A stretch of DNA of 64,000 bases. Origin: Candidatus Moraniibacteriota bacterium (lineage in GTDB: Bacteria; Patescibacteriota; Minisyncoccia; Moranbacterales; GCA-2747515). The stretch covers positions 12,838 to 76,837 of the forward strand of contig CP065011.1 of NCBI GenBank assembly GCA_016699795.1, in the 5' to 3' direction. Each line of letters begins with the position of its first letter. Within the stretch, counting starts at the first letter, position 1. The position numbers were made by a program, and so were the translations under genes. The notes under the pieces are model-generated. The model saw nothing but the letters and a program-made list of their open reading frames with translations. It had not been told where the DNA came from and ran no database searches. Shown one piece after another: positions 1 to 64,000 of this stretch.

Positions 1-2
1 AC

Positions 3-1166
3 GAAAAAAAAGAGGAGGATAAAAATCTATCACAAAATGCAAATAAGAATTTACCAAAAAAAGATTTTCAATTTCAAATACCCGTCGAAAGGAAATATAT
101 TATTCGTTTTGGACTTAATGCTATAAAAAATGTAGGAAAACCAGTTTCTAAAGAAATCGTAGCTGAACGAAAAAGAAATGGAAGGTTTGTTTCCCTTACA
201 AACTTTGTCGAACGAGTTCATACAAAAGATCTCAATAAAAAATCAATAGAAGCTCTTGCAAAAGTTGGTGCTTTAGAAATGATTTGTGAACGCAATACTA
301 TTTTAGGAAATATTGAAAATATTCTTGCTTTTTCAAAATCTAAAAGTAAAGAAAAAGAAAGTAATCAGTCATCTCTTTTTTCTGGAAGTTCTTTCACCCC
401 CCCATCCATTCGTCTCCGAAAGATTGAAGACTCAACACGATTTCAAAAGCTTCGCTGGGAACGAGAACTTTTGGGACTTTATGTAAGTGATCACCCCACA
501 TCAGAATACAAGGAATATCTTGATATGATGTGTCCACCCATACATGGACTTAACCTAAGTGATAATGACAAATCTGTAAGAATTGGAGGAGTTATTCAAG
601 CAGTCAAAGAAATACACCTTAAGGATAAAAAAACAATGGCTTTTGTAACACTTGAAAATACCACAGGATCAATTGAGGCGCTTGTTTTTCCAAAGACCTA
701 CAAAAAAACAAAAGAAACTTGGACATCCGGGTCTCTTGTTATCATAGATGGAAAAATTTCAACAAAAGATGGTGAATGTAAACTTATAACTAATTCCGTA
801 GCCCCTCTTCAAAGAGATGCTCTCGAAATGATCAACAGAATTAAGGCAACAAGAGCAATGTACCATCAAGATACACAAAAAGAACCCGCATCAATTTCTT
901 CCCAGCAAACCACTCACCAAAAAATAACTTCAGAAAATGAAGTTTTGCCATCCTTTATAGAAGAGAAGGATAATGTTCTTATTATTTTTATTCCGGAAAA
1001 TACATCCAAAAAAACTCTCGAGGAACTTTCTCTTTATTTACAAACATGTCCTAAGGGAGAAATGCTCATTTTTCTTAAATTAAAAAATAAAACCATTAAA
1101 ACCTCTTTTTCTCTTTCTTTTGACGATACTCATAAAAAAAATATTCAAAACATTCTTTCTCAATAA
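3..1166 (+). CDS. dnaE: DNA polymerase III alpha subunit, C-terminal portion (5'-partial; gene continues upstream of window)
   Basis: Frame-3 translation from the window edge is open and gives ...RFGLNAIKNVGKPVSKEIVAERKRNGRFVSLTNFVERV... (HhH region) followed by RWERELLGLYVSDHP and an OB-fold-like segment; listed ORF 279..1166 is the same frame; stop TAA at 1164-1166. Confidence 0.8.
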   Translation, partial: EKKEEDKNLSQNANKNLPKKDFQFQIPVERKYIIRFGLNAIKNVGKPVSKEIVAERKRNGRFVSLTNFVERVHTKDLNKKSIEALAKVGALEMICERNTILGNIENILAFSKSKSKEKESNQSSLFSGSSFTPPSIRLRKIEDSTRFQKLRWERELLGLYVSDHPTSEYKEYLDMMCPPIHGLNLSDNDKSVRIGGVIQAVKEIHLKDKKTMAFVTLENTTGSIEALVFPKTYKKTKETWTSGSLVIIDGKISTKDGECKLITNSVAPLQRDALEMINRIKATRAMYHQDTQKEPASISSQQTTHQKITSENEVLPSFIEEKDNVLIIFIPENTSKKTLEELSLYLQTCPKGEMLIFLKLKNKTIKTSFSLSFDDTHKKNIQNILSQ

Positions 1167-1175
1167 ATACTCTTT

Positions 1176-3035
1176 TTATTCGTGAGAAGAAAAATACCAT
1201 TCGTAAACTTTCTTTGCTATTGGAACAGCATGATACCCATCTTTTTCTTGCTCTTCCAAGAGAACAATTAAAACAATTTCAGGATTTTCATAAGGAGCAA
1301 AAGAAGCAAACCATCCATGTGTTTTTTCTTTATTACCATATTCTGCTGTTCCCGTTTTCCCTGCTACAGTGAAAGGAAGATCCTTTAAAGACATCGCTGT
1401 ACCCTCTGTGACAGTCATACGCATACCCTCGCGAACAATCCGTAGTATTTTGTCATCAATGCCCACAGAAGTTCCTTCTTTAGAAATTCGTTTAATAATA
1501 TCTCCTTCAGGAGATCTCATATAGGAAGCCACCGTCGGAATAAATTTAGTTCCTCCATTAGCGATGGCTGAAATGGAAATAGCTACTTGAAGCGGTGTCG
1601 CTCGAAGATATCCCTGTCCAATTGATGAATGATACGTATTTCCGATATACCATTTTTCATGTATATTTTCTTCTTTCCATTGAGCGTCCGGTATCAATCC
1701 CCCACTCTCACTCGGAAGATCAATTTGAGTTACTTCCCCATAACCGAAACGTTTCTCATACTCTTTCATTTTTTCCATACCAAGCCCTTTAACATTTCCA
1801 TAGCCCCCTCCAACACTATAAAAAAATACATCCCCAGAAACAGCTATCGCTTGACGAACATCAGTAAATCCATGAGCTTTCCAATCACCAAAGAAAGAAC
1901 CTCCAACAGAAATACCACCCGTACTTTCCACACGAGTACTCTCATTAATAGTCCCCTCATTGAGAGCTGCAGCCGCTAGAACGGGTTTTATCGTAGAAGC
2001 TGGTGGGTATTCCCCTGAGACAACTCTATTAAATAAAGGCTTATCTTTATTTTGAAATATCTCTTGATAAAGTTCTTTATTTCTATTTTGAGAAAAAATA
2101 TTATTATCATACGAAGGAAAACTTACCAAGGCTAAAATTTCTCCATTTCTCGGATCCATAGCCACAGCAGATCCGCGAGAAAGTTTATTTTTCTCCATTT
2201 CTTCACGCATAGTATCAAAAAGTATCTTTTGCAAGCCTCCGTCAAGAGAAAGGATAACATCATTTCCTGACTTTGGATCTTGCGTAGAAATCTCTTTTCG
2301 TACACGCCCGAAAGCATCAACTTCAACTTTATAAGCACCGTGAGTTCCTCGCAATAAAGATTCGTATTCTTTCTCAATTCCACTTCGCCCCACTGAATCA
2401 GTAAGGAGATAATTCGGATACGTCTGAATATCTTTTGTAGTCAAAGCACTTTCGTAACCAAGAATATGAGAGAAAATAACACTATCTTCATATTGACGAG
2501 AAACTGATTTTTTCAAAACCACACCAGGAAACTCATTTTCCCTTTCAGAAAATCGAAGTATTTCATCTCTCGTGAGATCTTTTTTAAGAAGAACTTCCGA
2601 AAAAACCATTTTTCCTCCATATTCAAAAGCTTTTTCAATATCTTCACGAGAAATATTAAATATTTCTTTAAGTTTAAAATATCCTTCAATATCACGAGAA
2701 ATAACATCTTCAGTAAATCTCAAAACAAGACTTACTGAAGGAATATTATATACCAATTGTTGACCCTTTCGATCAAATATTTTTCCCCTCGGCGCTTCAA
2801 TAGGAATAATTCTCAGTGCATTTTCTCGAGAGATCTCTGTATAATATTCTCCTTTTACAATTCCCAAATGAACAATTCGAAAAAAGAATACCATAAAAAG
2901 AAAAAAGGTTATTCCCAAAAGTATGCGCAAATTTTTCATTCGAAAAGGAATGTCCATCCAAGCACGTTCTTCTTCCGAAGCGCTTAAAATAGAATCGTCA
3001 ATTTCATATCTACTGCCCAAAGAAACCTTAATCAT
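1176..3035 (-). CDS. mrdA: Penicillin-binding protein 2 (peptidoglycan D,D-transpeptidase)
   Basis: N-terminal TM anchor; transpeptidase motifs STIKP (SxxK), SGD-like (AVSGDVFFY) and KTGTAE (KTG); start placed at internal ATG (3035-3033, MIKVSLGSRYEIDD...) rather than the ORF-track start at 3137, which would overlap mreD by 85 nt. Confidence 0.8.
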   Translation of the reverse strand: MIKVSLGSRYEIDDSILSASEEERAWMDIPFRMKNLRILLGITFFLFMVFFFRIVHLGIVKGEYYTEISRENALRIIPIEAPRGKIFDRKGQQLVYNIPSVSLVLRFTEDVISRDIEGYFKLKEIFNISREDIEKAFEYGGKMVFSEVLLKKDLTRDEILRFSERENEFPGVVLKKSVSRQYEDSVIFSHILGYESALTTKDIQTYPNYLLTDSVGRSGIEKEYESLLRGTHGAYKVEVDAFGRVRKEISTQDPKSGNDVILSLDGGLQKILFDTMREEMEKNKLSRGSAVAMDPRNGEILALVSFPSYDNNIFSQNRNKELYQEIFQNKDKPLFNRVVSGEYPPASTIKPVLAAAALNEGTINESTRVESTGGISVGGSFFGDWKAHGFTDVRQAIAVSGDVFFYSVGGGYGNVKGLGMEKMKEYEKRFGYGEVTQIDLPSESGGLIPDAQWKEENIHEKWYIGNTYHSSIGQGYLRATPLQVAISISAIANGGTKFIPTVASYMRSPEGDIIKRISKEGTSVGIDDKILRIVREGMRMTVTEGTAMSLKDLPFTVAGKTGTAEYGNKEKTHGWFASFAPYENPEIVLIVLLEEQEKDGYHAVPIAKKVYEWYFSSHE

Positions 3036-3052
3036 ATTCTCTTCCAAAAAAA

Positions 3053-3571
3053 TTACTTTAAATATCTTTTTGTATAAAAATATTTTACTATTCCATACAC
3101 TATCCAGAAAAAAATCAAAGAAATAATTCCATACCAAAAAGAAAAATTCATTTCGTCCCTTAGTATAACAAAAAAAGAATCAGGATTAAATCCTAAATAC
3201 TTTCGACCAAAAAAAGTCATCATTTGAAAAAAACTAAGAGAAATTAAAACGAAAAGGGAGATAATTCCAATGCCTAAAATTTTTCTCCCCGAAACAATAC
3301 GACGAGAAAGAAGGGAAATTCCATAAGAAGAAAGAAGAAGAGGAATAATGCCAAAACCAAATGACTCAAAAAAAAGACTATCATACAAAAATCCTAATAT
3401 AAGAACTCCAATAATTTTATCATCGAATCCATAAAGGAGTATCCATGCAAGAGCAATGAATACAATTACATTGGGAGCAAAAAACTCATAAGGAAATAGT
3501 ACATTTACAAAGACTATCTGAAAGGTAATAATACTTAAATAAAAAAATATTTTCAAAAAAATATTTATCAT
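3053..3571 (-). CDS. mreD: Rod shape-determining protein MreD-like polytopic membrane protein
   Basis: 172 aa, ~5 hydrophobic helices, sits between mreC and PBP2 with 4-nt overlap to mreC (ATGA-type coupling). Confidence 0.6.
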   Translation of the reverse strand: MINIFLKIFFYLSIITFQIVFVNVLFPYEFFAPNVIVFIALAWILLYGFDDKIIGVLILGFLYDSLFFESFGFGIIPLLLSSYGISLLSRRIVSGRKILGIGIISLFVLISLSFFQMMTFFGRKYLGFNPDSFFVILRDEMNFSFWYGIISLIFFWIVYGIVKYFYTKRYLK

Positions 3572-4377
3572 ATCCCCGTATTCACGGAAATAAATTCCAG
3601 ATCTGAAAAAGAAAATCCTTGGTCAATGGTTGCTTGTTGAGCTAATCCATCATCACTCATTCGAATATCTCGGACTTTTCCCACAAAGAGATCTGGTGGG
3701 TAAAGAACTCCGATATCAGAAGTGATTATACGATCTCCTTCAGAAAGAGCTTCTGTAGAAAGAACCATATCAAGAAGAAGTCCGAGACCGTATCGGCCTC
3801 GAACAATGCCTTTTGTTCGTGAATCCGAAACTCGAACATTTACAACACTCTCTTGACTTGTAAGTAATTTTATTCGAGAAGCATTTGAATACACTTCCTC
3901 GATACGACCAATGAGAATTGAAGAATAAGCAAAAACAGGCATTCCTATTTTAAAATTCTTGTTATTTCCTTTATCAATAACGATCCATTCACCTTCTTTT
4001 TCATCTCCATATCCAATAATTCTCGCCATTTCCATCTTCTTTTCTAATTTCAAAGAAAGGTTTAATTGCTCCCGAAGTAATTCATTTTCAGAAGAAGCTG
4101 ATTCTAATTCAGCTATTCGAGATTCTAAACGTTTATTCTCATAAAAAAGTTGTTCATTCGTAGAACGAATATTTGAAAAACCTGAAAACAAAGCAAATCT
4201 TTTTCGTATTTCAAAAGAGAAAGATGATAAGGGGGAAGCAACGGGAGAAATAACTGTCCAGAAAAAAGATCGAATAGGATAGAGTGTTTTCCCTATAAAA
4301 AGAAAAGATATTCCCAAAAAAAGAATAACTACAATACCTATTTGAACTTTTTTCTGCCCAAAAATAGATTGTCGCAT
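3568..4377 (-). CDS. mreC: Rod shape-determining protein MreC
   Basis: N-terminal TM helix, coiled-coil segment (ENKRLESRIAELESASSENELLREQLNL) then beta-rich periplasmic domain; position between mreB and mreD. Confidence 0.75.
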   Translation of the reverse strand: MRQSIFGQKKVQIGIVVILFLGISFLFIGKTLYPIRSFFWTVISPVASPLSSFSFEIRKRFALFSGFSNIRSTNEQLFYENKRLESRIAELESASSENELLREQLNLSLKLEKKMEMARIIGYGDEKEGEWIVIDKGNNKNFKIGMPVFAYSSILIGRIEEVYSNASRIKLLTSQESVVNVRVSDSRTKGIVRGRYGLGLLLDMVLSTEALSEGDRIITSDIGVLYPPDLFVGKVRDIRMSDDGLAQQATIDQGFSFSDLEFISVNTGI

Positions 4378-4620
4378 AAATAACTCTTTGTTATACTCTT
4401 TCCCAAACCGGATTACCTATAATGAAAGCTTGAGATTCTAAACAAGAACTGTAAAAATCGAGGAGTGCTATCAAGATAACATGATGAAATTTTTATCAAT
4501 TCACAGTTAGAATATAAAGATTTCACGCGTACTATAGTTTGGAAAAGAGTATGTATATACAAAAACTTCAGAGAATTTCTTACCATTCAAAAATTTTTAA
4601 ACATTCCTTTGGAAATCTCC

Positions 4621-5706
4621 CTAAAGAAGTGGTCTATCATCCCCCGTTTCCACCAAAACTTCTCGAAGTTCCTCCAAATTTTCCAAAACAATTCCCGTTC
4701 CTCGAGCAACGGCCGTTAATGGATCATCCATAATACGAACTGGAATTTCTGTTTCATTGGCAATAAATACATCAAGATTTCTAATTAAACTACCTCCCCC
4801 TGCAAGAATAATACCTCGTTGCATAATGTCAGACAATAATTCTGGCGGTGTTTCTTCTACAATCGTTTTAATCGTATTGACAATAACCCGAAGCGAACGA
4901 GAAATTGCCTCTCGAATATGCGAATCATTTATAATCAATTCTTTGGGGATTCCTGTAACTAAATCTCGTCCACGAACAGCAACTTCGATAGGCTCTGCTA
5001 AAAGAGTTGCACTTCCTGCGGTAATTTTCACATTTTCAGCAGTACGTTCTCCAATAAGCATATTGTATTCGTCACGCATATACCGAATAATATCCTCATT
5101 CATCTCATCACCCGCGATACGAAGTGATCGAGCAGCCACAACACCACCCAGAGAAATAACTGCGATTTCCGAAGTTCCTCCCCCTATATCCACTATCATA
5201 TTTCCGGATGCTTGAATAACGGGTATTCTTGCACCAATCGCTGCGGCCATTGGCTCATCGATAAGATAGGCTTCGCGCGCACCCGCCATAAGAGTGGCAT
5301 CAATAACTGCCCGACGTTCTACCTCGGTAACTCCACAAGGAATCCCCACTAATACTCGTGGTCGAGGAACAAGTGAAAAAGACTCTTTATGAACTTTTTC
5401 TATAAAATACCGAAGCATTTGATGCGTTATTTCAAAGTCACTTATAACACCATCTACTAATGGACGAGAGGCCACGATATGACTCGGCGTCCTCCCTACC
5501 ATCTTCTTCGCTTCAGTTCCTATAGCCAAAACCTGTCCTGTTCTTTTGTTAATAGCCACAACAGAAGGCTCATTGATAACTATTCCTTTTCCACGAACAT
5601 ATACCAACGTATTTGCAGTGCCAAGATCAATTCCAATATCTTTGGAAATACTACCAAAAAGAAACCCCGTTGTTTTTCTTGATATCTTTTTTATCGATTC
5701 TAACAT
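4621..5706 (-). CDS. mreB: Rod shape-determining actin homologue MreB
   Basis: IGIDLGTANTLVYVRGKGIVINEPSVVA..., DIGGGTSEIAVISLGGVV and ILAGGGSLIRNLD actin-fold motifs; start taken at internal ATG (MLESIKKISRK...) 5706; ORF-track start 5766 adds 20 non-conserved residues. Confidence 0.9.
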   Translation of the reverse strand: MLESIKKISRKTTGFLFGSISKDIGIDLGTANTLVYVRGKGIVINEPSVVAINKRTGQVLAIGTEAKKMVGRTPSHIVASRPLVDGVISDFEITHQMLRYFIEKVHKESFSLVPRPRVLVGIPCGVTEVERRAVIDATLMAGAREAYLIDEPMAAAIGARIPVIQASGNMIVDIGGGTSEIAVISLGGVVAARSLRIAGDEMNEDIIRYMRDEYNMLIGERTAENVKITAGSATLLAEPIEVAVRGRDLVTGIPKELIINDSHIREAISRSLRVIVNTIKTIVEETPPELLSDIMQRGIILAGGGSLIRNLDVFIANETEIPVRIMDDPLTAVARGTGIVLENLEELREVLVETGDDRPLL

Positions 5707-5865
5707 AATAAGTTTTTCTGTATAATGCTTACTCCTATTATATGGTAAAAAGCTAATAAAAAGCAATTATCGAACTTTCTTCATACTATTCCTAAAATAA
5801 AGACAAGAAAAAAGCTCGTTCGAAAAATATTTCATTCGAAGAGCTTTTAAAAAGAGAACGCTATT

Positions 5866-6129
5866 CTATAACCTTTTTTTGGGATATTTCAATAAAGTTT
5901 CAAATGATACATTCTTATCATCAAGATAACGGAACCACTCGAACCAGAGGCGTAAAAAAAGAATTCCGAAATCATACTTACGGGGAAGACTATTTGCCTT
6001 TCTTATTCCATTACGAACACCCAAAAGTATATGATGCGTTTTCTCAGGATAAATAAATCCCATAGAACCCATTTCCTGACCCAGATCGTAAAGCTCTTCG
6101 GAAGTCATTTCTTCGATTTTTTTACTCAT
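5866..6129 (-). CDS. Hypothetical small protein (87 aa)
   Basis: ORF only; upstream of mreB in same orientation; no recognisable motif. Confidence 0.35.
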   Translation of the reverse strand: MSKKIEEMTSEELYDLGQEMGSMGFIYPEKTHHILLGVRNGIRKANSLPRKYDFGILFLRLWFEWFRYLDDKNVSFETLLKYPKKRL

Positions 6130-6268
6130 CGTATTTTCCTCTTCGTTTGCAAGGTTTCAAAAGAACACTATCCCCCATCGAAATTAAAGAAATAAAAGAA
6201 GAATGTCAAGCTGTTATTGCTTAAAAAAGAAATATTGTTACACTTAAAAAACAAGCAAATAAAAAATT

Positions 6269-6835
6269 ATGACCATCGATATTTTTATAGGATTTTTTAC
6301 TGGATTCATCTTCTCTTTTTCTCTTGATGTAGAATATTTTCCTTGGATTATGCTTTTTGGAATATTCTCCTCTTTAGCACCAGATATCGATTTTCTTTTT
6401 TGGGCATGGAAAAAAAAGTGGCGCATCAACCACTATGCTCATGAACATAGGGATATCTTACATCATCCTCTTTGGTTTTCTTTTGGTGGTGGTTTTCTTC
6501 TTTCTTTTTTTCTTCCCTATGAATTCGTTATTGTTTGGATTCTTGCAACACTTTTTCATTTTTTTCATGACACCTTAGATGGTGGTTGGGGTATTCTTTG
6601 GCTTCCTTGGCCATTTCCCAAAAAATTAAGAGAAATTTATTTTACGCTTGCACTTTATAGTCCAAAAAAAATAATTCGAGGAAGAAAAGAACAACGAAAA
6701 ATAGCAAAAGAATATGGAAATAGAGCATGGTTTTCAGAAGAAAAGAAAAATAATAAAAAGTTGAAGATTTTAGTTATTTTCATTCTTCTCTCCCTATTCT
6801 TTTTATTCTTTCAAAAATATTTCTTTAATATTTAA
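6269..6835 (+). CDS. Membrane-bound metal-dependent hydrolase-like protein (YdjM/DUF457-like)
   Basis: Polytopic membrane protein with His-rich loops HYAHEHRDILHHPLWF and FHFFHDTLDGGWG typical of membrane-embedded metal-dependent hydrolases; clean ATG start. Confidence 0.45.
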   Translation: MTIDIFIGFFTGFIFSFSLDVEYFPWIMLFGIFSSLAPDIDFLFWAWKKKWRINHYAHEHRDILHHPLWFSFGGGFLLSFFLPYEFVIVWILATLFHFFHDTLDGGWGILWLPWPFPKKLREIYFTLALYSPKKIIRGRKEQRKIAKEYGNRAWFSEEKKNNKKLKILVIFILLSLFFLFFQKYFFNI

Positions 6836-6915
6836 AAAACTTGTATTCTTTCAATCCTCTTCTTTTTTACATCCGCAATCCTCACCTTTTCAAATTTTAT
6901 GAAATAATGAATCCT

Positions 6916-8088
6916 CTATCCATATATTTCATCATTTTTTAAACTCTCCAATACCGAAAAAATATACTCTTCAATACGTGGAAATTTTCTTTTCAAATAC
7001 TCTGGAGATGTAACGTGTAGCCGAACAGCCTCAGCAAAGAATTCATCATATTTTATCGTGTCATCTTTATACATACCCGCATATTCAGTTATGTATTCGC
7101 TATCCTCTACAAGGTCCTCCCATTTTTTTCGATCATTTTTTAGAACAAGATATTCGTATATATGATGAGCAACTTCATGAGCTACTGTACCCAACTTATA
7201 CTGTTTCATTTTTTCCTTTTCTGAAAAAATAGAAAGGTATTCGAAACGATTCGGATCTTCCCCATAAAAACTATACAAACGAATTGGGGTAGGAATAAAT
7301 TTTTTGCTAAATTCTTGATCTGTATTCCAAAAAACAAAAGATTCAGCTCGAAACTTTCTCTCTTTTATTTCTGGCATTTTTGCCTCCCATTCAATATAGC
7401 TATCCACAGGAAGTATGTAATCTATCCCCTTTATTTGAATATTCACCGTTTCAGAAAAATATTGAATCTTTGATAGTAAACATTTTTTAAGAAGTTTCTC
7501 TCCAAATGAATCAAAAAGAAAATTTTTAAGATCTTTTGTGTCTGGGTCAGAGTCAATGCCTAAAAATTCAATTTCTTTATCTTCATTTTCAACCAATGCC
7601 TTATCATAAGATTGAGCTTTCAAGAAAGTTTCTAATAAAGCATATATTTGGGCATTTTTACTTTCATATTGATCGTAAATTTTTTCAAAGTTACAATAAG
7701 GCCTTTCTTTTAAAAAATTTATTTTTGTATTTTCATCTCCTTCAAAAAAAGATATAGCTTCTTCTATTTGTTTTTCCGAAACATTTGGCAAAATTTCATT
7801 TTCAAATTCTTCTCTATGAAATGCTATTTTTTGTACCAAATTCTCAAGATCAATATCTCTTACTGCATATTCCTTATAATGCTCTTGCGCATACTGAGAA
7901 AGATTTTCCATGAAAAGATTTTTTTCTTCCTTTTCATTTCTATATTCACGTCGTAGTTCTTTTCCTCTTTGATATCCTTCTGTCATTCTCTCTTGCTCCC
8001 ATATTTCTTTTCTTTTTTCTTTGTTCGATTCTTTTCGCAATTCCTGAGAAAGTTCATACCTATATTTTTGAAAATCTAAATTCTCCAT
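6916..8088 (-). CDS. Hypothetical protein with HExxH zinc-metallopeptidase-like motif
   Basis: E/K-rich coiled-coil N-terminus; C-terminal TVAHEVAHHIYEY (HExxH) with downstream DEFFAEAV (candidate third-ligand Glu). Confidence 0.5.
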   Translation of the reverse strand: MENLDFQKYRYELSQELRKESNKEKRKEIWEQERMTEGYQRGKELRREYRNEKEEKNLFMENLSQYAQEHYKEYAVRDIDLENLVQKIAFHREEFENEILPNVSEKQIEEAISFFEGDENTKINFLKERPYCNFEKIYDQYESKNAQIYALLETFLKAQSYDKALVENEDKEIEFLGIDSDPDTKDLKNFLFDSFGEKLLKKCLLSKIQYFSETVNIQIKGIDYILPVDSYIEWEAKMPEIKERKFRAESFVFWNTDQEFSKKFIPTPIRLYSFYGEDPNRFEYLSIFSEKEKMKQYKLGTVAHEVAHHIYEYLVLKNDRKKWEDLVEDSEYITEYAGMYKDDTIKYDEFFAEAVRLHVTSPEYLKRKFPRIEEYIFSVLESLKNDEIYG

Positions 8089-8118
8089 ATTTTACTATTT
8101 ATACATATTCGGTTTTTC

Positions 8119-8757
8119 TCATTTTTCTTTCTCAATAAATTTAGAATAATAATGATCAATATCACGTATCCACTTAGCTGTTGATTCATCGTTTTTATCA
8201 CACAAACTTCCACATTTCCAAACTACCATATCTTGTGGAGTTTCTTTTTGATATACATATACCAATTCATGAATTCTCTTTCCTACAGCTCGAACAGCCT
8301 CTTCAGGACTAGAAAAACAACTATACCCTGAAGAACCTAATGTATTACTCCTATCACGAAAACCCCAATAATTATAACAATCCTTTCCTTCAAAAAGAGG
8401 AACTCGTTTTCCCCAGTTACTTTCTTTTTTTGCAATACCTACCAAAAAAGCAGCTGTTTTTTCATCAAAACGTCCTATATAACGACTCATCTTTTCAATA
8501 GGATGTCCCTTAGTCATTTCTAAAACTTTTTTCTCTAAGGTTTTATCATAAGGAACAATCCAATCAGGAACTATCGTAGTAGAAAGGATATCAAGCGTTC
8601 GATCACCAATTCCCCGAAACAAAAAAGATACAAGAATAAACCAAAAAGTAAATCCCCATAAAAGCCAAAGATAAAGCTTTTTCGGTCTTTTTCTTTGTAT
8701 GGCGAGATTAGAGGATGTGCTCTTTATTTTTTTCTTTATTTTTGTCTCCCGTTTCAT
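8119..8757 (-). CDS. Hypothetical membrane-anchored/secreted protein (212 aa)
   Basis: Basic N-terminus followed by one TM helix, Cys-containing extracytoplasmic domain (IAKKESNWGK..., faintly lytic-transglycosylase-like). Confidence 0.4.
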   Translation of the reverse strand: MKRETKIKKKIKSTSSNLAIQRKRPKKLYLWLLWGFTFWFILVSFLFRGIGDRTLDILSTTIVPDWIVPYDKTLEKKVLEMTKGHPIEKMSRYIGRFDEKTAAFLVGIAKKESNWGKRVPLFEGKDCYNYWGFRDRSNTLGSSGYSCFSSPEEAVRAVGKRIHELVYVYQKETPQDMVVWKCGSLCDKNDESTAKWIRDIDHYYSKFIEKEK

Positions 8758-8766
8758 AAAAATCTG

Positions 8767-9396
8767 TTAAAATTTCCATTTTTGAATAAGAGGTATATAT
8801 GCATCCAAACGAAATCGTTTCATTTGTAAATATTTTAAAATAAGAAAAAGCCCCCCGAGAACATACACCTTCATCATTTCCCCTTCCCACATACTTGAGT
8901 GTATCAAAACAAGAAATAATGTTGGATAAGCAAGGTATTGAATTCGTTTCCAATTTTTTTGAAAAAATTTTATAGACACGTCATTGGATGTGAGCCCCAA
9001 AACAATCATCATCAAAAGTGCGATTCCAGCATAGAGAAGATGATTTGTAAATCCAAAAAAATCGCTTGGATTCAGAAGTCGGTATTGATATATAAAACCG
9101 ATACCGTGAAATAATGAAAACCAAAATACAGCAACTCCTAATTGACGCCTGTAGGTAAGTGCTCGTTTGAGAAATTGTAATGGAACAATGAATGCTATAG
9201 GCTTCATAAATAAAATAATGAGCAGTCCAATCTGAGCTATTTGTCCAAACGTACCAAAAACATCCACAGAAGGAAAAAAGATGCTCAAAAACAATCCACC
9301 CAAAGGAATTACACCATAGGAAAGAATGTCTAAAACTTTTTTTATTTTCGGAGAAATTCCTATAGGCAAAAGAATTTTTTGAATATACTGTTCCAT
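8767..9396 (-). CDS. Ferric-reductase-like transmembrane (MsrQ/YedZ-like) domain protein
   Basis: ~6 TM helices with His in consecutive helices (FSLFHGIGF, LVLIHSS), a pattern typical of bis-heme ferric reductase domain. Confidence 0.4.
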   Translation of the reverse strand: MEQYIQKILLPIGISPKIKKVLDILSYGVIPLGGLFLSIFFPSVDVFGTFGQIAQIGLLIILFMKPIAFIVPLQFLKRALTYRRQLGVAVFWFSLFHGIGFIYQYRLLNPSDFFGFTNHLLYAGIALLMMIVLGLTSNDVSIKFFQKNWKRIQYLAYPTLFLVLIHSSMWEGEMMKVYVLGGLFLILKYLQMKRFRLDAYIPLIQKWKF

Positions 9397-9549
9397 ACTA
9401 ATTGAAAAAAATAGAGCTTATTCTTATAATAACATAAGATTCATTATTTTTCTTGTTTTCAAATAAGAGATTTCCATGTATCGTAAATAAGGAACATGCT
9501 TTAACTCTTATTTGTTAAAGATACTATTAATTTCATTTATTTTACCGCG

Positions 9550-10134
9550 ATGGATTCCAAAATTAAAGAAATTCTCGAAAAAATCGACAAACTCCAAAAA
9601 TCTTTACAAAAAGAACAGATCCGTCTTTCAAAAAAATATGGATTCTTCATTCAACAAAAGAAAGTTATATTTCTTGAAAAAATCAAAAAAAGAAATAGAA
9701 CATTCCGCATCCCTGCATGGAAGTATCTTCTACCCAAAAACATACGTCATTTTCTCTCCATTCCCTTCATTTATTCTATGATTATTCCTGCTCTAGTACT
9801 TGATATTTTCATAACTATCTATCATCACACAACATTTCCTCTTTATGGTATTCCCAAAGTAAAAAGAAGTGATTTTATTATATATGATCGAAGATTTCTT
9901 GATTATCTCAATGTTATCCAAAAAATTCATTGCCTTTATTGTAGCTATCTAAATGGACTCCTTGCCTATTCTATGGAAATAGCAGGGCGAACTGAACGCT
10001 ACTGGTGTCCAATAAAATCTTCCTATAATAAAAATGTATTTACTCACAATTGGTACAGAGATTTTGCTGACTATGGAGATCCTGAGGATTGGAAGAATAA
10101 ATTCAATGATCATGAAGTTTTCGAAAAAAAATAG
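9550..10134 (+). CDS. Hypothetical protein (194 aa), one hydrophobic segment, Cys-rich C-terminal half
   Basis: ORF with coiled-coil N-term; CLYCSY...YWCP cysteines; followed by hairpins. Confidence 0.4.
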   Translation: MDSKIKEILEKIDKLQKSLQKEQIRLSKKYGFFIQQKKVIFLEKIKKRNRTFRIPAWKYLLPKNIRHFLSIPFIYSMIIPALVLDIFITIYHHTTFPLYGIPKVKRSDFIIYDRRFLDYLNVIQKIHCLYCSYLNGLLAYSMEIAGRTERYWCPIKSSYNKNVFTHNWYRDFADYGDPEDWKNKFNDHEVFEKK

Positions 10135-10164
10135 AAAATAGAAAAAATTTTCAAACGATTCTTA

Positions 10165-10243
10165 CCTATAAAGTTTTTTAACTTTATAGGTAATCCTATT
10201 CAAAATTAAAAGAGTCGCACATCTTTCGATGGCAACTCTTTTA
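10165..10243. terminator. Two adjacent hairpins forming a bidirectional terminator between convergent genes
   Basis: Perfect 11-bp inverted repeat cctataaagtt/aactttatagg (10165-10190) and 10-bp stem aaagagtcgc/gcaactcttt (10208-10241) followed by ttttaatt; lies between convergent stop codons at 10134 and 10266. Confidence 0.5.
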
Positions 10244-10265
10244 ATTCAAGAAAAAAACATTCTTT

Positions 10266-11090
10266 TTATTCACTCACAGATGAATCCTTTTTCTCTTTTT
10301 TTGATACTTTCTTTCCTTCTTTCTTAATAACTTCTTTCTTAACTTCTTTCTTCTTTGATTCCTTTTTAGGTTCTTCGGTTTCTTTTTGAGAATTTTTTAA
10401 ACCATTTTCTCTCTTAGTACCAGAAATCATTTCTCCTAAAGATGCTCCTTCTTTCATTTCCTTTTTCTTTGCTTCAGATCCTTTGATCTTATTCTCTAAA
10501 AATTCCAATGTTTGAAACAATTGATTTACTTTCAAAATAAGAGCATCCATTTTTGTATTTAAAGCATCTATTTGAAAAGTAACCTTCTCAATTCCATCAT
10601 TATTATTCTTTCTCTCATTCGAAAAGGAAGGAGAAAAATCTCTTCGAGAAAAATTACCCTGTTCACGATCATCTCGTCCACTTGAATGTTCTCTTCTTGG
10701 ACGTTCATCTCGTCCATTTGAATATTCTCTTCTTGGGCGTTCATCTCTTCTTTCATGACCTCCAAAATTTTCTTGTTTTTCTCCAAAACACTCACTGCAA
10801 TATACAGGTTTTTCTCCCGTTGGACGAAAAGGAACCTGACAAGATTTTTGACATTTTGCGCAAGTAGCTCGAAACATTTCTCTTGGACTTTCGTCATGGT
10901 TTCGATCAAAGCTGGAGCGCTCTCCTCCTCCAAAACTTGGTCTTCTTGAGCCAAAACCAGATCTTTCTCCTCCTCCAAAGCTTGGTCTTCTCGCTCCAAA
11001 GCTAGGTCTTGATGAACCCCCTCTTTCAAATCCTCCACCTCCACCACCTCTTCTTCCTGAAAAACCTCCTGATCTCTTAAAATCACCCAT
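10266..11090 (-). CDS. RGG/low-complexity protein with CxxC-x17-CxxC zinc ribbon and K/E-rich tail
   Basis: N-term GGFSGRRGGGGGGFERGG and repeated RRPSFGGGERS units; zinc ribbon CAKC-(17 aa)-CSEC; repeated ERPRRE(Y/H)S(N/S)GRD units; coiled-coil then KKE-rich C-terminus. Confidence 0.6.
   Translation of the reverse strand: MGDFKRSGGFSGRRGGGGGGFERGGSSRPSFGARRPSFGGGERSGFGSRRPSFGGGERSSFDRNHDESPREMFRATCAKCQKSCQVPFRPTGEKPVYCSECFGEKQENFGGHERRDERPRREYSNGRDERPRREHSSGRDDREQGNFSRRDFSPSFSNERKNNNDGIEKVTFQIDALNTKMDALILKVNQLFQTLEFLENKIKGSEAKKKEMKEGASLGEMISGTKRENGLKNSQKETEEPKKESKKKEVKKEVIKKEGKKVSKKEKKDSSVSE
10667..10760. repeat. In-frame tandem repeat, 36-bp period, ~2.6 copies (encodes ERPRREYSNGRD-type units)
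   Basis: gatcatctcgtccacttgaatgttctcttcttggac (10667) / gttcatctcgtccatttgaatattctcttcttgggc (10703) / partial copy at 10739. Confidence 0.7.
10910..11012. repeat. In-frame tandem repeat, 45-bp period, ~2.3 copies (encodes RRPSFGGGERSxFxx units)
   Basis: ctcctcctccaaaacttggtcttcttgagccaaaa (10922) vs ctcctcctccaaagcttggtcttctcgctccaaag (10967). Confidence 0.65.
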
Positions 11091-11220
11091 AGAAATATAT
11101 TACGCTAGCTTTAAATTACGAACTCTTTTCTATTAATAACATAAAACAAAGAAAAAATCAAGTCGATAAAATATCTCCTCTATCTTAAGGGATAAATAAA
11201 TTAAAAAACAAAGAAATAAT

Positions 11221-11595
11221 CTACAAAACAATAGCGTCTGTTGGACATCGATCTTTCGCCTCCTTCACTAAAATACTCTCAGTATCTTTTTGTGATAATA
11301 CTTCAGCTTTATGAGAATTTCGATCAAAGAAGAAATTCCTTGGAGCAATTCGAACGCATTTTCCACAACCAATACATTTATTAGAAATAATGTGTAATTT
11401 ATTTTTATCAGACAAGTTTTCATTATCAATACTATTTTCTTTTTCTTCATCCAGAAGCACTATTTCTTTTTCAGTTTTTATTACATTTTCTTCCTTTTGA
11501 TTTTCCTTTAGAAAATATCTAGAAAAAACTAAACCCCCAGAAATTAAAACGATAAGAGAGAGCACTCCTTGAGAATACTTTTTTGAAAATTTCAT
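11221..11595 (-). CDS. Signal-anchored single-cluster [4Fe-4S]-type ferredoxin
   Basis: N-terminal hydrophobic segment (GVLSLIVLISGGLVF), acidic linker, then CIGCGKC...(34 aa)...CP ferredoxin motif (4 Cys only). Confidence 0.65.
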   Translation of the reverse strand: MKFSKKYSQGVLSLIVLISGGLVFSRYFLKENQKEENVIKTEKEIVLLDEEKENSIDNENLSDKNKLHIISNKCIGCGKCVRIAPRNFFFDRNSHKAEVLSQKDTESILVKEAKDRCPTDAIVL

Positions 11596-11740
11596 TTCTT
11601 TCTATTATTTGATTATTTCTTTTCCTTGCAAAGAATGATACGTAAAAACCACAGATAAACTTTCAAAAAAATATTTCTTCTTAAAATTGATTCCTTCAAA
11701 ATAAAAAACTACTTTCAACCACATTTAGAAGAAATAAATA

Positions 11741-13315
11741 TTACACATCATTTCCGGAATAAGAAAGATTAAAACTTTTATTAATCAAAGGAAAATCTGG
11801 AACAATATTATTAAGACCAGCATCTTTCAGGGCTGACCAGTTTACAAACGAAGGATCTCTCGGTGCAACCCGATTCAGTTGACCTTTAGCATCAGTAGTT
11901 ACAAAATAAATAATTTCTCCCCGCCAACCTTCTACAGCACTTACGGTTAAGAAATTCTTTTTGCACACAATTTTACCCTTAGCAACAGCATTAATTCGTC
12001 CTTCTGGTAATGAATTCAAGGCCTTTTGAATAATTTTTATTGCAACACGTACTTCTTCAATACGAACATGAAATCTCGCATATACATCTCCACTTGTACG
12101 AAGCACCATTTTCTTAGGAAAAAGTTCACTATAAGCCGCATAAGGATTATCAATTCGAACATCTTTTGCCAAACCAGCCGCCCTTCCAGCAACACCCATA
12201 GCACCACAATCTTTGGCATTTTGGGTCGAGAATATACCGGTATCCTTGAGTCGATTCAATACTGAGGCACTATTTTCAGCAATTTCAATTACTTCAGAAA
12301 AATCTTTACTTAAATTTTTCAAATCTTTAGACAATCTTTCTTTTTCTTTCTTATCAATATCTTTCGTTACTCCTCCAATAATATTAACATTCCGAAGAAA
12401 TCGACTTTTAGTAATTCTTTCGTTCATTCGCATAACAATTTCTCGTAATCGAGCTCCTTGTGCTCCTCCGAAATTAAAACCAACATCTGTCATAATAGCG
12501 CCGATATCGCCAAGATGATTGGCTAGCCTTTCCATTTCAGCATAAATAACTCGAAGATAAAGTCCACGTTTTGGAACATCTGTACTACTCAACGTTTCCA
12601 ATGCCTGACAAAATGCAAGACTATGACTGAAAGAACTATCGCCAGAAATTTTTTCCGATAGTTTCACACCTTCTTCAAAAGAAAGTTTTTCGAATAATTT
12701 TTCACTTCCTTTGTGCGTAAATCCGAGACGTGGTTCCAATGAAACAATACGCTCTCCAGCAACGCTAAAACGAAAATGGCCAGGCTCAATAATACCCGCA
12801 TGAATAGGTCCAACAGGAATTTCATAGATGCCCTCTCCTTTCACTTCATAAAAATCATACGTTCCTTTTGCCTCTGCTGGTTTCGTGTTCAATTCAAAAT
12901 CTTTTCTTAAAGGAAAAACATCTTCTGGCCAATTTTCATGCAATATCAATGGCCTAGAATCATAAATATCTACAGACTTAAGACCAAAAAATGTCTGTAT
13001 TTTTCTCTCGTAATTCAAAGCCTCATGAACAATAAGAGCAATTGAAGGGAATTCTGTTGTGTCTTTTAAACTAAGAAAAGGTATAATATAAGCATTTTCT
13101 TGAGGTAAGCCGAAAATATACCAAATTTTAAAACAACCATTTTCTTTTCTTTCATCAGTTGCTGTAATAAGTTTCAAAGAGAAATTTTTATTGTGATACA
13201 AATCCTGAACAAAATCTTTTATCTCTGTAACGGAAATTTCAAAAACTCCGATAGTATCAAAAATTTCAAGTTTTGCCTTCTTAGGAATAATTTCTTGTAT
13301 TTTTTCTTTAATCAT
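11741..13315 (-). CDS. Fused NuoC/NuoD-like (HycE/HyfG-type large subunit-like) protein lacking NiFe-site cysteines
   Basis: N-terminal 30-kDa (NuoC)-like segment, then PVGPIHAGIIEPGHFRF (NuoD/EchE signature); position of RxCGxCxxxH reads KISGDSSFSHS and position of DPCxxC reads DPSFVN, so all four Ni-Fe cysteine ligands are replaced. Confidence 0.75.
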   Translation of the reverse strand: MIKEKIQEIIPKKAKLEIFDTIGVFEISVTEIKDFVQDLYHNKNFSLKLITATDERKENGCFKIWYIFGLPQENAYIIPFLSLKDTTEFPSIALIVHEALNYERKIQTFFGLKSVDIYDSRPLILHENWPEDVFPLRKDFELNTKPAEAKGTYDFYEVKGEGIYEIPVGPIHAGIIEPGHFRFSVAGERIVSLEPRLGFTHKGSEKLFEKLSFEEGVKLSEKISGDSSFSHSLAFCQALETLSSTDVPKRGLYLRVIYAEMERLANHLGDIGAIMTDVGFNFGGAQGARLREIVMRMNERITKSRFLRNVNIIGGVTKDIDKKEKERLSKDLKNLSKDFSEVIEIAENSASVLNRLKDTGIFSTQNAKDCGAMGVAGRAAGLAKDVRIDNPYAAYSELFPKKMVLRTSGDVYARFHVRIEEVRVAIKIIQKALNSLPEGRINAVAKGKIVCKKNFLTVSAVEGWRGEIIYFVTTDAKGQLNRVAPRDPSFVNWSALKDAGLNNIVPDFPLINKSFNLSYSGNDV

Positions 13316-14760
13316 ATCAGTAACATTTTAACAGCATCGTTAATTAACGTTGATAAAAATAATGGCATATAAAAACTCAAAAGAATAAAAATGCCCATAA
13401 GAATACAAGGAGGAATGATTAACCAAATACTTTCATTCTTTCTTTCAGCCCCCACTAGCTTTTTACCAAAAACCATAACGCTCACATGCTTGAAAAATCC
13501 AATAAACAAAATAGCCATAAGAAGTAAGGCGAAAATACTTACGAAAGGATGTGTTTCTATGCCTTGGGAAAGAATGATCATTTTACTGAAAAATACACCT
13601 AGTGGCGGAGCACCTGTAATAGCAAAAAAGCCTAGTAAAAAAACAACGCTCGTAACAGGTAGTGTACTCAAAATTCCCCTAATATTAGGAATTTTTGTGG
13701 AACCATAGGTAAGAAATATTGTTCCGGCAGAAAGAAACAATGTTGATTTGAGCAAAGAATGGTAAATCATATGAAAAATAGCACCGAGAGCACCTATGCC
13801 CCCGAGTCCAAAACCGAGAGCCATAATACCCATATTTTCAATACTTGAATAAGCAAGTAGTCGTTTGTAGTTTTTTTGGGTCAAAATAACTAACGTAGCA
13901 ATAAGAATTGAAAGTAAACCGAAAATAATTAATAAATTTTGAGTAAAATTTTCATTGACAGCTATATCAGTAATAACTTTAAATCGCAAAACAATAACCA
14001 ATGCCACATTCAACAAAACACCTGAAAGTAAAGCGCTGATTGGCGCAGGAGCCTTGCTGTGTGCATCTGGCAACCACGTATGCATTGGCGCTAAACCAAC
14101 CTTCGTTCCATAGCCAATTAATACAAATATAAAAGCAATTTTTGCAATCAAAGGATCAAGTTGTGTTGCATTTTCCGTAAGAGATTCCCAACTTATAAAT
14201 CCATTTTCATTTGCCGAATGTGTGGAAGTAAAATATAAAAGAGTTCCCAAGAAACCAAGAAGTAGTCCGACAGAATTAATAATCAGATATTTCCAAGCCG
14301 CCTCGATAGCAGATGGTTTATTATAAAAACTAATAAGAAATGCCGTAGAAAGTGTCGTGGCTTCAATAGAAATCCAAGCAAATATAGGGTTATTAGCAGA
14401 AATTGCCAATACCATAGCTATCAAAAAAAGATTTAATAAAACAAAATATTGCCTTACTCGAGTGAATCCAACTGCTTTTTTTTCGGTTTCTTTTCGTAGA
14501 TAGGGAATAGAATATATAACTACAACAAATCCTACACAAGAAATTAAAAGTAATAAAATAGCACCCAAAGCGTCTACAGAAAAAATTGAAAACGAAGAAT
14601 ATTTTCCAGAAAGACTCACCTTTAAGGCAATATTTATTGACTCTACAAAAACAATAAAAGAAGAAATAACCGAAGTTAACTCAATGATGATTCGGTTCTT
14701 TGTTAAAAGCCCTACACCCGCACTGATACATAAGAAAATGAAAATAAATAATAATTCCAT
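13312..14760 (-). CDS. NuoN/NuoM/HyfD-F/MrpD-like antiporter-type membrane subunit
   Basis: 482 aa, ~14 TM helices, conserved proton-pump-family segments (GYGTKVGLAPMHTWLPDAHSKAPAPISALLSGVL); 4-nt overlap with downstream gene. Confidence 0.7.
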   Translation of the reverse strand: MELLFIFIFLCISAGVGLLTKNRIIIELTSVISSFIVFVESINIALKVSLSGKYSSFSIFSVDALGAILLLLISCVGFVVVIYSIPYLRKETEKKAVGFTRVRQYFVLLNLFLIAMVLAISANNPIFAWISIEATTLSTAFLISFYNKPSAIEAAWKYLIINSVGLLLGFLGTLLYFTSTHSANENGFISWESLTENATQLDPLIAKIAFIFVLIGYGTKVGLAPMHTWLPDAHSKAPAPISALLSGVLLNVALVIVLRFKVITDIAVNENFTQNLLIIFGLLSILIATLVILTQKNYKRLLAYSSIENMGIMALGFGLGGIGALGAIFHMIYHSLLKSTLFLSAGTIFLTYGSTKIPNIRGILSTLPVTSVVFLLGFFAITGAPPLGVFFSKMIILSQGIETHPFVSIFALLLMAILFIGFFKHVSVMVFGKKLVGAERKNESIWLIIPPCILMGIFILLSFYMPLFLSTLINDAVKMLLI

Positions 14761-14764
14761 ATTG

Positions 14765-15418
14765 TTAATCTTTTAAACTCTTCATAGAAGTTATATCAAG
14801 TGAACCAAAATGCTTATGTATCATAGAAACAAAAACCGTAGTAATAACAAGCCAAATAAAAATATCAAATATAATACCCAATTGAAACATTAATGATTGC
14901 TCCAGATTAGCAAAAATCGCAAAGGCAACAATGCTATTTTCAAAAGAAAGAATACCAATAATTTGCGAGAGAACACCTTTTCGATTAATAATCAAAAAAA
15001 GTGAAACGAAAATTGAAGAAAGTGCCAAAGCTAATAATGTCTGATTTGCAGGAAGAATTTCAGTCAGAGGAGAAAACTTTTGAGAATGAGCGATGAAAGT
15101 TAATATAGCGATAACCATCAAAGTTAAAGGGGTATTTAAATACGTACTTGCAGAAAAAGTCAGTTCGTATTTTTGAATTAATTTTATAAAAAATAATGAA
15201 GCAACAATAACCTTAACAATCAGCACAAGTAAAGCAATAAAAAGCAAAGAAATATCACCTGTTTCAAAAAAATAACCCAAAAAAAGTATCGTTGTAATTA
15301 TCAAAGATTGAAGACCATATGCCAAAGAAGCTCCTAAATTCTTTTTTGCAATATGTAAAAACACAATAGTGCCGAAGAAAAATATCCCCAAGGAAAGTTG
15401 TAAAGTCAAAATACTCAT
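14765..15418 (-). CDS. HyfE-like small polytopic membrane subunit
   Basis: 217 aa hydrophobic protein, size and position as hydrogenase-4 component E in hyf/mbh-type operons; 4-nt overlap with upstream gene. Confidence 0.45.
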   Translation of the reverse strand: MSILTLQLSLGIFFFGTIVFLHIAKKNLGASLAYGLQSLIITTILFLGYFFETGDISLLFIALLVLIVKVIVASLFFIKLIQKYELTFSASTYLNTPLTLMVIAILTFIAHSQKFSPLTEILPANQTLLALALSSIFVSLFLIINRKGVLSQIIGILSFENSIVAFAIFANLEQSLMFQLGIIFDIFIWLVITTVFVSMIHKHFGSLDITSMKSLKD

Positions 15419-16347
15419 AATCGATAAATGAGGCCAAGTGCCACGACATTAAGAATAAAAGAGGTTAGCAAAAGATCAGGTAATCGAAAAAATCGAAACT
15501 TCGCCATACTTGATTCGATAAGAGCTATAAAGAAGCAGAAAATTCCTATTTTTATCATAAAAACAATAATTCCTATGGCGATAGCCGATATTTCCGCACT
15601 TTGCGCTAAGCCAACGGGGAAGAACAAATTCGCCCCTAATGCAAAAAAAATCAAAAGTTTATTAGAAGAAGCCCATTCCATAAGAGCGAGTCTCTTTCCT
15701 GAATATTCCAAAATCATAGCCTCATGGACCATTGTTAGCTCTAAGTGTGTAGCTGGATTATCAAATGGAAATCGTGATGTTTCAGCAAGAAGAATAATAA
15801 AAAATCCACTAAAAACAAAAAAGACGGAAAGAAAATCTTTTCCTTGCGCAAATATATCAGAACTAGAAATGGCAAATACATCCGTTGTGCCACTTATGAT
15901 AGCTATTACCAAAAGAGAAAAAACAAAACCTCCTTCTGCTAATGCAGAAAGAGTCATTTCTCGGCTAGAACCAAATCCTCCGAAAGCGCTTCCCGTATCC
16001 ATACCAGAAAGTGCCAAAAAAAATGTTCCGATAGCCAAAGTATAAATAATAATAAGAATATCCCCAGTCAATTTATTTTCAAAAAATGATCCAAATAAAG
16101 GAATACTCATACCCACAACAAGAGTTGCTGTGAATATAATAAATGGAGCATAACAAAAAATCCAAGAAGCATCTGTGCTTATAACTTCATCTTTATGAAG
16201 AAGTTTCCATAGATCTCTGTAAGGCTGAAAAATACTTGCACCCCTTCTGTTTTGAAGTATTGCCTTTATCTTTCTTATAATGCCCACACATAAAGGCGAT
16301 ACGAGAGGTACAAAAAGAATTTGAATAATCCAAATAAAGATAGTCAT
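15415..16347 (-). CDS. NuoH/HyfC/HycD-like membrane subunit
   Basis: 310 aa polytopic protein with NuoH-family loop SRFPFDNPATHLELTMVHEAMILEYSG (cf. R-PFD-E-ESEL). Confidence 0.65.
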   Translation of the reverse strand: MTIFIWIIQILFVPLVSPLCVGIIRKIKAILQNRRGASIFQPYRDLWKLLHKDEVISTDASWIFCYAPFIIFTATLVVGMSIPLFGSFFENKLTGDILIIIYTLAIGTFFLALSGMDTGSAFGGFGSSREMTLSALAEGGFVFSLLVIAIISGTTDVFAISSSDIFAQGKDFLSVFFVFSGFFIILLAETSRFPFDNPATHLELTMVHEAMILEYSGKRLALMEWASSNKLLIFFALGANLFFPVGLAQSAEISAIAIGIIVFMIKIGIFCFFIALIESSMAKFRFFRLPDLLLTSFILNVVALGLIYRL

Positions 16348-16349
16348 AA

Positions 16350-18401
16350 TTAGAGTATTATAAATAAAGCTACTATTAAGGCAATAAGTATATAGAGAAT
16401 GTAGACGCTAATATTTCCACTCTGAATATTTTTTGCTCGCAATGAAATCTTCATGAGCAAATCACGCAATGGTTGATAAAAATAAGATTGATTAATATCT
16501 CGAACGCCCAAAGTGACAGCTTTTGATTTTGGTAAATATCTTGTTTCAGAATCATGATATTCAATTTCATGTTGAATGGTTGGTTTCAATATACCCTTGA
16601 AGATAAGAATGATAGATTGAGCGAAACCCGTAGCTGTTATTTCCATGCGTGGCTTTAAATCAGTTCCGCAATCCCAAGTAAGACCCGTCTCTGTTTTTTG
16701 TTCTTTATATATGAGATATCGAACGACACCCACAACAAAAAGAATAGTGATGCCAAAAATTAGAAAAAATACAAGTCCTGAAACGGAAGCAAAGCCATTT
16801 CCCACAAGTATTGTTTGATTTTCTGACAAAGAAACAGCAGAAGATGTTGTTTTGAAAATATCAAGACTTTTTCCTATTTTTTCAAGAAAAAACGTTATCT
16901 TTCCAGAAAATATTCCAAATAAAAGAGATAATACTGCCAATGAACCCATTCCAAAAAGAAGGAAAAATGAAGATTCCTTCGTATGAAAAATTTCTTCACT
17001 TCTTGGTCTAGCTAAAAATGTCACTCCAAAGGCCTTTACAAAACAAGCAAGTGCCAATCCCCCAGTAAATGCAAGTGATCCCACCGCAATCATAAAAATC
17101 CATTTTGCGGAAGAACTTAACATCATAATCCCCTGAAATAATGATTGAAATGTTAACCATTCACTAAAAAATCCATTAAATGGAGGTAGCGCGGATATAG
17201 CCATCGATCCGATCAAAAAGAAAAATGCTGTTTGGGGCATATATTTTATTAAACCACCATATTCTTCCATGTTTCTTGTGTGCGTCTGGCTAATAACCGA
17301 TCCCGCGCTCAAAAAAAGTAAAGATTTGAAAATAGCATGATTTGCGATATGAAAAAGAGTTGCTGTTAAGCCAAGAAGAGCGAGTGAAGGAAAATGTAAT
17401 GAAGAGAAAACAAGAGCACTCCCAAGACCAAGAAGAATAATCCCAATGTTTTCAATACTGTGATACGCCAAAAGTCTTTTTATATCATGTTCAGCAAGTG
17501 CATACAAAACACCAAGAAGAGAAGATACAGCTCCAATAATAAGAATGGCAAGTCCCCACCATACTGGAACAGGTTGAAGAATGTCCAAAAATAATCGAAT
17601 CATCATAAAAATACCTGTTTTGATCATCACGCCCGACATCAAAGCAGAGATATGAGAAGGTGCTGCAGGGTGAGCAGCTGGAAGCCAAATGTGAAATGGA
17701 ACAATACCAGCCTTCGTACCAAATCCAATTATGGCACAAAGAAAAATAATATCTTTCACAAAAAGCGGGACAGCTACAGAACCCAATTTCATGGCTTCAA
17801 AATCAAATGATCCCGTAAATTTATACAACAACAAAAAAGAAATCAAAATAAAAGCTGTTCCAATATGAGTCATAACCAAATACAAAAAACCAGCTTTTAC
17901 ATTATTTTCATCTTTATGGTCATACACAACAAGAAAATAGGAAGCGATCGACATAATTTCCCAAGCAATAAGGAAAAAAATAGCATTCGAAGCAGTTACT
18001 ACAAAAATCATTCCCAAAATAAATAGATGAGAAAAAAATCCCAAAGCTCCGATGCTATATTTTTTATAGAAATGTTTTATATACCCAATACCATAAAAAG
18101 AACAAAAAAGCGTAATCAAAGAAATGATAAAAATAAAGAATGCGGAAAGCATGTCAATACGAAAGGACAATGAAAAGAAAGAAAGTGGTGCTGTCCACAA
18201 AATAAAAGACAAGGAATTTCCAGAAGAAATCATAAAACCAGAAAAAACCAATCCCCAAAGAGATCCTCCTATAGCAAAAAAACTATTCCAAATATTCGCC
18301 AAAACATCATCTTTTTTTACAAGTAAAGAACCCAATGCTCCAACAAAGAAAAGAAGTATCAAAAAAGAAAAACTGATCGGGGATGTAATAATTTCCACCA
18401 T
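16350..18401 (-). CDS. NuoL/HyfB/MrpA-like antiporter-type membrane subunit
   Basis: 683 aa, ~16+ TM helices, proton-pump-family segments (FGTKAGIVPFHIWLPAAHPAAPSHISALMSGVMIKTG). Confidence 0.75.
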   Translation of the reverse strand: MVEIITSPISFSFLILLFFVGALGSLLVKKDDVLANIWNSFFAIGGSLWGLVFSGFMISSGNSLSFILWTAPLSFFSLSFRIDMLSAFFIFIISLITLFCSFYGIGYIKHFYKKYSIGALGFFSHLFILGMIFVVTASNAIFFLIAWEIMSIASYFLVVYDHKDENNVKAGFLYLVMTHIGTAFILISFLLLYKFTGSFDFEAMKLGSVAVPLFVKDIIFLCAIIGFGTKAGIVPFHIWLPAAHPAAPSHISALMSGVMIKTGIFMMIRLFLDILQPVPVWWGLAILIIGAVSSLLGVLYALAEHDIKRLLAYHSIENIGIILLGLGSALVFSSLHFPSLALLGLTATLFHIANHAIFKSLLFLSAGSVISQTHTRNMEEYGGLIKYMPQTAFFFLIGSMAISALPPFNGFFSEWLTFQSLFQGIMMLSSSAKWIFMIAVGSLAFTGGLALACFVKAFGVTFLARPRSEEIFHTKESSFFLLFGMGSLAVLSLLFGIFSGKITFFLEKIGKSLDIFKTTSSAVSLSENQTILVGNGFASVSGLVFFLIFGITILFVVGVVRYLIYKEQKTETGLTWDCGTDLKPRMEITATGFAQSIILIFKGILKPTIQHEIEYHDSETRYLPKSKAVTLGVRDINQSYFYQPLRDLLMKISLRAKNIQSGNISVYILYILIALIVALFIIL

Positions 18402-18402
18402 A

Positions 18403-18945
18403 TTATTTTAATTTAGGAGATGTTTGATCTAAATCTTCAAGAATTTTAAGAAGAGAAAAAAGGATTACTTTGGGAGTTGGAGGATCACCAGGAATTTGAT
18501 AATCCACAGGAATAACAGAATTCACTCCCCCAGAAACAGCGTATGATTCTTTAAAAATTCCCCCATCAATAGCATCATCCCCTACTGCTACAACAATTTT
18601 TGGATTAGGCGTTGCTTTGTAAGCTCGACGTAACGATTCAGCCATATTGCGTGTCACTGGGCCAGTAACAAGTAGCATATCCGCATGTCTTGGAGAAGCC
18701 ACGAAGTGAATTCCGAAACGCTCAAGATCATAAAAGGCATTTGAAAGTGCGACGAGTTCCTGTTCACAAGCATTATCTGAACCAGCATCTACTTGACGAA
18801 TAGCCAAAGAACCTCGAAACAATCGATTTACTTCGTTTTTTATCTTCTTCCCCACCCGTATAACTTCAGTTTCATCAAAATCTTTTCCTTCTGGAGAAAC
18901 TACATTCTTCTGAGTTTTTACTATTTTTAGAAAAAGTTTAAACAT
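18403..18945 (-). CDS. NuoB-like (hydrogenase small-subunit-like) protein lacking all Fe-S cluster cysteine ligands
   Basis: Aligns along its length with NuoB/Nqo6 (ERFGIHFVASPRHADMLLVTGPVTRNM..., NSVIPVDYQIPG), but CCxxE reads DNACE, GxCxxSGG reads VGDDAIDGG and PGCPP reads PGDPP. Confidence 0.75.
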   Translation of the reverse strand: MFKLFLKIVKTQKNVVSPEGKDFDETEVIRVGKKIKNEVNRLFRGSLAIRQVDAGSDNACEQELVALSNAFYDLERFGIHFVASPRHADMLLVTGPVTRNMAESLRRAYKATPNPKIVVAVGDDAIDGGIFKESYAVSGGVNSVIPVDYQIPGDPPTPKVILFSLLKILEDLDQTSPKLK

Positions 18946-19362
18946 AGCCTTATTTTATTAAACAATAAAACCAAACGTCAAAAGAACGTCTGCTCTTTTC
19001 TTAACCATTTTCAAAAGTTAAAAATGTCGGACTGTTTTTGATTCAGTCTCTGTTTTTACAATCATAAAAGAAAATCAAATGTATGATTTCTTAAAAATAT
19101 ACACCTCTTCTAGAGTATCTGCAATTTTTACAATACAAAAAATTGCATGAACTTTCTTTTGCTCTATTTCAAGAAATCTGCTTTATAGACAATCTTCTAT
19201 TACTATAAAATAACTATTTACACTCTTTGAAAACAGTATAGAGAGTTTCTAAAATTTAATCAAACAATATCAAAAAATATTAACTGCAAAGCAAAAAATT
19301 GAGAAATATCATTATCTACTTTTTCTTAACTTTTTTATTTTTAGAAAAAAATGAAGTTTTGT

Positions 19363-19863
19363 TTAATCCAATTCTTTCGTTGGCGGAATTGATGTTGCTA
19401 CTGAGTCTGACCTTGGTAAATCTGTATCTTCTCTTGGCGGAATCGTTGTTGATGACGTGTTTGATGAAGTAGTTATGACCGAAGAAGATGACTCCTTATA
19501 GGTTCGCTTTACAGCAAAATAATAAACAAGAGCCCCGATAAATCCTGTAAAAACAACAAGAATCATCCACATTGCTTTATCTTGAATATTATGTTTAGCG
19601 ATATGAACAATCATCAGTATCCAAAATATAAGAGAAAAAATTCCAAAAGCACCAAATATAAGAAGAAAAAATCCTATTCCCAAACCTAAACCAAGAACCC
19701 CTTTAACCTGATTCTTCAACGCTTCACAAGGAACCTCACTACCATTTACCGTACATTGAGATGCGGCAAGAGAAATGTTATTGGTTACCAAAAACAATGC
19801 AAGGATTAAAAAAGAAAAAATAGCAACATTCTTTTTCATTTTCAACATATATTTTAAATCCAT
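19363..19863 (-). CDS. Hypothetical membrane protein with signal peptide and PLDc_N-like small membrane module, Ser/Thr-rich tail
   Basis: Signal peptide (ILALFLVTNNISLAAS), two Cys, then membrane segment MWMILVVFTGFIGALVYYFAVKR, C-terminal S/T/P-rich region. Confidence 0.4.
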   Translation of the reverse strand: MDLKYMLKMKKNVAIFSFLILALFLVTNNISLAASQCTVNGSEVPCEALKNQVKGVLGLGLGIGFFLLIFGAFGIFSLIFWILMIVHIAKHNIQDKAMWMILVVFTGFIGALVYYFAVKRTYKESSSSVITTSSNTSSTTIPPREDTDLPRSDSVATSIPPTKELD

Positions 19864-20110
19864 ATATTATATTTAACACTCTAATTATTACACAAAATAC
19901 TTACCCCTAGCAAATATGAAATAATATCTTTCCTTATCTTATTTCATATTTTAAATACCTGAACAAATTTCGATCAATTTTTATTTTATTTGAGGATGAA
20001 TTTGATAATCTTATTTACTAAATTTTCCTATTATATAGAGTATCCAAAATAGCTATTAATACAATAACAAAATATACATTTAAGAAAAATATAGAATAGT
20101 ATTCTTTCTT

Positions 20111-20148
20111 GTTTTTTAAGAAAAAGCCTGAACGAAAACCGTTCAGGC
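20111..20148 (-). terminator. Intrinsic terminator (minus strand)
   Basis: Perfect 9-bp stem gcctgaacg/cgttcaggc with 5-nt loop, followed on minus strand by tttttcttaaaaaac. Confidence 0.55.
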
Positions 20149-20487
20149 AAAAGAGAAGAAAAGAAAAATTTTTACATGTATTAATCTTTCATTTCATTCA
20201 AACGATCTATCTGCCGTTGCAGATAATCAACGATAACCCTCCTTGAAAGTGGATGAAGAAGCGACAACCCTTCTCGTATACGATTAACCTCCTCTTCAGC
20301 AAATTACTGCTCCCTAAAACGATCTTGCTGTTCGAACAACATGAGAAAACTCTCCAAAAAAACTAAGGGGTGAAAAAAGAATAAGAAAAAATAGTACTTT
20401 TGTCAAAGTCTATGATAAAAGTATTTCCATTCAAATACAAAAAAACGTATCAAAAGTTTAGCAAAAGATATCCTTATTTTAGATAAG

Positions 20488-20518
20488 AAAATAAAAAACC
20501 CTGCCGTTTTTGACAGGG
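20488..20518 (-). terminator. Intrinsic terminator (minus strand) downstream of interrupted gene
   Basis: Stem ccctgtc/ggcaggg (one G-U) with 6-nt loop followed on minus strand by ttttttatttt; immediately 3' of the ORF ending at 20540. Confidence 0.6.
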
Positions 20519-20539
20519 TCAGTAAAAAATGATTATTTC

Positions 20540-21187
20540 CTATTTATTTTTGATAGACTCCAGTTGACCAAATATAATGTCATCAATTCGATTTTTCGAG
20601 GTCGCTGCCTTCATAAAAATCGTAACTCGATCAATATCTTTGATAACATTTATAAGTATTTCTTTCTTTATATACCTCGCTGAAATCGACTCGAATGCCA
20701 TATCCATAAGGTCTTTATCAGCACGTGCTATACCTATTGCATAGGCTATAAAGCAAGCAATTCCCGGATGTCGCTTATCTATTCGCTGAGAAAAATTCCT
20801 CCATGATATCCTCCATCGGCGCCATTCGGTATCCGAAATATTAACGCGAGAAATACGAAGGAAGAGGGTTATTTTGGCCAATTCATCAACCCATCCCCAC
20901 TGTTGTAAAGAATTTTCTTTCAGAAAAATTCTTTCTATAGATCGTTTGTGATACTTCTGACAATGAGAACATTAATAGTACAAAGCGAGTACATACGCTA
21001 TGTATTCACGCTCAAGGAAGGTTAAAACGAATGGGTCGGATTCACCAGGAGATCCCTCGAAAGCATGTGCATGAAGTTCTTCAAGAATTTCAGCAAATGC
21101 ACTTCCAGGAATCACGGGAGTTTTCATTGTATTAGCCATTGCTCTAGAAAACCTCTTTTGAAAAGAACCAAAGAACGTACCTATCAT
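20540..21187 (-). pseudogene. Gene interrupted by a single in-frame TAA (20972-20974); two ORF-track pieces are one reading frame
   Basis: ORFs 20972..21187 and 20540..20881 share frame; hand translation across the gap shows no other stop (...YVLALYY*CSHCQKYHKRSIERIFLKENSLQQWGWVDELAKITLF...); region is GC-richer than flanks; R-x4-H motif (RIDKRH). Confidence 0.5.
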
Positions 21188-21305
21188 ATACCAAAAGATT
21201 TCTTTTATTCAAGAAAAAATAAATTTACCTATTTTTCAATAAAAATCTAAAAAACATTATTTTTTAATTTCATCAAATCCAAAAAAATTCATTAGAAAAT
21301 AGAAA

Positions 21306-21335
21306 AGCTCAACATTATTATGTTGAGCTTTTTTG
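21306..21335. terminator. Hairpin with flanking T-runs on both strands (bidirectional terminator)
   Basis: Perfect 10-bp stem agctcaacat/atgttgagct, loop tatt, then tttttt (plus) and ttttctatttt (minus). Confidence 0.6.
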
Positions 21336-21362
21336 ATTGTTATACTACTAATCTACTAATCC

Positions 21363-21506
21363 CTAAGATGTCTGATTGTCCCGATTATTATCAGCCTCTT
21401 TCGAAAACTCCCAAGAATTTTCGAGCTCCTTAGTCTCCTCGGATACTTCGAAGAGTTCGTCGTTGAGGATCTTCTCAACGATTTGTTTTTTTCCTACAAC
21501 TTTCAT
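21363..21506 (-). CDS. Small hypothetical acidic protein (47 aa), below ORF-track size cut-off
   Basis: Hand-translated: MKVVGKKQIVEKILNDELFEVSEETKELENSWEFSKEADNNRDNQTS*; GC-richer than surroundings; terminator directly downstream. Confidence 0.35.
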   Translation of the reverse strand: MKVVGKKQIVEKILNDELFEVSEETKELENSWEFSKEADNNRDNQTS

Positions 21507-21688
21507 GACTCTCTCCTCTTTATGAAAAGAAACGTATTCATCGCCTATATGTTACATTTTTCTTGTAACACAAGAAAATAATATAGTATCAATATTTTGT
21601 CAATACTTGCCAAAAATAACATATTGTGTTTCTATACTCTTGTTGAAATTTCAACAAGAGTACTTTTTAAAAAAAGGAGAAGTAAAAA

Positions 21689-21973
21689 ATGATTACATCT
21701 TTAGAAATAAAAGAAGAAATAATGATTCTTGAAATTCGAGAAATTATCAGGGACTGCATTTCTGGAGATCTTGAAAGATTTCCCCTTCTCAAAGAATATC
21801 CAGAAGATGTCGTACATATAGAACTTATATCTTTAAAAATCACCGGTGACGTTCTCTTACAATGGGAAGATAATGCCAATCTTTCTATTTTTATAAAGGA
21901 ATCGTATGGTTGTGATTATGGAATACTCCATCCGGATGAAACCATAGAAGAATTTTGGGATCATGAAAATTAA
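21689..21973 (+). CDS. Hypothetical acidic protein (94 aa)
   Basis: Strong SD aaaaaggagaagt 8 nt upstream of ATG; intrinsic terminator right after stop. Confidence 0.55.
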   Translation: MITSLEIKEEIMILEIREIIRDCISGDLERFPLLKEYPEDVVHIELISLKITGDVLLQWEDNANLSIFIKESYGCDYGILHPDETIEEFWDHEN

Positions 21974-22000
21974 AGTTAAAATCTAAACGTTCTTTGTTTG

Positions 22001-22033
22001 AAGCCACTTTTTTACAAAGTGGCTTTTTTATTT
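22001..22033 (+). terminator. Intrinsic terminator (plus strand)
   Basis: aagccacttt / aaagtggctt stem with 6-nt loop followed by tttttta. Confidence 0.65.
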
Positions 22034-22067
22034 AGGCAAGAATGAAATAGCTATTTATTTTTATTTT

Positions 22068-22105
22068 AAAAAAAGAAACCCCTTACTTTTTCATGTAAGG
22101 GGCTA
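22068..22105 (-). terminator. Intrinsic terminator (minus strand) for 22132..22401
   Basis: Minus-strand reading agccccttacatgaaaaagtaaggggtttcttttttt: 8-bp stem plus T-run. Confidence 0.6.
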
Positions 22106-22131
22106 TTGTATAAGAAGATAGTATCTTCTTA

Positions 22132-22401
22132 TTATTGACGATATAGAGTGGGTCTTTTCATAGAAAATATGTCTTTTTGCGACATAGGGGAACCTCTAAA
22201 AAGTGGCTCCGAGGGACCTTTTTTATCAGACACTCCCCAGGGTAAAGATTTCTTTATTTTCATTGAAATGATTGGTTTCACTTCCAAATGATGATCTTTA
22301 TCAGGAAAGGTATTTTGATCAAATTCTTCAATCACGAGTATTCTCCTCTTTGTAAAGGGTAAAAAAATAGTAGAGAGAATACCCAAAAAAGTCAAATTCA
22401 A
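22132..22401 (-). CDS. Hypothetical small protein (89 aa) with N-terminal hydrophobic segment
   Basis: ORF with own terminator; no motif recognised. Confidence 0.4.
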   Translation of the reverse strand: MNLTFLGILSTIFLPFTKRRILVIEEFDQNTFPDKDHHLEVKPIISMKIKKSLPWGVSDKKGPSEPLFRGSPMSQKDIFSMKRPTLYRQ

Positions 22402-22554
22402 AAGTTAAAATTTATCCCCATTCTCAGCGAAAGAAAGAAGTTGTATGAGCACTGGTCAACGTTTCAAAATTTAAGCTCTACATTAACAAATTTTTCAAAA
22501 ATTAAACTAGGGATTATAAAACATCTCTATCAAAAACGGGAATAGAAAGAAGTT

Positions 22555-24516
22555 TTAAAATTTCTTGGCTAGTTTTCGTAATTCCACAATTTCATCTCTA
22601 AGAAGCATGGCTTTTTCGAATTCCATTCGTCTTGCGGATTCTTTCATTTCTTTTTCTTTCTGAGAAATATGTCGCAATAACTCTTTTTGACTAGAAAAAA
22701 CCAAAGTGTCATTGGGAATTTTTGGGGCAATTTCATGATCTACTATTGATGATATTTCCTTACTAATTGTCGTTGGAGTAATGTTATGATCTTCATTGTA
22801 TTTCTGTTGAATTTTCCTTCGACGATTTGTTTCATCGATAGCTCTTTTCAAAGATCCTGTTAATTTATCCGCGTAAAGAAGAACTCTTCCACGAATATTT
22901 CTTGCTGATCTTCCTATTGTTTGAATAAGTGCTGTTTCACTCCTAAGAAAGCCTTCTTTATCAGCATCAAGTATTGCAACCAAAGAAACTTCAGGAAGAT
23001 CCAAACCTTCACGAAGCAAGTTAACTCCTACAAGTACTTCTATTTTTCCTCTACGGAGGTCTTCCAAAATTTTTATTCTTTCTAGCGTATCTACCCCAGA
23101 ATGAAGATACTCAGCCTTAATTGCATCTTCTTTCAAATATTCGGAAAGATCTTCCGCCATTTTTTTTGTAAGTGTTGTTATAAGAACACGATCACCCCTT
23201 TTTGTTACTTTGACAATTTCTTTCATAACATCATGAACCTGATCCTTGGTTGGACGAACGATAAGTTCAGGATCAATAAGTCCTGTTGGTCGAATGATTT
23301 GTTCTACGACGTTCTCAGAATGAGCTTTTTCATACACAGCGGGTGTTGCACTCGTAAAAATAACATTATGAATATGATCTTCAAATTCTGAAAATCGAAG
23401 GGGTCTATTATCCAAAGCACTTGGGAGACGAAAACCATATTCTATAAGATTCTGTTTCCTAGCACGATCTCCGTGATACATACCTGAAATCTGAGGAACA
23501 CTTACATGAGATTCATCAATAACAAGAAGATAATCATCTCCAAAATAATCCACCAAAGTAAAAGGTGGGTCCCCTGGAGATCTTCCTGTAAAATATCGAG
23601 AATAATTTTCAATACCAGAGCAGTACCCAATTTCTCGAAGCATTTCGATATCTTGTTTCGTTCTATGTGTTATTCTTTCCGCTTCAAGAAATTTTCTATG
23701 TTTCTCAAAATATCCAATTCGTTCTTTTAATTCTTTTTCAATTCCCGAAAGAGCATCATTCATAACCAAATCAGGAACTACGAAATGTTTGGCAGGATAA
23801 AAAAGTATACGATCTCTTTTGGAAATAATATCTCCTGTTAAAAAATCATATTCCACAATTTCTCGGACAATTCCTCCATCAAAACAAACTCGCACTATCG
23901 TTTCATGACTAGGAAGCATAACTTCAATAACTTCTCCACGAACACGAAAAGCTCCTCGAACAAGAAATTCGCTTCTAGAATATTGCATTTCTACTAAACG
24001 TCGTAAAACATCTTCTCTATTTAACTTTTCACCAACACTAATATCGATCATGCTATTCCTATAAAATTCTGGACTTCCCAAGCCATAAATACAGGAAACA
24101 CTAGCAACAACAATAACATCTTTTCGACTCAACACCTCCGCCGTAGCACTATGTCGAAGTCGGTCTATTTCTTCATTAATTTGAGTTTCTTTTTCGATAT
24201 ACGTATCAGTCACACTAATATATGCCTCAGGCTGATAATAATCATAATAAGAAACAAAATATTCCACAGCATTCTTGGGAAAAAACATACGGAACTCAGA
24301 AACAAGTTGTGCAGCAAGTGTTTTATTTGGAGCTATAACTAATGTTGGTTTTTGAATTTTTTGAATAACATTAGCAATGGTAAATGTCTTTCCTGATCCT
24401 GTAACTCCAAGAAGTGTTTGGAATCGATTACCCTTTTTTATACCAGAAATAAGCGATTGTATCGCTTTCGGTTGATCACCAGAGGGTGTGTAATGTGTAG
24501 AAAGTTCAAACTGCAT
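22555..24516 (-). CDS. uvrB: Excinuclease ABC subunit B
   Basis: MQFELSTHYTPSGDQPKAI..., Walker A GVTGSGKT, helicase motifs, C-terminal UVR coiled-coil (MEFEKAMLLRDEIVELRK). Confidence 0.95.
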   Translation of the reverse strand: MQFELSTHYTPSGDQPKAIQSLISGIKKGNRFQTLLGVTGSGKTFTIANVIQKIQKPTLVIAPNKTLAAQLVSEFRMFFPKNAVEYFVSYYDYYQPEAYISVTDTYIEKETQINEEIDRLRHSATAEVLSRKDVIVVASVSCIYGLGSPEFYRNSMIDISVGEKLNREDVLRRLVEMQYSRSEFLVRGAFRVRGEVIEVMLPSHETIVRVCFDGGIVREIVEYDFLTGDIISKRDRILFYPAKHFVVPDLVMNDALSGIEKELKERIGYFEKHRKFLEAERITHRTKQDIEMLREIGYCSGIENYSRYFTGRSPGDPPFTLVDYFGDDYLLVIDESHVSVPQISGMYHGDRARKQNLIEYGFRLPSALDNRPLRFSEFEDHIHNVIFTSATPAVYEKAHSENVVEQIIRPTGLIDPELIVRPTKDQVHDVMKEIVKVTKRGDRVLITTLTKKMAEDLSEYLKEDAIKAEYLHSGVDTLERIKILEDLRRGKIEVLVGVNLLREGLDLPEVSLVAILDADKEGFLRSETALIQTIGRSARNIRGRVLLYADKLTGSLKRAIDETNRRRKIQQKYNEDHNITPTTISKEISSIVDHEIAPKIPNDTLVFSSQKELLRHISQKEKEMKESARRMEFEKAMLLRDEIVELRKLAKKF

Positions 24517-24684
24517 AGTTTTTGGTTCCGAATTGTTTCAAGCCTATTTTGTTACTATAAAAGACTTGTTTCTAAAAAACAAGGAAATGGTATTCAATTT
24601 TAAAAAGATTTTCTAAAATTTTCTTAAAAAAAATCCTCGAAGATTAAGAATCCTCGAGGACTATTCTTTCTTTTTCAGAAAGAT

Positions 24685-26307
24685 TTATTCACATCTCTCT
24701 TTCAAATATTTTTTTGAATATCCAGAAAGAAGAAAAGGAAATGTCGCTAAAATTTGACCATTTTGAGCTCGAAGCGTTGAAACCAGCGCAAGCTGACCAG
24801 AAAGAAAATTTCTCGTAGTCGAAAGTCCGGGACGATAAAAATTTAATGCCCGAATCCGAAGACGATCAATACTCTCTATTATCTCTTGAGGAATTTTGGG
24901 AATACTCTTTCGAATGAAAGTCTCCAACTCCTCGAAAGTCATATCAGCCCACTCTTGAGGAACACTCCATTCAAAATGAGAAAGCGATTGAAGAATCTTC
25001 TCCGGAACATCTTCCGGTATCTGTTCTGAAATAAAAACAGGAACAGGACTTTTAATCAGTCGAGTGATATCTTCACCGAAACTCTCATTTATCATTCGTC
25101 TCTCCCCTTCTGGAAAATGCAACCTCTTTCGATTGGCTCGAATAATAGAAGCCGCAAACCCTACAACAAAAGAAAGAGTGAAAATTCCTCCGTTAGAGCA
25201 CTCATTTACCGGAAAAGGTAGAGCTGCTTCATACGGGCCTCGGGCTCGATTGGTTATCACTACGACACTTTCACTGTGGTGTTGATATGGATACGATCCT
25301 CTTTTATTGAGCAATAAACCCAAAACACCATTAGCAAGAAGGAGGAAAGATCGTAAACGAAATTCCTCTAGAGACATCTCTTGAGAAAGAACATTACAAA
25401 GATCTCTCGAAACAGCGAGAAGCATTTCGTAGCCAGGCTCTGAAATTCCTCCCCAAAGTCGAAACATGCTTTCAGCATAGTCTCGATCAAAATCGATTGT
25501 ACCAATATTCCTTTTTATTTCCTCCGTGATGAATTTAGACAATCCGTCCTCTTTTTTTGCAAAAACTTCTGTTGAAAGGATTTTTCCTTCTCGAGAAAGT
25601 TCTTTTAAAACGGAGTCTGTGAAACCTTCATGGACAACACGCGGGTCAGAAAGTACGAGAGGTTGTTCTAATCCCATGAACAAGAATCCTGATCGAACAT
25701 CGAAAGATACTTGGATAACAGATATCTTGCATGATTCTTTCGGACCAAACTTCTTCCGAGAAAAATCTTGTATAGCATCCGCAATCAATTTCTTTCGAGA
25801 AACATCCTGAAAAAGTCCATTATCAAGAGAAGAAACTCCACAAGACAAAATTTCTTCTTCTCCTTTTGCAGCGCAATAACTATGACTATCTAGAATCACA
25901 AAAGCTCTTCCAAAACGCTCAACACGCTCAAGAATTTCTTGAGTAAAATCTCCTTCTTTAAGGAAGAAACTACCATCTTGTCTACAAAGAGCATCCGAAA
26001 TATCTGCTGCAGGAGTTCGAAAAGAAACAAAGGGTAAACCAAATACTGTTTCCGAAAGAACTCTCCCGTCAATACAGAATACTGGAATTACGGATTCGAT
26101 AGGAAGAAAGAAAATCCTTCTAATGATTGAATCCACCTTTTGCATTCCGATAGATTCAAAATCTGCCACTCTCGCATTTCTTGTTCTCACGAATTCTTCT
26201 ATAAGAAAACGAAGATACTGAATCTCAGGTGATTGAATAGTCCTCCCAAAAAGAGAAGCAAAATTTTCAATGTATCGTGGTATGTTTTTCAAAAAACTAT
26301 CTCCCAA
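24685..26307 (-). CDS. Large hypothetical protein (540 aa), GC-richer than neighbours
   Basis: Long uninterrupted ORF with non-repetitive composition; no motif I can assign. Confidence 0.5.
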   Translation of the reverse strand: MGDSFLKNIPRYIENFASLFGRTIQSPEIQYLRFLIEEFVRTRNARVADFESIGMQKVDSIIRRIFFLPIESVIPVFCIDGRVLSETVFGLPFVSFRTPAADISDALCRQDGSFFLKEGDFTQEILERVERFGRAFVILDSHSYCAAKGEEEILSCGVSSLDNGLFQDVSRKKLIADAIQDFSRKKFGPKESCKISVIQVSFDVRSGFLFMGLEQPLVLSDPRVVHEGFTDSVLKELSREGKILSTEVFAKKEDGLSKFITEEIKRNIGTIDFDRDYAESMFRLWGGISEPGYEMLLAVSRDLCNVLSQEMSLEEFRLRSFLLLANGVLGLLLNKRGSYPYQHHSESVVVITNRARGPYEAALPFPVNECSNGGIFTLSFVVGFAASIIRANRKRLHFPEGERRMINESFGEDITRLIKSPVPVFISEQIPEDVPEKILQSLSHFEWSVPQEWADMTFEELETFIRKSIPKIPQEIIESIDRLRIRALNFYRPGLSTTRNFLSGQLALVSTLRAQNGQILATFPFLLSGYSKKYLKERCE

Positions 26308-26591
26308 AAAAATGTTTGAGGGTATATATACTCATCCAAAAATGAGCCGTGCTGAGTATAAAAGGAAAATTATTTTTCAGCAAGTGTTTGACGCTTTGAA
26401 ATAGAAAATGTCATCCCCTTGCTTTTTCCCGTGCGTATGCTAAATTAAGACCAATCAAGAAAGTCCTCTGATTATCTCGCCTGTTTTTAAATAATAGGAT
26501 TAGATGATCATATGCCGTCGCAAAAGGTTTTCTTGCGTCGTTTTTATTTTTTAAAAACATGTTTCTTAAATAGATAAGCACAATAATCATT

Positions 26592-27191
26592 ATGCGGTAC
26601 GAAATACTCTATCTCATTGGGGAGCCTGATACGGCTAACCTCGAAGTTATCAGCAAAACAGTTGAAGACCAACTTACAAGTCGTGGTGCTATTCTTTCTG
26701 AGGAAAGATGGGAGAATCGAAGAAAACTCGCCTACCCTATCAAACATATTACTCGTGGAACTTTTATAGCTCGAAGATTTGAAATGCCTGAAAAAGAAAT
26801 TGTTTTAGGAAAAAATGATACAGAAGAACCCATATCTTCTCTCCAAAAACAACTCAATCTCATGCCGGAAATTCTTCGTCATATTATCGTTCGAGCTGAC
26901 GAACTTCCCTCTCTCAAGGATTTTTCATCAAGAAAAGAAGAAGAGAAACTCAAACATTCTCAAGAACCAAAATCATCAGCATCTAAAAATGTTAGTGGAA
27001 GAAAATTTGAGAAAAAACCCTTAGAAAAGAAACCTATTTCTTCAGAACCTTTTATTAAAATTGAAAAACAAGAAGAATCTACTCCTGAAAAAACACCATC
27101 AGAAAAAGAGGATATGCCTAAGAGTAAACCTATTTCGGATGATACTACAAAAGAAATAGATGAAAAACTCGACGAAATTCTCAACATGTAA
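26592..27191 (+). CDS. rpsF: 30S ribosomal protein S6 with long acidic/K-rich C-terminal extension
   Basis: MRYEILYLIGEPDTANLEVISKTVEDQL...RWENRRKLAYPIK S6 core; followed by ssb and rpsR (conserved rpsF-ssb-rpsR order). Confidence 0.85.
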   Translation: MRYEILYLIGEPDTANLEVISKTVEDQLTSRGAILSEERWENRRKLAYPIKHITRGTFIARRFEMPEKEIVLGKNDTEEPISSLQKQLNLMPEILRHIIVRADELPSLKDFSSRKEEEKLKHSQEPKSSASKNVSGRKFEKKPLEKKPISSEPFIKIEKQEESTPEKTPSEKEDMPKSKPISDDTTKEIDEKLDEILNM

Positions 27192-27220
27192 ACCAGCTTT
27201 TAGTAGTCTGAAATAAACAT

Positions 27221-27736
27221 ATGAATCTCAACAAAGTTATGCTCGTCGGACGACTCACAAGAGATCCGGAAATCCGCTCTACATCGTCAGGTCAATCAGT
27301 TGGCACCATAGGACTTGCCACCACCTATACATGGACTGATAAAAATGGCCAAAAACAAGAAAAACCAGAATTTCACAATCTCACTCTCTGGGGAAGAACA
27401 GCAGAAATTGCTGGTCAATATCTAACCAAAGGTCAAGAATGTTATTTTGAAGGACGTCTTCAAAGTAGATCTTATACAGGAAAAGATAATGTGGAAAGAA
27501 AAGTTACCGAGATAATCGTCGAGAATATGCAAATGGGATCCAGGCCTCAAGGCTCCGCCCCTCGACCCGCAACAGGACAATCATTTTCTTCAGAGAAGAC
27601 GCCTTCGTATTCGAATCAGGGTGCCCCAACAGGAGCTAAAAGACCTGAAGAAAATAAACCCAGAGATGAAGAAATCCCAACTATCAATCTTGATGATGAA
27701 AAAGATGATATCCGGATCGAAGATGTTCCTTTTTAA
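27221..27736 (+). CDS. ssb: Single-stranded DNA-binding protein
   Basis: OB-fold MNLNKVMLVGRLTRDPEIR...; Gly/Pro/Gln-rich linker; acidic C-terminal tip DDIRIEDVPF. Confidence 0.9.
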   Translation: MNLNKVMLVGRLTRDPEIRSTSSGQSVGTIGLATTYTWTDKNGQKQEKPEFHNLTLWGRTAEIAGQYLTKGQECYFEGRLQSRSYTGKDNVERKVTEIIVENMQMGSRPQGSAPRPATGQSFSSEKTPSYSNQGAPTGAKRPEENKPRDEEIPTINLDDEKDDIRIEDVPF

Positions 27737-27769
27737 TTTTTATTCTCTCATTAATTTAGCTATACCCCT

Positions 27770-27970
27770 ATGAAACAATGTTATTTTTGTTCCAATAAAA
27801 TCGATACTATTGATTATAAAGACGCCTATCTTCTTAGACGCTTTATGAACTCTTTGGGAAAAATTTATCCTCCCAAAAAACATGGTACCTGCGCAAAACA
27901 CCAAAGAAGTCTCACGACATCAATAAAAAGAGCTCGTATTATGGCACTTGTTCCTTTTACAACAAGATAA
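27770..27970 (+). CDS. rpsR: 30S ribosomal protein S18
   Basis: [53 protein letters not shown]. Confidence 0.9.
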
Positions 27971-27979
27971 AAAGAGTAA

Positions 27980-28564
27980 TTGTTTTTTACTACAAATCAA
28001 AAACCTATGCTTTCACTTTCACAAATCAAAGCGGGTAAAAATATTATAGTTGATAATCAACCCTATACTATACTTACCAACGAACATTCTAAAATGGGAA
28101 GAGCGGGTGCTGTTATGAGAACGAAGCTCAAAAGTCTCATTACCGGGTTTCTTATTGAAAAGACATTTCAGGGTGCTGATAAAGTAGACGAGGCTGATAT
28201 CTCCAAGTCAAAAGCTCAATATCTTTATACTGAGGAAGAGAATCTCAATTTTATGGATATGGAAAGCTATGAACAATTTTCCCTCCCCAAAGAAGCTATT
28301 GGAACCTCTAAACAGTTTCTTCTAGAAGGAACTGAGGTTGATATTCTTCAATGGAATGGTCAACCTATCAATGTTGAACTTCCTGTAAAAGTAACGCTAT
28401 TAGTAACTGATGCGCCTCCAGGAATAAAAGGTGATACGGCCTCTGGTGGAGATAAGGTTGTCACGCTCGAAACTGGTGCAACACTCACCGTTCCTCTTTT
28501 TGTAAAATCAGGAGATAAGGTTATTATCAATACCCAAACAGGATATTACGTTTCTCGAGCCTAA
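27980..28564 (+). CDS. efp: Elongation factor P (Arg at the modified-loop position)
   Basis: KOW-like N-domain and two OB domains (LQWNGQPINVELP, GDTASGGDKVVTLETGATLTVPLFV); loop reads SKMGRAG where E. coli has KPGK34GQA; start may be internal ATG at 28007. Confidence 0.85.
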   Translation: MFFTTNQKPMLSLSQIKAGKNIIVDNQPYTILTNEHSKMGRAGAVMRTKLKSLITGFLIEKTFQGADKVDEADISKSKAQYLYTEEENLNFMDMESYEQFSLPKEAIGTSKQFLLEGTEVDILQWNGQPINVELPVKVTLLVTDAPPGIKGDTASGGDKVVTLETGATLTVPLFVKSGDKVIINTQTGYYVSRA

Positions 28565-28718
28565 ATATCTTTTTTATTTTTTTATTCTCTCACTGATCTC
28601 CTTTTATTACAAAATTTAGAAAACTATGAGAGAAAATAAAGATTAACAATACGATTCTTCTACGTAGAAAATCCCCTTTAATAAGGGGATTTTTTGCTAT
28701 AAAACACTCTATGCCAAT

Positions 28719-30161
28719 TTAGGGTTGTATTTCTTTCCAAATCTCATCATCATTAACATTACCTGATTTTGGAGGGTATTTAAGAAAGAGAAGCTTTGTA
28801 GAGTCAGGATTATAATTTGTTTTTGTTACTCTTATTGTTCCAGAACATTTATCTTGAACGCTTGTAATTATTCTTGTCGAAGATGTTCCTGCTGACATGC
28901 TTAAACAAGAAGATTTTGAATTTGTCCAAGCAACCCCTTCAGCAGGAAGTCCTGTAGAGCTATCACATACAGTCATTACAGCAGAATCCTTTATGGCAAG
29001 AATTTTACTTTCAGGAAAAAATGATCCATTACAATCACTTCCTGACCTGAGGACAAGACTTTTCTTCTCAATGATAACCTTATCTTGTTTTGTAAATGGA
29101 ATATCTTTTGTGCAAGAATTTCCAAAAAGAGTATAGTTTAGCCTTATAGACGGACCAGAAAGAACTGTTCCAGGAGCTCCTATTTCACCTATAGCCGTAT
29201 AATTAATGGTGAATGTTCGAGAATCTCCAGATTTCATATCTGGAGAAGAATTATTCCAAGTGAGAAGAGATCCAATTTTTGAATTCCATCGAGGAGTTGC
29301 ACTTACTACTGTTACATATATTTCTTCTGCTGGGAAACTTATTGATATATCTTCCATCAAAAATGGCTTTCTAATTTCTCTAAAAATATTTTCGAAAATA
29401 GTCTTCAGATCATCTGCATTTCCTTGTGAATAAAAACCTTTTCCTGTTCCTGCTGTGGTAGCAATTTTTACAAGATTTTCTTTATTAAATTCAGTACCAC
29501 TGTCAGTAATACCTATGGTATACACCGTTACATCGCTTGGAACTGCATTTATACCCGCACTTATTGGTGGGTTTGTATTATGAGCACCATCTGAAGCCAA
29601 AATAATAAATTTATTTGAATCTGGATTTCCATTTGAATTCATATGAGTTCCCGCCGTAAGGAGACCTCCTCCGATAGAGGTAGCTCCCACTGCAGTAATT
29701 CTATCAATTGAATTTTTTACTGCTTGAAAATTTTCGGATAATCCATAATCCAATGTTGTGTCTGATGAAAAAGTCACTAAACTAGCTCTACTTCCTCCAT
29801 TTTTGTCTTTTGCAACCATATCAACAGCCTCTTTGAGAACGCTTTTTGCAGCATCTATTTTGATCTTTCCCGAAGCATCTGGCCAAGCCATAGAACCAGA
29901 TCGATCCATAACAAAAACGACATCCACATTTCCTCCATCTTCAGTGTTAGCATCGCCCGTTACTTGAAAAGAAAAAGTTGTTGGAATAGTATCTCCAATA
30001 TAAAATGTATTCCCACTAATTTCATGCTTGACGTTGGGAAATAATGCCCCACAATTTGCCGGGGAAGCAGCTTGAACAGAAGAATATAATCCTCCCAAAA
30101 AAAGAAGGAAGGAAAAGAAGAAAGCCACTCCTATTGTTCTCATACTTGTATAAAATTTCAT
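28719..30161 (-). CDS. Secreted von Willebrand factor type A (VWA) domain protein
   Basis: Signal peptide ending VQA-AS; MIDAS motif DVVFVMDRSGSMAW (DxSxS); beta-rich C-terminal region with several Cys. Confidence 0.75.
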   Translation of the reverse strand: MKFYTSMRTIGVAFFFSFLLFLGGLYSSVQAASPANCGALFPNVKHEISGNTFYIGDTIPTTFSFQVTGDANTEDGGNVDVVFVMDRSGSMAWPDASGKIKIDAAKSVLKEAVDMVAKDKNGGSRASLVTFSSDTTLDYGLSENFQAVKNSIDRITAVGATSIGGGLLTAGTHMNSNGNPDSNKFIILASDGAHNTNPPISAGINAVPSDVTVYTIGITDSGTEFNKENLVKIATTAGTGKGFYSQGNADDLKTIFENIFREIRKPFLMEDISISFPAEEIYVTVVSATPRWNSKIGSLLTWNNSSPDMKSGDSRTFTINYTAIGEIGAPGTVLSGPSIRLNYTLFGNSCTKDIPFTKQDKVIIEKKSLVLRSGSDCNGSFFPESKILAIKDSAVMTVCDSSTGLPAEGVAWTNSKSSCLSMSAGTSSTRIITSVQDKCSGTIRVTKTNYNPDSTKLLFLKYPPKSGNVNDDEIWKEIQP

Positions 30162-30164
30162 TAA

Positions 30165-31178
30165 TTATTCTTTTATATCTTTTGCTGGAGGGCCAACAAA
30201 TACTGATTCAGCAACCAAAACAGCTTCTCCTGATTCTACTTCTGAAACAAAAACATCACCCGAAAGAACAAAGGCTATACTATCTCCTTCTGCCACTTCT
30301 TGAAAACCAATCTTTTTTGTCCCCGTTTCTTTAAAAATTGTCTGTCCTCCGACTTCTTGCAGAGTACCCAAAGTCTTAGTAATGCCATTTTTTTGAGAAT
30401 CTCCGGTATTTACTTTTACCGTTGTATACACACCATCACCATTGCTATCAACACTAACCCTAATTGCATCCATATCTTTCCCTATTACAGTACCACTCAG
30501 CGTTCCCACAATAGGCTCTTCTTGAATAGATTCTTCATTTTGAAAAGTAGAAGATTCAACATTTTGAGGAACTATCGGAAATTCTTTTTCATCTTTAACG
30601 CTCTTAGAAAACACTTCAAGAAATATCCACCAGAAAAGAACGAGAATGATAACAGTAGAAAGAGAAGAAATTATCGCAGAAAAAAGTATAATTTTTCGTG
30701 TTGATTGTTTTGGATAGGAAGTTCTACGAGAAACCTCCTCCTTAACAGCTTTTTCAAATTGTTCTTTTGTATAAGAAACTTCTTGTTTTTTGTTAGCCAC
30801 CAACTCTTTAATGTGCTGTACAACTTTTATCGGAGCTGAAAACCCACGAACAAAATATCCATCAATACCAAGATTTTGAGATCGTTTTCTATCTTCATCA
30901 CGGTCAATATGGCTATTAATGATGAAGAATGGGGTATTTTCTCTCATTTCTGAGCGTATCTTTTCTATCAACGAAAACCCATCCATACCAGACATTTCTA
31001 TTCCAGTAAAGACAACATCAAAATGGTGCTTTTGAGAAAGTAAAAAAGCGTCTGTTCCATTGGAAGCTGTAGTAACCTCCAACCCCGCTAATGTCATGGA
31101 TTCCTGATAAATTTCCAAAGTAGAACGATCATCATCTACAACAAGAACTCGTATTTTTATTTTCATATTTGTATACAT
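30165..31178 (-). CDS. Membrane protein: N-terminal receiver-like (pseudo-REC) domain, one TM helix, extracytoplasmic beta-rich domain
   Basis: VLVVDDD...DVVFTGIEMSGMDGF aligns with CheY-type DxxMPxMDG but phospho-acceptor position is Gly; TM ILFSAIISSLSTVIILVLFWWIFL; stop 3 nt before VWA start. Confidence 0.65.
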   Translation of the reverse strand: MYTNMKIKIRVLVVDDDRSTLEIYQESMTLAGLEVTTASNGTDAFLLSQKHHFDVVFTGIEMSGMDGFSLIEKIRSEMRENTPFFIINSHIDRDEDRKRSQNLGIDGYFVRGFSAPIKVVQHIKELVANKKQEVSYTKEQFEKAVKEEVSRRTSYPKQSTRKIILFSAIISSLSTVIILVLFWWIFLEVFSKSVKDEKEFPIVPQNVESSTFQNEESIQEEPIVGTLSGTVIGKDMDAIRVSVDSNGDGVYTTVKVNTGDSQKNGITKTLGTLQEVGGQTIFKETGTKKIGFQEVAEGDSIAFVLSGDVFVSEVESGEAVLVAESVFVGPPAKDIKE

Positions 31179-31180
31179 TA

Positions 31181-32488
31181 TTAACTCCTTTCATTTATTA
31201 TACTTGAGTTTCTTTCTTCTTGCAAAAATTCTTTATTAGTTTCTTCTAAACATTCAGAAGGAAGTTCTTGAGCTTTTTTTAGCCTCTTTTCAATAGTACG
31301 ACTTTTCGAAGATGCTCGTTCAATAGCATTGCTCGCTTCTTGAAGCTTCTTATGTGTTTTATCCAAAATATCACCAAAAACAGAGAATTCTTTCTTTACT
31401 GTAGCTAGGAGCTCCCATACTTGACTAGATTGTTTCTCAATCGCCAAGGTACGAAATCCCATTTGTAAACTATTAAGAAAAGCTGCAATTGTTGCTGGAC
31501 CAGCAACAACGATACGATATTCTCGACGAAGCACATCAGCTAAGCCCCCTCGACGAAGAACCTCGGCATATAATCCTTCATTAGGAAGAAAAAGTATACC
31601 AAAGTCAGTAGTAGTTGGAGGATCAAGATATTTATCTCGAATATCCTTGGCCTCACTTTTTATACGTATTTCTAATTGTTTTGCATAATAATCAATCTTT
31701 TCTAAATCACCCTTTTCCGAAGCATCCACCAATAATTGATAATCCTCCAAAGGAAATTTAGCGTCTATAGGAAGAAGAACATACTTTCCATCTTCACGTT
31801 TTGCTGGAATTTTTATAGCAAATTCAACTCGATCATTCGATCCTAGTTTTGTAGCGACATTTATATCGTATTGTTCAATAGTAAGAATATCCGCAAGAAG
31901 ATTTCCCAATTGTGCTTCTCCCCATGTTCCTCGAGTTTTTACATTTTGAAGAACTTTCTTAAGATCCCCCACACCCAGAGCAAGTGTTCTCATTTCTCCA
32001 AGTCCTTTATAAACAGATTCTAATTGAACTTGAACTTTTACAAATGAAGCGTCTAGACGTTTCTCTAAAGTATTATGAAGTTTTTCATCCACTGTCTGTC
32101 GCATTTTCTCAAGTTTTTCAGCGTTATCTTTTTGAAGAATAAGAAGTCTTTCTTCTACAACCTTACGGATATCTTCCATTCTGTTTTCATTTTTTTCGAT
32201 AAGCTCAGCAAGTTGTTTGCGAAAACGTTCAAGGCCTTCTCCTTGAGATTGGGAAATGCCTTTTAAAATATCTCTCAATTCTTCACGAGAATCCTGATTT
32301 CCTCGAGACATTTCTTGACGACCTTGATACGATTCTTGTCTAAGAAGTAAAAGAATACTTTTTTCCATTCGATCCATTCGATCCAAAAAGAAATTTTCTT
32401 TCTCATTTTTTTCGGAACTTTTTTTAAATAGAAAGAAAAGAATGGCTACGCCAATAAATACATTTCCAAAAAGAAGATATTTTTCCAT
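31181..32488 (-). CDS. rmuC: DNA recombination protein RmuC
   Basis: N-terminal TM, long coiled coil, C-terminal RmuC nuclease-like region with LPIDAKFPLEDYQ motif. Confidence 0.75.
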   Translation of the reverse strand: MEKYLLFGNVFIGVAILFFLFKKSSEKNEKENFFLDRMDRMEKSILLLLRQESYQGRQEMSRGNQDSREELRDILKGISQSQGEGLERFRKQLAELIEKNENRMEDIRKVVEERLLILQKDNAEKLEKMRQTVDEKLHNTLEKRLDASFVKVQVQLESVYKGLGEMRTLALGVGDLKKVLQNVKTRGTWGEAQLGNLLADILTIEQYDINVATKLGSNDRVEFAIKIPAKREDGKYVLLPIDAKFPLEDYQLLVDASEKGDLEKIDYYAKQLEIRIKSEAKDIRDKYLDPPTTTDFGILFLPNEGLYAEVLRRGGLADVLRREYRIVVAGPATIAAFLNSLQMGFRTLAIEKQSSQVWELLATVKKEFSVFGDILDKTHKKLQEASNAIERASSKSRTIEKRLKKAQELPSECLEETNKEFLQEERNSSIINERS

Positions 32489-32626
32489 ATTTTTTCATTT
32501 TTTTTAGTATACCATAAAAACATACACCTTCCGAATACTTTTTCATTGCAAAAATTATAGTAATAACGTTAACCTTTTCAGAAACCATTCTTATCCGTAT
32601 GATGAAGTAATCTACATACATTTTCC

Positions 32627-32662
32627 AAAAAAAGTGAGCACGTAATGTGCTCACTTTTTAAT
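32627..32662 (-). terminator. Intrinsic terminator downstream of dnaK (A-run/T-run on both sides, bidirectional)
   Basis: aaaaaaa-agtgagcac-gtaat-gtgctcact-ttttt; perfect 9-bp stem. Confidence 0.7.
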
Positions 32663-32730
32663 GTATTAGCAAAAAGTTTTCTTTCAATTTTCTTTGAAAG
32701 GCTCTTTTCCTTTGAGATTCAAAAGAATAT

Positions 32731-34641
32731 TTAGTCCTTTTTCTCTTCTGTTTGGGCATCTTTCACCTCATCTTCTCCTTCAGATTTTTTTTCTTCCTCT
32801 TGAACATCTGATGCGGGGGCTTCTTTTTCTTGAGCCACTTTGTAGAGTTTTTCTCCTATGGTTTGGGCTGTAACAGAAAGTTCTTGTGTAGCTTTCTTCA
32901 CAGCTTCAACATCAGATTTCTCATCTCCAAGAATTTTTTTCAATTCTTCAATTTTTTCTTCTACGGGCTTCTTTTCTTCAGCTGAAACCTTATCTCCTGC
33001 ATCTCTCATAGCTTTCTCCGTTACGAAAATAAGTGTATCAGCAGAATTTCGCACTTCTACTAATTCTTTCTTTTTCTTATCTTCCTCAGCATGTAATTCT
33101 GCATCTTTTTTCATTCGTTCAATTTCTTCTTTTGTGAGCCCACTAGAAGCTTCAATTTTTATAGATTGCGTTTTTCCTGTTGCTTTATCTTTAGCAGTAA
33201 CGCTCAATATTCCATTAGCATCGATATCAAACGTAACTTCGATCTGAGGAATTCCTCGAGGAGAAGGAGGAATACCATCAAGGATAAATCTTCCTAATGA
33301 TTTATTATCTGAGGCGACTGGACGCTCTCCTTGTACAACATGAATTTCTACACTCGGTTGATTATCAGATGCTGTGGAAAATGTCTGTGATTGTTGTGCG
33401 GGAATAGTTGTGTTTTTTTCAATCAAAGGAGTGGCTACACCTCCCATAGTTTCAATTCCAAGAGTAAGAGGTGTTACGTCCAAAAGAAGAACGTCTTTCA
33501 CATCTCCAGCTAGAACACCTCCTTGTATAGCAGCTCCTATTGCTACAACTTCATCAGGATTTACACTTGAATTAGGTTTTTTCCCAAAAAATTCTTCTAC
33601 CTTTTGTTGGACAAGAGGCATTCGAGTCATTCCTCCCACCATAACAATTTCTTCGATATCTTTCACGCCAAGACCAGCATCTTGAAGAGCTTGTTTCATT
33701 GGTTCGAGTGTTTTATCAACCAAATCATGCACAAGTTCTTCTAATTTTGCTCGCTTAAGAGTCATTACGAGATGTTTAGGACCATTCGCATCAGAAGTTA
33801 TAAAAGGTTGATTAATTTCAGTTTCAATCGCGGTAGAAAGTTCAATTTTTGCTTTTTCTGCAGCTTCTTTAATTCTCTGAAGAGCAAGCGGATCTTTTCC
33901 GAGATCGATACCTTCTTGTTTTTTAAATTCATTCAAAATCCAATCAATAATACGTTGATCGAAATCATCTCCTCCAAGATGCGTATCTCCATGAGTTGAT
34001 TTTACCTCGATAGTATCATCTCCTACATCAAGAATAGAAATATCAAACGTTCCACCACCCAGATCATATACAGCGATTTGTTCATTTTTTCTCTTATCAA
34101 ATCCGTATGCAAGTGCGGCAGCTGTAGGTTCATTTACTACTCGTTTCACATTAAGTCCTGCAATTTCTCCAGCTTCTTTTGTTGCTTTTCTTTGAGCATC
34201 ATCAAAATATGCAGGAACAGTAATTACTGCGTCAGTAATAGTTTCTCCAAGTTTTGCCTCAGCATCACTTTTGAGCTTTTGCAAAATCATAGCACTGATT
34301 TCTTGAGGAGTATAATCTTTCCCACTCATAGAAACCTTCACTCCACCATTATCAGACCCTACTACCTTATAAGGAAGATTTTTAATATCTTTTTGAATTT
34401 CTTCATTTGAGAAATCCCCACCAATAAGACGTTTCACACTAAATAACGTATTCCCGGGATTCGTAACTGCTTGACGCTTTGCAAGAAGTCCTACAAGTCG
34501 CTCCCCCGTTTTTGATATTGCTACCATAGATGGGGTAGTTCTATTTCCTTCCTTATTCTCGACGATTTCAGGCTTTCCCCCCTCAATAACCGCCATAGCG
34601 GAATTAGTGGTTCCCAAATCGATTCCTAAAATTTTTGCCAT
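32731..34641 (-). CDS. dnaK: Chaperone DnaK (Hsp70)
   Basis: [18 protein letters not shown]..., DLGGGTFD, full-length 636 aa with acidic C-terminus. Confidence 0.97.
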
Positions 34642-34785
34642 ATTTTTTTAATCAAAGAAAAAACTTTTTTGAAAAATTTCTTCCTGATGTACAAATAATT
34701 ATTTATTCTTTACCATTTTAATTTTGGAAAACTGTCGCTTTCCTTTTCACCGCTTTGCAAGAAAACAAAGCAGTGTTAGGAATAC

Positions 34786-35199
34786 TCAGTCTTCCCTTGT
34801 CTCAATAGCTACTCTCCTCGGCTTTACTTCTTCCGCTTTGGGCATAGTAATAGTGAGAACTCCTTTCTCATAAGAGGCTTTTACTTTCTCGTTCTTTACC
34901 TTCATGGGAAGAACGACTGAACGAGAGAAACTTCCTTCACGAATTTCTTTTCGATAATAATCTTCGTGTTTAATTTCTTTTTTCTCTCGAGTTTCTCCAG
35001 AAACCGTCAGTACATCATTTTCCACTGAAACTTCAATATTTTTTGGCTCAATATCAGGAAGAGATACTTTGGCGATAACATTATCACCATCCTGATAAAC
35101 ATCCATAGCTGGAGAAAAACTTCCGGAAAACCATCTATCTTCATCAAAAATTCGATCAAGATCCATGATGGGTTGCCAATGCATTATTTGTCTTCTCAT
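34786..35199 (-). CDS. Small heat-shock protein (Hsp20/alpha-crystallin family)
   Basis: alpha-crystallin domain PAMDVYQDGDNVIAKVSLPDIEPKNIEVSVENDVLTVSGE...GVLTITMPK. Confidence 0.85.
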   Translation of the reverse strand: MRRQIMHWQPIMDLDRIFDEDRWFSGSFSPAMDVYQDGDNVIAKVSLPDIEPKNIEVSVENDVLTVSGETREKKEIKHEDYYRKEIREGSFSRSVVLPMKVKNEKVKASYEKGVLTITMPKAEEVKPRRVAIETRED

Positions 35200-35280
35200 A
35201 CTTCGTTCACCCCCTTTCTTTACATTCTTTCTTCTCTACATTTATTAGTACAAAAGAAATTCTTTTAACTTTCGAGATAT

Positions 35281-36171
35281 TTACAAAACAGCTACTCGAG
35301 CCGGACGAATTATTTTTCCTTTAAAGCGATATCCTTTCTGAATAATTTTAGAAATTTTTATAATAGAGGATTCTTGCTTTTCTTCTTCACTTTCTTTTTC
35401 TGATTCAAGATTTCCCCTATTTTCAATCGCTTCATGAATCTCTGGATCAAACACATCTCCCTCTTTCACTTCAATCTCTTCTACATCTATTTCACGAAGT
35501 ACTCCTTCGAGTTGTTTGTGAATATAGGTTATTCCTGTAACCCAAGGATCATTCTCATGATCTTTGGGAACATGCACAATTGAAGATGAAAAATTATCGA
35601 TCACGGGAAGAAAATTTAAAACCACATCCTCTACCGCACGAACAGAAATTTCTCTTCCGTATACCTCTTGTCGCTTTTTAAAATTTTCAAAATCCGCCAA
35701 GCAACGCCTCCATCCAAGTAATGATTCCTTACTTTCCTTATATTCTTTATAAGAAAGAATTGCATCTTTACTATCTTTTTCAAGCTCCATATCTAAAGCT
35801 TTTGAAAGATCAAACCATTTGTATTCATTATTATGAGTTTCATTTTCAATCTCATCTACCTCATCTTTGAGAGAAAAAAGAGAAATACAAGAAAGATATT
35901 TTTCACCCTCTACGGTAGTAAAAGAAAAAGACAATTTATCTTCAACACTCACTCGCATATTCATTTCTTCGTAAATTTTTTGAACGAAAAATTCTTCAAA
36001 AGATTCTTCGATGCTTACGCTTCCTTTAGGTATACCAAAAGGAACATTCCCTTCCTTTTCTTTAACAAAAAGAATATTTCCAAATTCATTCACAATAATA
36101 CCCTGAATAAAACATTGAGACATCATCCCTTTTCCTTCTTTAATTTTTTCTTCTTTCTTATCCATATACAT
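35281..36171 (-). CDS. grpE: GrpE nucleotide-exchange factor with N-terminal degenerate Nudix-like domain
   Basis: C-terminal ~150 aa: LADFENFKKRQEVYGRE..., LPVIDNF, DPEIHEAI (GrpE core). N-terminal ~140 aa: IQGIIVNEFGNILFVKEK...GIPKGSVSIEESFEEFFVQKIYEEMNM fits GX5EX7REUXEEXGU with RE->QK and G->M. Confidence 0.7.
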   Translation of the reverse strand: MYMDKKEEKIKEGKGMMSQCFIQGIIVNEFGNILFVKEKEGNVPFGIPKGSVSIEESFEEFFVQKIYEEMNMRVSVEDKLSFSFTTVEGEKYLSCISLFSLKDEVDEIENETHNNEYKWFDLSKALDMELEKDSKDAILSYKEYKESKESLLGWRRCLADFENFKKRQEVYGREISVRAVEDVVLNFLPVIDNFSSSIVHVPKDHENDPWVTGITYIHKQLEGVLREIDVEEIEVKEGDVFDPEIHEAIENRGNLESEKESEEEKQESSIIKISKIIQKGYRFKGKIIRPARVAVL

Positions 36172-36222
36172 CTTCTTTTATTATTATCAAACATTCATTC
36201 TCTTACCCAATTTTCCACCCAA

Positions 36223-36966
36223 TCAAAAGAAAAAAACGAAAACTATTCCAAAGGATGGGAGGGTGTTAAGAATTTTTTTCATATATTCTACAAGAGATTT
36301 ATTTCTCTCATATCTCATTCTTTTTGGTCCTATAACAGCAACAATTCCTGGCTCACCGCTCTGACTTTCATACGATGAAACTACCATGGAATATCCCGAT
36401 ATCCCATGAATAGGATTTTCATCTCCTATATAAATTTTTGTCTTATCCTTTCCTAAATCCTTAATGAGAATATCAACTTTTTCATCTATATAATCTAATG
36501 CCTCCGCCAATCGACACAATTCATCTCGATTCTGATCAGACTCTATCAATAAACTTCTTAAACCTGATTCATAGAACTCTTCTCTATCCAATCTCCCTAC
36601 CATTCCAATATTTCCCGAAAGAGCAGAAAGAAGTTTTGCTGTTGTTCTTGCCATTCGAACATTTTTTGCTCGTAACTGAAGAATTTCTTTTTGCATATGA
36701 ATTTGTTCTTCTCGCGTAGGCTCATGTTCTTCCATAAGGGTCTCCACAAAGAAACGATAGCCTTTATCCGTAGGAACCCTTCCTGAACTCACATGAGGTT
36801 GAAAGAGAAAGCCTTCTTCTTCAAGAATACTCATATCATTTCGAACAGTTGCCGGGCTAACGTCCGGTGCATATCTTTCAACAAGACAACGAGAACCAAC
36901 AGGGAGTCCGCTTTGAGTATATTCTTCTATTACAGCCGAAAGTATTTTTTGTTGACGAGGGTTCAT
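36223..36966 (-). CDS. hrcA: Heat-inducible transcription repressor HrcA
   Basis: [32 protein letters not shown]... winged-helix N-term; start at internal ATG 36966 (ORF track 36987); CIRCE operator upstream. Confidence 0.85.
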
Positions 36967-37024
36967 AGAACAAAATTCCCAACACAAAATAAAAATGAAT
37001 TACATTCTTATTATAGTAACCGTT

Positions 37025-37051
37025 TTAGCACTCGTCAAGTCCGAGTGCTAA
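37025..37051. promoter_or_regulatory. CIRCE operator (HrcA binding site), perfect consensus
   Basis: ttagcactc-gtcaagtcc-gagtgctaa = TTAGCACTC-N9-GAGTGCTAA, ~60 nt upstream of hrcA start. Confidence 0.9.
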
Positions 37052-37087
37052 TTTTATATTTTTAGCTTAAATAAAACTATTGCCAAT
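37052..37087 (-). promoter_or_regulatory. Putative sigma-70-type promoter of hrcA-grpE-hsp20-dnaK operon
   Basis: Minus-strand reading ttggca-(16-17 nt)-taaaaat immediately upstream of CIRCE. Confidence 0.5.
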
Positions 37088-37114
37088 CTTTTTTTGAAAC
37101 GAAATTTTCAAAGT

Positions 37115-37528
37115 TTACCTTCTTTTTCTCGCTACACGAAGCCTGGCAAGTTCTTTTTCAAGTTGAGCAGCTACTGTTGCGTATTCTATTTCATTGAGAT
37201 CTTTTCTTTCTTTAGCCTCTTTAGCACGTGCTACAGCTTTTTCTACTCTCTCGATATCTATTTCTTCTGCACGTTCAGCAGTATCAGCAAGTACTGTAAG
37301 TATATTTTTTCCAAATTCCAAAAAGCCACTCGACAAAGCAAGTTCTTCTTTTTTTGAATCTTTAGCAAGAACAAGTCGAATTTCTCCTGATCGCAAAACT
37401 CCAACATAAGGAATATGATCAGCTAAAATGGTAATCTCCCCATCCACAACAGGAAGTGTTACCTGTACAACATCACAATCCATTACTTTTCGCTCTGGTG
37501 TGGCAAGAATAAAATGAAATGATTTCAT
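37115..37528 (-). CDS. atpC: F-type ATP synthase subunit epsilon
   Basis: MKSFHFILATPERKVMDCDVVQVTLPVVDGEITILADHIPYVGVL; last gene of atp operon. Confidence 0.9.
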   Translation of the reverse strand: MKSFHFILATPERKVMDCDVVQVTLPVVDGEITILADHIPYVGVLRSGEIRLVLAKDSKKEELALSSGFLEFGKNILTVLADTAERAEEIDIERVEKAVARAKEAKERKDLNEIEYATVAAQLEKELARLRVARKRR

Positions 37529-37593
37529 AGATTCACAAATTTTTAGAAGTTATAGAAAGGCTAACTATCTATTACTTACTCAAAGCACATACA

Positions 37594-38988
<1,395 letters not shown>

Positions 38989-39031
38989 CTACGTTATAAA
39001 ATAGTATGCGTAATAACATTATAAATATTTT

Positions 39032-39979
39032 TTATTCCAGAGCCGCCCGTCCAGCACTTATTTCTGCAATTTCTTGCGTTATCTTTGCCTGTCTAATTCG
39101 GTTATATACCAACATAAATTCATCAGCAATCTCTCCAGCAGCATCGGTTGCATTCTTCATGGCAACCATTCGCGAAGCTTCCTTTGATGCATTTGACTCT
39201 AAAACCATATGATATATCTGCGTTCGAATAAGTGCGGGCAGTAATGCATCCAAAACAACTTCCGGGGATGGTTCAATTTTATATTCATACGAAGGGCCAG
39301 TAAGTCCAATTTCTTTTTGTAAGATATCCATTTCAGCAAGTTGTTTCTCAAATTCTGAAACGCTTACTGGTAAAATTTGACGCGTCTTCGTTTCTTGTTT
39401 CAGGGCAGAAATATAATCCGTATAGACAACAACAATCTTGTCATATCGTCTTTCTAAATACCAATCAATAAGAGTATTAGCAACTGTTCGCGCTTCATCA
39501 AAACTTGGCGTATGCATCAAATCAGGAAAAGAAGCAATAAGATTTTTTCCTAATGTTGTCGCCATTTTTTCTGCTTTTCGACCAATAGCCACAACATCTA
39601 CGATGCGATCTTTTTTTGATAATTCCTTTTTAACTTCTCCAGAAAAAGCAAATAATCGATCTTCTTGAGAAAGGAGAGAGCGAAATTTTTTCTGTACTTG
39701 TGTGTTAAAACCTCCACAAAGACCTCTATTAGAAGCAATAACTACAATTAAAACATTTGAAATTTCTCGCGCATCAAGAAGTGGGTGTTTTCTATTCTTC
39801 ATTGCTCGTGACATATTTGCCAAAATACTCCAAGCATTATGAGCATAAGGACGAATATCCAGAACATTCTTCACAGCACGTTGCATTTTCGCAGCTGAAA
39901 CCATCTGCATAGCACGCGTCACCTTCTGCGTGTTCCTAATGGAAGTCACTCTTGATCGTATTTCACGCGCTGATCCCAT
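39032..39979 (-). CDS. atpG: F-type ATP synthase subunit gamma
   Basis: MGSAREIRSRVTSIRNTQKVTRAMQMVSAAKMQRA N-terminus, C-terminal helix ...QEIAEISAGRAALE. Confidence 0.9.
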   Translation of the reverse strand: MGSAREIRSRVTSIRNTQKVTRAMQMVSAAKMQRAVKNVLDIRPYAHNAWSILANMSRAMKNRKHPLLDAREISNVLIVVIASNRGLCGGFNTQVQKKFRSLLSQEDRLFAFSGEVKKELSKKDRIVDVVAIGRKAEKMATTLGKNLIASFPDLMHTPSFDEARTVANTLIDWYLERRYDKIVVVYTDYISALKQETKTRQILPVSVSEFEKQLAEMDILQKEIGLTGPSYEYKIEPSPEVVLDALLPALIRTQIYHMVLESNASKEASRMVAMKNATDAAGEIADEFMLVYNRIRQAKITQEIAEISAGRAALE

Positions 39980-40098
39980 AAGAAATTATTTAATCGTATA
40001 AAAACACTATTTTTTAGATTCCAAAAATATGTAAGACACCCCCTTTTCTATCAAATATTTTTCTTCTTTATGATAGATAAAGTTTTATACATATTTTT

Positions 40099-41607
40099 CT
40101 ACTGTTCCAGATATACTTCTTTAAATTCTTTTATCGCCTTTTTAAGAAGTTCCTCAATTTCTTCCGTTATCACCTTTTCCTTCGTAATCTTCTCAACAAT
40201 ATTTTTTTTCTGAGAATCAAAATAAGTCAAAAGCTCCTGTTCCCATACGCGAACCTTTTCAACAGGAACTTCATCAATATATCCCCGAGTAACGGCGTAC
40301 AATGAAATAACTTGCTGAGAAACTGTTAAGGGAGAATACTGATCTTGTTTTAAAATTTCTACAGTCCTTCTTCCTCTCTCAAGTTGACTTCGCGTTTTTT
40401 CATCAAGATCAGAACCAAATTGTGCAAAAGCTTCAAGCTCTCTAAATTGAGCAAGGTCGAGACGAAGTTGACCAGCCACTTGCTTCATAGCTTTAATCTG
40501 AGCCGATGATCCTACGCGAGAAACTGAAAGTCCCACATTTACTGCGGGCCGAATGCCTTTATAAAATAAATTACTTTCCAAATAAATTTGTCCGTCAGTA
40601 ATAGAAATAACATTCGTTGGAATATAAGCACTTACATCTCCAGCTTGAGTTTCAATAATAGGTAATGCTGTTATAGATCCCCCTCCATATTCTTTATTAA
40701 GTCGAGCACTTCTTTCTAGAAGTCGTGAATGCAAATAAAAAACATCTCCTGGATAAGCTTCTCGTCCTGGTGGGCGACGAAGAATAAGAGAAATCTGACG
40801 ATATGCCCAAGCATGTCTTGAGAGATCATCATAGACAACTAGAACATCTTTCCCTTGAGCCATGAAATATTCTCCGATAGCGCATCCTGCGTACGGGGAA
40901 AGAAAGGATAAACTCGCAGCCTCTGATGCTCCAGCACTTACGACTACGGTATATTCCATAGCTCCACGACTTTCTAATTCTGCAACAATTCTTGCAACTT
41001 TAGATTCTTTCTGTCCTACAGCCACATAAACACAAATCATATTCTGCCCCTTCTGATTAATGATAGCGTCAATAGCTACAGCAGTTTTTCCTGTTTGTCG
41101 ATCACCAATGATAAGCTCTCTTTGACCTCGTCCGATAGGAATCATAGCGTCAATAGCTTTGATACCAGTTTGAACTGGTTGATTCACTGCTTCACGAGTC
41201 ACCACTCCTGGAGCAACTTTTTCAATAGGCATCCGTTCTTTTGCGGGAATTTCTCCCTTTCCATCTTTCGGAGCTCCAAGTGGATCAACGACACGACCAA
41301 TAATCTTTTCACTCACAGGAATAGATAAAATTTTTCCCGTAGCACGAACCATATCTCCTTCAGCAACATCTCCGGATGATCCTAAAATCATCACACCAAC
41401 CTGACTTTCTTCCAAGTTAAGAACTACACCAAAAAGACCAGATTGAAATTCTACCATTTCCATAATGGCAACTCTGGAGAGACCGGAAATGCGAGCGACG
41501 CCATCTCCTGATTCTAAAACAATTCCAACAGGATCCTCTTTTGCTTTGGGATCAAATGCTTGAATCTGTTTCTGAATATAATCAATAATAGGATCTGTAT
41601 GTTGCAT
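40099..41607 (-). CDS. atpA: F-type ATP synthase subunit alpha
   Basis: GDRQTGKT Walker A, 502 aa, full alpha architecture. Confidence 0.97.
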
Positions 41608-41657
41608 ATATGTGCATTATAGTTAGAAAAATTAAGGGAAATAGAAGAAATCTTCTT

Positions 41658-42053
41658 TTATTTCATATATGTTTTTAATACTCGAAATCTTCTGGCGATA
41701 CTTTCATCATAACCTTTCTCTCCAAAGTGAATTTGCGCTCCTCCACCAAGAAGTCTATTTTCCTCCCATACAATATTCATTTTTGGATTTTTTCTTACAG
41801 CCTGAATCTTTTTTTCTAAATCACTTTGTTCTTTTGGAGAAAATGTATAAGCAGTCTGGAGTCGAGCCGTTTCCGTAATTTGATCTTTTTCCTGATATTC
41901 CCAATACAACCGTTTAATTTTTGAAAAAAGTCCCAAATGATGATTTCTTCTCAAAATAAAAATAAATTTTTTCGAGATCATGGCGGTATCTTCAGGATAC
42001 TTTTTTATAAGTACCCTTAAAATTTGAATATATTGTTTTGGAGTAATTTTCAT
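41658..42053 (-). CDS. atpH: F-type ATP synthase subunit delta (short form, ~131 aa)
   Basis: Position between atpF and atpA; C-terminus LLGGGAQIHFGEKGYDESIARRF matches delta (OSCP) C-terminal motif; start at internal ATG 42053. Confidence 0.6.
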   Translation of the reverse strand: MKITPKQYIQILRVLIKKYPEDTAMISKKFIFILRRNHHLGLFSKIKRLYWEYQEKDQITETARLQTAYTFSPKEQSDLEKKIQAVRKNPKMNIVWEENRLLGGGAQIHFGEKGYDESIARRFRVLKTYMK

Positions 42054-42108
42054 ACAGATAAAAACAAAAATGCACAATAACTAACTATACAATACTATCT
42101 TCTTATGA

Positions 42109-42615
42109 CTAGGAACTCTTTTTCGACATATCCAAAAGAATATCCTCAATAAACTTTTTATCTTCAGATGAATCCCAACGCTTTCCCACGACCTTTTCTG
42201 CGGCAAAAACAACCAACTTCGCTATATCTGACTTGAAACGAATAATGTATGCGCGTCGTTCTTCTTCCGCCTGGCTTTTAACTTCTTGAAGAATTTCTAT
42301 TGATTCTTCTTTTGCCTTTTCAAGAAAAACATCTGCAGAACGTTTAGCTTCTTTATGTGCTTCTGAAAGAATTTCTTTTGCTTCTCGTTTTGCATCAAGA
42401 ACAATTTTCTCCGCTTCAATTTTTACTTTTTTATGAAGCTCTTCAGACTTTTTTGCATGCTCAAGACCCCTTTCAATTTTCTTTCTTCGTTCCTCCAAAT
42501 ATTTTAAAATTGGAGTAAATACAAATCGTCGAAGAACATAGAAAAAAATAAGAAAGTTAATCAATTGTGCAAGAAAAAGTCGCCAATCAATTCCTAGTTT
42601 GGAAAGAATTTCCAT
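42109..42615 (-). CDS. atpF: F-type ATP synthase subunit b
   Basis: N-terminal TM then long charged helix; position in operon. Confidence 0.8.
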   Translation of the reverse strand: MEILSKLGIDWRLFLAQLINFLIFFYVLRRFVFTPILKYLEERRKKIERGLEHAKKSEELHKKVKIEAEKIVLDAKREAKEILSEAHKEAKRSADVFLEKAKEESIEILQEVKSQAEEERRAYIIRFKSDIAKLVVFAAEKVVGKRWDSSEDKKFIEDILLDMSKKSS

Positions 42616-42624
42616 ACAAAAAAG

Positions 42625-42921
<297 letters not shown>

Positions 42922-43010
42922 TTAAAAAGAGAATGGGAATATAATTAACTGACAAATTATTCTTTCTTCACTTCTTCTTTTTTTGAAAGAAAAAGTATTT
43001 AAAAGAACAA

Positions 43011-43763
43011 TCAATGTTCCGCCTTCACTGTTGCCATCTTAATAAAAACTGCTGTAAGCATAGCAAATACCAATGCCTGAATAAAACCAACAAAAAGCTC
43101 CATAAAAAGAAATGGGATAGGTACGAAATAAGGAACAAGCACGAGCATAACCATAAGAAGAACCTCTCCAGCAAAAATATTTCCAAACAATCGAAAAGAG
43201 AAAGAGAGAATTTTAGATACTTCACTGACCAATTCTAAAAATCCAACAAAAGTTCCAATCCCATAAGGTTTCTTAAATGGACTTACAAAGAACTTTCCAA
43301 GATAGGAAGAGGCGCCCAAGGCAGAAACACCGAAATAATGAATAGCAAAAAGAGCGACTGCCGTCAAAGCTAATGTCATATTCATATCTGCCGAAGCACT
43401 TCGGATAAAAGGTATAAATTCTTTTTCTCCATGGACAATTTCAAACATTCCCACCGTTCCCATTCCGGGCAGAACTTCAAAAAGATTAATAACCCAAATA
43501 AAAATAAATATAGAAGCGATAAGGGGAAATGTTCTTCGAGAAAGATTTTTATCCTGCATAACATCATTCACCAAATCCAAGAGAAAATCTATCAAAGATT
43601 CAAAAGCATTTTGAATCTTCTTTGGAACTAAAGAAATTTTCTTCTGAACAAAAAGAGAGATAGCAATAACAAATCCACTCAAAGACAACGTTGCCAATAA
43701 TGTATTGGTAAGAGGAAATGTTCCAATAAAACCAAGAATTTCCGGAGAAAGGGAAATGTGCAT
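43011..43763 (-). CDS. atpB: F-type ATP synthase subunit a
   Basis: FRLFGNIFAGEVLL hallmark with essential Arg; 5-6 TM helices. Confidence 0.9.
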   Translation of the reverse strand: MHISLSPEILGFIGTFPLTNTLLATLSLSGFVIAISLFVQKKISLVPKKIQNAFESLIDFLLDLVNDVMQDKNLSRRTFPLIASIFIFIWVINLFEVLPGMGTVGMFEIVHGEKEFIPFIRSASADMNMTLALTAVALFAIHYFGVSALGASSYLGKFFVSPFKKPYGIGTFVGFLELVSEVSKILSFSFRLFGNIFAGEVLLMVMLVLVPYFVPIPFLFMELFVGFIQALVFAMLTAVFIKMATVKAEH

Positions 43764-43787
43764 AACTATTCAAAAATAATAAATTCT

Positions 43788-44048
43788 CTACTTTTTTTTC
43801 TTTTTTTCAATATCTTGCTCAAGAGAACGTAATACGTGAAGAGTTCTTCTATAAACCAAGATTGCTGTTCCTACAATAGAAAAGAAAAGGCTCAAAAGAA
43901 AGAATATAGGAGAAGTTTTAAATAAAAAATCTATATATTTTCCCACCATTACTCCCAAGATTAAAGGAATAACGATAATATATCCTAACTCCCAAGCAAA
44001 ATTCAAAGCACTCCAAGGTGTGTCTTCTTTTTTCTTCAAAGAAATCAT
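43788..44048 (-). CDS. AtpZ/AtpI-like small membrane protein (first gene of atp operon)
   Basis: 86 aa, two TM helices, directly upstream of atpB. Confidence 0.55.
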   Translation of the reverse strand: MISLKKKEDTPWSALNFAWELGYIIVIPLILGVMVGKYIDFLFKTSPIFFLLSLFFSIVGTAILVYRRTLHVLRSLEQDIEKKKKK

Positions 44049-44451
44049 AAAAAAAACAAAAAGAGCTTTTAAAAACCCTCTTTTATTTTCCTCTTCTCAA
44101 GAAAAAAGTCAAGAGCTTAGAAAATTAACAATGAGATGCACTATTCCTCTCAAATATTATAAAAATTCACCCCCTCTATTGGCCTATAAAAACCTCAAAT
44201 ATTTTCATTTCCTCTACCCATAAAGCAAGAAATAAGAAATTTAAATTTTATTCTCTTAAAAAATGTTCTGCATCAAAAACAAACTATTAAAAAACATTCT
44301 TCCCTAAAGGTTATCAGCAATCAATCCCCCTTCTCGTCAGAGTAAAGAAATTTTTATTACAAATTTCAATTTCCTCAAGTATAAAATAACAATATTAAAA
44401 AAATCGAAAAATATGAGATATACACTTCAATACAAAAATATTCACAGACGC

Positions 44452-46834
44452 TTAACGACGAACTCTTATTTGGCAACTATCAAATTCATTTTTACAATAG
44501 TATGTAATAGTTCCTGAAACATCTGTGCGCACTATTCGGACATCTCGTTCTTCCAATCGTTTTAGTATATCACTATCAGGATGACCATATTTATTATCAT
44601 TCCCAACAGAAATTATAGCGTCTATTGGATGAATTTTTTCCAAAAAATTTTCTGTTGTAGAAGATTTTGATCCATGGTGCGCTACCTTCAGAACGTCCAC
44701 ATTTGAGACATCAAGGAAAGACTCTTGCTCTCCTGGAAGATCCCCCGTAAAAAGAAATGATTGTGCCCCATATTCCAAAAAAAGAACAAGACTGGCTTTA
44801 TTAATATCCTTTTCGGCTTCTTTAATTTTTCCAGAAGGATGTAAAATATTCACAACAGCCCCATTAGGAAAGACAAAACGATCTCCCCAAGAAAAAACTT
44901 TTCTTGGGGTAGTATATGTTTCGAGATTCGTTCTCCATGCCCTATAGACAGCAGTATCTTTCTCTGTGTTCGTCTCTCCCACAAGACCTATCTCATACAC
45001 AGGCATAAGTTCAGAAAAACCTCCTATGTGATCCGCATCCGGATGAGTCGCTATCACCATCTCAATATGTCTGTCATTGTATGGCATTTCTTGACGCAAT
45101 CGATCAAGAAGAATTTTTGGATTCGGTCCTCCATCAATAAGTACTTGTATATTTCCTGAAGAAAGTAAAATAGCGTCTCCCTGACCAACATCTAAAAAAG
45201 AAACTTTTATACCAGAAGAGTCTTTCCAAGTGCTCTGAAAAATATGCCAGCCAAAAACAAACGTCATTCCTCCCAAAATAAATAGAATCCAAAAAAGGAT
45301 CGTGCTATTTTTCACCAGCCTCATAAAGCTCACATTGTAAATATTTTTTCCTTCGATTTTTCACATAATACCAAAAAAGTACAAAAAGGATAGCCCCATA
45401 ATACATATATGAAAAATCCATCGAGAAAGATGAGATAGAAAAAAACGAAAAAGAAGAGATACTATCTATAACAAAAAGATTATAAGAAAGAATCAAAGAA
45501 GCCCCCAAACCAAAAAGTTTCGCAAGAAAAAAAGAAAAAGAACTTACTACAAGAGCAAAAAAGAGAAAAAACATAACCAATGGTATATTCCAAAGAATAA
45601 GAATATTAGCAAACAAAGAAAGAAAAGAGAAAGAGCCAAATGTTCCTAGTATAAGTGGGAGAACAAATAATTGTGCGGCCAACGTAGTCAAAAAAATTTC
45701 AATGAAAATTTCCACTATCCAGGGAAATTTTTGCTTGTTCCATTTAGTTACTATTATAGGAACGCCCAAAAGAATTCCTGCCGTTGCTAATACGGACAAT
45801 TGAAAACCAACATCGTATCGAAGAATAAACGGATTATCAAAAACCATCATCGCACTTGCCAAGAGAAGAGCTCTCGTACCAGAACCTATTACACCACCTC
45901 GCACAGCAAAGAGAACGAGAATACCCATAATGCCGGCACGAACTCCAGAAGCTGGAAATCCTATAAGAGCAAGAAAGAAAAAAATACCAAGGACGCCAAT
46001 CCACCAAGAATGTTGTCGACGAATACCTATGGCAATAGCAATAAGAGAAAAATATTGAACCAAAAGGGTAACATTATACCCCGAAACCGCTACGATATGA
46101 GTCATAGAAGTATTATTAAATTTTTCCTCCCATTCTTTGCTAAATCGAGAGGTCCCTCCAAAAAGTAATCCCGAGCCAAGAGCGCTTTCTGGGAAAGGAA
46201 GGATTTTTTCTAATCGACTTTCCCAATCAGATCGCATATCCGCTAATCGCGATTGCCAAGTAATCGTTCTTTCTCCAGTTTTTCGAGGATTATAATCATA
46301 GCAAAAAAGAACTGGCCCACGAGAAGCAAATATTCTTTTCCAATCCATTTGAGTTTCCTTGTCATATTCAGGAATTTCCCAATTGCATGAAACATAAACA
46401 TGTTCTCCCTGCTGATAATTTTCCCATAATTGAGTACGTAAGAAGGCCTCCTCTTAAAAACAATCTCCCCTATCACAATACTGAAAAACAAAAGGAACTC
46501 TTTGCGTTGAATTTTCTTTCACAGATGATCCAGAAATGACAACTTCTTGAGAAAAAGCTGTTCCAGAAATACCTTCAATGAAAGAAAAATCTGTCTTTTT
46601 TGAAAAGATTAATAAGAAAAAAGGAAGAGAAAGAAAAAAAATAACATAAGGGTATATATGCCTATTTTCATAGAATCCTCCAAGAAGAGCCATTCCTAAT
46701 CCGAAACTCAAAAAAAAGATAATCCAAGAAAATTTAAAAAAAAGAATACTTATTGCACCAACAAGAAGGGCTATCGAAAAAGAAACCAAACCGTCAGATA
46801 CAAAAAGAATCTTCTTTTGTTCAAAAGAGAGCAT
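44452..46834 (-). pseudogene. comEC: ComEC/Rec2 DNA-uptake channel gene broken into three pieces (in-frame TAA at 46454-46456; frameshift in 45305-45333 overlap)
   Basis: Piece 1 (46834..46454): N-terminal TM/OB region, continues in same frame after TAA (...CDRGDCF*EEAFLRTQLWENYQQGEHVYVSC...). Piece 2 (46348..45305): competence domain (TSMTHIVAVSGYNVTLL). Piece 3 (45333..44452): metallo-beta-lactamase domain (VSFLDVGQGDAILL...ATHPDADHIGG) in a different frame. Confidence 0.65.
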
Positions 46835-47039
46835 GTGCTAAATAGATAAAAAATTTTCCTTCCCCTATGAAAGAAAAGTAGTTTCTTTTATAAAAAAATG
46901 CAAAAAATAGCCACATCGATATAAACAACAATGACCATCTCCCTCACTATTTTTTCGAAAAAAAGAAAGTCTTATAAAAAATTATCTTTTTATAGAACCT
47001 TGCTTATGAAAATATCCAAATAAAAAAATCCTAAAAATT

Positions 47040-47744
47040 TCAACGTCGAATCTCAATCAAACCGAAATGATCTTGTATGTTTTTTTGGATACGATCAAGA
47101 TTTACAAATGTATCAGCTGCAATTTGTAAGTCTTTACATAAAATCTTTCCTTGTCGAAACTCTTGCAAATAATAAGCACTCGCGCCATCTATCCATTCTG
47201 CAATACGAAAAAAATCTTCTTCTTCGTGAATCCCAGGAACAACCGTAGTTCGAAATTCATATTCTTTCGCTCGTTTCATAAGAAGAGAAACGCTTCTTTT
47301 TATATCATCAAGAGGAACACTTACACCAGTTGCGAGTGAATATTTTTCTGGCATATGTTTAATATCCATAGCCCAATAATCAACAACATTCTCATTGAGA
47401 ATTTTCTCCACAATATCTGGAAAAAAGCCATTCGTATCGAGTTTAATCAAAAATCCCAAAGATCGTATACGAGAAATTGTTTCCAAAAGATCTTTCTGAA
47501 GTGTGGGCTCTCCTCCTGTAATACAAACAGCATCAAGTTTTCCTTTTCGTTTTTCAAGGAAATCAAAGAATTCTTCTTCACGATTTTTTTTGAATAATTC
47601 CAGAGAAATACTATCTGTCACCTCAACTAATTCAGGATTATGACAAAAAGGACATCGAAAAACGCATCCAGGAGTAAAAACAACTGTGGCCATTTTTCCA
47701 GGATAATCAAGAAGGGTAAATTTTTCAAAGCCTGCTATATGCAT
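47040..47744 (-). CDS. nrdG: Anaerobic ribonucleotide reductase activating protein (radical SAM)
   Basis: N-terminal CVFRCPFC (Cx3Cx2C) radical-SAM cluster motif, 234 aa, near nrdD. Confidence 0.75.
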   Translation of the reverse strand: MHIAGFEKFTLLDYPGKMATVVFTPGCVFRCPFCHNPELVEVTDSISLELFKKNREEEFFDFLEKRKGKLDAVCITGGEPTLQKDLLETISRIRSLGFLIKLDTNGFFPDIVEKILNENVVDYWAMDIKHMPEKYSLATGVSVPLDDIKRSVSLLMKRAKEYEFRTTVVPGIHEEEDFFRIAEWIDGASAYYLQEFRQGKILCKDLQIAADTFVNLDRIQKNIQDHFGLIEIRR

Positions 47745-47848
47745 ATATCTCTTTTTCTAAAATTGACAAATTTAGTTTTTTGTGTTATATATAATCCGCT
47801 CTTATGCCCTTTAACATCTGCTCCCTATCCCCTAGAGGAATTACTTCC

Positions 47849-48352
47849 ATGACCACTAATCACGAAGATTTTTCTGACTCCGGCGAAGATGAGATGAAAA
47901 TTAAACCCCGCAGATCTTTAGTTGGTTATATGGCCAAATTGATCTCCTTCTTCTTAGGTTTTTTTCTGGTAGGTTTTTTGGTTTATAATCTCCTTCAAGG
48001 AGGAAATAACCCCCTCACATTACTTCAAGAAAAATTCTCGCGAAAAGAGTTCTCCTGTTCTTTCTTTCTCAGCACATGGGATACGATCAATTTTAAGGAT
48101 GATTCTCTCGGGATTGTAAAGTATCGAAGGCATGCAGCCTTTCCTTTTAGTCTTTTCGAGGGTCAGAAGCTCGAAGTAATCTTCATAGACACTTCAGGAA
48201 AAGTATCTGAAAAAACCTTTGATACAAAATCAAGTAGTTTTTGCACTTCCATAAGAGAAGTCCAATCCTTCGGGGAAAAAGAAACGCTGTCTAAATGGAC
48301 AAAAAATATGGAAAGGTCAAGGAAACTTATTGATAAACAAGGAGCGTTGTAA
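47849..48352 (+). CDS. Hypothetical bitopic membrane protein (167 aa)
   Basis: SD agagga 9 nt upstream of ATG 47849; acidic N-term, one TM, extracytoplasmic domain; strong terminator after stop. Confidence 0.55.
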   Translation: MTTNHEDFSDSGEDEMKIKPRRSLVGYMAKLISFFLGFFLVGFLVYNLLQGGNNPLTLLQEKFSRKEFSCSFFLSTWDTINFKDDSLGIVKYRRHAAFPFSLFEGQKLEVIFIDTSGKVSEKTFDTKSSSFCTSIREVQSFGEKETLSKWTKNMERSRKLIDKQGAL

Positions 48353-48366
48353 TAGGTTTCGTATCA

Positions 48367-48400
48367 AAAGGGGAAAAACATTTCCCCTTTTTTTCTTTTT
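48367..48400 (+). terminator. Intrinsic terminator
   Basis: aaaggggaaa-aaca-tttccccttt followed by ttttttcttttt. Confidence 0.7.
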
Positions 48401-48418
48401 AAAGAATTCGGAGCTAAA

Positions 48419-48667
48419 CTAACAAGAACAAGCGTATTCTTTCCTATCATTATATTCAGCTTGCTTTCCTTTATTCCATTGAGAAACAGGGCGGATATAT
48501 CCCACAACACGAGAATATACTTCTGTTGTGCGATAATTACGAAGCATTGAATCTTTTTTAAAACATTGTACGCATTTATAATATGAGCATTTTTGAGCTT
48601 CATATTCCATGTATTTCTCTCCCTCAGAAATTATCTCCTCGCAGTCATGACATGTTATTTTTTCCAT
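48419..48667 (-). CDS. Stand-alone glycyl-radical domain protein with Cys-rich zinc-ribbon (NrdD C-terminal-like)
   Basis: 82 aa: CHDC...C-x4-C-x2-C then TTEVYSRVVGYIRPVSQWNKGKQAEYNDRKEY, matching the conserved NrdD glycyl-radical C-terminus (RVxGY); ~60 nt downstream of nrdD. Confidence 0.7.
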   Translation of the reverse strand: MEKITCHDCEEIISEGEKYMEYEAQKCSYYKCVQCFKKDSMLRNYRTTEVYSRVVGYIRPVSQWNKGKQAEYNDRKEYACSC

Positions 48668-48730
48668 ATTCGCTTTTTTTTGAATATTGATAATCTTTTT
48701 TTAAATCATCAATACTCTTATTTTATTATT

Positions 48731-50857
48731 TTATGTATTATTTTCCTTTTTCTTCACTTGTAACTTTTCACTTACTCCAGAAACGACACAAAACGGACAA
48801 ATAGGAACTTCTCCTGACAAATATCCATGTTCGGGACAAATACTAAACGTCGGTGTGATAGAGAAATAAGGAAGATGATAATGATGGGAAATTTTCTTTA
48901 CAAGATCTCGTACCTGAGTTCCTTTAGAAAGTCGTTCTCCAAGAAATCCATGAAGGACAGTTCCTCCTGTGTATTTTGTTTGCAAATTATCCTGAAGATC
49001 CAATGCCTCAAAGATATCTTGTGTGTGTCCAACGGGAAGTTGAGATGAATTTGTATAGTATGGTTCTGCCTTATGTTTTCGAACATCCTCATCATTAGCA
49101 AAAATAATAGTATCAAATTTTGCCTTATCCTTGAGGGCTAATCTGTACGACGTTCCTTCTGCAGGAGTTGCCTCAAGATTATACATATTTCCCGTTTCTT
49201 TTTGATAGTTTATTATGCGATCTCTCATATGTTCAAGAACTTCCTGAGCAAGAAAATTTCCTTTTTCTGTTGTAATAGGTTCCCCCACAAGATTAAGAAG
49301 TGCTTCATTCATTCCCACAATTCCTATAGTAGAAAAGTGATTACTCCAATAAAGAGAAAATCGCTTATAAATATTTCTCAAATAAAACTTTGTGTAAGGA
49401 TAAAGACCTTTTTTCGTAAGATGCTCAACAGCATTTCTTTTAATCTCCAAACTTTCTTTAGCAAGGTCCATAAGATGATCTAATTTCTCATAAAAATCGC
49501 TCATATCTTGAGAAATATAACCCAAACGAGGAAGATTTATCGTTACAACACCAATAGATCCTGTAAGAGGATTCGCTCCAAAAAGACCACCTCCACGCTT
49601 TCTTAACTCCTTGTTATTCAACCGCAATCTACAACACATACTTCGTGCATCATCCGGACTCATATCAGAGTTTACAAAGTTTGCAAAATAAGGAATGCCA
49701 TATTTTGCTGTCATTTCCCAAATAGGATCAAATCGTTTATCCTCCCAAGGAAAATTCTTCGTTATATTATATGTCGGGATAGGAAAGGTAAATATTCTTC
49801 CAGAAGAATCTCCCTCACACATAACCTCGGCGAAAGCTCTGTTTATCATATCCATTTCTTTCTGAAACTCACCATACTTTTCTTTTTGAGGAACACCCCC
49901 TATAACCACAGATTCGTCGCGGAGAGTGCTTGGAGGAGTCATATCAAGAGTGATGTTCGAAAACGGAGTCTGGAAACCTACACGAGTAGAAACGTTCATG
50001 TTAAAAACGAATGACTGCATTTCCTGTTTCACTTGTTTATAAGAAAGGTTATCATATCGAACAAACGGAGCTAAAAGAGTATCGAAATTTGAAAAAGCTT
50101 CTGCCCCAGCTGCTTCACCTTGTAATGTGTAAATGAAATTAACTATTTGTCCAAGAGCAACGCTAAAATGTTTTGCTGGAGAACATGAAACTTTCCCATC
50201 AACACCAGTAAATCCTTCATGTAAGAGATCTTGTAAATCCCAACCACAACAATATGCTGATATTGCCTGAAGATCATGAATATGAAAATCACCTTCTTCA
50301 TGTGCATTACGAATTTCTTCTGGATAAATTCTACTCATCCAATACTTTGCACTTACAGCACTAGAAATATAATTATTAAGACCCTGCAATGAATACGCCA
50401 TATTGGCATTTTCTTTCGTTTTCCAATCTAATTCACCCAAATAATCATCCACAAGGCGAATAGCGTCCTGCAAAGAGTTTCTCGCTTCCCGTGCTTGTCG
50501 TCTTTTTTCTCGATAGAGAATATAAGCCTTGGCCGTTTCTTCAAAATCCAAAACCATCAATACCTTTTCTACAGTATCTTGAACACTTTCAATATTTGGA
50601 ATATATTCCTTATCTGAATTTTTTTTAAATTTTAAAGCCTCTTTTTCCAAAAGCGCAACTACCTTTTTGGCAACCTTCTTTGCTTCTTTTGTTGTTCCCT
50701 CTCCTGTAACGAGAAGAGCTTTTTCCACAGCGATCACAATTTTTTTAGGTTGAAAAGCTGCTTTTCTCCCACTCCTCTTTATAATACGAAGTAAAGTAGA
50801 ACTTTCTAGAGAGCTATTTTTTTCCTCTTCTTTTTTTGGGATGGCTATTGTATTCAT
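48731..50857 (-). CDS. nrdD: Anaerobic ribonucleoside-triphosphate reductase (class III) body, ends after its zinc site without glycyl-radical motif
   Basis: N-terminal ATP-cone (LRIIKRSGRKAAFQPKKI), large catalytic barrel, C-terminal FSITPTFSICPEHGYLSGEVPICPFC then stop TAA; 4-nt overlap with nrdR. Confidence 0.9.
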   Translation of the reverse strand: MNTIAIPKKEEEKNSSLESSTLLRIIKRSGRKAAFQPKKIVIAVEKALLVTGEGTTKEAKKVAKKVVALLEKEALKFKKNSDKEYIPNIESVQDTVEKVLMVLDFEETAKAYILYREKRRQAREARNSLQDAIRLVDDYLGELDWKTKENANMAYSLQGLNNYISSAVSAKYWMSRIYPEEIRNAHEEGDFHIHDLQAISAYCCGWDLQDLLHEGFTGVDGKVSCSPAKHFSVALGQIVNFIYTLQGEAAGAEAFSNFDTLLAPFVRYDNLSYKQVKQEMQSFVFNMNVSTRVGFQTPFSNITLDMTPPSTLRDESVVIGGVPQKEKYGEFQKEMDMINRAFAEVMCEGDSSGRIFTFPIPTYNITKNFPWEDKRFDPIWEMTAKYGIPYFANFVNSDMSPDDARSMCCRLRLNNKELRKRGGGLFGANPLTGSIGVVTINLPRLGYISQDMSDFYEKLDHLMDLAKESLEIKRNAVEHLTKKGLYPYTKFYLRNIYKRFSLYWSNHFSTIGIVGMNEALLNLVGEPITTEKGNFLAQEVLEHMRDRIINYQKETGNMYNLEATPAEGTSYRLALKDKAKFDTIIFANDEDVRKHKAEPYYTNSSQLPVGHTQDIFEALDLQDNLQTKYTGGTVLHGFLGERLSKGTQVRDLVKKISHHYHLPYFSITPTFSICPEHGYLSGEVPICPFCVVSGVSEKLQVKKKENNT

Positions 50858-51339
50858 ACAGTCTTTTCTTTTCTTAATCCTATCTTTTTTTCTTCTTCAA
50901 GTTTATCCAGCTCTTTACGAAAATTTCCTACACTTTTGAACGATTTATATACACTTGCAAACCTCATATACGCAACATCATCAATATCCCGAAGCTTTTT
51001 TAAAATAAGCTTTCCAATGTCTCTACTTTTTATTATTTCATTATGTCTCGAATGAATACCGTATTCTATATCTCCAAGAAATTTTTCTATCTGCTCAAGT
51101 GTTACGGGCCTCTTTTCAAAGGCTTTTTCTAATCCTTTCCGAATTTTTTCTCGATCATATTCCTGCTCTTCCCCCGATCGCTTTACTACAGTAATTTTTA
51201 GCACTTCAACTTCTTCATATGTGGTAAAACGTCGTCCGCATTTTTCACATTCCCTTCTTCTTCGAATAGCACGCCCCTCATGCACATCGCGGGAATCAAT
51301 AACTTTAACGCTTGTATTCTGACAAAAAGGACATATCAT
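50854..51339 (-). CDS. nrdR: Transcriptional repressor NrdR
   Basis: MICPFCQNTSVKVIDSRDVHEGRAIRRRRECEKCGRRFTTYE zinc ribbon + ATP-cone. Confidence 0.95.
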   Translation of the reverse strand: MICPFCQNTSVKVIDSRDVHEGRAIRRRRECEKCGRRFTTYEEVEVLKITVVKRSGEEQEYDREKIRKGLEKAFEKRPVTLEQIEKFLGDIEYGIHSRHNEIIKSRDIGKLILKKLRDIDDVAYMRFASVYKSFKSVGNFRKELDKLEEEKKIGLRKEKTV

Positions 51340-51354
51340 AAAAAGTCTTTACAT

Positions 51355-51403
51355 TTTCTAGATATTGTGTAGCTATCTTTACTTTCTACACAATATATTG
51401 TGG
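51355..51403. promoter_or_regulatory. Two NrdR boxes upstream of nrdR-nrdD
   Basis: Box B acacaatatattgtgg (51388-51403) matches acaCwAtATaTwGtgt; box A tctagatattgtgtag (51355-51370) is a weaker copy; centre spacing ~33 bp; candidate minus-strand promoter ttgctt-17-tatact at 51421-51449. Confidence 0.6.
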
Positions 51404-51545
51404 TTTTTTACATAATAATGAGTATACTCGAAATTATTTGCTTAAGCAAATTCGCGAGTATGAAAGAAAAAAAATGATTTATCCACCGAAAAGGAAGAGG
51501 TGCCTATTTCAATAATTCACTTAAAAAAATAATTCCATACAAAAA

Positions 51546-51578
51546 CCCCTTTACATATATTTATCTAAAGGGGTTTTT
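51546..51578. terminator. Hairpin with A-run/T-run flanks (bidirectional terminator)
   Basis: aaaaa-ccccttta-(12-nt loop)-taaagggg-ttttt. Confidence 0.55.
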
Positions 51579-51609
51579 CTTGATGAGAGAAATAACGTTC
51601 CTGAAAAAG

Positions 51610-52032
51610 TTATCTTTGAGGGAGTATTTCTACTGTTATTTGATCTCCCAATCTACAAGCATTCATGAGGAGTCGTATTGAGGAATGTGTTTTTGGCTTT
51701 CTCAATTCCTCTTCATATTGCTCTGCAAATCTCAAGAAAACGCACTCCCAATCCAAATCACGAAGACATCGAGCGACAATTCTCCGCATTCCATCTTTAT
51801 TGGGCAAGGGTTCTCCCGAGAGATAAAGCTCTGAAGGACTTCTCAACAAGCCCATGAGCTCGGCGATAATAAGAATTGATCCTGATTGATTTTCAGGATC
51901 TAGACGATAGGGCCCAACCTTTACAATAAGTCTATCAAGATAATCCTCTCCGATTATTTGTTTGGCTTCACGCATCCGTCTAAGATTTCCCCTATCAAAT
52001 ACTGGGGTTTGAGAGAGATTTTTTTGTATCAT
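51610..52032 (-). CDS. Hypothetical protein (140 aa), GC-richer
   Basis: ORF followed by terminator; no motif assigned. Confidence 0.45.
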   Translation of the reverse strand: MIQKNLSQTPVFDRGNLRRMREAKQIIGEDYLDRLIVKVGPYRLDPENQSGSILIIAELMGLLRSPSELYLSGEPLPNKDGMRRIVARCLRDLDWECVFLRFAEQYEEELRKPKTHSSIRLLMNACRLGDQITVEILPQR

Positions 52033-52162
52033 TTTTCACCTCAAAGAACTAAAAAAATCGGATACTTTCCGACACAAAAACCCTATCATATCCCCAGAAA
52101 AAATCAAGGGGTACGTATATATTAATTTCGCCTATTGCTTTATTTTTTCAAAAATTTTTTCT

Positions 52163-52666
52163 TTATTCAAGCGAGGGAAGATCAGAAACTTCTTTTAGTT
52201 CCTGTGAAAGAATTTTATCCCCTTTTCCAAAATAAAATTTTCCTTGAAATTTTTTGTTTTCGAGAAATAATGGAAACCAATATTCATCATCTGCCCACAT
52301 ATCTTTATAAGGTATATTTTCAAAATTAAACCATTTTGGTTTCATCTCATCCGTTTCCTCAGGAAATCCCACAAAACTATCCACACAAAATATATGCACT
52401 ACCATAATTTCATCAGGACGAGATTCAAAAATGAATTCATGCACGCCTCTGTATTCCATATTTTCAACACCTACGCCACATTCTTCAAACATTTCACGAC
52501 GAGCCGCCTCAGGAATTGTTTCTCCCGCCTCAACTTTTCCACCAAATCCATTCCACCGTCCCATACCAAAACCCCTCTTTTTCATACCAAGAAGAATTTT
52601 TCCTTCTTTAGTAGCAAGACAAAGAGTAAAAAGTCTTTTCTTCATAGATTCTGCGATTATTTCCAA
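52163..52666 (-). CDS. Nudix hydrolase (MutT-like)
   Basis: Canonical Nudix box GGKVEAGETIPEAARREMFEECGV (GX5EX7REUXEEXGU). Confidence 0.85.
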   Translation of the reverse strand: MEIIAESMKKRLFTLCLATKEGKILLGMKKRGFGMGRWNGFGGKVEAGETIPEAARREMFEECGVGVENMEYRGVHEFIFESRPDEIMVVHIFCVDSFVGFPEETDEMKPKWFNFENIPYKDMWADDEYWFPLFLENKKFQGKFYFGKGDKILSQELKEVSDLPSLE

Positions 52667-52881
52667 TTAAGTTCTTGGTATATATCCATCGGATATGAAG
52701 ATATAAAATCAAGAAGAAACGGTACTGAAAAAGCAATTGCGATAATAGGAAGAACAAAAAGAATAAGACTTATAATAAAACGGGTCATGAGATGCTTTCG
52801 TACTTTATGTACTTCTTGCTCGATGATATCAATCTTTTTTTCTATAGCATCAAGTTTTTGTGTAAGTTCTTCTTCATTCAT
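52657..52881 (-). CDS. Small tail-anchored membrane protein (74 aa)
   Basis: Coiled-coil N-term (LDAIEKKIDIIEQEVHKVRK) then one TM helix; overlaps Nudix gene by 10 nt. Confidence 0.35.
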   Translation of the reverse strand: MNEEELTQKLDAIEKKIDIIEQEVHKVRKHLMTRFIISLILFVLPIIAIAFSVPFLLDFISSYPMDIYQELNWK

Positions 52882-53069
52882 ACAAAATAATTATTTATTT
52901 ATTTTTCAAAACATTTCTTATACTCTCTCATACATTCGCGAAAAAATATATACTTTTTTTGAACTAAATATTAAAATTTTAAGACCCAAAAAATTTCCTA
53001 TACTTCCTAACGAGCCCGCGAGCGAAAGTTTACTTTCATTTGAGGTGAACGACGGGATTTCAAACTACG

Positions 53070-55715
53070 TCACGCACCGTGACAGCGTTTATATTTTTTT
53101 CCACTTCCACATGGACAAGGTTCATTTCTTCCTACTTGCTGCCTAGCTCGTATAGGCTGAGATTTTGATTCTTCTCCTCCGCTAGAATTCATCTTTGTTG
53201 TATCAAAACCTCCGAATTGCTTCACTTGTTCTGATGGTCCACTTAGTTTTACATTCTGAAGAGATATCCCTCCGCCAAAAACAGCCGGAGCAGATTCGAG
53301 ACGAAATACCGAGGAAAGAACTGACCCTCGCACACTTTCCATAAGACCCGAAAAAAGATGGAATGCTTCTTTTTTATATTCAATAAGAGGATCTCTCTGT
53401 CCATACCCCCGAAGCCCAATACCCTGACGCATATATTCCATCTCATCTAAATGATTCATCCAAAGCATATCAATAGTTCGAAGATAAAGTGCTTTCGCAA
53501 CTCGAGAAACATTTTCAGCGCCAAGCTCTGCTTCTTTCTTATTAAAAGCCAGCTTTGCTAAACCAAAGGCATGCTCACAAAGTTTTGTTCTTTTCTGATG
53601 CGATTCCAAAGAACGATCATCTCGTATTCGTTCAAGCTCTTTAATAACACTCTTATCCACTTTAAACATATCTGAAAGATTTTCTTGTATCCGAGCTACT
53701 TCCCATTCCATATCTTCTCCTACACATATATGAGAAAATTGCATTTCAATATGGTCATTAAGAGATGTAAGAAGAATTGATTTTATATCTCCTGTTTGAA
53801 GAATCTCCATCCTCTTTCTATATACAACTTCTCGTTGCTTGTTCATAACATCGTCATATTCCCAAACATGCTTTCTGATATCAAAATTAAATCCTTCAAT
53901 TTTCTTCTGAGCACTTTCTATAGTTCGAGAAATCATTGCATTTTGAATAGGATCATTCTCAGGAAGCCCAAGAGTTGTCATAAGACTTTTAAGTTTATCT
54001 CCACCGAAACGACGCATAAGTTCATCTTCCAAAGAAACAAAAAATTGAGAGACTCCCGGATCTCCCTGTCGTCCAGCACGCCCTCGAAGCTGATTATCAA
54101 TTCGTCGAGCCTCATGCCGTTCACTTCCAAGAATAAACAAACCGCCTAAAGCAGAAACACCTTCTTCAAGTTTAATATCAGTTCCTCGACCCGCCATATT
54201 TGTAGCGATTGTAACCGCACCCTTTCGTCCCGCTTGCGAAATAATTTCAGCTTCTTTCTCATGTTGTTTAGCATTAAGGACTTGATGTTTAATTCCTTTC
54301 TTTCGCAAAAGCTCACTCAAATATTCTGATTTCTCTATAGCAATCGTTCCCACAAGAATTGGCTGTCCTTTAGCGTAAACTTCTCTAATTTTTTCAACAA
54401 TAGCCAAAAATTTAACTTTTTCAGTTTTATAAATAACATCGGGGAAATCTTTTCGAATCATTTGTTTATTGGTCGGGATCTCCACAACATCAAGCTCATA
54501 CACTTTTGCGAATTCTTCTGCACTTGTCATAGCTGTTCCGGTCATTCCGGCAAGCTTTTCATACATTCTAAAAAAATTCTGAAAAGTGATAGTAGCTAAA
54601 GTTCTTGATTCTCGTTGTACAGAAACACCTTCTTTAGCTTCAAGAGCCTGATGTAATCCTTCGCTATAGCGACGCCCTGGCATAAGTCGTCCGGTAAAAT
54701 CATCAACAATCATAACTTCCTCATCTTTCACCACATAATCTTTATCTCTTATAAAAATAGCGTGAGCCTTGAGCGCTTGTTCCAATTGATGAATAAGACG
54801 AATATTAGTTGGATCGTAAAGATTAGAAACACCAAGAATCTTTTCTACCCGAGAAATACCATCATCCGTTATAGCAACTGATCGAGATTTTTCATCCAAG
54901 GTATAATCTGTATTTTCTTTTAAACCTGAAGCAATTTGAGCAAATTTGGCATACATATCGACAGATCCCGAATCTGGTGCACTTATAATAAGTGGCGTTC
55001 TTGCCTCATCAATAAGAATAGAATCAACTTCATCTACAATAGCATAATGAAAAGGTCTTTGAGCGATATCCTCAAGACTTTGCGCCATATTGTCTCGTAA
55101 ATAATCAAAACCGAACTCATTATTTGTTCCATACGTAATATCAGCCGCATATGCTTCTTTTCTGGTAATAGGTCGAAGGTTTTCTTTTTCTATACTTACT
55201 TCATTAGTATCAATTTTCTTTGGTTCATAAAGAAATGATGCGTTGTGCATAATACACGCCGTAGAAAGTCCCAAAAAATCATAGACCATACCCATCCAAT
55301 TGCAGTCACGACGAGCTAAATAATCATTAACCGTCACCACATGAACTCCTTTTCCTGAAAGAGCATTAAGATATACTGCCAATGTAGAGGTAAGTGTTTT
55401 ACCCTCTCCCGTTTTCATTTCTGCAATTTTTCCTCGATGTAAAATAATTCCTCCCATAATCTGAGCATCGAAATGTCGTTGTCCGAGAACCCTCTTTGCA
55501 CCTTCTCGAACTACAGCAAAAGCCTCTGGTAAAATTTCATCCATCGTTTCTTTATTTTTCAATCGATCACGAAATTCCCGTGTTTTCAAACGAAGTTCTT
55601 CATCGGAAAGTATTTTTATATCAGCCTCCAAGATAGCAACTTTTTCTACGATAACCTGCATTTTTCGAATTTCTCTTTCATTAGAACCAAAAATTTTTGA
55701 AAAGAAACTAATCAT
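53070..55715 (-). CDS. secA: Preprotein translocase ATPase SecA
   Basis: DEAD-like motor, HWD/HSD domains, C-terminal zinc-binding [14 protein letters not shown]; start placed at ATG 55715 ([20 protein letters not shown]). Confidence 0.95.
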
Positions 55716-55876
55716 ATGTATTTTTCTAAAGAAATAAAGCCTCTTCATACTAGCAATGAAAGTTTAAAAGGTAAACTTGACAAAATATGTTCGTTGTATT
55801 ATTTTCCCTTCGTCGCTTCAAAACATTGTCGTGGCAGAAAAGTTCTTTTAATCTTACCAATTGTAGCAGGTGTATC

Positions 55877-56260
55877 ATGAGTTTAAACATCATATCAATG
55901 ATTGTAATTTCCCTTTTCTATACTTTCTTAGGATTTGCTTTTGGATCACTTTTCAATCATATTGGAGGGAGTGATTCCATCTATACAGTAATCCTCTTCA
56001 CTCTTTCCTTTGGGTATATTCCCATAAAATGGGATGTGTCTCTCAACGAAAAAAGCAATACAAAATTCTCAGAATTCGTGTTGTCCGGAATAGTGACTGT
56101 TCTCGCTCTTCTCCCTCTCTTTCCTGAAATCACAAAAGAAGAATATCCTCTTTTTTCAATGTTTCAGGGAGTGCTTCTCCTATTGGATGCCTTTGTTATC
56201 TTTTTTCTCTCCTTGGCTACTCTAAAGGAAGCGGACAGTGATATAGAATCTCTTTCCTAA
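55877..56260 (+). CDS. Hypothetical polytopic membrane protein (~127 aa)
   Basis: aggtg SD-like 5 nt upstream of ATG 55877; 4 hydrophobic helices. Confidence 0.45.
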   Translation: MSLNIISMIVISLFYTFLGFAFGSLFNHIGGSDSIYTVILFTLSFGYIPIKWDVSLNEKSNTKFSEFVLSGIVTVLALLPLFPEITKEEYPLFSMFQGVLLLLDAFVIFFLSLATLKEADSDIESLS

Positions 56261-56342
56261 TTAGTCTTTGTTAAAACAAACCAACTTTCAACATGAAGTC
56301 GATTTTTTTTCTTTCTTATAAAATTCGAAAGTACTTTCGGAG

Positions 56343-56708
56343 TCAAAACCTTGCATCTTTATCAATTACCATTTTCTTCTTTATTGATCGAGCACCTCTT
56401 TTTTTGAGAACAGCTTCTCGTTCTTTCACTTCACGAATCTGTCTTTTTAAATCTTCTTGCCCCAAATCCATAGCATTTTCTATAGTATCGGAAATATTTT
56501 CTGATCGAAAGGTATTTTTGGGTGTTTTTAACATTATCTCAACTCGATATTCCCCTCTCTTATCCTTTTCAATTTCAACATCAGCAATTATTAATTCTCT
56601 TATTTGCGCGTCTACAAAAACACGCTCAACCACTTCAAGCTTTTTTTCTATATACATTCGAGTTCTAGCACTTACATCTACTCCTTCGAAAAGATATTGT
56701 ACATTCAT
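56343..56708 (-). CDS. hpf: Ribosome hibernation promoting factor (HPF/RaiA family)
   Basis: MNVQYLFEGVDVSARTRMYIEKKLEVVERVF...YRVEIMLKTPKNTFRSE fold-level match to HPF/YfiA. Confidence 0.75.
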   Translation of the reverse strand: MNVQYLFEGVDVSARTRMYIEKKLEVVERVFVDAQIRELIIADVEIEKDKRGEYRVEIMLKTPKNTFRSENISDTIENAMDLGQEDLKRQIREVKEREAVLKKRGARSIKKKMVIDKDARF

Positions 56709-56737
56709 ATGTTTTTTATTATAGCGACTAAAACAAA

Positions 56738-57670
56738 TTAAAATCCAACAAATTCAACTTCCTGCACAAGTTCTACACCAAAATTATCACGAACTTGTTG
56801 CTTTATATAACTCATCAACATTATAATCTCATCCGATGTAGCTCTCCCAACATTAAGAATATAATTGGGGTGTGTTTCACTCACCATAGCATCACCAATA
56901 CGTTTCCCTCGAAGACCAACTTTATCAATTAACCAACCTGCAGGAACTTTATTCTCACGACAAGGGGATGCGACTTCTTTTTCAAATTCCAATCGAAGCT
57001 CTTTATTCTCTACTATTGGATTAACAAAAAATGATCCCGCGCACATCGCTGATTGATCTTGTCTAGAATTTCGTTTTTCTTCAACATCTTTCATAACTTT
57101 TTCTAATTCATCAGTATCGCCCTGTTTCAATAAAAATGTCGCGTGTGTAATAATTTTATCTCCTCTTTCTTTAAATACACTTGTTCGATACGAAAAATGA
57201 CATTCCTTAGAAGAGATTTTTTGGATCTCTAAGTTTCTTTTATCAATAAACTCAACTTGAGATACTACATTTTTCATTTCTACTCCAAATGCTCCTGCAT
57301 TCCCCCTCACAGCTCCACCAACAGAACCTGGAATACCATAAAGATTTTCCATCCCTGCTAAAGAATTTTTTTGAGCCATTATGGCCACATCTTTGAGAGA
57401 AGTCCCTGAAAAAGCTTTTATTTCAAAATTATTTATTATAGGATCAATATTTTCCAAATGAATAACTAGACCATCAAATCCTTTGTCTGATATCAATACA
57501 TTACTTCCCCCACCAAGAAAAAAAATGGGTATATTTTTTTCTCTACTCCAAAAAAGTATTTCTTGAATTTCTTTTGTATTCGAAACACACGCAAACCACT
57601 TTGCCGGCCCACCTATTTTAAACGTGGTATATGGTGCAAGTCGTATATTTTCTTGAATTTTCATAGCCAT
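56738..57670 (-). CDS. murB: UDP-N-acetylenolpyruvoylglucosamine reductase
   Basis: LAPYTTFKIGGPAKWF, FAD-binding GGGSNVLISD, C-terminal substrate domain. Confidence 0.9.
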   Translation of the reverse strand: MAMKIQENIRLAPYTTFKIGGPAKWFACVSNTKEIQEILFWSREKNIPIFFLGGGSNVLISDKGFDGLVIHLENIDPIINNFEIKAFSGTSLKDVAIMAQKNSLAGMENLYGIPGSVGGAVRGNAGAFGVEMKNVVSQVEFIDKRNLEIQKISSKECHFSYRTSVFKERGDKIITHATFLLKQGDTDELEKVMKDVEEKRNSRQDQSAMCAGSFFVNPIVENKELRLEFEKEVASPCRENKVPAGWLIDKVGLRGKRIGDAMVSETHPNYILNVGRATSDEIIMLMSYIKQQVRDNFGVELVQEVEFVGF

Positions 57671-58713
57671 GTATTTACTTTAGCACGAACAATCTCTCCT
57701 GAAAATATACTAAAATTATGCTCTCCCGAAAGAATTTGAGCATAGATTACAAATACAGGAATATCTTTCACAAAAAGTTTCATTTTTGGTGGACGAACAG
57801 CAACAACAAGTCCATATTTTTTTTCAAAAAAGTCCTTTATAGCAGGCCTATTTGTATAAGGAGATGAAAACATGAATGGTCTAAAAAAATTTTCTGACGA
57901 TGAAAAATATTTTTTGTGATTTTCATGCAATATAACATAGGCACTTGCTTCTTTTGAAGGAAAATTTTCTTTTTTTTGTAATGATTTTTCTTCCATTAAG
58001 CCATTTTGAAGAAAATAAGTACAATGTCTTTTAAGAGAACAAGGCTCGCATTTTGGACTTTTCACACATACAAGTGAGCCAAAATCCATAACCGCCGAAT
58101 TTATATCTTTAAAAGAAAAATTTTTATTTTTAGATAAAGAAAGTATTTCAAAAATCTTTCTCTCAAAATCTTTTGCCAACAATTTTCCATCTTTTGAACC
58201 CAGAAAAAATCTCCCGAAAACCTTAGAAAAATTTGTATCCCATGCAAGAACTTTTTCATCATTCGAAAAACTCGCAATAGCTCTCGCCGTATAGGCACCC
58301 ACACCAGGAAGTTTTTCAAGCTCATTCAGATCAAGAGGAAAATTCCCATCATGCTGGGAAATAATTTTTTTTGCAGTATGGAGCATATTGCGACCACGGC
58401 GATAATAGCCAAGTCCTTGATAATAAGGTAAAAAATCTTCCCATGAAGTTTTCTCTAATATATCGAGAGTAGGAAATTTTTCAAGAAACCTTTTATAGTA
58501 TACTTCTACACGAGAAACTTGCGTTTGTTGAAGCATAATTTCCGAAACCCACACCTCATAAGGTGAAATATTTGATCGTCTCCAAGGAAGATCTCTTTTG
58601 TTTTTTTCATAAAACGAAATAAGTTCTTTCACAAAGAAAGAAAGTATCTTTCTTTGTGAAAATTTTTCTCTATCTTGTTTCTTTTCGATTTTCAATACGA
58701 TCTTTTCCGACAT
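57661..58713 (-). CDS. mutY: A/G-specific adenine DNA glycosylase (MutY family, HhH-GPD + [4Fe-4S] + Nudix-like C-domain)
   Basis: ISPYEVWVSEIMLQQTQVSRVEVYYKRFLEKFPT, GLGYYRRGRN, Cys cluster CVKSPKCEPCSLKRHC (Cx6Cx2Cx5C); start uncertain (44-nt overlap with serS as listed). Confidence 0.75.
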   Translation of the reverse strand: MSEKIVLKIEKKQDREKFSQRKILSFFVKELISFYEKNKRDLPWRRSNISPYEVWVSEIMLQQTQVSRVEVYYKRFLEKFPTLDILEKTSWEDFLPYYQGLGYYRRGRNMLHTAKKIISQHDGNFPLDLNELEKLPGVGAYTARAIASFSNDEKVLAWDTNFSKVFGRFFLGSKDGKLLAKDFERKIFEILSLSKNKNFSFKDINSAVMDFGSLVCVKSPKCEPCSLKRHCTYFLQNGLMEEKSLQKKENFPSKEASAYVILHENHKKYFSSSENFFRPFMFSSPYTNRPAIKDFFEKKYGLVVAVRPPKMKLFVKDIPVFVIYAQILSGEHNFSIFSGEIVRAKVNTWL

Positions 58714-59989
58714 ACTCTTGTAATACTTTCGGGATCAAAATGCTTCCGTCTTTTTGTTGATTATTTTCCAAAATAGCAATAAGAGGTCTTTCTGAAAAAG
58801 CAGTAGCATCATTCATATGAACGAACTCTAATGTTCCATCTAACCGCCTTACACGAGTATTTAAACGCCTTGCTTGAAAATCTCCAATAAGGTCTGAAGT
58901 GTGCGTTTCGCGATATGTATTCTGCCCCGGCATCCATGCTTCTATATCAATTTGCCTATAATCTGGCTTTCCCATATCTCCTGTACAAACAGCCAAAACT
59001 TGATAAGGAATTTCTAACGCTTTCATGAGATATTCTTGAATAGCCACGATAAAATCTTGTTCCACACGAGAAAATTCAGGAAGGGTAAATGTTTCCATCT
59101 CAAGTTTATTAAATTGATGCAGTCTTAAGATTCCTTTCATATCCTTTCCATATGATCCAGCTTCTCGACGAAATGCTCCAGAAAAGCCGACCATGCGAAT
59201 CGGAAAATTCTTTTCATTAAGAATTTCATCAGCATACATCGCGCCAAGTGTATGTTCTGCGCTTCCAATAAGAGTAAGATTATCTCGATCAAGCATATAC
59301 ATTTCCTCTGGATCGAGTCGCCCCATACGCTTATGCATTTCAGGGCGAATCATCATCGGCGGAAATACTGGAATAAAAGGTTGAGTAGAAACATCTATAT
59401 TATTTTCTTGTGCTATTTTTTTGAGAATATCTTCATTGGTGAGAGTGCGAAATGCGAACATCATCATTGCCCATTCAAGCATAACTAAATCACCCTTAAG
59501 ATACACGAATCGAGAGCCACTCACCTTTACAGCTCGATTACTATCAATAAGATCCAATTCTTCTCCCAACACAAAATGCTCTTTAGGCTCAAAATCAAAG
59601 GATGGTTTTTTTCCAATCTTTCGTAAAACAACATTGCCACTTTCATCTTTTGCTATAGGAGTATCCTCGCTAGGAATATTAGGCAAAAGATACATATATT
59701 CAAAAAATTGTTCGTCAAGAAGCTTAAGCTCAGGTTCTTTTTTCTCTAATTCTTCTTTAATTCTTCTTCCTTCTTCAATAGCCCTCATTCGATATTCTTG
59801 GTCCGTTGTCTTCTTAATATTTTCATTTATCTCATTCTTTTTTGATCGAAGAAGTTCTACCTCAGCCATTAAAACTCGTCTTTTTTCATCCCTATCCAAA
59901 AGTTTATCCACATCAACCGTAATGTTCTTATTTTTAACCGCCGCCCGAACAATATCGGGATTATTTCGGACAAATTGAATATCAAGCAT
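58670..59989 (-). CDS. serS: Seryl-tRNA synthetase
   Basis: N-terminal coiled-coil arm MLDIQFVRNNPDIVRAAV..., class II motifs (FRREAGSYGKD, GSGLA-like), 439 aa. Confidence 0.92.
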   Translation of the reverse strand: MLDIQFVRNNPDIVRAAVKNKNITVDVDKLLDRDEKRRVLMAEVELLRSKKNEINENIKKTTDQEYRMRAIEEGRRIKEELEKKEPELKLLDEQFFEYMYLLPNIPSEDTPIAKDESGNVVLRKIGKKPSFDFEPKEHFVLGEELDLIDSNRAVKVSGSRFVYLKGDLVMLEWAMMMFAFRTLTNEDILKKIAQENNIDVSTQPFIPVFPPMMIRPEMHKRMGRLDPEEMYMLDRDNLTLIGSAEHTLGAMYADEILNEKNFPIRMVGFSGAFRREAGSYGKDMKGILRLHQFNKLEMETFTLPEFSRVEQDFIVAIQEYLMKALEIPYQVLAVCTGDMGKPDYRQIDIEAWMPGQNTYRETHTSDLIGDFQARRLNTRVRRLDGTLEFVHMNDATAFSERPLIAILENNQQKDGSILIPKVLQEYVGKDRIENRKETR

Positions 59990-60248
59990 AAAAATATATT
60001 ATTTATTTTCCCATTTTTAAAAATTTTATCTCAAAACCTATTTCCAGGCATCTCATTCCATTTCTATAGTATCAAAAATACATTCTCAAAATTTTCAACA
60101 TCCATTCTCAACTGATTCAAAAAGTAAAAGTATATTTTCTTTTTTTACTTGAGAATAAAGAAAAGTATATCCTCATTTTTTGCTTTTAGCAAACATATAT
60201 ATCCTAACCAAAGAAATAAACTCAAAAAATTTTATTCATTCCTTTCGT

Positions 60249-60848
60249 TTACTCTATCGCAAAAATTAACTCACGAAAATGAGAAATAATCATTTCTGGA
60301 TTACCTTTTTCTAAAGTCTCTCTCAGATGAAACCCAAAATCAACAGCTATTGTCTTGAGGCCAAATTCATTTGCTTCCAGAATATCTCCCAGGGTATCTG
60401 TTACAAAAATACTTTCATTTTTTTCTAAAAAATATTTTTTAAACACATATTCAAATTTTTTTATTTTTGAATAAGCAAATTTACTTCCCAAGATCTCCAA
60501 AAAAATATCTCTCACCCCATTATTTTCAAGATACTGACAAATAACATGTTCATCCCCCGAGCTGATAACGAATAATTTTTTCTTTTTTGATAATTCAGTA
60601 AGAGTTTCAAATATTGTTTTTTCCATTGTAAGATTTTCAAAACATTCACGAACATAGTCTCTATATTTTAACCAATCTATTTTCTTAAGAGCTTCTATAT
60701 CATGACTATAAAAATTACCATTATGCATACTTCGATATTCTTCTTCCGAAATAGGATAACCCGTAAATTCTCTCAATTTTTCCAAATGCAAATTAAAGGT
60801 ATTATAAAGAACTCCATCAAAATCAAAAAGGATAGTTTTCATTGTCAT
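60249..60848 (-). CDS. HAD-superfamily hydrolase
   Basis: Motif I ILFDFDGVLYNT (DxDG), motif IV-like VTDTLGD. Confidence 0.75.
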   Translation of the reverse strand: MTMKTILFDFDGVLYNTFNLHLEKLREFTGYPISEEEYRSMHNGNFYSHDIEALKKIDWLKYRDYVRECFENLTMEKTIFETLTELSKKKKLFVISSGDEHVICQYLENNGVRDIFLEILGSKFAYSKIKKFEYVFKKYFLEKNESIFVTDTLGDILEANEFGLKTIAVDFGFHLRETLEKGNPEMIISHFRELIFAIE

Positions 60849-60883
60849 GCTTATATAATTTTCTACTTAAATAATAGGAAGTT

Positions 60884-62173
60884 CTAGATCTCCATAATTT
60901 CCCCTAATTGAGGTATAAATACACGAGAAGTAAGATTTTCTTTTGCAAAAAGGGAAAGTGCGTCCAAAGCATCAGGGTCTCCATGTTGCAAAATAAGATT
61001 TTTATGTTCAATATTTCTCATAACCTCATGAAGGGAATCCTTATCTAAATGTGCCGAAAAATTAAATTTTCTCATATGACATTGTACGGGAATAGGCATA
61101 TCATTTTCATCAAAAAAGACATGATCATCATACATTGACCTTCCTTGTGTCCCATTGGTTTGATATCCAGTAAGAAGAATAAAGTTATTCTTTTCTTCTA
61201 CAAATTCTTTTGCATAAAAAGATGCGGGACCACCCTCTACCATACCAGAAGTCGAAACGATAATAACACCTTTTTCTTGAGCAACACGTTCACGATCTCT
61301 TTTGTATACTTTTTTTATGCCACGAGCTATCCGGGTAAGTCGTTCTTTATTCTGGATATAAGGATCCTGGGCATAAAGAACGTGATCGAGAAGCTTTCTT
61401 GCCATTCCATCCAAATAAATAGGATTTTTTCCTACAAAATAATCCAATATCATCAATATTTCTTGACTTCTCCCTACTCCAAAAACAGGGATAAGTGCAG
61501 AACCACCAAGATTCATACAAGTCTCTATAGAGCGAATAAAGGCTTCTTCAGTAAGTGCTCTTTCAGGATGATTTCTCGTTCCATATGTTCCCTCGACGAT
61601 AAGTGTATCTACAACAGGACATTCCTGTGCTATTTTCGAAGGAATCATAAGCTGTGTATGCTGTGTATTGAAATCTGCTGTATAGAGAAGTTTTCTCCCT
61701 TCGAGTTCGAGAAGAACTGAGGCTCCACCAGGAATATGTCCAGAATTAAGATATCGAAATTTTACCATTCCATCTTTCGTTGTATATTCTTTATCATAAT
61801 CAACAAATACAATATCCTCTTCAACACGAAGAATGTCCTGAGCATTGAATGTTGGCCTTACTCTTCTAAGTTGCTCCAAATGACGTGTATCTTCCAATAA
61901 CATCTTCGTTATCTGCCAAGTAAGTTTTGTTGTATAGATAGGAGAACCTAAACGTTTTTTCTCAAAAAAGGCCAAAGCTCCGGAATGATCTAAATGTGCA
62001 TGTGAGAGAAATACAGCATCTACACCTTGAATATCTTCAAGATATTGAGGGTATTGAATTCCTCCTCCTATAAATTTAACACCTGCATCCAAAAGATACC
62101 GTTGTCCTCGACTCTCCACTTCAATACAACTTTTTCCTATTTCTCTCGCTGCCCCATGAAATAAAATTTTCAT
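60884..62173 (-). CDS. Metallo-beta-lactamase/beta-CASP family ribonuclease (RNase J/CPSF-like)
   Basis: HAHLDHSGALAFF (HxHxDH), downstream beta-CASP His/Asp motifs, 429 aa. Confidence 0.7.
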   Translation of the reverse strand: MKILFHGAAREIGKSCIEVESRGQRYLLDAGVKFIGGGIQYPQYLEDIQGVDAVFLSHAHLDHSGALAFFEKKRLGSPIYTTKLTWQITKMLLEDTRHLEQLRRVRPTFNAQDILRVEEDIVFVDYDKEYTTKDGMVKFRYLNSGHIPGGASVLLELEGRKLLYTADFNTQHTQLMIPSKIAQECPVVDTLIVEGTYGTRNHPERALTEEAFIRSIETCMNLGGSALIPVFGVGRSQEILMILDYFVGKNPIYLDGMARKLLDHVLYAQDPYIQNKERLTRIARGIKKVYKRDRERVAQEKGVIIVSTSGMVEGGPASFYAKEFVEEKNNFILLTGYQTNGTQGRSMYDDHVFFDENDMPIPVQCHMRKFNFSAHLDKDSLHEVMRNIEHKNLILQHGDPDALDALSLFAKENLTSRVFIPQLGEIMEI

Positions 62174-62359
62174 ATATCGTAAAGATAAAAATATATACTA
62201 TTTTTTAAAAATTTAGTTTTCCAAAGCACACTCATAACAATTCTTCCTTACAAACATCTAGAGTAAACCAGTTTTGCTCTTATACTATCAAAATGTCTTT
62301 AAATAACGTTTTTTTACACATACAAAATTTGTTTCATATTTTGTGTTTTCATAAAAAGA

Positions 62360-63121
62360 TTACTTTTCAAATTTTACAAACCAACCATATTGTTCAAAAG
62401 CAAATCCGTCATATCCCTTCTTTTTCATTTCATCAATTTCTTCTTTTGAAATATATCGGATATCTTGTATTCCTTCTCTTCTAAATACATCACTGTTATT
62501 ATAATTATACCCTCGAAAAATCAAAGGATTTTGAAAAGCAATTATTTTCTTCTCTATCTCAGGATGAGCAAGAATTGCCGCTTTTTTAAATTTTCGAAAT
62601 CTTTGTATAAAAATTTCTGATTGTCTTTCGTATTCTTTGTATCGAGCGATATCTTCCTGTGACGCCTCTTTTCTTTGTATTTTAAAAAATAATTCTTGAG
62701 TATTTTCTTCTTCTTTACAAAGAGGATATTCCTCTTTCATTGTACTATATATTTCTTCATATAAATATGTATGTAGATCTTCAGGAAGATACTCTTTATA
62801 TAGATCTTGTTCATTCGTATAATAGGTTACCAGATGTTTCATATTTCTATCCTTTTCATTTCCCGAAACCCATTCTTTCGAACGATAAACTTTTATGGGT
62901 AAATTTTGAGGATTTTTATATTCTTCTCCAGCATGAACGGATGTAAGAAAGAAAAAAGAATCAGCTTCAACTGAAAATTCATCACTATTTTGAGCCGAAA
63001 GATCTCTTTCAAAATAAGAATCTTCTTGAGTAAGAATTTTTTCAACATCATTTTCCTCAAGCCTTTTTGTTTTTAAAAGATTTTCCAAAATAGATGGTCT
63101 GAAAAAATTTATTTCTTTCAT
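62360..63121 (-). CDS. Hypothetical protein (253 aa)
   Basis: ORF only; acidic, no motif assigned. Confidence 0.4.
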   Translation of the reverse strand: MKEINFFRPSILENLLKTKRLEENDVEKILTQEDSYFERDLSAQNSDEFSVEADSFFFLTSVHAGEEYKNPQNLPIKVYRSKEWVSGNEKDRNMKHLVTYYTNEQDLYKEYLPEDLHTYLYEEIYSTMKEEYPLCKEEENTQELFFKIQRKEASQEDIARYKEYERQSEIFIQRFRKFKKAAILAHPEIEKKIIAFQNPLIFRGYNYNNSDVFRREGIQDIRYISKEEIDEMKKKGYDGFAFEQYGWFVKFEK

Positions 63122-63125
63122 ATAA

Positions 63126-63842
63126 TTATTCCTTCGTCATATATATTCCTGCAAGTATTCTCCCCGCTGTTTCACCTTCTCTTTTATAGGAAAAAAATTT
63201 CTCCCCAGTGCACACCGTACATTCCTTAGTCATTTCAATATGTTTGGAAAGAATTCCAATATTTTCCAACTGTCCCTTACATGCCTTGGCTATATCCCAA
63301 TGTGATTCATTTTCTGACAATCCCAAAAAACCACGTTCACGAACTGGATAAACTATACGTTCATCTACTTCAAAACAACAGCCTCGAACAGAAGGACCAA
63401 TCCATACCTTTATAACATCCCGATTTAATCCGTATGTTTTCACCGCATTTTCTATGGTTTTGCCTGTTATGTTCTGAAGCGTTCCCCGCCAACCCGAATG
63501 TATGGCTCCGATAAAGCCAAAATTATCCTCAAAAAAAAGTATAGGCACACAGTCCGCAATCTGTACCACAAGAGCTACATCAAAAATATCAGTAATTATC
63601 GCATCAGTATCCAACAACGCATTCTCATGACTTTTTGATCCTCGTCCGATATCTTCTTTTCGAACCAATGTACTTTTTGTTCCATGTATCTGTTTCAAAA
63701 AAACAGATCGCTCTAAAGAAATTCCTAAATTTTCAAAAAAACGGTAACGATTCTCTTGTGCTTTTTCCCTTCCTTTTCCAGCATAATATGCCATATTTCC
63801 ATCTCCTCTTAGAGAAAGAAATTTCTTTACTCTTAGCGTCAT
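63126..63842 (-). CDS. pgeF: YfiH/PgeF family (DUF152, purine nucleoside phosphorylase/peptidoglycan editing factor) protein
   Basis: QIHGTKS, ADCVPILF, AIHSGWRGT, RGCCFEV signature residues. Confidence 0.8.
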   Translation of the reverse strand: MTLRVKKFLSLRGDGNMAYYAGKGREKAQENRYRFFENLGISLERSVFLKQIHGTKSTLVRKEDIGRGSKSHENALLDTDAIITDIFDVALVVQIADCVPILFFEDNFGFIGAIHSGWRGTLQNITGKTIENAVKTYGLNRDVIKVWIGPSVRGCCFEVDERIVYPVRERGFLGLSENESHWDIAKACKGQLENIGILSKHIEMTKECTVCTGEKFFSYKREGETAGRILAGIYMTKE

Positions 63843-64000
63843 ATTAAAGATTTTCTTTTCAAATATCGTCCCCGTTCTTCTTGAGGAAATTTTTCAATAG
63901 CATATCGAAGCATGGTTCTTGGCATTGCATTGGTATATTTTTCAAGAAAATGTATTAAGATTTCTTTATCACGCTTTCCAACCTCTCGAAGCATCCATCC
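63839..64000 (-). CDS. 3' end of an unidentified gene continuing past window end (53 codons + TGA)
   Basis: Open frame from window edge: GWMLREVGKRDKEILIHFLEKYTNAMPRTMLRYAIEKFPQEERGRYLKRKSLI*; stop TGA overlaps pgeF ATG (ATGA). Confidence 0.4.
   Translation of the reverse strand, partial: GWMLREVGKRDKEILIHFLEKYTNAMPRTMLRYAIEKFPQEERGRYLKRKSLI

Follow-up and report, generated by a model that had tools for sequence, protein, structure and literature searches.

An Ehr-type membrane complex of Candidatus Moranbacteria with lost redox cofactor sites, a putative redox-independent ion translocator that may work with a proton-type ATP synthase

The complexes termed Ehr, for energy-converting-hydrogenase-related, were defined by Marreiros et al (2013; cited in PMC6349859). 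Their distribution in CPR bacteria is patchy, and, within Ehr large subunits, a monophyletic subclade from CPR without metal-binding cysteines has been described (Jaffe et al, 2020; PMC7304191). The complex analysed here is, as judged from its alignments, a six-subunit complex of this type, sharing with Ehr a large subunit that is homologous to that of group 4 NiFe hydrogenases and to NuoD, has no NiFe cysteines and is accompanied by NuoB-, NuoC- and NuoH-like and antiporter-like subunits. This is less new than an earlier reading of this DNA from its letters alone (the sequence-only reading) had implied, because Ehr in CPR is already published (Jaffe et al, 2020; PMC7304191). We found no published account that the wider Ehr family keeps the four cysteines of the small subunit and lost the cluster once, with acidic or polar replacements, in a mostly CPR clade; that conservation is highest in the small subunit and the key residues of the membrane arm are invariant; or that F1Fo ATP synthase genes are recurrent neighbours of cluster-less Ehr.

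The window, that is, the whole 64-kb stretch of DNA that was analysed, comes from a Candidatus Moranbacteria (CPR/Patescibacteria) metagenome-assembled genome of 1.19 Mb, a tiny symbiotic-type bacterium; every feature given below lies on its minus strand. ORF calling placed the complex-I/group-4-hydrogenase-like operon (7.2 kb) at 18945-11741 as six contiguous ORFs, encoding in order NuoB-like, HyfB-like, NuoH/HyfC-like, HyfE-like, HyfF-like and fused NuoC-NuoD/HycE-like proteins, which were identified by Pfam and NCBIfam profile searches. The junctions, from 5' to 3', are +1, +2, -4, +4 and -4 nt, indicating tightly packed and translationally coupled genes. All six products are identical to the called GenBank proteins QQS61337-QQS61332, which excludes framing and start errors, and no frameshift or internal stop was found in the six ORFs; the six contiguous genes proposed by the sequence-only reading were thus borne out, together with the peptides that it quoted, all of which were located in the translations (DAGSDNACEQE, GDDAIDGG, PGDPP, KISGDSSFSHS and DPSFVN), and the mis-framing, wrong starts or frameshifted pseudogenes that it named as counter-evidence are not present. 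Its statement that NuoE/F/G, NuoI/HycF and hyp genes are absent was also confirmed by profile searches within the 64-kb window. A gene that it did not mention lies 145 bp downstream of the operon (11221-11595) and encodes a membrane-anchored single-[4Fe-4S] ferredoxin of 124 aa (Fer4_13, 48 bits). Its product is probably outside the complex.

The fused NuoC-NuoD/HycE-like large subunit (524 aa; 11741-13315) matches PF00329 (Complex1_30kDa) and PF00346 (Complex1_49kDa), and its best PDB match is HycE (7z0s_E, E=3e-68). The former L1 NiFe motif RxCGxCxxxH reads KISGDSSFSHS (residues 222-232; 12620-12652), with S224 and S227 in place of the cysteines and with D226 and H231 invariant in the family alignment. 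Alignment with HycE identified NLSYSG (residues 516-521; 11753-11770), in which S518 and G521 replace the cysteines, as the true counterpart of the L2 motif DPCxxC, and it is invariant across the Ehr family. The loss of all four cysteines and the L1 assignment therefore agree with the sequence-only reading, but its L2 candidate, DPSFVN (11840-11857), was rejected because it aligns to RAPSFVNL of Nqo4 and REPTFPNL of MbhL, a conserved non-ligand motif. As a result, a NiFe site cannot form in this protein. Also missing are the quinone ligands known from complex I, H38 and Y87 of Nqo4 being aligned to I176 and G225, respectively. In the large-subunit family alignment, the mean column identity was 75% and the former NiFe pocket was invariant. 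The pocket motif ISGD[ST][ST]xxH ... NKSFNLSYSGND was common to the large subunits of 77 of the 80 related loci, which, with the absent NiFe ligands, supports the Ehr assignment that had been made before, and was also present in Ehr of Nitrospirota, Rokubacteria, Acidobacteria, Thaumarchaeota and Firmicutes.

The NuoB/HycG/MbhJ-like small subunit (180 aa; QQS61337; 18403-18945) was identified by PF01058 (Oxidored_q6/NuoB, 93 bits) and structure alignments. Residue-wise alignment to MbhJ (6cfw_J), HycG (7z0s_G) and NDUFS7 indicated that the four cluster-ligand positions are D57, C60, D124 and D154. The motif DAGSDNACEQE (residues 53-63; 18757-18789), the counterpart of GSCNGCxxE in hydrogenases and CCxxE in complex I, has D57 for the first cysteine and retains the second as C60; GDDAIDGG (residues 122-129; 18559-18582) and PGDPP (residues 152-156; 18478-18492), the counterparts of GxCxxxGG and PGCPP, have D124 and D154. 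With three of the four ligands gone, a canonical four-cysteine N2-type [4Fe-4S] cluster cannot form according to these alignments, as had been concluded earlier. Among 121 close homologues, D57 and D124 were present in all and C60 in 120, position 154 was Asp in 88 and Asn in 33, and DAGSDNACEQE was otherwise unvarying. The earlier statement that every cofactor cysteine is lost thus applies to the four NiFe cysteines and to three of the four cluster cysteines, but not to C60. Similarly, the systematic change from Cys to Asp that it described was found at three small-subunit positions in the crown of the clade, but the large subunit has Ser, Ser, Ser and Gly, and the replacements vary elsewhere in the clade.

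All four [4Fe-4S] cysteines were kept in 110 of the 158 sampled Ehr small subunits, the other 48 loci being cluster-less. In the tree of the sampled loci, the latter are monophyletic: their clade, mostly CPR, includes no four-Cys locus and has a four-Cys Ehr clade as its sister, suggesting a single origin. Readings of the four positions within the cluster-less clade include DCDD, DCDN, TCDD, SCDD, DCGD, SEGD, TEGD, SEDD and others, with D, T or S at position 57, C, E, A or V at 60, D, G or E at 124 (deeper members have G, E or A) and D, N or S at 154, and the change of C154 to Asp is the single ligand change common to nearly the whole clade. Beyond the ligands, the positions that switched at cluster loss were I64L in the small subunit and P139G in the NuoH-like subunit, with none in the large subunit. 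The small subunit was the most conserved of the six, with a mean identity of 66% to the window protein vs 54-62% for the other subunits. In the cluster-less clade, the complex comes with no further Fe-S subunit. Many four-Cys small subunits are longer and Cys-rich, which suggests a putative fused ferredoxin-type domain, and 18 four-Cys loci are preceded by a gene for an ArsR-family regulator.

The membrane arm was described as intact by the sequence-only reading, and this was supported by alignments to HycC, HycD and MbhH and by conservation. The HyfB/HycC/NuoL-like antiporter-like subunit (683 aa; 16350-18401; HyfB NF005086, 667.1 bits with a cut-off of 667; aligned to HycC 7z0s_C and MbhH 6cfw_H) keeps all canonical channel residues, namely E148, K230, H237, H244, K261, H351, H355 and K359. 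The NuoH/HyfC/HycD-like anchor (310 aa; 15415-16347; PF00146, NADHdh; aligned to HycD 7z0s_D) has the conserved acidic residues E130, E138, E189, D196, E203, E209, E214, E224 and E278. The HyfE-like small membrane subunit (217 aa; 14765-15418) had a weak match under the cut-off (NF008556, 49.9 bits) and occupies the same operon position in all loci, with E160 and N161 invariant. The fifth gene had been called NuoN/HyfD; its antiporter-like nature was confirmed, but HyfF scored better than HyfD (424.6 vs 197.7 bits), and this HyfF/NuoN-like subunit (482 aa; 13312-14760; NF005044; aligned to MbhH) has E133, K220, H227, H334 and K338, the position of the TM8 lysine being Asn251 across the entire family. 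E148, K230, K261 and K359 of the HyfB-like subunit, E133, K220 and K338 of the HyfF-like subunit, E160 of the HyfE-like subunit and the acidic residues of the NuoH-like subunit were invariant in cluster-less and Fe-S-containing relatives alike.

An F1Fo ATP synthase operon (atpI-like, B, E, F, H, A, G, D and C; 37115-44048; Pfam and ORFs) is located 18 kb upstream on the same strand and is a candidate functional partner of the complex. Genes for ATP synthase subunits, the sole specific recurrent neighbours of cluster-less loci, flank 12 of the 48 cluster-less loci vs 0 of the 110 four-Cys loci (Fisher p=2e-7; binomial p=7e-8 vs a chance rate of ~3.5%), p-values that overstate independence because the sampled loci are phylogenetically related. 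All 12 lie among the 47 cluster-less loci other than the window, and an adjacent atp operon is also present in L007, whose small subunit was incompletely read. Adjacency is limited to about a quarter of the sampled cluster-less loci. Basal as well as crown sub-lineages show it, with several orientations of the genes, and the distance from atpC to the small-subunit gene on the same strand was 10 bp in L091 and 13 bp in L090, with the atp genes lying upstream, 131 bp in L096, 133 bp in L088 and 258 bp in L050. The c-subunits of the window (42625-42918, from the ORF and its sequence) and of six linked loci have no Gln in helix 1 and have Glu-Ala, not Glu-Ser/Thr, in helix 2. The Na+ signature is thus absent, and we take these enzymes to be proton-type ATP synthases. 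The use that CPR bacteria make of their ATP synthase with no generator of a proton gradient is recognised in the literature as an open question (PMC11665869, PMC8080830).

Taken together, the lost cofactor sites, the intact ion-pumping arm and the frequent atp adjacency suggest that ions are probably moved without redox chemistry, and we tentatively favour, with slightly less than even confidence, a putative ion translocator that is independent of redox reactions and works together with a proton-type ATP synthase. Electron transfer would be impossible, so that the complex would be neither a hydrogenase nor a ferredoxin- or NADH-driven pump. Because all canonical proton-pathway Glu, Lys and His residues are kept, the membrane arm, with its two antiporter-like, one HyfE-like and one NuoH-like subunits, should still conduct ions, and the complex would most likely be a gradient-coupled proton or cation/proton translocator sharing an ion circuit with the often co-encoded F1Fo ATPase. 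If the cell ferments and has no respiratory chain, a proton gradient could be built by the ATPase, and the complex might use or balance this gradient in the homeostasis of pH or cations. The peripheral arm, which is strongly conserved, may serve as a gate or trigger, in which the carboxylates D57, D123, D124 and D154 plus C60 would occupy the place of the redox-active cluster and could change charge on being protonated or binding a cation and not on being reduced; this trigger role is speculative, as monomer AF2 models have low confidence precisely at the former ligand loops and the replacement residues vary in the clade. Both roles suggested by the sequence-only reading, ion translocation and metal binding, stay plausible, and the atp linkage favours the former. 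On the other side, the literature records transport activity for no Ehr, 18 kb separate the two operons in this window, and a 7.2-kb operon would be a costly antiporter for a 1.19-Mb genome, given that single-gene antiporters exist. Furthermore, Na+/H+ exchange in Mrp, MBH and MBS depends on the Mrp-type Na+ module (PMC8165549). This module (MrpB/C/E/F/G, MbhA-C/F) is absent from the operon, so that cation/proton antiport would need a different cation path.

The peripheral arm and the former NiFe pocket are as conserved as in Fe-S relatives, for which a ligand-binding or catalytic role fits better than that of a passive cap. It is therefore conceivable, though we consider it rather unlikely, that the complex is a non-redox energy converter, in which a substrate or metal would be bound by a pocket of S224, D226, S227, H231, S518, E177 and H180, by the carboxylate-plus-Cys site or by both, in a cycle coupled to ion translocation. 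The reaction could build a proton gradient for the adjacent ATP synthase, or the gradient could drive the reaction, which would resemble CO2 hydration powered by antiporter-like subunits in cyanobacterial NDH-1/CupA and DabAB, precedents for proton-motive-force-coupled non-redox catalysis by complex-I-type modules. The pocket unvarying in both cluster-less and Fe-S-containing Ehr, the lack of any large-subunit switch at cluster loss, the small subunit still being the most conserved, the retention of a large operon in a minimal genome and the atp linkage in CPR bacteria without a known gradient generator are consistent with such a converter. However, there is no candidate substrate and no conserved partner enzyme among the neighbours of the sampled loci, no known catalytic motif is recognisable in the sequence, and the former cluster site changes its residues across the clade, as catalytic metal sites do not usually do.

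A redox-active complex, whose centre would be an unusual Fe-S cluster or a mononuclear metal that is bound by D57, C60, D124 and D154 and receives electrons from the downstream ferredoxin, is improbable. Some proteins do have Asp as a ligand of an Fe-S cluster, C60 is nearly always kept, the crown clade conserves the three Asp and the ferredoxin gene follows the operon in this window; nevertheless, the same clade has the other combinations given above, of which Gly and Asn are not equivalent cluster ligands, no ferredoxin homologue was found in any of 160 related loci, a HycF/NuoI-type relay is not encoded, and no acceptor site is left, the NiFe ligands and the aligned quinone ligands both being gone. 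Finally, an evolutionary relic, that is, a hydrogenase-like operon that arrived by horizontal transfer, no longer functions and is heading for deletion, would fit the loss of every redox cofactor site and the patchy CPR distribution (Jaffe et al, 2020; PMC7304191) but is effectively refuted by the conservation data, since the coupled ORFs are intact, the homologues are 62-78% identical across many CPR lineages with invariant motifs and membrane-arm key residues, two collection scans confirmed at least 591 and at least 588 stretches as relatives of the query (four-Cys Ehr included) and the operon is retained in a 1.19-Mb genome, so that the genes appear to be under strong constraint and not decaying, in line with the earlier view of retention.

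With respect to known systems, the clade of the window differs from other Ehr, whose sampled small subunits keep four cysteines, in the loss of the cluster with no other Fe-S subunit and in the atp linkage. Group 4 [NiFe] hydrogenases (E. coli Hyf/Hyc FHL, 7Z0S; Pyrococcus MBH, 6CFW) are the best solved-structure match for every subunit (HycE 3e-68, HycG 2e-31, MbhJ 1e-31, HycC 6e-79 and HycD 2e-37); the operon is similar in gene content to hyfB, C, E, F, G and I, and E177 preserves the Glu that transfers protons in the EPGHFR motif, whereas the NiFe ligands, the proximal cluster, HycF/HyfH, HyfA and HyfD are missing, hyp genes are absent from the window, and the complex has no Mrp-type Na+ module, unlike MBH. 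Complex I (NDH-1) shares NuoB, NuoC, NuoD, NuoH and NuoL/M/N homologues and the conserved Glu, Lys and His of the antiporter-like subunits, but the window complex is without the N2 cluster, the quinone ligands and NuoA, E, F, G and I. The MBS/MBX sulfane-sulfur reductase (6U8Y) is likewise hydrogenase-derived, with the NiFe site lost and ion translocation kept, but retains Fe-S clusters, of which the proximal one is its catalytic site, and has an Mrp-type Na+ module. For the redox-independent ion translocator that we tentatively favour, the closest analogue in mode of action is the Mrp antiporter, which has no redox cofactors and has MrpA/MrpD-type antiporter-like subunits (matches of the window subunits to 7qru and 6z16, E-values 6e-40 down to 1e-22) but differs in having a Na+ module of its own (MrpB, C, E, F and G) and in being without the NuoB/C/D/H-type peripheral module that the window complex has.

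The operon at 18945-11741 consists of six contiguous ORFs on the minus strand, as the sequence-only reading had described, with gene junctions of +1, +2, -4, +4, and -4 nt. Each ORF was identical from the first to the last residue to one of the GenBank proteins QQS61337 to QQS61332, which come from a Candidatus Moranbacteria/Moraniibacteriota MAG with a contig of 1,186,598 bp, and this end-to-end identity to called proteins excludes mis-framing, wrong starts, and frameshifted pseudogenes, any of which could have undone that reading. Profile searches assigned the small subunit to NuoB/Oxidored_q6, the second gene to the HyfB-type antiporter-like subunits (NF005086, 667.1 bits against a cut-off of 667), the third to the NuoH/HyfC-type anchors, the fourth, by a weak match, to HyfE, and the large subunit to a fusion of Complex1_30kDa and Complex1_49kDa. 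The subunit set proposed earlier was borne out for the NuoB-, HyfB-, NuoH-, HyfE-, and HycE-like members, and the subunit presumed to be HyfD proved by profile to be an antiporter-like subunit of the HyfF type. The closest solved structures, matched unambiguously by sequence, were HycG, HycC, HycD, and HycE of the E. coli formate hydrogenlyase (7Z0S) and the Pyrococcus MBH (6CFW). Profile searches of the 64-kb window detected no hyp, NuoE/F/G, or HycF/NuoI gene, in agreement with the earlier claim, and the remaining genes are housekeeping ones. An Rfam scan of the whole window gave no tRNA, rRNA, or other family at threshold, and scans of 10900-19500 yielded 39 promoter-like sites (32.8 +/- 6.5 expected) and 4 terminator-like sites (5.5 expected).

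Alignment of the small subunit placed GSDNACEQE at the counterpart of GSCNGCxxE of the hydrogenases and CCxxE of complex I, with the first Cys replaced by D57 and the second kept as C60, GDDAIDGG at that of GxCxxxGG (Cys to D124), and PGDPP at that of PGCPP (Cys to D154). The claim that every cofactor cysteine had been lost therefore holds at D57, D124, and D154 and fails at C60, the site being Asp-Cys-Asp-Asp. Neither the four Cys for the proximal [4Fe-4S] cluster of group 4 [NiFe] hydrogenases (D57, C60, D124, and D154 here) nor the N2 ligand set of complex I (CCxxE, GxCxxxGG, and PGCPP) is present, the N2 positions being A59, C60, D124, and D154 by comparison with NDUFS7. Among the 120 closest small subunits plus the query (n = 121), D57 and D124 were each found in 121/121 and C60 in 120/121, position 154 was Asp in 88 and Asn in 33, and DAGSDNACEQE was invariant. 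Deeper in the clade whose small subunits lack the four-Cys site (the cluster-less clade), the four positions read TCDD, SCDD, DCGD, SEGD, TEGD, and SEDD, and a search of 1.84 billion cluster representatives turned up approximately 25 diverse ones that are cluster-less, in patterns including NEGD, DADN, DVDD, DEDS, and SAES. The replacement of C154 by Asp is the sole ligand change common to nearly the whole cluster-less clade; the systematic Cys-to-Asp substitution noted earlier is real for crown-clade small subunits and extends neither to the deeper members (SEGD, TEGD, and others) nor to the large subunit, which has Ser/Ser/Ser/Gly. The replacements are consistently acidic or polar throughout, yet not fixed, which would favor a polar cavity filled by carboxylates, water, or cations. 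An EF-hand-like DxDxDG calcium loop in GDDAIDGG was rejected because its pattern did not match on inspection, and, as many four-Cys relatives likewise have D123 and D127, only D124 is new. The AlphaFold2 monomer of the small subunit had a mean pLDDT of 64.6, lowest at the former cofactor loops (55-58 and 134-141).

For the large subunit, alignment to HycE and MbhL indicated that KISGDSSFSH is the counterpart of the L1 motif (RxCGxCxxxH) of group 4 [NiFe] hydrogenases, with S224 and S227 in place of Cys, and that NLSYSG at the extreme C-terminus is that of the L2 motif (DPCxxC) of HycE, with S518 and G521. All four NiFe Cys are gone, as had been proposed, and none of them was replaced by Asp; DPSFVN, formerly taken for the C-terminal counterpart, was mis-mapped and aligns with RAPSFVNL of Nqo4, a conserved non-ligand motif. 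The former NiFe pocket, ISGD[ST][ST]xxH ... NKSFNLSYSGND, and the loss of the ligands are common to 77 of the 80 loci in the large-subunit sample, the other three (Thermincola, a Negativicutes MAG, and Desulfotomaculum) having true CGxC/CxxC ligands. The positions of Nqo4 His38 and Tyr87 (T. thermophilus numbering), which we take to be the quinone ligands of complex I, are occupied by I176 and G225 in a gap-free alignment to 2fug_4, where subtracting 138 from the query residue gives the chain residue, and on this alignment the quinone ligands are absent. The AlphaFold2 monomer of this subunit had a mean pLDDT of 74.0, again lowest at its former cofactor loops (124-204 and 500-524). The large subunit is also co-encoded with NuoB-, NuoC-, and NuoH-like and Mrp/NuoL-type antiporter-like subunits, which is the gene set of the energy-converting-hydrogenase-related (Ehr) class of complexes; the earlier assignment to Ehr was correct and is not new, having been published for CPR (PMC7304191). 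The Ehr complexes are without NiFe ligands and their function is not known (PMC6349859; PMC10284858), and Jaffe et al (2020) found that the CPR sequences form a monophyletic subclade inside Ehr without metal-binding Cys and judged them likely unable to interact with H2 (PMC7304191).

To compare the family, 80 loci were sampled via the large subunit from species-representative genomes and 80 via the small subunit from metagenomes. The four cluster Cys were kept in 110 of 158 small subunits and not in the other 48. In a neighbor-joining tree of 115 large subunits, with three true-NiFe loci as the outgroup, the cluster-less loci formed one clade with no four-Cys member inside, and its sister was a four-Cys Ehr-type clade of Nitrospirota, Rokubacteria, and others. 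This arrangement indicates that the predicted proximal cluster was lost in a single event, and, by ligand residues, no part of the Ehr family other than the CPR-type clade lacks it as well. The labels in the cluster-less clade are mostly CPR (Moran-, Magasanik-, Falkow-, Davies-, Nomura-, Staskawicz-, Peregrini-, and Saccharibacteria, and Paceibacterota), and a few of its operons are in MAGs labeled Firestonebacteria, Fibrobacteria, Endomicrobiales, Thermoleophilia, Bdellovibrionales, and Chloroflexi (the fetched loci L002, L003, L005, L009, and L011 and the further related sequence P0223), owing either to gene transfer or to mis-binning. Some genomes have two Ehr-type or hydrogenase-type operons side by side (L040 and L055, with two tandem operons each, L003:10505-15709, and L018:9140-13772); in L003, an operon of the CPR-clade type, with its small-subunit gene cut by the contig start, is accompanied by a second, divergent operon.

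Within the cluster-less clade, conservation is highest in the small subunit, with a mean identity to the window of 0.66 compared with 0.54-0.62 for the other five, and the subunits rank in the same order in the Fe-S-containing family. The membrane arm is intact, as the sequence-only reading had it, the canonical ion-pathway residues being invariant in the cluster-less and four-Cys groups alike: E148, K230, K261, and K359 of the HyfB-like subunit, E133, K220, and K338 of the HyfF-like subunit, E160 of the HyfE-like subunit, and the acidic residues of the NuoH-like subunit. Besides the ligands, only two positions differed systematically between the groups, I64L of the small subunit and P139G of the NuoH-like one, and no position of the large subunit was switched. 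The comparison shows a complex under purifying selection in all six subunits and not decaying, and the constraint did not relax after the loss of the cluster. Asn251 of the HyfF-like subunit (14008-14010, minus strand) is at the TM8 central-Lys position of MbhH, HycC, and the HyfB-like subunit and is Asn in both cluster-less and four-Cys Ehr, so that the second antiporter-like module may be non-canonical.

The only specific recurrent neighbors of the cluster-less operons were F1Fo ATP synthase genes, which were present in the fetched flanks of 12/48 cluster-less loci compared with 0/110 four-Cys loci. The corresponding p-values, 2e-7 by Fisher's test between the two groups and 7e-8 by a binomial test against a rough chance rate of 3.5% per locus (1 Mb genome), overstate independence because the loci are related. 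The atpC gene shares the strand of the small-subunit gene and ends upstream of it, with a gap of 10 bp in L091, 13 bp in L090, 131 bp in L096, 133 bp in L088, and 258 bp in L050; the gap to the atp genes is approximately 1 kb in L098 and L010, the atp operon is directly downstream in L113, and the arrangement in L102, L085, and L008 is divergent, convergent, or flanking. The gaps of 10 and 13 bp would leave no space for a terminator, and the cluster-less operon is apparently sometimes co-transcribed with the atp operon. The linkage is shared by basal (SEGD/TEGD) and crown (DCDD) sub-lineages, and the window itself has a complete atp operon at 44048-37115, on the same strand and 18 kb upstream of the complex. 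The Na+-binding signature, a motif that we take to report the ion type of the ATPase, is missing from the c-subunits of both the window and six linked loci; the enzyme is thus probably proton-coupled, and a Na+-coupled ATP synthase was rejected on this motif. Recurrent ABC-ATPase and TatD neighbors were rejected as partners, being generic or atp-associated.

The neighborhood of the four-Cys operons was different in that a gene for an ArsR-family HTH regulator is directly upstream of 18 of them (e.g., L060:4026-4388; median gap 1 bp, same strand in 17/18), whereas none was seen in the cluster-less clade. To judge from this adjacency, the signal sensed by the Fe-S-containing Ehr may be a metal, a metalloid, or sulfur. 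A pyridine-nucleotide-disulfide oxidoreductase-rhodanese fusion of the CoA-disulfide/persulfide reductase type is also encoded a few kb from four-Cys operons, at L012:7129-8814, in a Nitrospira MAG that represents these loci, and at two other loci.

Near the complex in the window, a membrane-anchored ferredoxin (QQS61331, 124 aa; 11221-11595, minus strand), with an N-terminal TM helix and a single [4Fe-4S] Fer4_13 domain, is encoded 145 bp downstream of the large subunit; it had no homologue near any of the 160 related loci, for which reason it was rejected as a conserved partner and probably has nothing to do with the complex. A ferric-reductase-like/MsrQ-like heme-b membrane protein (8767-9396, minus strand; PF01794, 34 bits; NF003831, 33.8 bits, below the cut-off) is followed on the same strand by two ORFs of 212 and 390 aa without a family match (8119-8757 and 6916-8088). 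These are unsupported as partners, not being recurrent near related operons; with the nearby ferredoxin, they could make up a small module that moves electrons across the membrane of an organism lacking a respiratory chain. A 274-aa protein (10266-11090, minus strand) has RGG-type repeats in its Gly/Arg-rich N-terminus, a zinc finger of the treble-clef type (PF23477), and a tail rich in Lys and Glu. The genes for NrdD (anaerobic ribonucleotide reductase), a radical-SAM enzyme, and NrdR at 47040-51339 (minus strand) are consistent with an anaerobic lifestyle, the radical-SAM enzyme, for which Pfam gives only Radical_SAM and Fer4_12, being probably the NrdD activase. A ComEC-type competence domain (45305-46348) and a metallo-beta-lactamase domain (44452-45333) are on two overlapping minus-strand ORFs, not in one protein, and could represent a split gene or a frameshift. 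ORFs of 540 aa (24685-26307, minus strand) and 194 aa (9550-10134, plus strand) had no Pfam or NCBIfam match, and those of 253 aa (62360-63121, minus strand) and 182 aa (47804-48352, plus strand) had no Pfam match. The GC skew is negative in every 2-kb bin of the window, and the minus strand carries most of the long ORFs.

The complex thus lacks a NiFe site, a canonical Fe-S site, and the quinone ligands, and electrons have no conserved subunit by which to enter it. CPR are thought to ferment without a respiratory chain, making the role of their ATP synthase an acknowledged puzzle, for which one proposal is that it runs in reverse to energize antiporters or control pH (PMC11665869; PMC8080830). 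Our tentative reading, to which we give slightly less than an even chance, is that the complex is a redox-independent ion translocator in the same circuit as the ATPase. It would translocate ions without redox chemistry and consume or balance the gradient built by the ATPase for pH or cation homeostasis, with the conserved peripheral arm serving as a gate and the carboxylate cluster at the old cluster position supplying, through protonation or cation binding, the charge that redox chemistry would otherwise provide. We hold this reading no more firmly because the operon lacks the Mrp-type Na+ module, which MBH, MBS, and Mrp use (PMC8165549), because six genes are costly for a 1.19 Mb genome, and because the invariance of the former NiFe pocket points to binding or a reaction that still takes place in it. 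The last point speaks for a non-redox catalytic or primary-pump model, in which binding or reaction persists at that pocket, although we consider such a model unlikely overall. A further proposal, that the complex is the partner so far missing for the ATP synthase of CPR, is rather doubtful; in it, the redox trigger (NiFe and proximal Fe-S) would be replaced by a carboxylate site sensing protonation, a cation, or a ligand, and either a non-redox reaction would generate a proton gradient or the gradient would drive chemical or mechanical work at the former NiFe pocket. A non-canonical redox centre is very unlikely, and the acidic or polar but variable replacements at the cluster positions argue against an obligatory Asp3Cys metal centre. 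That the operon is a relic is hardly credible, given a large-subunit family with 75% mean column identity and invariant ion-pathway residues. Part of the probability goes to none of these models.

This comparison shows Ehr to be a heterogeneous family: in most members the proximal cluster is retained and oxidoreductase activity may persist, and the CPR-type clade, judging from its ligand positions, cannot act as an oxidoreductase. Annotations such as "hydrogenase 4 subunit" and "NADH-quinone oxidoreductase subunit B" therefore mislead the metabolic reconstruction of these organisms. The searchable literature, which did not include the founding Ehr paper (Marreiros, 2013), yielded nothing on the small subunit of CPR-type Ehr or on an ATP synthase link, and that paper may already have noted that some Ehr small subunits lost the cluster. 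The confinement of the cluster loss to the CPR-type clade, its single origin, the unrelaxed constraint, and the ATP synthase link are apparently unreported. If true, a redox-less partner of the ATP synthase would be the first natural complex-I-like energy converter without any redox cofactor and would provide a natural "redox-dead" model for the coupling of the peripheral and membrane arms of complex I. A widespread lineage, strongly conserved, in which the NuoB-NuoD-NuoH junction and the pump persist without a redox cofactor could be a natural experiment on this debated mechanism, and a complex-I-like ion translocator repeatedly beside the atp operon represents a concrete, testable candidate for the ATP synthase circuit of CPR.

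To our knowledge, every characterized member of the complex I / membrane hydrogenase superfamily with a peripheral arm drives ion translocation by redox chemistry at the NuoB-NuoD-NuoH junction. The complex described here differs from complex I in that NuoE/F/G and NuoI are absent from the operon, the window, and the operons of the related loci. It differs from the Mrp antiporter in that the small subunits of the Na+ path (MrpB, C, E, F, and G) had no Pfam or NCBIfam match among the six operon genes, and resembles it in the presence of the MrpA/MrpD-type TM5 Glu, TM7 Lys, and TM12 Lys (HyfB-like E148/K230/K261/K359; HyfF-like E133/K220/K338). Near the four-Cys Ehr operons, the rhodanese fusion and the ArsR regulator bring to mind MBS and its sulfane-sulfur chemistry.

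Follow-up and report, generated by a model that had tools for sequence, protein, structure and literature searches.

A secreted VWA-MIDAS protein encoded next to a membrane-tethered pseudo-receiver in Candidatus Moraniibacteriota: a candidate two-gene surface module

Several described systems offer points of comparison for the gene pair presented here. In ToxR-ToxS and TcpP-TcpH, a bitopic one-component regulator is encoded together with a periplasmic partner protein. Integrin I-domain receptors combine an extracellular VWA domain bearing a MIDAS with a single-pass membrane protein that has a cytoplasmic interaction domain. In Tad pili an atypical receiver without an acceptor Asp, TadZ/CpaE, occurs together with TadG-type VWA proteins. 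Other bacterial VWA proteins include the sortase-assembled pilus-tip adhesins, e.g. RrgA, GBS104 and SpaC, and the membrane-associated BatA/BatB type, where BatA has TM helices of its own and is encoded in a MoxR-linked Bat operon.

On the cytoplasmic side the relevant comparison is with the pseudo-receivers (PsRs) or aspartate-less receivers (ALRs), i.e. domains computationally recognised as receivers that lack key phosphotransfer residues, notably the acceptor Asp (PMC12632262, PMC4395418). Among PsRs generally, the DD2 residue is the one most often lost, while the Asp, Thr and Lys are each kept in about 65% (Bourret et al., 2025, PMC12632262). A Gly occupies the acceptor position in 11% of ALRs (Maule et al., 2015, PMC4395418), and as of 2015 no ALR of this Gly type had been characterised.

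The pair lies in a 64,000-nucleotide stretch (the window) of the 1.19-Mb genome of a Candidatus Moraniibacteriota bacterium (contig CP065011.1). The upstream gene codes for a receiver-like domain followed, after one TM helix, by a beta-rich ectodomain, and the downstream gene for a secreted VWA protein (Table 1).

Table 1. Coordinates of the two genes and of the features recognised in them (positions within the window)
Feature	Position	Strand	Basis or remark
Gene for pseudo-receiver, TM helix and ectodomain	30165..31178	-	ORF, 337 aa from first ATG
Pseudo-receiver domain, about residues 9-128	30795..31154	-	PDB and MAFFT alignments, AlphaFold2
GGA codon of Gly59 (Gly55 in NCBI numbering), acceptor-Asp position	31002..31004	-	Sequence read directly; position from alignments
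Single TM helix, residues 161-195 (predicted)	30594..30698	-	Kyte-Doolittle 19-residue peak 2.7; AlphaFold2 helix
Extracytoplasmic seven-strand beta domain, about residues 223-337 (predicted)	30168..30512	-	AlphaFold2 models; family profile
Gene for secreted VWA protein	28719..30161	-	ORF, 480 aa from first ATG
Sec-type signal peptide, residues 1-31, predicted cleavage after VQA	30069..30161	-	Hydrophobicity, homologues
VWA domain, residues 80-257	29391..29924	-	Pfam; alignment to structures 4cn8, 4rck
DRSGS motif of the MIDAS	29892..29906	-	Further MIDAS residues T161, D191
Beta-rich Cys-containing C-terminal region, residues 258-480	28722..29390	-	No Pfam match
Terminator-like hairpin and T-run just past the VWA stop	28673..28687	-	Consensus scan; pattern match only

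Measured from the first ATG of the VWA gene, the gap between the two genes is 3 nt (TAA-tta-ATG), and a GGAG stands 6 nt ahead of the first ATG of the pseudo-receiver gene. Exact look-ups of the products read from these first ATGs remained unmatched, from which it follows that NCBI uses downstream starts: Met5 for the pseudo-receiver protein (QQS61348.1, 333 aa), which is 100% identical to P0001 from a Candidatus Moraniibacteriota MAG, and Met7 at 30143 for the VWA protein (QQS61347.1, 474 aa). With the NCBI starts the gap becomes 21 nt; in relatives it ranges from 4 to 37 nt. The first-pass annotation had described the pair as translationally coupled. The tight co-orientation is solid, whereas the 3-nt gap depends on the choice of start codon and coupling proper is only plausible. 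The hairpin and T-run likely mark the end of the transcription unit.

The N-terminal domain of the upstream protein matches the Pfam family Response_reg (PF00072) over residues 11-113 at 62.3 bits, where the cut-off is 30.2 (E 5.9e-17). The other Pfam matches of this protein are three below-threshold ones to residues 114-198 (E 0.005-0.07), none of them to a ParA/MinD ATPase. In the AlphaFold2 model (pLDDT about 90) five strand-helix units form the (beta-alpha)5 flavodoxin-like fold, which Foldseek aligns with CheY4, YycF, PhoP and VicR at an rmsd of 1.4-1.9 A and target TM-scores of 0.86-0.93. As the first-pass annotation had proposed, this domain is missing the phospho-acceptor Asp: in alignments with each of PhoP, CheY4, E. 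coli CheY and PhoB a Gly stands there (DVVFTGIEMSGMDG vs DAVILDVMMPGMDG), opposite D57 of CheY and D53 of PhoB. The change is part of a wider loss, in which the conserved Thr at the end of beta4 is replaced by Asn (IINSH), the Lys at the end of beta5 by Arg and the Pro next to it by Gly (FVRGF). A MAFFT alignment of the family with E. coli CheY and PhoB shows no Asp at the acceptor position in any member, and all four replacements are invariant in 14/14 family domains, a count that takes in each half of the tandem pseudo-receiver forms. With Asp, Thr and Lys all replaced, the domain cannot serve as a phospho-switch and, as judged from its sequence, is a true pseudo-receiver by the definition of the two surveys (PMC12632262, PMC4395418).

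The domain thus resembles PsRs/ALRs such as RitR, ChxR, FrzS and HP1043 in its PF00072 match, its receiver fold and its missing acceptor Asp, and its function is likewise expected to be phosphorylation-independent. It departs from PsRs generally in that the family keeps both DD residues although Asp, Thr and Lys are all gone. Further, the domain is followed by a C-terminal TM tether with an extracytoplasmic domain, and not by a DNA-binding or enzymatic output. Conservation in the family peaks in beta3, beta4 and beta5. The acidic pair after beta1 belongs to an invariant VDDD, third Asp included, and Asn84, Ser85 and His86 are likewise invariant, which indicates that the pocket is under selection for something. 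One could therefore envisage an atypical but active receiver, which would use another site (the third Asp of VDDD or Ser85) or a pocket for a metal or small ligand, with its kinase encoded elsewhere in the genome. A search of the window with phmmer and six kinase-containing queries recovered no histidine kinase, a result that covers just 5% of the genome, and no second receiver is present in the window. However, all three phosphoryl-contacting residues (Asp, Thr/Ser and Lys) are replaced in every member of the family, and none of the approximately 17 loci examined has a kinase gene adjoining, so that we consider an active receiver very unlikely.

The predicted TM helix is the sole hydrophobic segment of the protein, with a net charge of +5 on its N-terminal and -2 on its C-terminal side, a bias that points to an N-in, C-out orientation. 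Together with the seven-strand C-terminal domain in the AlphaFold2 models, this agrees with the initial proposal of a cytoplasmic receiver linked through one TM helix to an extracytoplasmic beta domain. The ectodomain contains no Cys, and the last residue of the ectodomains fused to pseudo-receivers is an invariant Glu. A Pfam scan of it with E-values up to 10 returned no convincing family. Its model, predicted from an alignment of eight sequences with the receiver-less ectodomain proteins left out, has a pLDDT of 73 and yields in Foldseek weak matches to OB folds only (E about 0.03, query TM-score 0.34-0.41). The weak Pfam matches of other members of the ectodomain family are also mostly to OB-fold families, and we tentatively regard the domain as OB-like.

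The ectodomain family is very rare: its profile finds 22 cluster representatives among 1.84 billion, and we found no paper describing it. Four large repeat proteins recovered by the search (P0058, P0063, P0065 and P0074) were discarded as spurious, as they give short multiple matches in repetitive sequence; the repeat nature was confirmed by reading P0058 and P0074. A second class of proteins consists of a TM segment and the ectodomain, with only a short basic tail on the cytoplasmic side. In hhalign comparisons with the ectodomain these receiver-less proteins reach probabilities of 94.9% and 84.8% and, taken with the profile search, this identifies them as homologous to it at the sequence level.

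The product of the downstream gene has a single hydrophobic segment (residues 7-30), directly followed by VQA|AS, and in every homologue, too, an A-x-A-like site comes after a hydrophobic N-terminal stretch; the protein is accordingly predicted to be exported. Its VWA domain is recognised by the Pfam families VWA (65.7 bits, cut-off 23.8, E 7.9e-18) and VWA_2 (E 2.2e-14), and carries a complete MIDAS, with no variation at D86, S88, S90, T161 or D191 among 11 homologues. A Pfam scan of the region C-terminal to it, with E-values up to 10, found no convincing family. The protein has six Cys, of which C350, C399 and C439 do not vary among the homologues and C377 hardly varies; W302 is also conserved, and seven of 11 family members end in a W-x-E-[IV]-x-P motif, the Glu of this tail being nearly invariant. 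The signal peptide, the secreted VWA domain with its intact MIDAS and the Cys-containing C-terminal region read from the DNA at the outset are hence all supported by the Pfam matches, the alignments and the hydrophobicity profile.

A secreted VWA domain with a complete MIDAS also characterises the sortase-assembled adhesins and the family TIGR03788 ('marine proteobacterial sortase target'), and they resemble the window protein further in flanking beta-sandwich domains, in (here predicted) surface exposure and in occurring in bacteria without an outer membrane. In contrast to these sortase-anchored proteins, the window protein ends in ...DDEIWKEIQP, with no lipobox, LPXTG-type signal or C-terminal TM segment found in its sequence, and the loci contain no sortase or pilin genes of such a system; it scores 33.9 bits with TIGR03788, whose cut-off is 551.65. 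Tad pili likewise unite an Asp-less receiver-like domain and a VWA surface protein in one system. Unlike TadZ/CpaE, however, the window receiver is not fused to a ParA/MinD ATPase. Positions of about 11.7-50.9 kb in the window contain no tad or other pilus genes and no secretion or adhesion genes. A small pilin-like (N_methyl) gene stands upstream in one relative only (L004) and was rejected as a sign of a pilus link.

Related genomes were examined for the gene pair, and the two genes were found to co-occur. Contigs were scanned twice for family members. In genome contigs the full-length family alignment drew mainly ordinary receivers, since one of its search patterns was the generic LVVDDDxST motif, and gave only L008 and L009 as family members; in metagenome contigs a family-specific beta4-to-alpha5 alignment gave five clean loci. 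A VWA-family gene lies directly downstream on the same strand in 12/12 distinct ectodomain loci, with gaps of at most 37 nt where gene calls exist. Seven of these encode pseudo-receiver fusions (the window, L001, L004, L006, L088, L094 and L098) and five the receiver-less form (L091, L092, L095, L097 and L103). Conversely, none of four distinct loci that encode a pseudo-receiver and TM helix without the ectodomain has a VWA gene downstream. Comparing 12/12 with 0/4 in a simple Fisher count yields about 5e-4, which is indicative only, the loci being phylogenetically related. The first-pass annotation had paired the VWA protein with the pseudo-receiver; this has to be revised, as the VWA gene tracks the ectodomain, being present in 5/5 receiver-less loci and in 0/4 ectodomain-less ones. 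The core module is thus a bitopic anchor with the ectodomain plus the secreted VWA protein.

Such a pattern bears on the simplest alternative, namely that the two genes are functionally unrelated and are neighbours only through a compact genome and inherited gene order. The genome is small, with tiny intergenic gaps everywhere (the RmuC gene ends 2 nt before the receiver gene), and the wider synteny is common to the closest relatives, where the downstream EF-P, S18, SSB and S6 genes are retained as well; within that clade, therefore, the linkage owes part to shared ancestry. Yet the pair is kept in all 12 loci though both flanks change completely, the upstream neighbours including RmuC, ParB, pilin-like, RecA, FtsZ and ribosomal (S7) genes and also radical-SAM contexts. 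Moreover, the linkage follows the ectodomain where the receiver is absent and disappears where the ectodomain is absent, and a purely accidental neighbourhood appears extremely improbable. RmuC itself was considered as a member of the module and rejected, since only the closest relative (L001-L003) has it, other genes taking its place elsewhere.

A different proposal is that the pair serves envelope housekeeping: the VWA-MIDAS protein would be a metal-dependent assembly or chaperone factor in the manner of BatA or MoxR systems, with the bitopic protein as its tether and the pseudo-receiver as a structural or oligomerising tail. The pair is constantly found amid DnaK/GrpE/HrcA, RmuC, EF-P, S6/SSB/S18, FtsZ and ribosomal operons, and a related ectodomain-less pseudo-receiver adjoins a MacB-like ABC transporter and a thioredoxin-like membrane protein, again an envelope context. 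Among bacterial sequences the VWA domain also matches BatA/BatB best, the top NCBIfam match being BatA-like (NF047508, 1.7e-9) and the BatA-like PDB entry 4rck matching at 1e-8. However, the NF047508 score of 37.1 bits is far under its cut-off of 380, the MoxR AAA+ ATPase and other Bat genes are absent from the loci, and the window VWA protein has only a signal peptide and a separate anchor in place of the TM helices of BatA. Variable Cys-rich C-terminal domains are, furthermore, more typical of surface-exposed, ligand-facing proteins. Hence, a housekeeping role for the pair seems rather unlikely.

We favour a two-protein surface complex of an ectodomain anchor and the VWA protein, in which the pseudo-receiver acts as a phosphorylation-independent interaction or dimerisation module, and assign this reading a probability of about 0.5. 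The VWA protein would be exported by Sec and, having no anchor of its own, would reside at the outer face of the cell membrane, to which it would contribute a metal-ion-dependent (MIDAS) binding domain and disulfide-stabilised beta domains. The small, possibly OB-like ectodomain of the bitopic protein would be its obligatory partner, and the anchor most likely keeps the VWA protein on the cell surface; the two proteins would bind each other physically. The anchor and VWA pair would be the ancestral module, with one or two receiver domains having taken the place of the short cytoplasmic tail of the anchor in one Moranbacteria clade. Interaction or dimerisation of the pseudo-receiver would probably proceed via beta4-alpha4-beta5, and would either cluster the surface complex or connect it with a partner in the cytoplasm. 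The tandem pseudo-receivers (P0003 and P0009) are consistent with a dimer-type function. The role in surface attachment, as an adhesin, or in signalling that the first-pass annotation suggested remains putative.

A more elaborate interpretation invokes signalling across the membrane. The pair might constitute a CPR-specific integrin-like receptor, in which the VWA protein docks onto the ectodomain, possibly by a conserved terminal Glu placed in the MIDAS, and binding of a host or ligand is relayed to a phosphorylation-independent output of the pseudo-receiver. As in integrin I-domain receptors, the MIDAS-VWA would be tied to a single-pass protein, here non-covalently; in contrast to them it is on a separate polypeptide, homology is restricted to the VWA domain and there is no evidence of bidirectional signalling. 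We regard such a receptor as improbable. A related scheme is that of an outside-in sensor, in which a ligand bound at the MIDAS would switch the ectodomain and TM helix to another state, a change that the pseudo-receiver would relay to a cytoplasmic effector without phosphorylation, comparable to ToxR-ToxS. ToxR-ToxS and TcpP-TcpH both have the same layout, with the signalling-type domain N-terminal and cytoplasmic, one TM helix, an extracytoplasmic domain and an adjacent partner gene. They differ in that the window receiver has no DNA-binding domain and its partner is a secreted VWA protein where theirs is a small membrane protein; the sequences are unrelated.

In addition to this layout with its co-encoded secreted partner, a conserved helical linker joins the receiver to the TM helix of the window protein, and either the terminal Glu of the ectodomain or the tail Glu of the VWA protein could be a MIDAS ligand. 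The beta4-alpha4-beta5 region, the usual output face of receivers (PMC12632262), is strongly conserved. Nevertheless, an output domain or identifiable cytoplasmic partner is absent, and in 5/12 loci the anchor has only the short basic cytoplasmic tail, so that the core module works without signalling capacity. One TM helix followed by a juxtamembrane segment that AlphaFold2 models poorly likewise lends no support to a transmission mechanism. An outside-in sensor is thus, in our view, unlikely, and the preferred reading remains the surface complex with a phosphorylation-independent pseudo-receiver.

We found no relevant literature on a pairing of a pseudo-receiver with a VWA protein, on VWA proteins in Patescibacteria/CPR or on membrane-anchored response regulators. 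The association of an anchor bearing a receiver without its phosphorylation site with a VWA module is a modestly novel combination, in which the core pair is conserved and the receiver was gained here. From the sequences recovered, the addition of the pseudo-receiver is limited to one Moranbacteria clade, while the two-gene surface module as such appears confined to CPR/Patescibacteria. The practical value is limited, the organism being uncultured and the function of the module putative.

The locus provides a clean natural example of a membrane-tethered Gly-type pseudo-receiver, the type for which the 2015 survey had no characterised representative (PMC4395418). In this family the phosphoryl-binding residues are lost while the acidic pocket and beta4-alpha4-beta5 are kept, which bears on how pseudo-receivers work (PMC12632262). 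If the integrin-like reading were true, this would be a new use of the receiver fold, forming the cytoplasmic terminus of a membrane-spanning receptor in place of a kinase target. Although CPR/Patescibacteria depend on other cells or attach to them, a role has been assigned to very few of their surface proteins; the strict linkage of the anchor and VWA genes makes this pair a concrete candidate for their cell-surface interaction machinery.

Presence of the VWA gene follows the ectodomain and not the pseudo-receiver. This is seen when profiles for three modules are scanned over every retrieved locus: a VWA-family gene lies directly downstream in all seven loci encoding the pseudo-receiver fused to a TM helix and ectodomain (the window, L001, L004, L006, L088, L094 and L098) and in all five encoding a receiver-less TM helix plus ectodomain (L091, L092, L095, L097 and L103), but in none of the four where the pseudo-receiver and TM helix occur without the ectodomain (L008=L099, L009~L100, L101 and L102). 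A Fisher test of 12/12 vs 0/4 gives ~5e-4, which is indicative only, given the relatedness of the loci. Homology between the receiver-less partners and the ectodomain is supported by hhalign (probabilities 94.9% and 84.8%). Thus, while the gene pair proposed by the first-pass annotation recurs in relatives, its pairing of pseudo-receiver and VWA protein as the module holds for the fusion loci only. The core module is a 'bitopic anchor plus secreted VWA'. The pseudo-receiver is a cytoplasmic unit that can move between tethers: one Moranbacteria clade has it fused to the anchor, another to a bare TM helix. The linkage outlasts complete turnover of the flanks, which variously encode RmuC, ParB or pilin-like proteins, RecA, ribosomal proteins, FtsZ or radical-SAM proteins, making mere neighbourhood of the two genes highly improbable.

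Only about ten members of the pseudo-receiver family turned up among the 5.8 billion proteins searched. An exhaustive HMM search with the ectodomain profile returned 22 matches among 1.84 billion cluster representatives: five are fusions to the pseudo-receiver, about thirteen are receiver-less proteins of 120-190 aa, and four are repeat proteins that we regard as spurious. Nearly all receiver-less proteins comprise a short basic tail, TM helix and ectodomain; two appear truncated at the N-terminus.

The ectodomain-less paralogs (L008, L009, L099-L102 and the protein P0010) are short, with 176-187 aa comprising a receiver and a bare C-terminal TM helix. In all four distinct loci they are flanked on one side by a divergent MacB-like ABC transporter (ATPase plus FtsX permease) and on the other by a 419-aa membrane protein without a Pfam match, which by eye looks thioredoxin-like or DsbD-like. 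These loci may represent a second conserved module built on the pseudo-receiver. One of them, L009 (CAZJZN010000009.1), comes from a MAG labelled 'uncultured Bdellovibrionales', yet is syntenic with, and close at the protein level to, the Moraniibacteriota locus L008; the label may reflect a binning or labelling error.

In the window, whose G+C is 31-39% in 2-kb windows, the RmuC-family, receiver-domain and VWA genes form a tight head-to-tail series on the minus strand, and the genes past the terminator-like hairpin lie on the opposite strand. The product of the upstream gene is a 100% match to a protein encoded on a 1.19-Mb contig in a MAG of Candidatus Moraniibacteriota (CPR/Patescibacteria). 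Only 2 nt separate the end of RmuC from the first ATG of the receiver gene, with a GGAG 6 nt 5' of that ATG, and 3 nt separate the receiver stop from the first VWA ATG (TAA tta ATG). NCBI places both starts further downstream (Met5 for QQS61348.1, Met7 for QQS61347.1), which widens the latter gap to 21 nt; in relatives with gene calls the corresponding gap is 4-37 nt. The two genes are clearly co-oriented and almost certainly co-transcribed; strict translational coupling, as originally annotated from the 3-nt spacing, is no more than plausible and depends on the start chosen.

Features of the window and of related loci
Feature	Position	Strand	Remarks
Complex-I-like or group-4 [NiFe]-hydrogenase-like (Mbh/Mrp-type) membrane subunit cluster	11741..18945	-	Fused 30-kDa + 49-kDa subunit (524 aa), two Proton_antipo_M, NuoH-like, NuoB-like; a 217-aa protein without Pfam match
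540-aa ORF	24685..26307	-	TTG start; between UvrB and S6/SSB/S18 genes; no Pfam or NCBIfam match
Terminator-like hairpin	28673..28687	-	3' of VWA gene; pattern match
VWA gene, 480 aa	28719..30161	-	ORF call + Pfam
W-x-E-[IV]-x-P tail of VWA protein	28722..28739	-	VWA-family alignment
Receiver-domain gene, 337 aa	30165..31178	-	ORF call + Pfam
RmuC-family gene	31181..32488	-	ORF call + Pfam
GrpE with fused N-terminal NUDIX domain	35281..36171	-	Fusion also in L001-L003
ComEC in two overlapping ORFs	44452..46348	-	
ComEC metallo-beta-lactamase domain	44452..45333	-	
ComEC Competence domain	45305..46348	-	
L008, ectodomain-less pseudo-receiver	5983..6525		
L009, ectodomain-less pseudo-receiver	5986..6516		
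L088, tandem pseudo-receiver (P0003)	1382..2704		
L089, tandem pseudo-receiver (P0009)	6001..6876		
L001, alpha-2-macroglobulin-like protein	15340..17023 onward		1694 aa; also in L002; MG2, A2M, TED, bMG10 and Hint/intein-like domains

Residues 11-113 of the upstream protein match Pfam Response_reg (5.9e-17), and the AlphaFold2 model of this part (pLDDT ~90) superposes on canonical receivers with 1.4-1.9 A rmsd and a target TM-score of up to 0.93. HMMER alignments to solved receivers and a MAFFT alignment including E. coli CheY and PhoB concordantly place the key positions: the DD pair after beta1 is kept (VDDD), whereas the phospho-acceptor Asp is Gly (VVFTGIEMSGMDG), the Thr is Asn (IINSH), and the Lys and following Pro are Arg and Gly (FVRGF). 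Correct alignment thus uncovers no conserved Asp, and the receiver fold with an Asp-to-Gly change read in the first pass is upheld. All four substitutions are identical in 14/14 receiver-like domains of the family, counting both halves of two tandem-domain variants, so that by its sequence the domain fits the definitions given in Bourret et al. 2025 (PMC12632262) and Maule et al. 2015 (PMC4395418) and is a conserved member of the pseudo-receiver/ALR class. That it might still be an active, atypical receiver is very unlikely, since Asp, Thr and Lys are lost in every member; on these residues, it cannot be a phospho-switch. Among pseudo-receivers generally DD2 is most often lost, with Asp, Thr and Lys each retained in ~65% (PMC12632262), and Gly accounts for 11% of aspartate-less receivers, none of this type having been characterised as of 2015 (PMC4395418); the pattern seen here is therefore unusual within the class. 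In the MAFFT alignment conservation is strongest in beta3, beta4 and beta5 and in the INSHxDxxxDR and DG[YF]FVRGF motifs. The tandem variants P0003 and P0009 carry two pseudo-receivers before the TM helix, with the Gly, Asn and Arg substitutions in both copies.

A helical linker leads to one helix of marked hydrophobicity (residues 161-195), and the net charge of +5 before and -2 after it indicates a predicted N-in, C-out topology. The ectodomain that follows is modelled by AlphaFold2 as an all-beta domain of ~115 residues with seven strands (pLDDT 76-89 at full length; mean 73 modelled alone), bearing out the annotated single TM helix and beta-rich extracytoplasmic domain. It has no convincing Pfam match, and the weak Pfam matches of family members are mostly to OB-fold families. 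Its best Foldseek matches in the PDB are likewise nearly all OB domains (LysRS N-domain, Rim1, RPA, Stn1), and as these are weak (E ~0.03; query TM-score 0.34-0.41), we call it only possibly OB-like.

The downstream protein belongs to the MIDAS-VWA class (residues 80-257, Pfam VWA, 7.9e-18), and both the signal peptide and intact MIDAS first ascribed to it are confirmed: D86, S88, S90, T161 and D191 are invariant in the 11 family members, and its sole hydrophobic segment (residues 7-30, then VQA|AS) gives a signal-peptide-like layout common to all homologs. Its sequence lacks a lipobox, an LPXTG motif and a C-terminal TM. The C-terminal 220 residues lack a Pfam match and contain three invariant Cys and one nearly invariant Cys, a pattern that fits an oxidising, extracytoplasmic location. 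Seven of the 11 members end in W-x-E-[IV]-x-P; a sister clade (P0040, P0041, P0043 and P0044) ends in C-x-x-C-x-DG-x-DND-x-DG-x-IDYP-x-D-x-GC and an aromatic tail. This end motif may serve in docking or sorting. BatA (37 bits vs a 380-bit cut-off) and a sortase-target VWA protein (34 bits vs 552; no sorting signal) were ruled out, as was a TadZ-like system (no ParA/MinD domain on the receiver, no tad genes between ~11.7 kb and 50.9 kb of the window).

Genes in the ~11.7 kb to 50.9 kb part of the window code for complex-I-like or hydrogenase-like subunits, UvrB, S6, SSB, S18, EF-P, RmuC, DnaK, GrpE, HrcA, F-type ATP synthase, ComEC and NrdD; none is a pilus, sortase or secretion gene. The housekeeping character of these neighbors and the BatA-like best matches of the VWA protein would suit a metal-dependent assembly factor in envelope housekeeping; with no MoxR or Bat genes in the loci and with variable, Cys-rich C-terminal domains in the VWA proteins, we consider this unlikely. 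Across all window ORFs, phmmer detected no histidine kinase or second receiver (six kinase-containing queries) and, with the VWA protein as query, no further VWA protein; the ectodomain profile picked up no other ectodomain. Patescibacteria generally lack respiratory complexes, and the complex-I/hydrogenase-like cluster is unusual in a CPR genome. The apparent split of ComEC may be genuine, or may stem from a frameshift or a misassembly.

The VWA protein is exported without an anchor, and its gene invariably comes right behind that of the ectodomain protein. We therefore propose that the two associate non-covalently at the surface, where the ectodomain would keep the VWA protein membrane-bound. 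From its complete and invariant MIDAS, the VWA protein probably binds an acidic ligand in a metal-dependent manner; this ligand could be external or, as pure hypothesis, the conserved terminal Glu of the VWA tail or of the fused ectodomains, where it is invariant. The conserved strands and motifs, the tandem versions and the independent use on a bare membrane tether suggest a phosphorylation-independent interaction or dimerisation role for the pseudo-receiver. To this reading as a whole, predicted from sequence, we assign a probability of about 0.5. An outside-in sensor of truly integrin-like or ToxRS-like type is attractive by architecture, but five loci lack any cytoplasmic domain, which renders it improbable.

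Membrane-anchored, lineage-specific response-regulator output domains are already known, e.g. MetOD3 in archaea (PMC5847659); our literature searches found no description of this ectodomain family or of its obligate association with secreted VWA proteins, nor of any Gly-type pseudo-receiver tethered to the membrane. A CPR-specific integrin-like receptor with a dead receiver domain as cytoplasmic output is a doubtful prospect; the ectodomain-VWA module itself is real and conserved, with a narrow distribution among CPR bacteria.

Follow-up and report, generated by a model that had tools for sequence, protein, structure and literature searches.

A GrpE with an N-terminal, degenerate Nudix-fold domain in the heat-shock operon of a Candidatus Moraniibacteriota bacterium

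The only GrpE match in the window, the 64-kb stretch of Candidatus Moraniibacteriota DNA that was analyzed here, was a gene encoding a GrpE preceded by a Nudix-fold domain with a degenerate catalytic box. The explanation that we favor, with moderate confidence, is that of a working GrpE with an inherited Nudix domain, here catalytically dead or crippled, that has been kept in a structural or ligand-binding role. The domain would descend from Nudix-GrpE proteins that form a widespread CPR family, in which a nucleoside-diphosphate-X pyrophosphohydrolase presumably sat on the tip of the dimer, and it would be joined to the stalk at its N-terminal end by a helix that is unbroken in the model. In the lineage of the window, the domain has lost the Arg and the first Glu of REUxEE, together with most of the other family-conserved positions, and has diverged much faster than its orthologues. 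What is left may serve as a folded cap or a ligand-binding pseudo-enzyme on an otherwise normal GrpE.

The fusion gene (35281..36171, minus strand) was a single uninterrupted ORF of 296 aa plus the stop codon. The protein was 100% identical to an NCBI protein from a Candidatus Moraniibacteriota MAG (P0001), for which NCBI had called a start two codons downstream (294 aa). The gene was flanked by hrcA (36223..36966, minus strand; Pfam HrcA, 66 bits), which encodes the repressor and starts with the ATG at 36966 or, alternatively, with the TTG at 36987, and by hsp20 (34786..35199, minus strand; Pfam HSP20, 78 bits), which encodes a small heat-shock protein. These were followed by dnaK (32731..34641, minus strand; Pfam HSP70, 858 bits), encoding the Hsp70 partner of GrpE. 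A CIRCE operator, the binding site of HrcA, was found at 37025..37051 (no strand assigned) as TTAGCACTC-N9-GAGTGCTAA; it matched the consensus with 0 mismatches, and the chance expectation for such a match was 0.01. Furthermore, a candidate sigma-70-like promoter, TTGACG-17-TATAAT (37010..37038, minus strand), was recognized by its consensus match (11 of 12 positions) and was the top-scoring site in a 5-kb scan, with its -35 hexamer sitting within CIRCE. The association of GrpE with dnaK in a hrcA-grpE-hsp20-dnaK heat-shock operon under a perfect CIRCE, described in an earlier note on this DNA, was therefore borne out, and the four genes would be co-transcribed from a promoter repressed by HrcA through CIRCE.

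The N-terminal domain (aa 19–131; 35779..36117, minus strand) was delimited by the secondary structure of the model, by Foldseek and by comparison of a family profile with the PDB. A charged tail of ~18 aa preceded the folded domain of ~113 aa, in which GIIVNEFGNILFVKEK was located at aa 24–39 and EYKWFDL at aa 116–122. Taken alone, the window sequence matched Pfam NUDIX (PF00293) marginally over aa 25–135 (21.9 bits vs a cut-off of 21.1, E = 1.9e-4), and a profile made from the N-terminal domains of 16 homologues matched solved Nudix enzymes of the PDB with E = 1.7e-21. A single-sequence AlphaFold model was unusable (pLDDT 34), and a model built with 21 homologues was used instead; its mean pLDDT of 81.5, with 80–90 across most of the Nudix domain, expresses a confidence that stems from aligned relatives in which the Nudix domain is intact. 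In this model, strands 19–27, 33–38, 49–53, 74–87, 90–101 and 115–120 and a box helix at 58–70 formed the alpha/beta/alpha sandwich of the Nudix fold, with the box on a loop-helix-loop. Many Nudix structures were matched by Foldseek with E < 1e-6, including 3gwy (TM 0.85, rmsd 2.3 Å) and the second-ranked 3i7u (E = 3e-8). The model and the profile searches thus confirmed that residues ~19–131 are predicted to adopt a true Nudix fold fused N-terminally to GrpE. The earlier note had proposed this fusion and had left it to structure prediction or profile searches to separate it from an ordinary GrpE helical extension; the family profile and the TM-scores of up to 0.85 decided in favor of the Nudix fold. 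A recent foreign insertion of the domain was rejected, since the GC3 of the Nudix and GrpE halves was equal (0.214 and 0.218).

The remainder of the protein (aa 132–296; 35284..35778, minus strand) was assigned, by the model and by its matches to solved GrpEs, to a complete GrpE with stalk helix, helical bundle and C-terminal beta domain. Pfam GrpE (PF01025) scored 107.3 bits vs a cut-off of 25.8 over aa 140–295, covering positions 23–163 of the 165 of the profile, and the matches to 4ANI, 3A6M and 1DKG had E-values of 5e-12, 2.7e-10 and 8.4e-6, respectively. A continuous helix at 132–199, a second one at 209–227 and strands at 230–295 were modeled with a pLDDT of ~90, and the C-terminal part was matched by Foldseek to the GrpE model 9a81. 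The motifs LADFENFKKRQ (158–168), LPVIDNF (188–194) and DPEIHEAI (242–249), on which the earlier note had based a GrpE core at the C-terminal end, were all present. None of the NCBIfam GrpE equivalog cut-offs was reached by the window protein (at best 79.7 vs 137 bits) because CPR-type GrpEs are divergent, such a cut-off being no defining biochemical feature.

Few co-chaperones have been studied as well as GrpE, whose N-terminal stalk and tails control thermosensing and substrate release. In the alignment, residue 152 of the window protein corresponded to residue 60 of E. coli GrpE, which places the start of the helix at 132 near E. coli residue 40. In unfused sister GrpEs, a charged tail of 25–45 aa was followed by the same GWRRCLADFENYKK motif. 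The continuous helix, the alignment with E. coli and the short tails of the sister proteins together suggested that the Nudix domain had been added to a complete GrpE. As judged from model and alignment, only the disordered N-terminal tail of GrpE is displaced and the stalk helix is kept; the earlier view that the long paired-helix region had been replaced was not sustained. Homology and genomic context indicate that the GrpE part, including the stalk helix, most likely does its ordinary job, opening the nucleotide-binding domain of DnaK so that ADP would be released.

The architecture was found to be widespread. Among the 150 best cluster representatives (clusters at 50% identity), ~75 were fusions, and both domains were present in 114 of the proteins fetched, 107 of which were full length; the search for GrpEs with similar N-terminal domains that the earlier note had suggested thus yielded at least 107 proteins. 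The two-domain ORF recurred in >100 clusters, drawn from assemblies and sources that are independent, and all named members belonged to Moranbacteria or Magasanikbacteria. On the inspected contigs of four fused relatives, the gene always lay between hrcA and hsp20/dnaK, and the spacing from the Trp of the Nudix domain to the DFEN of GrpE was 41–46 aa in 95 of the 107 proteins (41 in the window). The R, E, E and E of REUxEE were each present in 88–91 of 98 fused domains, and the box was intact in ~90% of the family, so that a pyrophosphohydrolase acting on nucleoside-diphosphate-X substrates at the dimer tip would be the ancestral state. An N replaced the last Gly of an otherwise intact box in 16 of the 98. 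The relatives scored 52–136 bits with Pfam NUDIX, and some members (P0062, P0063, P0071) had two tandem Nudix domains.

In related contigs, this position of the hrcA-grpE-hsp20-dnaK operon was occupied by unfused GrpEs of 165–182 aa. A scan of GTDB genomes returned mostly unfused GrpEs, the Nudix part being covered in just three loci (L007, L013, L014), some of them with doubtful taxon labels. Neighbor-joining trees, computed from 137–150 columns with saturated distances, interleaved fused with unfused GrpEs (44 and 41 pure clades) and fused with free-standing Nudix domains (23 and 17 pure clades), and the distances of the two domains were weakly correlated (Spearman 0.31); this pattern is compatible with a single fusion followed by several losses as well as with repeated independent fusions. 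Profile searches for a substrate class in NCBIfam and the PDB gave matches spread over MutT, NudI, NAD diphosphatase, Ap4A hydrolase and RppH, and no curated cut-off was reached. The Ap4A hydrolase 3i7u was the best PDB match of the single sequence (E = 1.3e-3) and ranked 8th with the family profile, after MutT, ADPRase and CTPase entries. Database records call the members of the family simply “GrpE”; the literature searched contained no account of such a fusion, and the words Nudix and fusion were absent from a review on GrpE-like exchange factors published in 2025.

The window copy stood apart from this family. Its Nudix box, GSVSIEESFEEFFVQKIYEEMNM (aa 50–72; 35956..36024, minus strand), was located by translation and compared with 97 other GrpE-fused Nudix domains; it matched six of the nine specified positions of GX5EX7REUXEEXGU, which falls short of an intact box. 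The substitutions were R64Q, E65K and G71N, and E56, E68, E69 and the first Gly (G50) were retained. The earlier reading of the box was right in its RE to QK change; the supposed G to M is actually a change to N, followed by M. The domain kept seven of the 17 family-conserved positions (family median, 88%), the second lowest value among 107. None of the NCBIfam Nudix models was matched by the window domain at E ≤ 0.01, and 15 of the 16 domains scanned matched several of them. Identity to its closest relatives was 26–32% in the Nudix domain at 55–66% in GrpE; the same relatives, compared across their own subgroups, had 42–52% in the Nudix domain at 46–64% in GrpE. No relative above ~50% identity to the window protein was found, the closest members having 43–50% overall, and the best hits of a metagenome scan with the window protein (52–53% identity) covered the GrpE part only. 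The loss of RE and of conserved positions, together with the fast divergence, suggested that catalysis is probably dead or strongly impaired. By comparison with the family alignment, the box degenerated secondarily in this lineage and does not represent the design of the fusion, and the window copy itself is a divergent, probably inactive member of the Nudix-GrpE family. The intact frame, the native codon usage and the confident model nevertheless favored a retained function of some kind.

Like the canonical GrpEs of E. coli (1DKG), Geobacillus kaustophilus (4ANI) and Thermus thermophilus (3A6M), the window protein could be aligned from the stalk to the C-terminal beta domain, had a predicted long helix, helical bundle and beta domain, and was encoded next to dnaK in an operon under HrcA/CIRCE. 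Unlike them, it had the Nudix domain and its charged tail in place of the ~35-aa disordered N-terminal tail. In E. coli GrpE, this tail binds the substrate-binding site of DnaK, and the tip end of the stalk adjoins the DnaK substrate-binding domain (PMC12915176). A precedent for an N-terminal accessory module on GrpE is All4144 of Anabaena, which is described as having an N-terminal helix-turn-helix region with its exchange-factor activity intact; that module binds DNA, has no nucleotide-hydrolase fold and belongs to an unrelated lineage, whereas the window module is a Nudix fold (bioRxiv 10.1101/2025.04.14.648684).

The fold of the window domain, with a correctly placed box helix, was common to small Nudix hydrolases such as the putative CTP pyrophosphohydrolase of B. 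fragilis (3GWY), the Ap4A hydrolase of Aquifex (3I7U) and MutT/NudI-type enzymes. The orthologous fused domains have a perfect GX5EX7REUXEEXGU, which in the window is broken by the three substitutions, and the C-terminal Nudix helix of the window protein, unlike that of the single-domain enzymes, runs on into a GrpE stalk. Compared with the CPR Nudix-GrpE family, the domain order, the 41-aa spacing and the operon slot were the same, and REUxEE was lost. A Nudix fold with no working box is also found in the C-terminal domain of MutY, which recognizes 8-oxoG in DNA and has wholly lost the box; the window domain, in contrast, keeps half of it. MutY (8dwe) was among the Foldseek matches.

A domain that is still an active hydrolase with a non-canonical box and that, anchored to the DnaK machinery, breaks down an aberrant or stress-related nucleotide as its orthologues would, was judged unlikely. 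Some Nudix enzymes place catalytic residues outside the box and, with E56, E68, E69 and G50 retained, residual or altered activity is therefore possible. The N at the last Gly, shared with otherwise intact members, the Pfam NUDIX score just over threshold and the top single-sequence match to the Aquifex Ap4A hydrolase are also consistent with activity. Nevertheless, the R and the E of the RE pair were both replaced, the E by Lys, and both metal binding and catalysis depend critically on these two residues, as known from MutT mutants of Glu53 and Arg52. In addition, the window domain stood extremely far from the rest of the family in both conservation and rate.

A non-hydrolyzing nucleotide sensor, as proposed in the earlier note, with Ap4A, ADP-ribose or another NDP-X as putative ligand, that acts through the rigid helix on stalk stability or DnaK engagement and tunes exchange to the nucleotide or stress state, seems quite doubtful. 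It would agree with a Nudix fold kept although its catalytic box is crippled, with a continuous-helix junction of conserved spacing that could transmit a conformational change, and with the existence of inactive Nudix folds used for binding, as in MutY. The known regulatory role of the GrpE stalk as a thermosensor (PMC12987570) and the reported binding of Ap4A to DnaK (PMC7705103) also count for a sensor. However, outside the box the family-conserved positions were largely lost too, which resembles a general relaxation more than the retention of a binding pocket, and the box was intact in ~90% of the family, so that sensing without hydrolysis was not the family design.

We consider it similarly improbable that the Nudix part has no function left and is decaying neutrally toward a loss already seen in closely related lineages with a plain GrpE. 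The unfused GrpEs in the same operon slot, the interleaving of fused and unfused GrpEs in the neighbor-joining tree and the strong acceleration of the window Nudix domain point in this direction, but that tree was weakly resolved (137 columns). Moreover, ~130 codons without stop or frameshift, with the hydrophobic core and the pattern of secondary structure preserved, and a Trp-to-DFEN spacing still at the family value argue against decay, and the domain has been retained even though its clean deletion is evidently easy. Finally, the chance that there is no real fusion is negligible: its one favorable point is the marginal single-sequence Pfam NUDIX score, an ordinary helical extension with chance motifs was ruled out by the family profile, the structural model and the fold search, and a joining of genes by assembly or frameshift error was ruled out by the same ORF recurring in independent assemblies.

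The preferred reading, a working GrpE with a probably inactive Nudix module, leaves room for a broader and decidedly speculative proposal, to which we assign a low probability. The family enzyme would be coupled mechanistically to the Hsp70 cycle: fixed rigidly on the dimer tip next to DnaK, it would remove a stress nucleotide by which DnaK is bound or poisoned, for instance Ap4A, a similar dinucleotide, or a damaged or ADP-linked compound, while the nucleotide cleft is being opened by GrpE; in the lineage of the window it would have turned into a non-hydrolyzing, nucleotide-binding switch on stalk stability and exchange. If true, no earlier example would exist of an Hsp70 exchange factor that is gated by a nucleotide or linked to an alarmone. 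A Nudix domain fused rigidly to the control end of GrpE in >100 diverged CPR clusters, and in the heat-shock slot in every context checked, points to an unrecognized link between nucleotide or alarmone metabolism and the Hsp70 cycle in minimal-genome bacteria. With intact-box, tandem-Nudix and degenerate members, beside sister lineages that lack the domain, the family constitutes a natural experiment, and the coupling of Nudix to Hsp70 could be tested directly with recombinant proteins.

Additionally, the window contains a second, separate gene for a Nudix protein, at 52163–52666, whose box is intact; its presence is in line with the degeneration of the fused domain.

The gene at 35281-36171 (-) was a single unbroken ORF of 296 aa in the ORF listing of a window with 34% GC. 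An identical NCBI protein (P0001), starting two codons later (294 aa), carried the name [quoted passage not shown], which places the window in a Moranbacteria (CPR/Patescibacteria) genome. The earlier note had placed this gene in an hrcA-grpE-hsp20-dnaK operon under a perfect CIRCE, and Pfam analysis of the neighbors bore this out, with hrcA (36223-36966, -; HrcA) upstream and hsp20 (34786-35199, -) and dnaK (32731-34641, -; HSP70, 858 bits) downstream. The CIRCE (37025-37051), TTAGCACTC-N9-GAGTGCTAA, had 0 mismatches, with a chance expectation of 0.01. The top-scoring site of the region for a sigma-70-like promoter, TTGACG-17-TATAAT (37038-37010, -), was a consensus match only (11/12), and its -35 hexamer TTGACG fell within the CIRCE inverted repeat. 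Such a layout would be the classic one for HrcA repression, compact enough for bound HrcA to occlude the predicted promoter. The genes of the F1 ATP synthase alpha, gamma, beta and epsilon subunits (37115-41607, -) ended about 60 nt upstream of the CIRCE, and an RmuC-family gene (31181-32488, -) came next after dnaK. No second GrpE-like ORF was found within the 64-kb window.

The GrpE part of the protein was matched by Pfam GrpE with 107 bits (aa 140-295), and the segment from aa 129 onward matched the solved GrpE structures 4ANI (5e-12), 3A6M (2.7e-10) and 1DKG (8e-6). In the AlphaFold model built from the alignment (mean pLDDT 81.5, about 90 in the GrpE part), a continuous helix (132-199) was followed by a second helix (209-227) and the C-terminal beta domain. 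Since residue 152 was paired with E. coli GrpE residue 60 in the 1DKG alignment, the helix start at 132 corresponds approximately to residue 40, where the long helix of 1DKG begins. Four unfused GrpEs of 165-182 aa from related bacteria (P0015, P0017, P0019 and P0020), which alignment A2 showed to be 47-50% identical to the window protein, had only a charged tail of 25-45 aa before the same GW(R/K)RC(L/Q)ADFENYKK motif, and the two that were looked up, P0017 and P0020, occupied the same hrcA-grpE-hsp20-dnaK slot. These results indicated that the GrpE is complete, stalk included, and that the Nudix domain is an addition displacing only the disordered N-terminal tail; the claim in the earlier note that it replaces the paired-helix region was wrong. 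The protein had all the testable defining features of a GrpE except the strict NCBIfam equivalog cut-offs. It is a GrpE and is predicted, from homology and context, to work like one.

An in-frame internal ATG (Met128, 35788-35790) was present directly past the Nudix domain, and a start there would give a product of about 169 aa closely resembling the unfused sister GrpEs. No obvious ribosome-binding site was seen before this ATG on reading the sequence and Met128 was not kept among relatives; a possible dual-product gene was not supported.

With the window sequence alone, the Nudix assignment was barely over the Pfam NUDIX cut-off (21.9 bits vs. 21.1), and the matches of the N-terminal domain to the PDB were weak, the top one being the Aquifex Ap4A hydrolase 3i7u (E=1.3e-3). 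A profile made from the N-terminal domains of 16 homologues (alignment A3) matched 170 solved Nudix proteins, the best with E=1.7e-21. The domain was modeled as three strands, a helix carrying the box (58-70) and a further strand, as expected for Nudix, and Foldseek retrieved 3gwy (TM 0.85, rmsd 2.3 A) along with 3i7u, 4ijx, 2rrk and MutT1, all with E<1e-6. The N-terminal domain is therefore a genuine Nudix fold and a member of the Nudix superfamily. The opposite case, an ordinary GrpE helical extension, failed decisively by both profile and structure. The motifs quoted in the earlier note were all found where it had placed them, and its observation of a fusion was confirmed as a whole, its interpretation being supported in part. 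An artefact or a chance motif was excluded as an explanation of the fusion.

The architecture was not restricted to this gene. About 25 proteins of 279-314 aa that combine PF00293 with PF01025 came out of a word-indexed search. When 1.84 billion cluster representatives were searched exhaustively with a profile, fusions ranked first (a Nudix domain was present in about 75 of the top 150), and both domains were present in 114 of the 328 proteins fetched, 107 of them full length. Fused relatives bearing names were Candidatus Moranbacteria or Magasanikbacteria, and the source annotation was plain "GrpE", or now and then "GrpE/NADH pyrophosphatase NudC" or "8-oxo-dGTP diphosphatase". The gene lay between hrcA and hsp20/dnaK in all four fused relatives whose contigs were inspected. 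In 95 of the 107 proteins, 41-46 residues separated the invariant Trp of the Nudix domain from the Asp of the DFEN motif in GrpE (41-42 in 65), a length kept despite a Nudix identity of only about 20-50% and in agreement with the rigid helical junction of the model. In P0137 (Magasanikbacteria) this junction was 62 aa long and the GrpE profile match was fuller, from profile position 7. Three proteins of about 449 aa (P0062, P0063 and P0071) had two tandem Nudix domains before GrpE, with the box RE and EE residues intact in all six; P0062, the only tandem context inspected, showed the same hrcA-X-hsp20-dnaK order, and one JGI member was named "GrpE / NADH pyrophosphatase NudC". In the GTDB genome scan, the records behind two fused genes (L007 and L014) bore the titles "Candidatus Fimivivens sp." and "uncultured Bdellovibrionales". 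These look at odds with a sequence of CPR type, and mis-binning or mis-naming may be the cause.

This architecture appears to be undescribed, yet visible in precomputed Pfam annotations: full-text literature searches found no description of a Nudix-GrpE protein, and a 2025 review of GrpE-like factors had no mention of "Nudix" or of "fusion". The HTH region of Anabaena All4144, reported as an N-terminal accessory on GrpE in a preprint (bioRxiv 10.1101/2025.04.14.648684), was the only precedent found for such a module. At the level of the family, such an arrangement is truly unexpected in chaperone biology, and it can be tested directly.

The box of the window copy, G-x5-E-x7-Q-K-I-x-E-E-x-N-M, was degenerate, with Q-K for R-E, as had been noted, and N for the last G. 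Among 98 GrpE-fused Nudix domains aligned to the family HMM, R was present in 90 and the E next to it in 88, and the two glutamates of EE were found in 91 apiece. At the last position, 78 domains had G and 16 had N. MutT Arg52/Glu53 and the Nudix box glutamates serve as metal ligands and base; by analogy, hydrolysis should be lost or much weakened once RE is changed to QK, although residual activity is possible given the three acidic residues kept. Lacking the box that defines catalytically competent Nudix hydrolases, the domain should not be filed among them. At E<=0.01 it had no match to any NCBIfam Nudix model; of the 16 aligned domains, 15 matched several. It retained 7 of the 17 positions conserved in at least 60% of the family (median 88%), the second lowest of 107. 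Its identity to the nearest relatives was 26-32% in Nudix and 55-66% in GrpE; when those relatives were compared across their own subgroups, Nudix identity was 42-52%, with 46-64% in GrpE. P0074, 79% identical to P0064 in GrpE and just 19% in Nudix with its box still intact, may be a second instance of fast N-domain divergence, or a domain replacement. GC3 was equal in both halves of the window gene (0.214 and 0.218), which argues for a native Nudix domain and rules out a recent insertion.

The fusion protein is the GrpE of the operon; the Nudix domain at the tip of its stalk was inherited and has degenerated in this lineage. Judged by sequence, most fused members look catalytically competent and the window copy does not; it stands at the degenerate end and is a divergent, probably inactive member of a sizeable, apparently undescribed CPR family. 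Its GrpE part would act as a normal DnaK exchange factor, and its Nudix domain as a pseudo-enzyme kept either for binding or as a structural cap. Neutral decay of the domain is possible, as there are sister GrpEs that lack it, and the fused and unfused forms interleave in a (weak) neighbor-joining tree, but the reading frame is intact and the fold pattern and junction length are preserved. The non-hydrolysing nucleotide sensor suggested in the earlier note fits the fold and the rigid junction and is not favored, because conserved positions beyond the box have decayed too. With QK in place of RE, continued enzyme activity is unlikely, though possible.

In the family, the Nudix part would be an active NDP-X pyrophosphohydrolase, co-regulated with the DnaK system and physically tied to it. 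In a GrpE dimer, the two Nudix domains would be next to each other where the parallel stalk ends; in E. coli this end is close to the DnaK substrate-binding domain, and the disordered GrpE tails act there (PMC12915176). Profile matches of the family domain scattered over MutT, NudI, NAD diphosphatase, Ap4A hydrolase and RppH. Ap4A builds up under stress and reportedly binds DnaK, GroEL and ClpB (PMC7705103), which makes it an attractive candidate substrate, although the same review allows that it may be no more than an ATP analogue.

Additionally, a separate 167-aa Nudix protein (52163-52666, -; Pfam NUDIX 63 bits) had an intact box, GGKVEAGETIPEAARREMFEECGV, so the genome has, in addition to the degenerate fused domain, at least one Nudix enzyme that is apparently active. 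The GRWNGFGGK and C-terminal DDxYWFP motifs of this 167-aa protein resemble those of the MTH1/NUDT1 type.

Follow-up and report, generated by a model that had tools for sequence, protein, structure and literature searches.

The window, the 64-kb stretch of DNA analysed here, probably encodes a class III ribonucleotide reductase (RNR) made of two polypeptides, in which an autonomous NrdD-type protein of 82 aa would be the only radical-bearing subunit. Its partner is a 708-aa NrdD without a glycyl-radical domain (GRD). The gene architecture, its conservation, the selection acting on both genes and their genomic contexts were observed directly.

All genes of this system lie on the minus strand. 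The first gene of the operon is nrdR (50854..51339), intact as the sequence-only reading had stated, whose product matches Pfam Zn_ribbon_NrdR (E 1.4e-20) and ATP-cone (E 6.6e-20) and whose TGA stop overlaps the nrdD ATG (ATGA). Two palindromic sites 5' of nrdR (51355..51403, minus strand), CCACAATATATTGTGT and ACACAATATCTAG, lie about 32 bp apart, centre to centre. Spotted by eye, they are candidate NrdR boxes that resemble the consensus acaCwAtATaTwGtgt. The GRD-less nrdD follows (48731..50857), then an A-rich spacer of 63 nt (48668..48730) and the free-standing gene for the zinc-ribbon and GRD protein (48419..48667), with the codon for Gly56, the predicted radical site, at 48500..48502. A bidirectional intrinsic terminator (48366..48391; an 11-bp stem, AAAAGGGGAAA/TTTCCCCTTTT, with T runs on either strand) is predicted to close the nrdR-nrdD-small ORF transcription unit. 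The gene for the radical-SAM activase, nrdG (47040..47744), is recognized by TIGR02495 NrdG2 (198.7 bits; cut-off 131) and by Pfam Radical_SAM and Fer4_12. It is nearby, as first noted, though a plus-strand ORF and the terminator stand between it and the small ORF; in relatives nrdG lies directly 3' of the small ORF, and the gene order nrdR-nrdD-small-nrdG recurs. A promoter scan gave 19 promoter-like sites against 15.9 expected, which is chance level, and no internal promoter is claimed. The small ORF start has no Shine-Dalgarno sequence upstream; the other genes in the window likewise lack one.

The large ORF is an NrdD minus its GRD. The Pfam ATP-cone occupies residues 24-120, and the ORF matches Pfam NRDD (PF13597) over model positions 1-528 of 562 (E 4e-183; 610.5 bits, cut-off 26.2), NCBIfam NF006126 over positions 4-649 of 684 (1019.6 bits; cut-off 548) and TIGR02487 (523.4 bits; cut-off 326). 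The finger loop bears a double Cys (ARSMCCRLRL). A C/H/C/C site, CPEH..CPFC, is a predicted zinc site, and a site of this CPxH..CPxC type is kept in all truncated homologues. The ORF ends in TPTFSICPEHGYLSGEVPICPFCVVSGVSEKLQVKKKENNT and a stop, where canonical relatives run on with CPKCVVEQKTEVYSRVVGYIRPV; a Lys-rich tail stands where the GRD would be. The radical motif RVxG[FY] is absent from this barrel polypeptide, and RVVGY is found on the 82-aa ORF. The content and coordinates that the sequence-only reading gave for this gene (708 aa; ATP-cone, catalytic body and zinc site, but no radical segment) are borne out by Pfam and NCBIfam, as well as by the tails of homologues. Since the large subunit retains a zinc ribbon of its own, a complex of the two proteins must fit two ribbons.

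The small ORF matches only the C-terminal positions, 510-562 of 562, of Pfam NRDD (E 1.9e-11; 43.8 bits, cut-off 26.2). A search for membership of the pyruvate formate-lyase (PFL)-type GRD family returned only PF13597 NRDD in hmmscan (E<=0.01) and only NrdD models in NCBIfam. The ribbon was first read as CHDC...C-x4-C-x2-C; its conserved predicted ligands are C6, C9, C32 and C35, and C27 is not conserved. Downstream of it lies a perfect NrdD GRD, TEVYSRVVG56YIRPVSQWNKGKQAEY, and a C-terminal Cys pair (CSC), so the earlier description of a separate ORF with a Cys-rich ribbon and an NrdD radical tail holds. An alignment of 38 homologues contains 27 invariant columns. Gly56 is among them, and aligns with YMRIVGY of Thermotoga maritima NrdD. 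(The small ORF and its profile found only marginal matches in the PDB, to the T. maritima NrdD C-terminus at E 0.1-0.8, which served solely to map the radical Gly.) The AF2 model of the protein (pLDDT 70.8) shows a ribbon and a helix, as well as a hairpin that has G56 at the tip; Foldseek of this model against the PDB retrieved nothing but ribosomal proteins with zinc ribbons (E>0.07), which says no more than "ribbon-like". A PHROGs search yielded no dedicated family; its only matches were weak and fell in the final ~50 positions of the full-length NrdD family.

Purifying selection acts on both genes, in keeping with the earlier remark that the system looks functional. For the small ORF, pN is 0.25 and pS 0.89, giving a pN/pS of 0.29 overall, 0.37 for the ribbon and 0.16 for the GRD half, its most constrained part. 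For the barrel of the large subunit, pN/pS is 0.17 among truncated NrdDs versus 0.13 among complete ones.

Free-standing homologues of the small ORF number in the hundreds (546 matches at E<=1e-10), and every one of the best 150 cluster representatives is 42-159 aa long; judged from sequence, the feature is far beyond chance. The GRD is missing from NrdD in all of the 26 closest clusters (70-100% identity, P0269-P0294), which have in common a ..CPxCV....KLKVKK tail, and from about 45 of the 120 nearest NrdDs. Six other truncated NrdDs, taken from the large-protein search, were tested, and in 6/6 the small gene is directly 3', followed by nrdG. Further pairs of a truncated NrdD and a small gene can be matched through the length of their contigs. 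The small gene is present also at all 13 truncated-NrdD genome loci, which were themselves found via the small gene. Related genomes, which the sequence-only reading had named as the place to look, have the same two-gene layout and no continuous nrdD, with the small ORF strongly conserved. Two further arrangements occur. In 14 related genomes the small gene lies 3' of a complete, GRD-bearing NrdD. Another 15 have it at a site unlinked to nrdD; an unlinked small gene (L036) and a complete NrdD (L049) occur together in one MAG, RA.bin113. Free-standing NrdD-type GRD mini-genes are found on viral contigs as well.

These data leave hardly any room for an assembly or sequencing error that interrupts a really continuous gene, or for a recent pseudogene at a decaying locus. 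MAG assemblies do hold frameshifts: the nrdD of L025, a complete long-read genome, has one, and P0350 and P0378 are apparently frameshifted within the GRD. However, dozens of assemblies and sample sets that are independent of one another show the identical architecture, at 70-85% protein identity; the window locus has two in-frame stops plus ~45 ribbon residues foreign to canonical NrdD; and strong purifying selection acts on both ORFs. An artefactual or decaying locus is effectively refuted.

The stops in the spacer, correctly counted in the sequence-only reading, are nrdD's own TAA and a second TAA nine codons on. A terminator scan of the spacer (48668..48730) detected none, and an Rfam search of 46500-52500 gave no match, and no intron or riboswitch in the spacer. 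The two ORFs are in frame in the window, and inteins occur in the NrdD family (P0285 and P0288 have a LAGLIDADG intein in the finger loop), so the ORFs might be imagined to be joined at the RNA or protein level. Readthrough, recoding, split-intein trans-splicing and an intron were each considered and rejected on the stops, the frame, the spacer length and the short ends: two TAA codons intervene; spacers in relatives measure 8-159 nt, and the two ORFs share a frame at just 12 loci out of 28, where chance would give 9.3; the 63-nt spacer is too short for an intron and has no Rfam match; and the large-ORF tail and small-ORF N-terminus are far too short for split-intein halves. Moreover, no joining is needed where the small gene accompanies a complete NrdD. 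We give joining practically no credence.

Simple fission, in which stops or a small insertion cut one ancestral nrdD and left its original C-terminus as the small ORF, has more to recommend it, but is also unlikely. In the window the two ORFs are same-strand neighbours that share a frame, and genuine fissions exist. At the loci that we call type D (L056, L057, L060, L068, L069, L074, L076 and L080), NrdD ends ..CPKCDEEIGY.. and is followed by a GRD-only ORF of 46-66 aa without a ribbon; these gene pairs tile a full-length NrdD without overlap. The window pair is different. The ribbon is duplicated, both ORFs matching Pfam NRDD positions 510-528, and the ribbon of the small ORF is a complete second one with its own signature (CHDC...KCxxC[FHY]xKD..LRNF, versus CPxHGY..CPxC in the large ORF). 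In addition, the frame between nrdD and the small gene is not conserved among relatives, and the same small gene stands after complete NrdDs or unlinked to nrdD. The sequence-only reading had offered a split gene as one of two options. This is correct insofar as the cis GRD was lost from nrdD; however, the small ORF, with its duplicated ribbon, is not the severed tail. The other option, a radical domain supplied in trans in the manner of GrcA/YfiD, is supported by the small genes found beside complete NrdDs or on their own.

The NrdD tree bears on how the two-gene arrangement arose. Complete NrdDs with the small gene (state A), truncated NrdDs with the small gene (state B) and solely fused forms (state F) are interspersed in it, and truncated NrdDs have at least six different kinds of tail. 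Some keep vestiges (EQKTEVFLKV.., or TETYSKAI and two stops) that end just before the radical Gly. These ends resemble the fragment of an oxygen-cleaved NrdD. From the varied tails and the interspersed states, the cis GRD seems to have been lost several times, with the small gene present. Most likely, the autonomous GRD paralogue came first and loss of the cis GRD from nrdD afterwards. The small protein would then be a member of a family of autonomous NrdD-type GRD proteins that is both old and widespread, and whose ancestral setting was alongside a complete NrdD as a GrcA/YfiD-like spare part; the Moranbacteria clade of the window and, independently, others may have dropped the redundant cis GRD, making the spare part obligatory. 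Within one genome, GRD copies are closer to one another than orthologues are (nucleotide identity 0.82 vs 0.71; third-position identity 0.65 vs 0.44, reaching 0.90 in some genomes), and lineage-specific GRD residues (QQWH) of the unlinked small genes recur in the NrdD of the same lineage. This likeness suggests that the GRD copies of one genome are interchangeable or co-evolving, as they appear to be.

Unlinked small genes occur in a distinctive neighbourhood. Oxidative-stress genes, counted when they code for a PerR-like Fur regulator, Fe/Mn SOD, rubrerythrin, desulfoferrodoxin or hemerythrin and lie on the same strand no more than 2.5 kb away, are found near 13 of the 15, versus 0 of 65 other loci. 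The idea of oxygen repair draws on this neighbourhood, which is that of other lineages and not of the window's own.

Oxygen destroys glycyl-radical enzymes through chain cleavage at the radical glycine. We know of no remedy other than GrcA/YfiD, for pyruvate formate-lyase. For the two-polypeptide RNR of the window, we infer activation by NrdG, docking in trans and, possibly, a role in oxygen repair. The 708-aa NrdD would supply allosteric regulation (through the ATP-cone), the catalytic barrel and the finger loop that carries the thiyl radical. NrdG would recognize the zinc ribbon and GRD of the small protein and abstract hydrogen from Gly56. The GRD hairpin would then dock non-covalently in the NrdD barrel, at the site taken by the covalent GRD of ordinary NrdDs, and generate the cysteine thiyl radical for nucleotide reduction. 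Should oxygen cut the chain at this glycine, replacing the 82-residue protein alone would suffice, sparing the 708-residue enzyme. To our knowledge, there is no demonstrated case of an NrdD GRD that functions non-covalently. An AF2 model of the large and small proteins in concatenation did not place the GRD, with pLDDT <50 at residues 691-767 and at the finger loop, and so lends the complex no structural support.

A different role for the small protein, as a regulator or decoy (competitor for NrdG, zinc-delivery protein or activation chaperone) beside an inactive or repurposed truncated NrdD, with dNTPs coming from another RNR, is a minor contender. Genomes with a complete NrdD do not strictly need the small protein for catalysis; one unlinked copy (L031) adjoins a class I/II-type RNR gene; and viral copies could equally inhibit the NrdD-NrdG pair of the host. 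On the other hand, a regulator or decoy fits poorly with an invariant radical motif, including its Gly, in the most constrained half of the protein; with a truncated barrel as constrained as complete ones; with the retention of truncated nrdD in the nrdR-nrdD-small-nrdG operon; and with repeated loss of the cis GRD where the small gene is found at every truncated case checked (6/6 directly, plus the 13 loci). The 64-kb window was searched for another RNR, Fur, SOD, rubrerythrin and a second GRD, and held none; the 120 best NrdD matches include no second NrdD from the 1.19-Mb contig. The RNR search covered the 64-kb window, and a complete nrdD or an RNR of another class may lie elsewhere in the genome.

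Beyond the two-polypeptide RNR of the window, we lean slightly towards a broader proposal: that autonomous NrdD-type GRD mini-proteins, with a zinc ribbon or GRD-only, form a large unrecognized family of exchangeable radical cofactor subunits for class III RNRs. Their settings would be PerR-linked repair parts in some Parcubacteria, sole radical subunits where nrdD has shed its GRD, and phage or viral auxiliary genes that keep up or hijack the anaerobic dNTP supply of the host. Open-access papers and bioRxiv yielded no report of a split NrdD or of an NrdD spare part, an absence that is not proof. If the proposal is true, spare parts would for the first time be known for a glycyl-radical enzyme outside the formate lyases, and this would be the first RNR with its radical site on a separate, disposable polypeptide. 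The locus and its relatives make the spare-part question testable for an essential anaerobic RNR. Among these loci are an obligate two-piece enzyme that occurs naturally, natural pairs of complete enzyme and extra copy, copies in oxidative-stress clusters, and viral copies. The system also bears on how CPR bacteria with tiny genomes cope with oxygen. The 82-aa protein is also a minimal substrate for studies of NrdG recognition. Annotation is affected too: these mini-proteins are now named "anaerobic ribonucleoside-triphosphate reductase" or "hypothetical protein", and in at least one case, ANMV-1, a viral genome has been credited with an RNR on the basis of such a mini-protein (PMC4372165).

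The window enzyme shares with canonical NrdD (phage T4, 1H79; T. maritima, 4COI/4U3E; P. copri, 8P23) and NrdG the ATP-cone, barrel, finger loop, Cys/His zinc site, RVVGY motif and NrdG2-type activase. Unlike the canonical single chain, it has its zinc site and radical motif on separate polypeptides, along with a second ribbon. Reportedly, the NrdA of Aeromonas phage Aeh1 is split by the homing-endonuclease gene mobE, an instance of genes-in-pieces, and its two parts, each translated on its own, assemble into a functional RNR large subunit. That enzyme differs in being class I, in its mobile endonuclease insertion, in a split inside the catalytic body and in having no duplicated module.

Another parallel in layout is the split class II RNR NrdJa/NrdJb of Pseudomonas aeruginosa (Crona et al. 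2015), as described in PMC9669993. There too the catalytic chain is spread over two consecutive genes; the upstream product is a barrel with an extra tail, and the downstream product a C-terminal module that contains a zinc finger. NrdJ differs in its class (adenosylcobalamin-dependent) and in a detached module without a radical; it represents plain fission, no module being duplicated, and is not known in a version where an extra copy accompanies the complete enzyme. The window pair departs from such tiling without overlap in having ribbon positions 510-528 in both products.

The nearest counterparts are Escherichia coli GrcA/YfiD and the phage T4 protein Y06I, which are autonomous glycyl-radical cofactors that act as spare parts for pyruvate formate-lyase (PMC13450708 section 5.3; PMC8683613). 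Whether other glycyl-radical enzymes have such parts is a question explicitly raised by the field (PMC8683613; PMC13450708); according to a June 2026 review, formate lyases alone are known to have them and those for other enzymes are "yet to be determined" (PMC13450708). Like GrcA/YfiD and Y06I, the 82-aa protein is small, free-standing and essentially a GRD, and its family combines a link to oxygen stress with phage-borne versions. An arrangement like that of GrcA/YfiD, with the small gene alongside a full-length enzyme, occurs in the 14 related genomes and probably in the unlinked cases, among which RA.bin113 has a complete NrdD. The radical-SAM activase that serves the enzyme would presumably activate the small protein as well, which would then take the place of an oxygen-cleaved GRD. 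There is no family-level homology, however: the small ORF matches Pfam NRDD and not the PFL-type Gly_radical family (PF01228 / IPR011140), and its N-terminal half is a conserved four-Cys predicted zinc ribbon, whereas YfiD has a disordered N-terminal region. The target differs as well, being a class III RNR, for which the 2026 review lists no known spare part (PMC13450708). Finally, the window NrdD lacks a GRD of its own, so no GRD-bearing full-length NrdD stands beside the small ORF there; in contrast to GrcA/YfiD, the part would be obligatory rather than spare.

The nrd locus of the window lies on the minus strand and comprises nrdR (50854–51339), nrdD (48731–50857; start codon ATG overlapping the stop of nrdR), a 63-nt spacer, and an 82-residue ORF (48419–48667) followed by a bidirectional terminator (48366–48391). 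The sequence-only reading held that this class III ribonucleotide reductase (RNR), 708 residues long, lacks its glycyl-radical domain (GRD), which a separate ORF encodes beyond two stops. This description stands, with small corrections to details. The large ORF carries the ATP-cone (Pfam) and scores 1019.6 bits against NCBIfam model NF006126 (cut-off 548), over positions 4–649 of 684; its Pfam NRDD match likewise covers only positions 1–528 of 562. It ends in ...TPTFSICPEHGYLSGEVPICPFCVVSGVSEKLQVKKKENNT and a stop, where canonical relatives run on as ...CPKCVVEQKTEVYSRVVGYIRPV.... The small ORF matches the end of NRDD alone (positions 510–562; E 1.9e-11, above the gathering score) and bears RVVG56Y, the radical motif. 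The spacer keeps the reading frame and includes one more TAA; a terminator scan detected no terminator-like site between the two ORFs.

Two NrdR-box-like palindromes, CCACAATATATTGTGT and ACACAATATCTAG, lie about 32 bp apart upstream of nrdR (51355–51403, minus strand), with a terminator-like stem-loop farther upstream (~51540–51575). Through these putative boxes, NrdR probably controls its own operon (nrdR-nrdD-small ORF). The nearby nrdG was correctly recognized (47040–47744; TIGR02495 above cut-off). It lies past an unrelated plus-strand ORF of 182 residues (47804–48352) that has a single predicted membrane helix and matches nothing in Pfam. Since nrdG directly follows the small gene in six relatives (L081–L083 and L085–L087), this ORF represents a local insertion or rearrangement.

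Conservation of the small ORF elsewhere, on which the original claim hinged, is extensive. A word-indexed protein search returned more than 300 homologues; the best 120 are all 63–115 residues long, with 51–73% identity, and most belong to Moranbacteria or Parcubacteria MAGs. With an exhaustive profile search the matches numbered 3977 (546 at E<=1e-10), and its 150 best cluster representatives all measure 42–159 residues. An alignment of 38 homologues has 27 invariant columns, among them C6, D8, C9, C32, C35, and the entire EVYSRVVGYIRP..QWN.GK..E block. Synonymous changes have reached saturation (pS 0.89), whereas pN is 0.25; pN/pS is 0.16 in the GRD half and 0.37 in the ribbon half. The large ORF has its own relatives: none of the 26 closest NrdD clusters (70–100% identity) has the GRD, and a Lys-rich tail is common to them all; of the 120 nearest NrdDs, about 45 are GRD-less. 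Truncated NrdD barrels are constrained as strongly as complete ones (pN/pS 0.17 versus 0.13). Purifying selection on both genes is thus consistent with the earlier impression of a functional system. An assembly or sequencing artefact is ruled out by homologue numbers, invariant columns, selection, and the same truncation in relatives.

To survey architectures, one genome per species was scanned and 80 loci were sorted by script. Fourteen (type A) encode a complete, GRD-bearing NrdD followed by the small ribbon-plus-GRD gene; independent gene calls for one, L087, give nrdR, nrdD (729 aa), the small gene (86 aa), and nrdG. The window layout, in which the small gene comes after a truncated NrdD (type B), recurs at 13 loci, as the sequence-only reading had proposed to look for. 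At 15 CPR loci and L052 (type C, unlinked), the small gene has no NrdD within 5 kb on either strand. Ordinary fused NrdDs (type F) account for 24 loci. The remaining five are GRD-only orphans (L051 and L067, both in spirochaete genomes, and L079), the ambiguous L046, and L025, a complete Moraniibacteriota genome (CP064994.1) in which the nrdD preceding the small gene lies in three frames (~2503–4992; first piece 449 aa, gap 1139 nt), through either long-read frameshift errors or real decay.

Eight further loci (type D: L056, L057, L060, L068, L069, L074, L076, L080) differ in kind. Here NrdD keeps its ribbon, ending ..CPKCDEEIGY.., and is followed by a GRD-only ORF of 46–66 residues without one. 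The hosts are several other CPR groups, one Leptospiraceae genome, and one Thermoplasmatota genome. This is genuine simple fission, a second independent kind of split NrdD.

In the reverse direction, six of six truncated NrdDs from a large-protein search have the small gene immediately downstream, then nrdG; at one of the six the gene caller had overlooked it. The intervening spacer measures 8–159 nt and the frame is shared at only 12 of 28 loci, so nrdD and the small gene are separate genes, and a recoded single gene is ruled out. (Two truncated NrdDs of 1027–1031 aa, P0285 and P0288, partners of small ORFs P0002 and P0007, contain a ~329-aa LAGLIDADG-type intein at the finger-loop double-Cys, ..ARSMC/CRLRL..; the longer NrdDs of L064 and L074, 1257–1350 aa, probably carry inteins too.)

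The unlinked genes suggest a tie to oxygen. Of 15 unlinked ribbon-type genes, 13 have at least one of the following on their own strand no more than 2.5 kb away, often at 0–250 nt: a Fur-family regulator, Fe/Mn superoxide dismutase (SOD), rubrerythrin, desulfoferrodoxin, or hemerythrin-domain protein. No such gene occurs at any of the other 65 loci. The regulators best match NCBIfam PerR models at 90–97 bits, under the curated cut-offs, and so are labelled only PerR-like. In the window, a NUDIX hydrolase (MKKRGFG.GRWNG.GGK.. type) is encoded two genes away from nrdR (52163–52666, minus strand), and the same type occurs beside SOD near unlinked small genes in Staskawiczbacteria-like loci (L031, 6886–7347; L037; L040); a shared link to nucleotide-pool sanitation is possible. 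Together, types A and C, the oxidative-stress context, and the reverse search support the sequence-only reading's idea of a radical domain acting in trans.

How did the arrangement arise? The small-protein ribbon, CHDC...[FY]xKCxxC[FHY]xKD..L[RK]N[FY], aligns to the same Pfam positions as the NrdD ribbon, CPxHGY...CPxC, and by sequence is a distinct conserved paralogue of it. Types A, B, and F are interspersed on a neighbour-joining barrel tree, and truncated tails are of at least six unrelated kinds. Some retain remnants of the GRD's first strand (EQKTEVFLKVG.., EQKTAVYLKV..), and two clusters end at ..EQKTETYSK[VA]I, where the radical glycine would be the next residue: the genetic counterpart of the oxygen-cleaved fragment. 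We infer repeated loss of the cis GRD from genomes already possessing the small gene; the number of losses is approximate because the tree lacks support values.

In type A, GRD copies within a genome are more alike than orthologous copies (nucleotide identity 0.82 versus 0.71; third positions 0.65 versus 0.44), implying gene conversion or very tight co-evolution. In L010, L018, and L023 the two segments share 90–96% DNA identity (third positions 0.84–0.90; orthologues ~71%), which indicates apparent gene conversion between direct repeats. Recombination there would also restore a fused gene or remove one of the copies. Lineage-specific GRD residues (QQWH) are also common to unlinked small genes and same-lineage fused NrdDs. 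At least two Cys occur in the last 10 residues of 78 of 119 small proteins (P0001–P0120; CSC, ACC, CASC, CGC; ..ACSC in the window, 48419–48430), versus 1 of 72 GRD-bearing nearest NrdDs. They may supply two additional metal ligands, or form a redox-active tail comparable to the class I/II RNR C-terminal dithiol.

Viruses carry similar genes. Among 80 IMG/VR viral-contig loci (L088–L167), 66 have free-standing NrdD-type GRD ORFs (43–206 aa stop to stop; for example L114, ~4001–4102; L105, ~4001–4105; L123, 3887–4111; L094, 3926–4288), with no NrdD catalytic region within 4 kb on either strand. Their neighbours are phage genes (amidase, tail, HNH); about 11 have the CHDC..KCxxC ribbon, and the majority are GRD-only. 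The 144-aa ribbon-plus-GRD product of ANMV-1 (KP703175.1, AJP62049.1; L168, 3857–4291), deposited as 'anaerobic ribonucleoside triphosphate reductase', was taken by Paul et al. (2015; PMC4372165) as evidence of a virus-encoded oxygen-sensitive RNR. Judged by its sequence, it is a radical mini-protein only, not nrdD.

Architecture, conservation, selection on both genes, and gene contexts are the basis of our proposal. The small protein probably supplies the radical in trans; we lean slightly toward the family having originated as, and also acting as, an oxygen-damage spare part. NrdG would radicalize G56, the GRD would dock non-covalently in the NrdD barrel, and cleavage by oxygen would require replacement of the 82-residue protein alone. 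The ribbon may be needed for the NrdG step, as the NrdD zinc site was reportedly found by Logan et al. in 2003 to be required for radical generation. In the window's clade, the spare part would now be the sole radical subunit. Modelled on its own by AF2 (pLDDT 70.8), the small protein has a predicted ribbon, a β-hairpin whose tip carries G56, and a helix, the fold expected for a GRD; AF2 on the large and small pair gave no usable model of the complex.

Database entries name the small proteins 'anaerobic ribonucleoside-triphosphate reductase' or 'hypothetical protein', and neither PHROGs nor NCBIfam has a dedicated model. The open-access papers and bioRxiv preprints searched describe no split NrdD or NrdD spare part. 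A June 2026 review (PMC13450708) and Andorfer et al. (2021) both state that spare parts are known for formate lyases only. Split class II NrdJa/NrdJb offers a precedent for a two-gene RNR (Crona et al. 2015, as discussed in PMC9669993). Functionally nearest is GrcA/YfiD (with T4 Y06I), which serves pyruvate formate-lyase. The two are not one family by sequence, however; the small protein matches Pfam NRDD alone. MAG RA.bin113, where a complete NrdD (L049) coexists with an unlinked small gene (L036), repeats the grcA/pflB layout, here amid oxidative-stress genes. The viral ORFs parallel Y06I, with NrdD as the putative target instead, and could rescue or hijack host NrdD. We infer that the small protein is an autonomous glycyl-radical cofactor like GrcA/YfiD, new in serving a class III RNR, in having a zinc ribbon, and in being obligatory in this genome.
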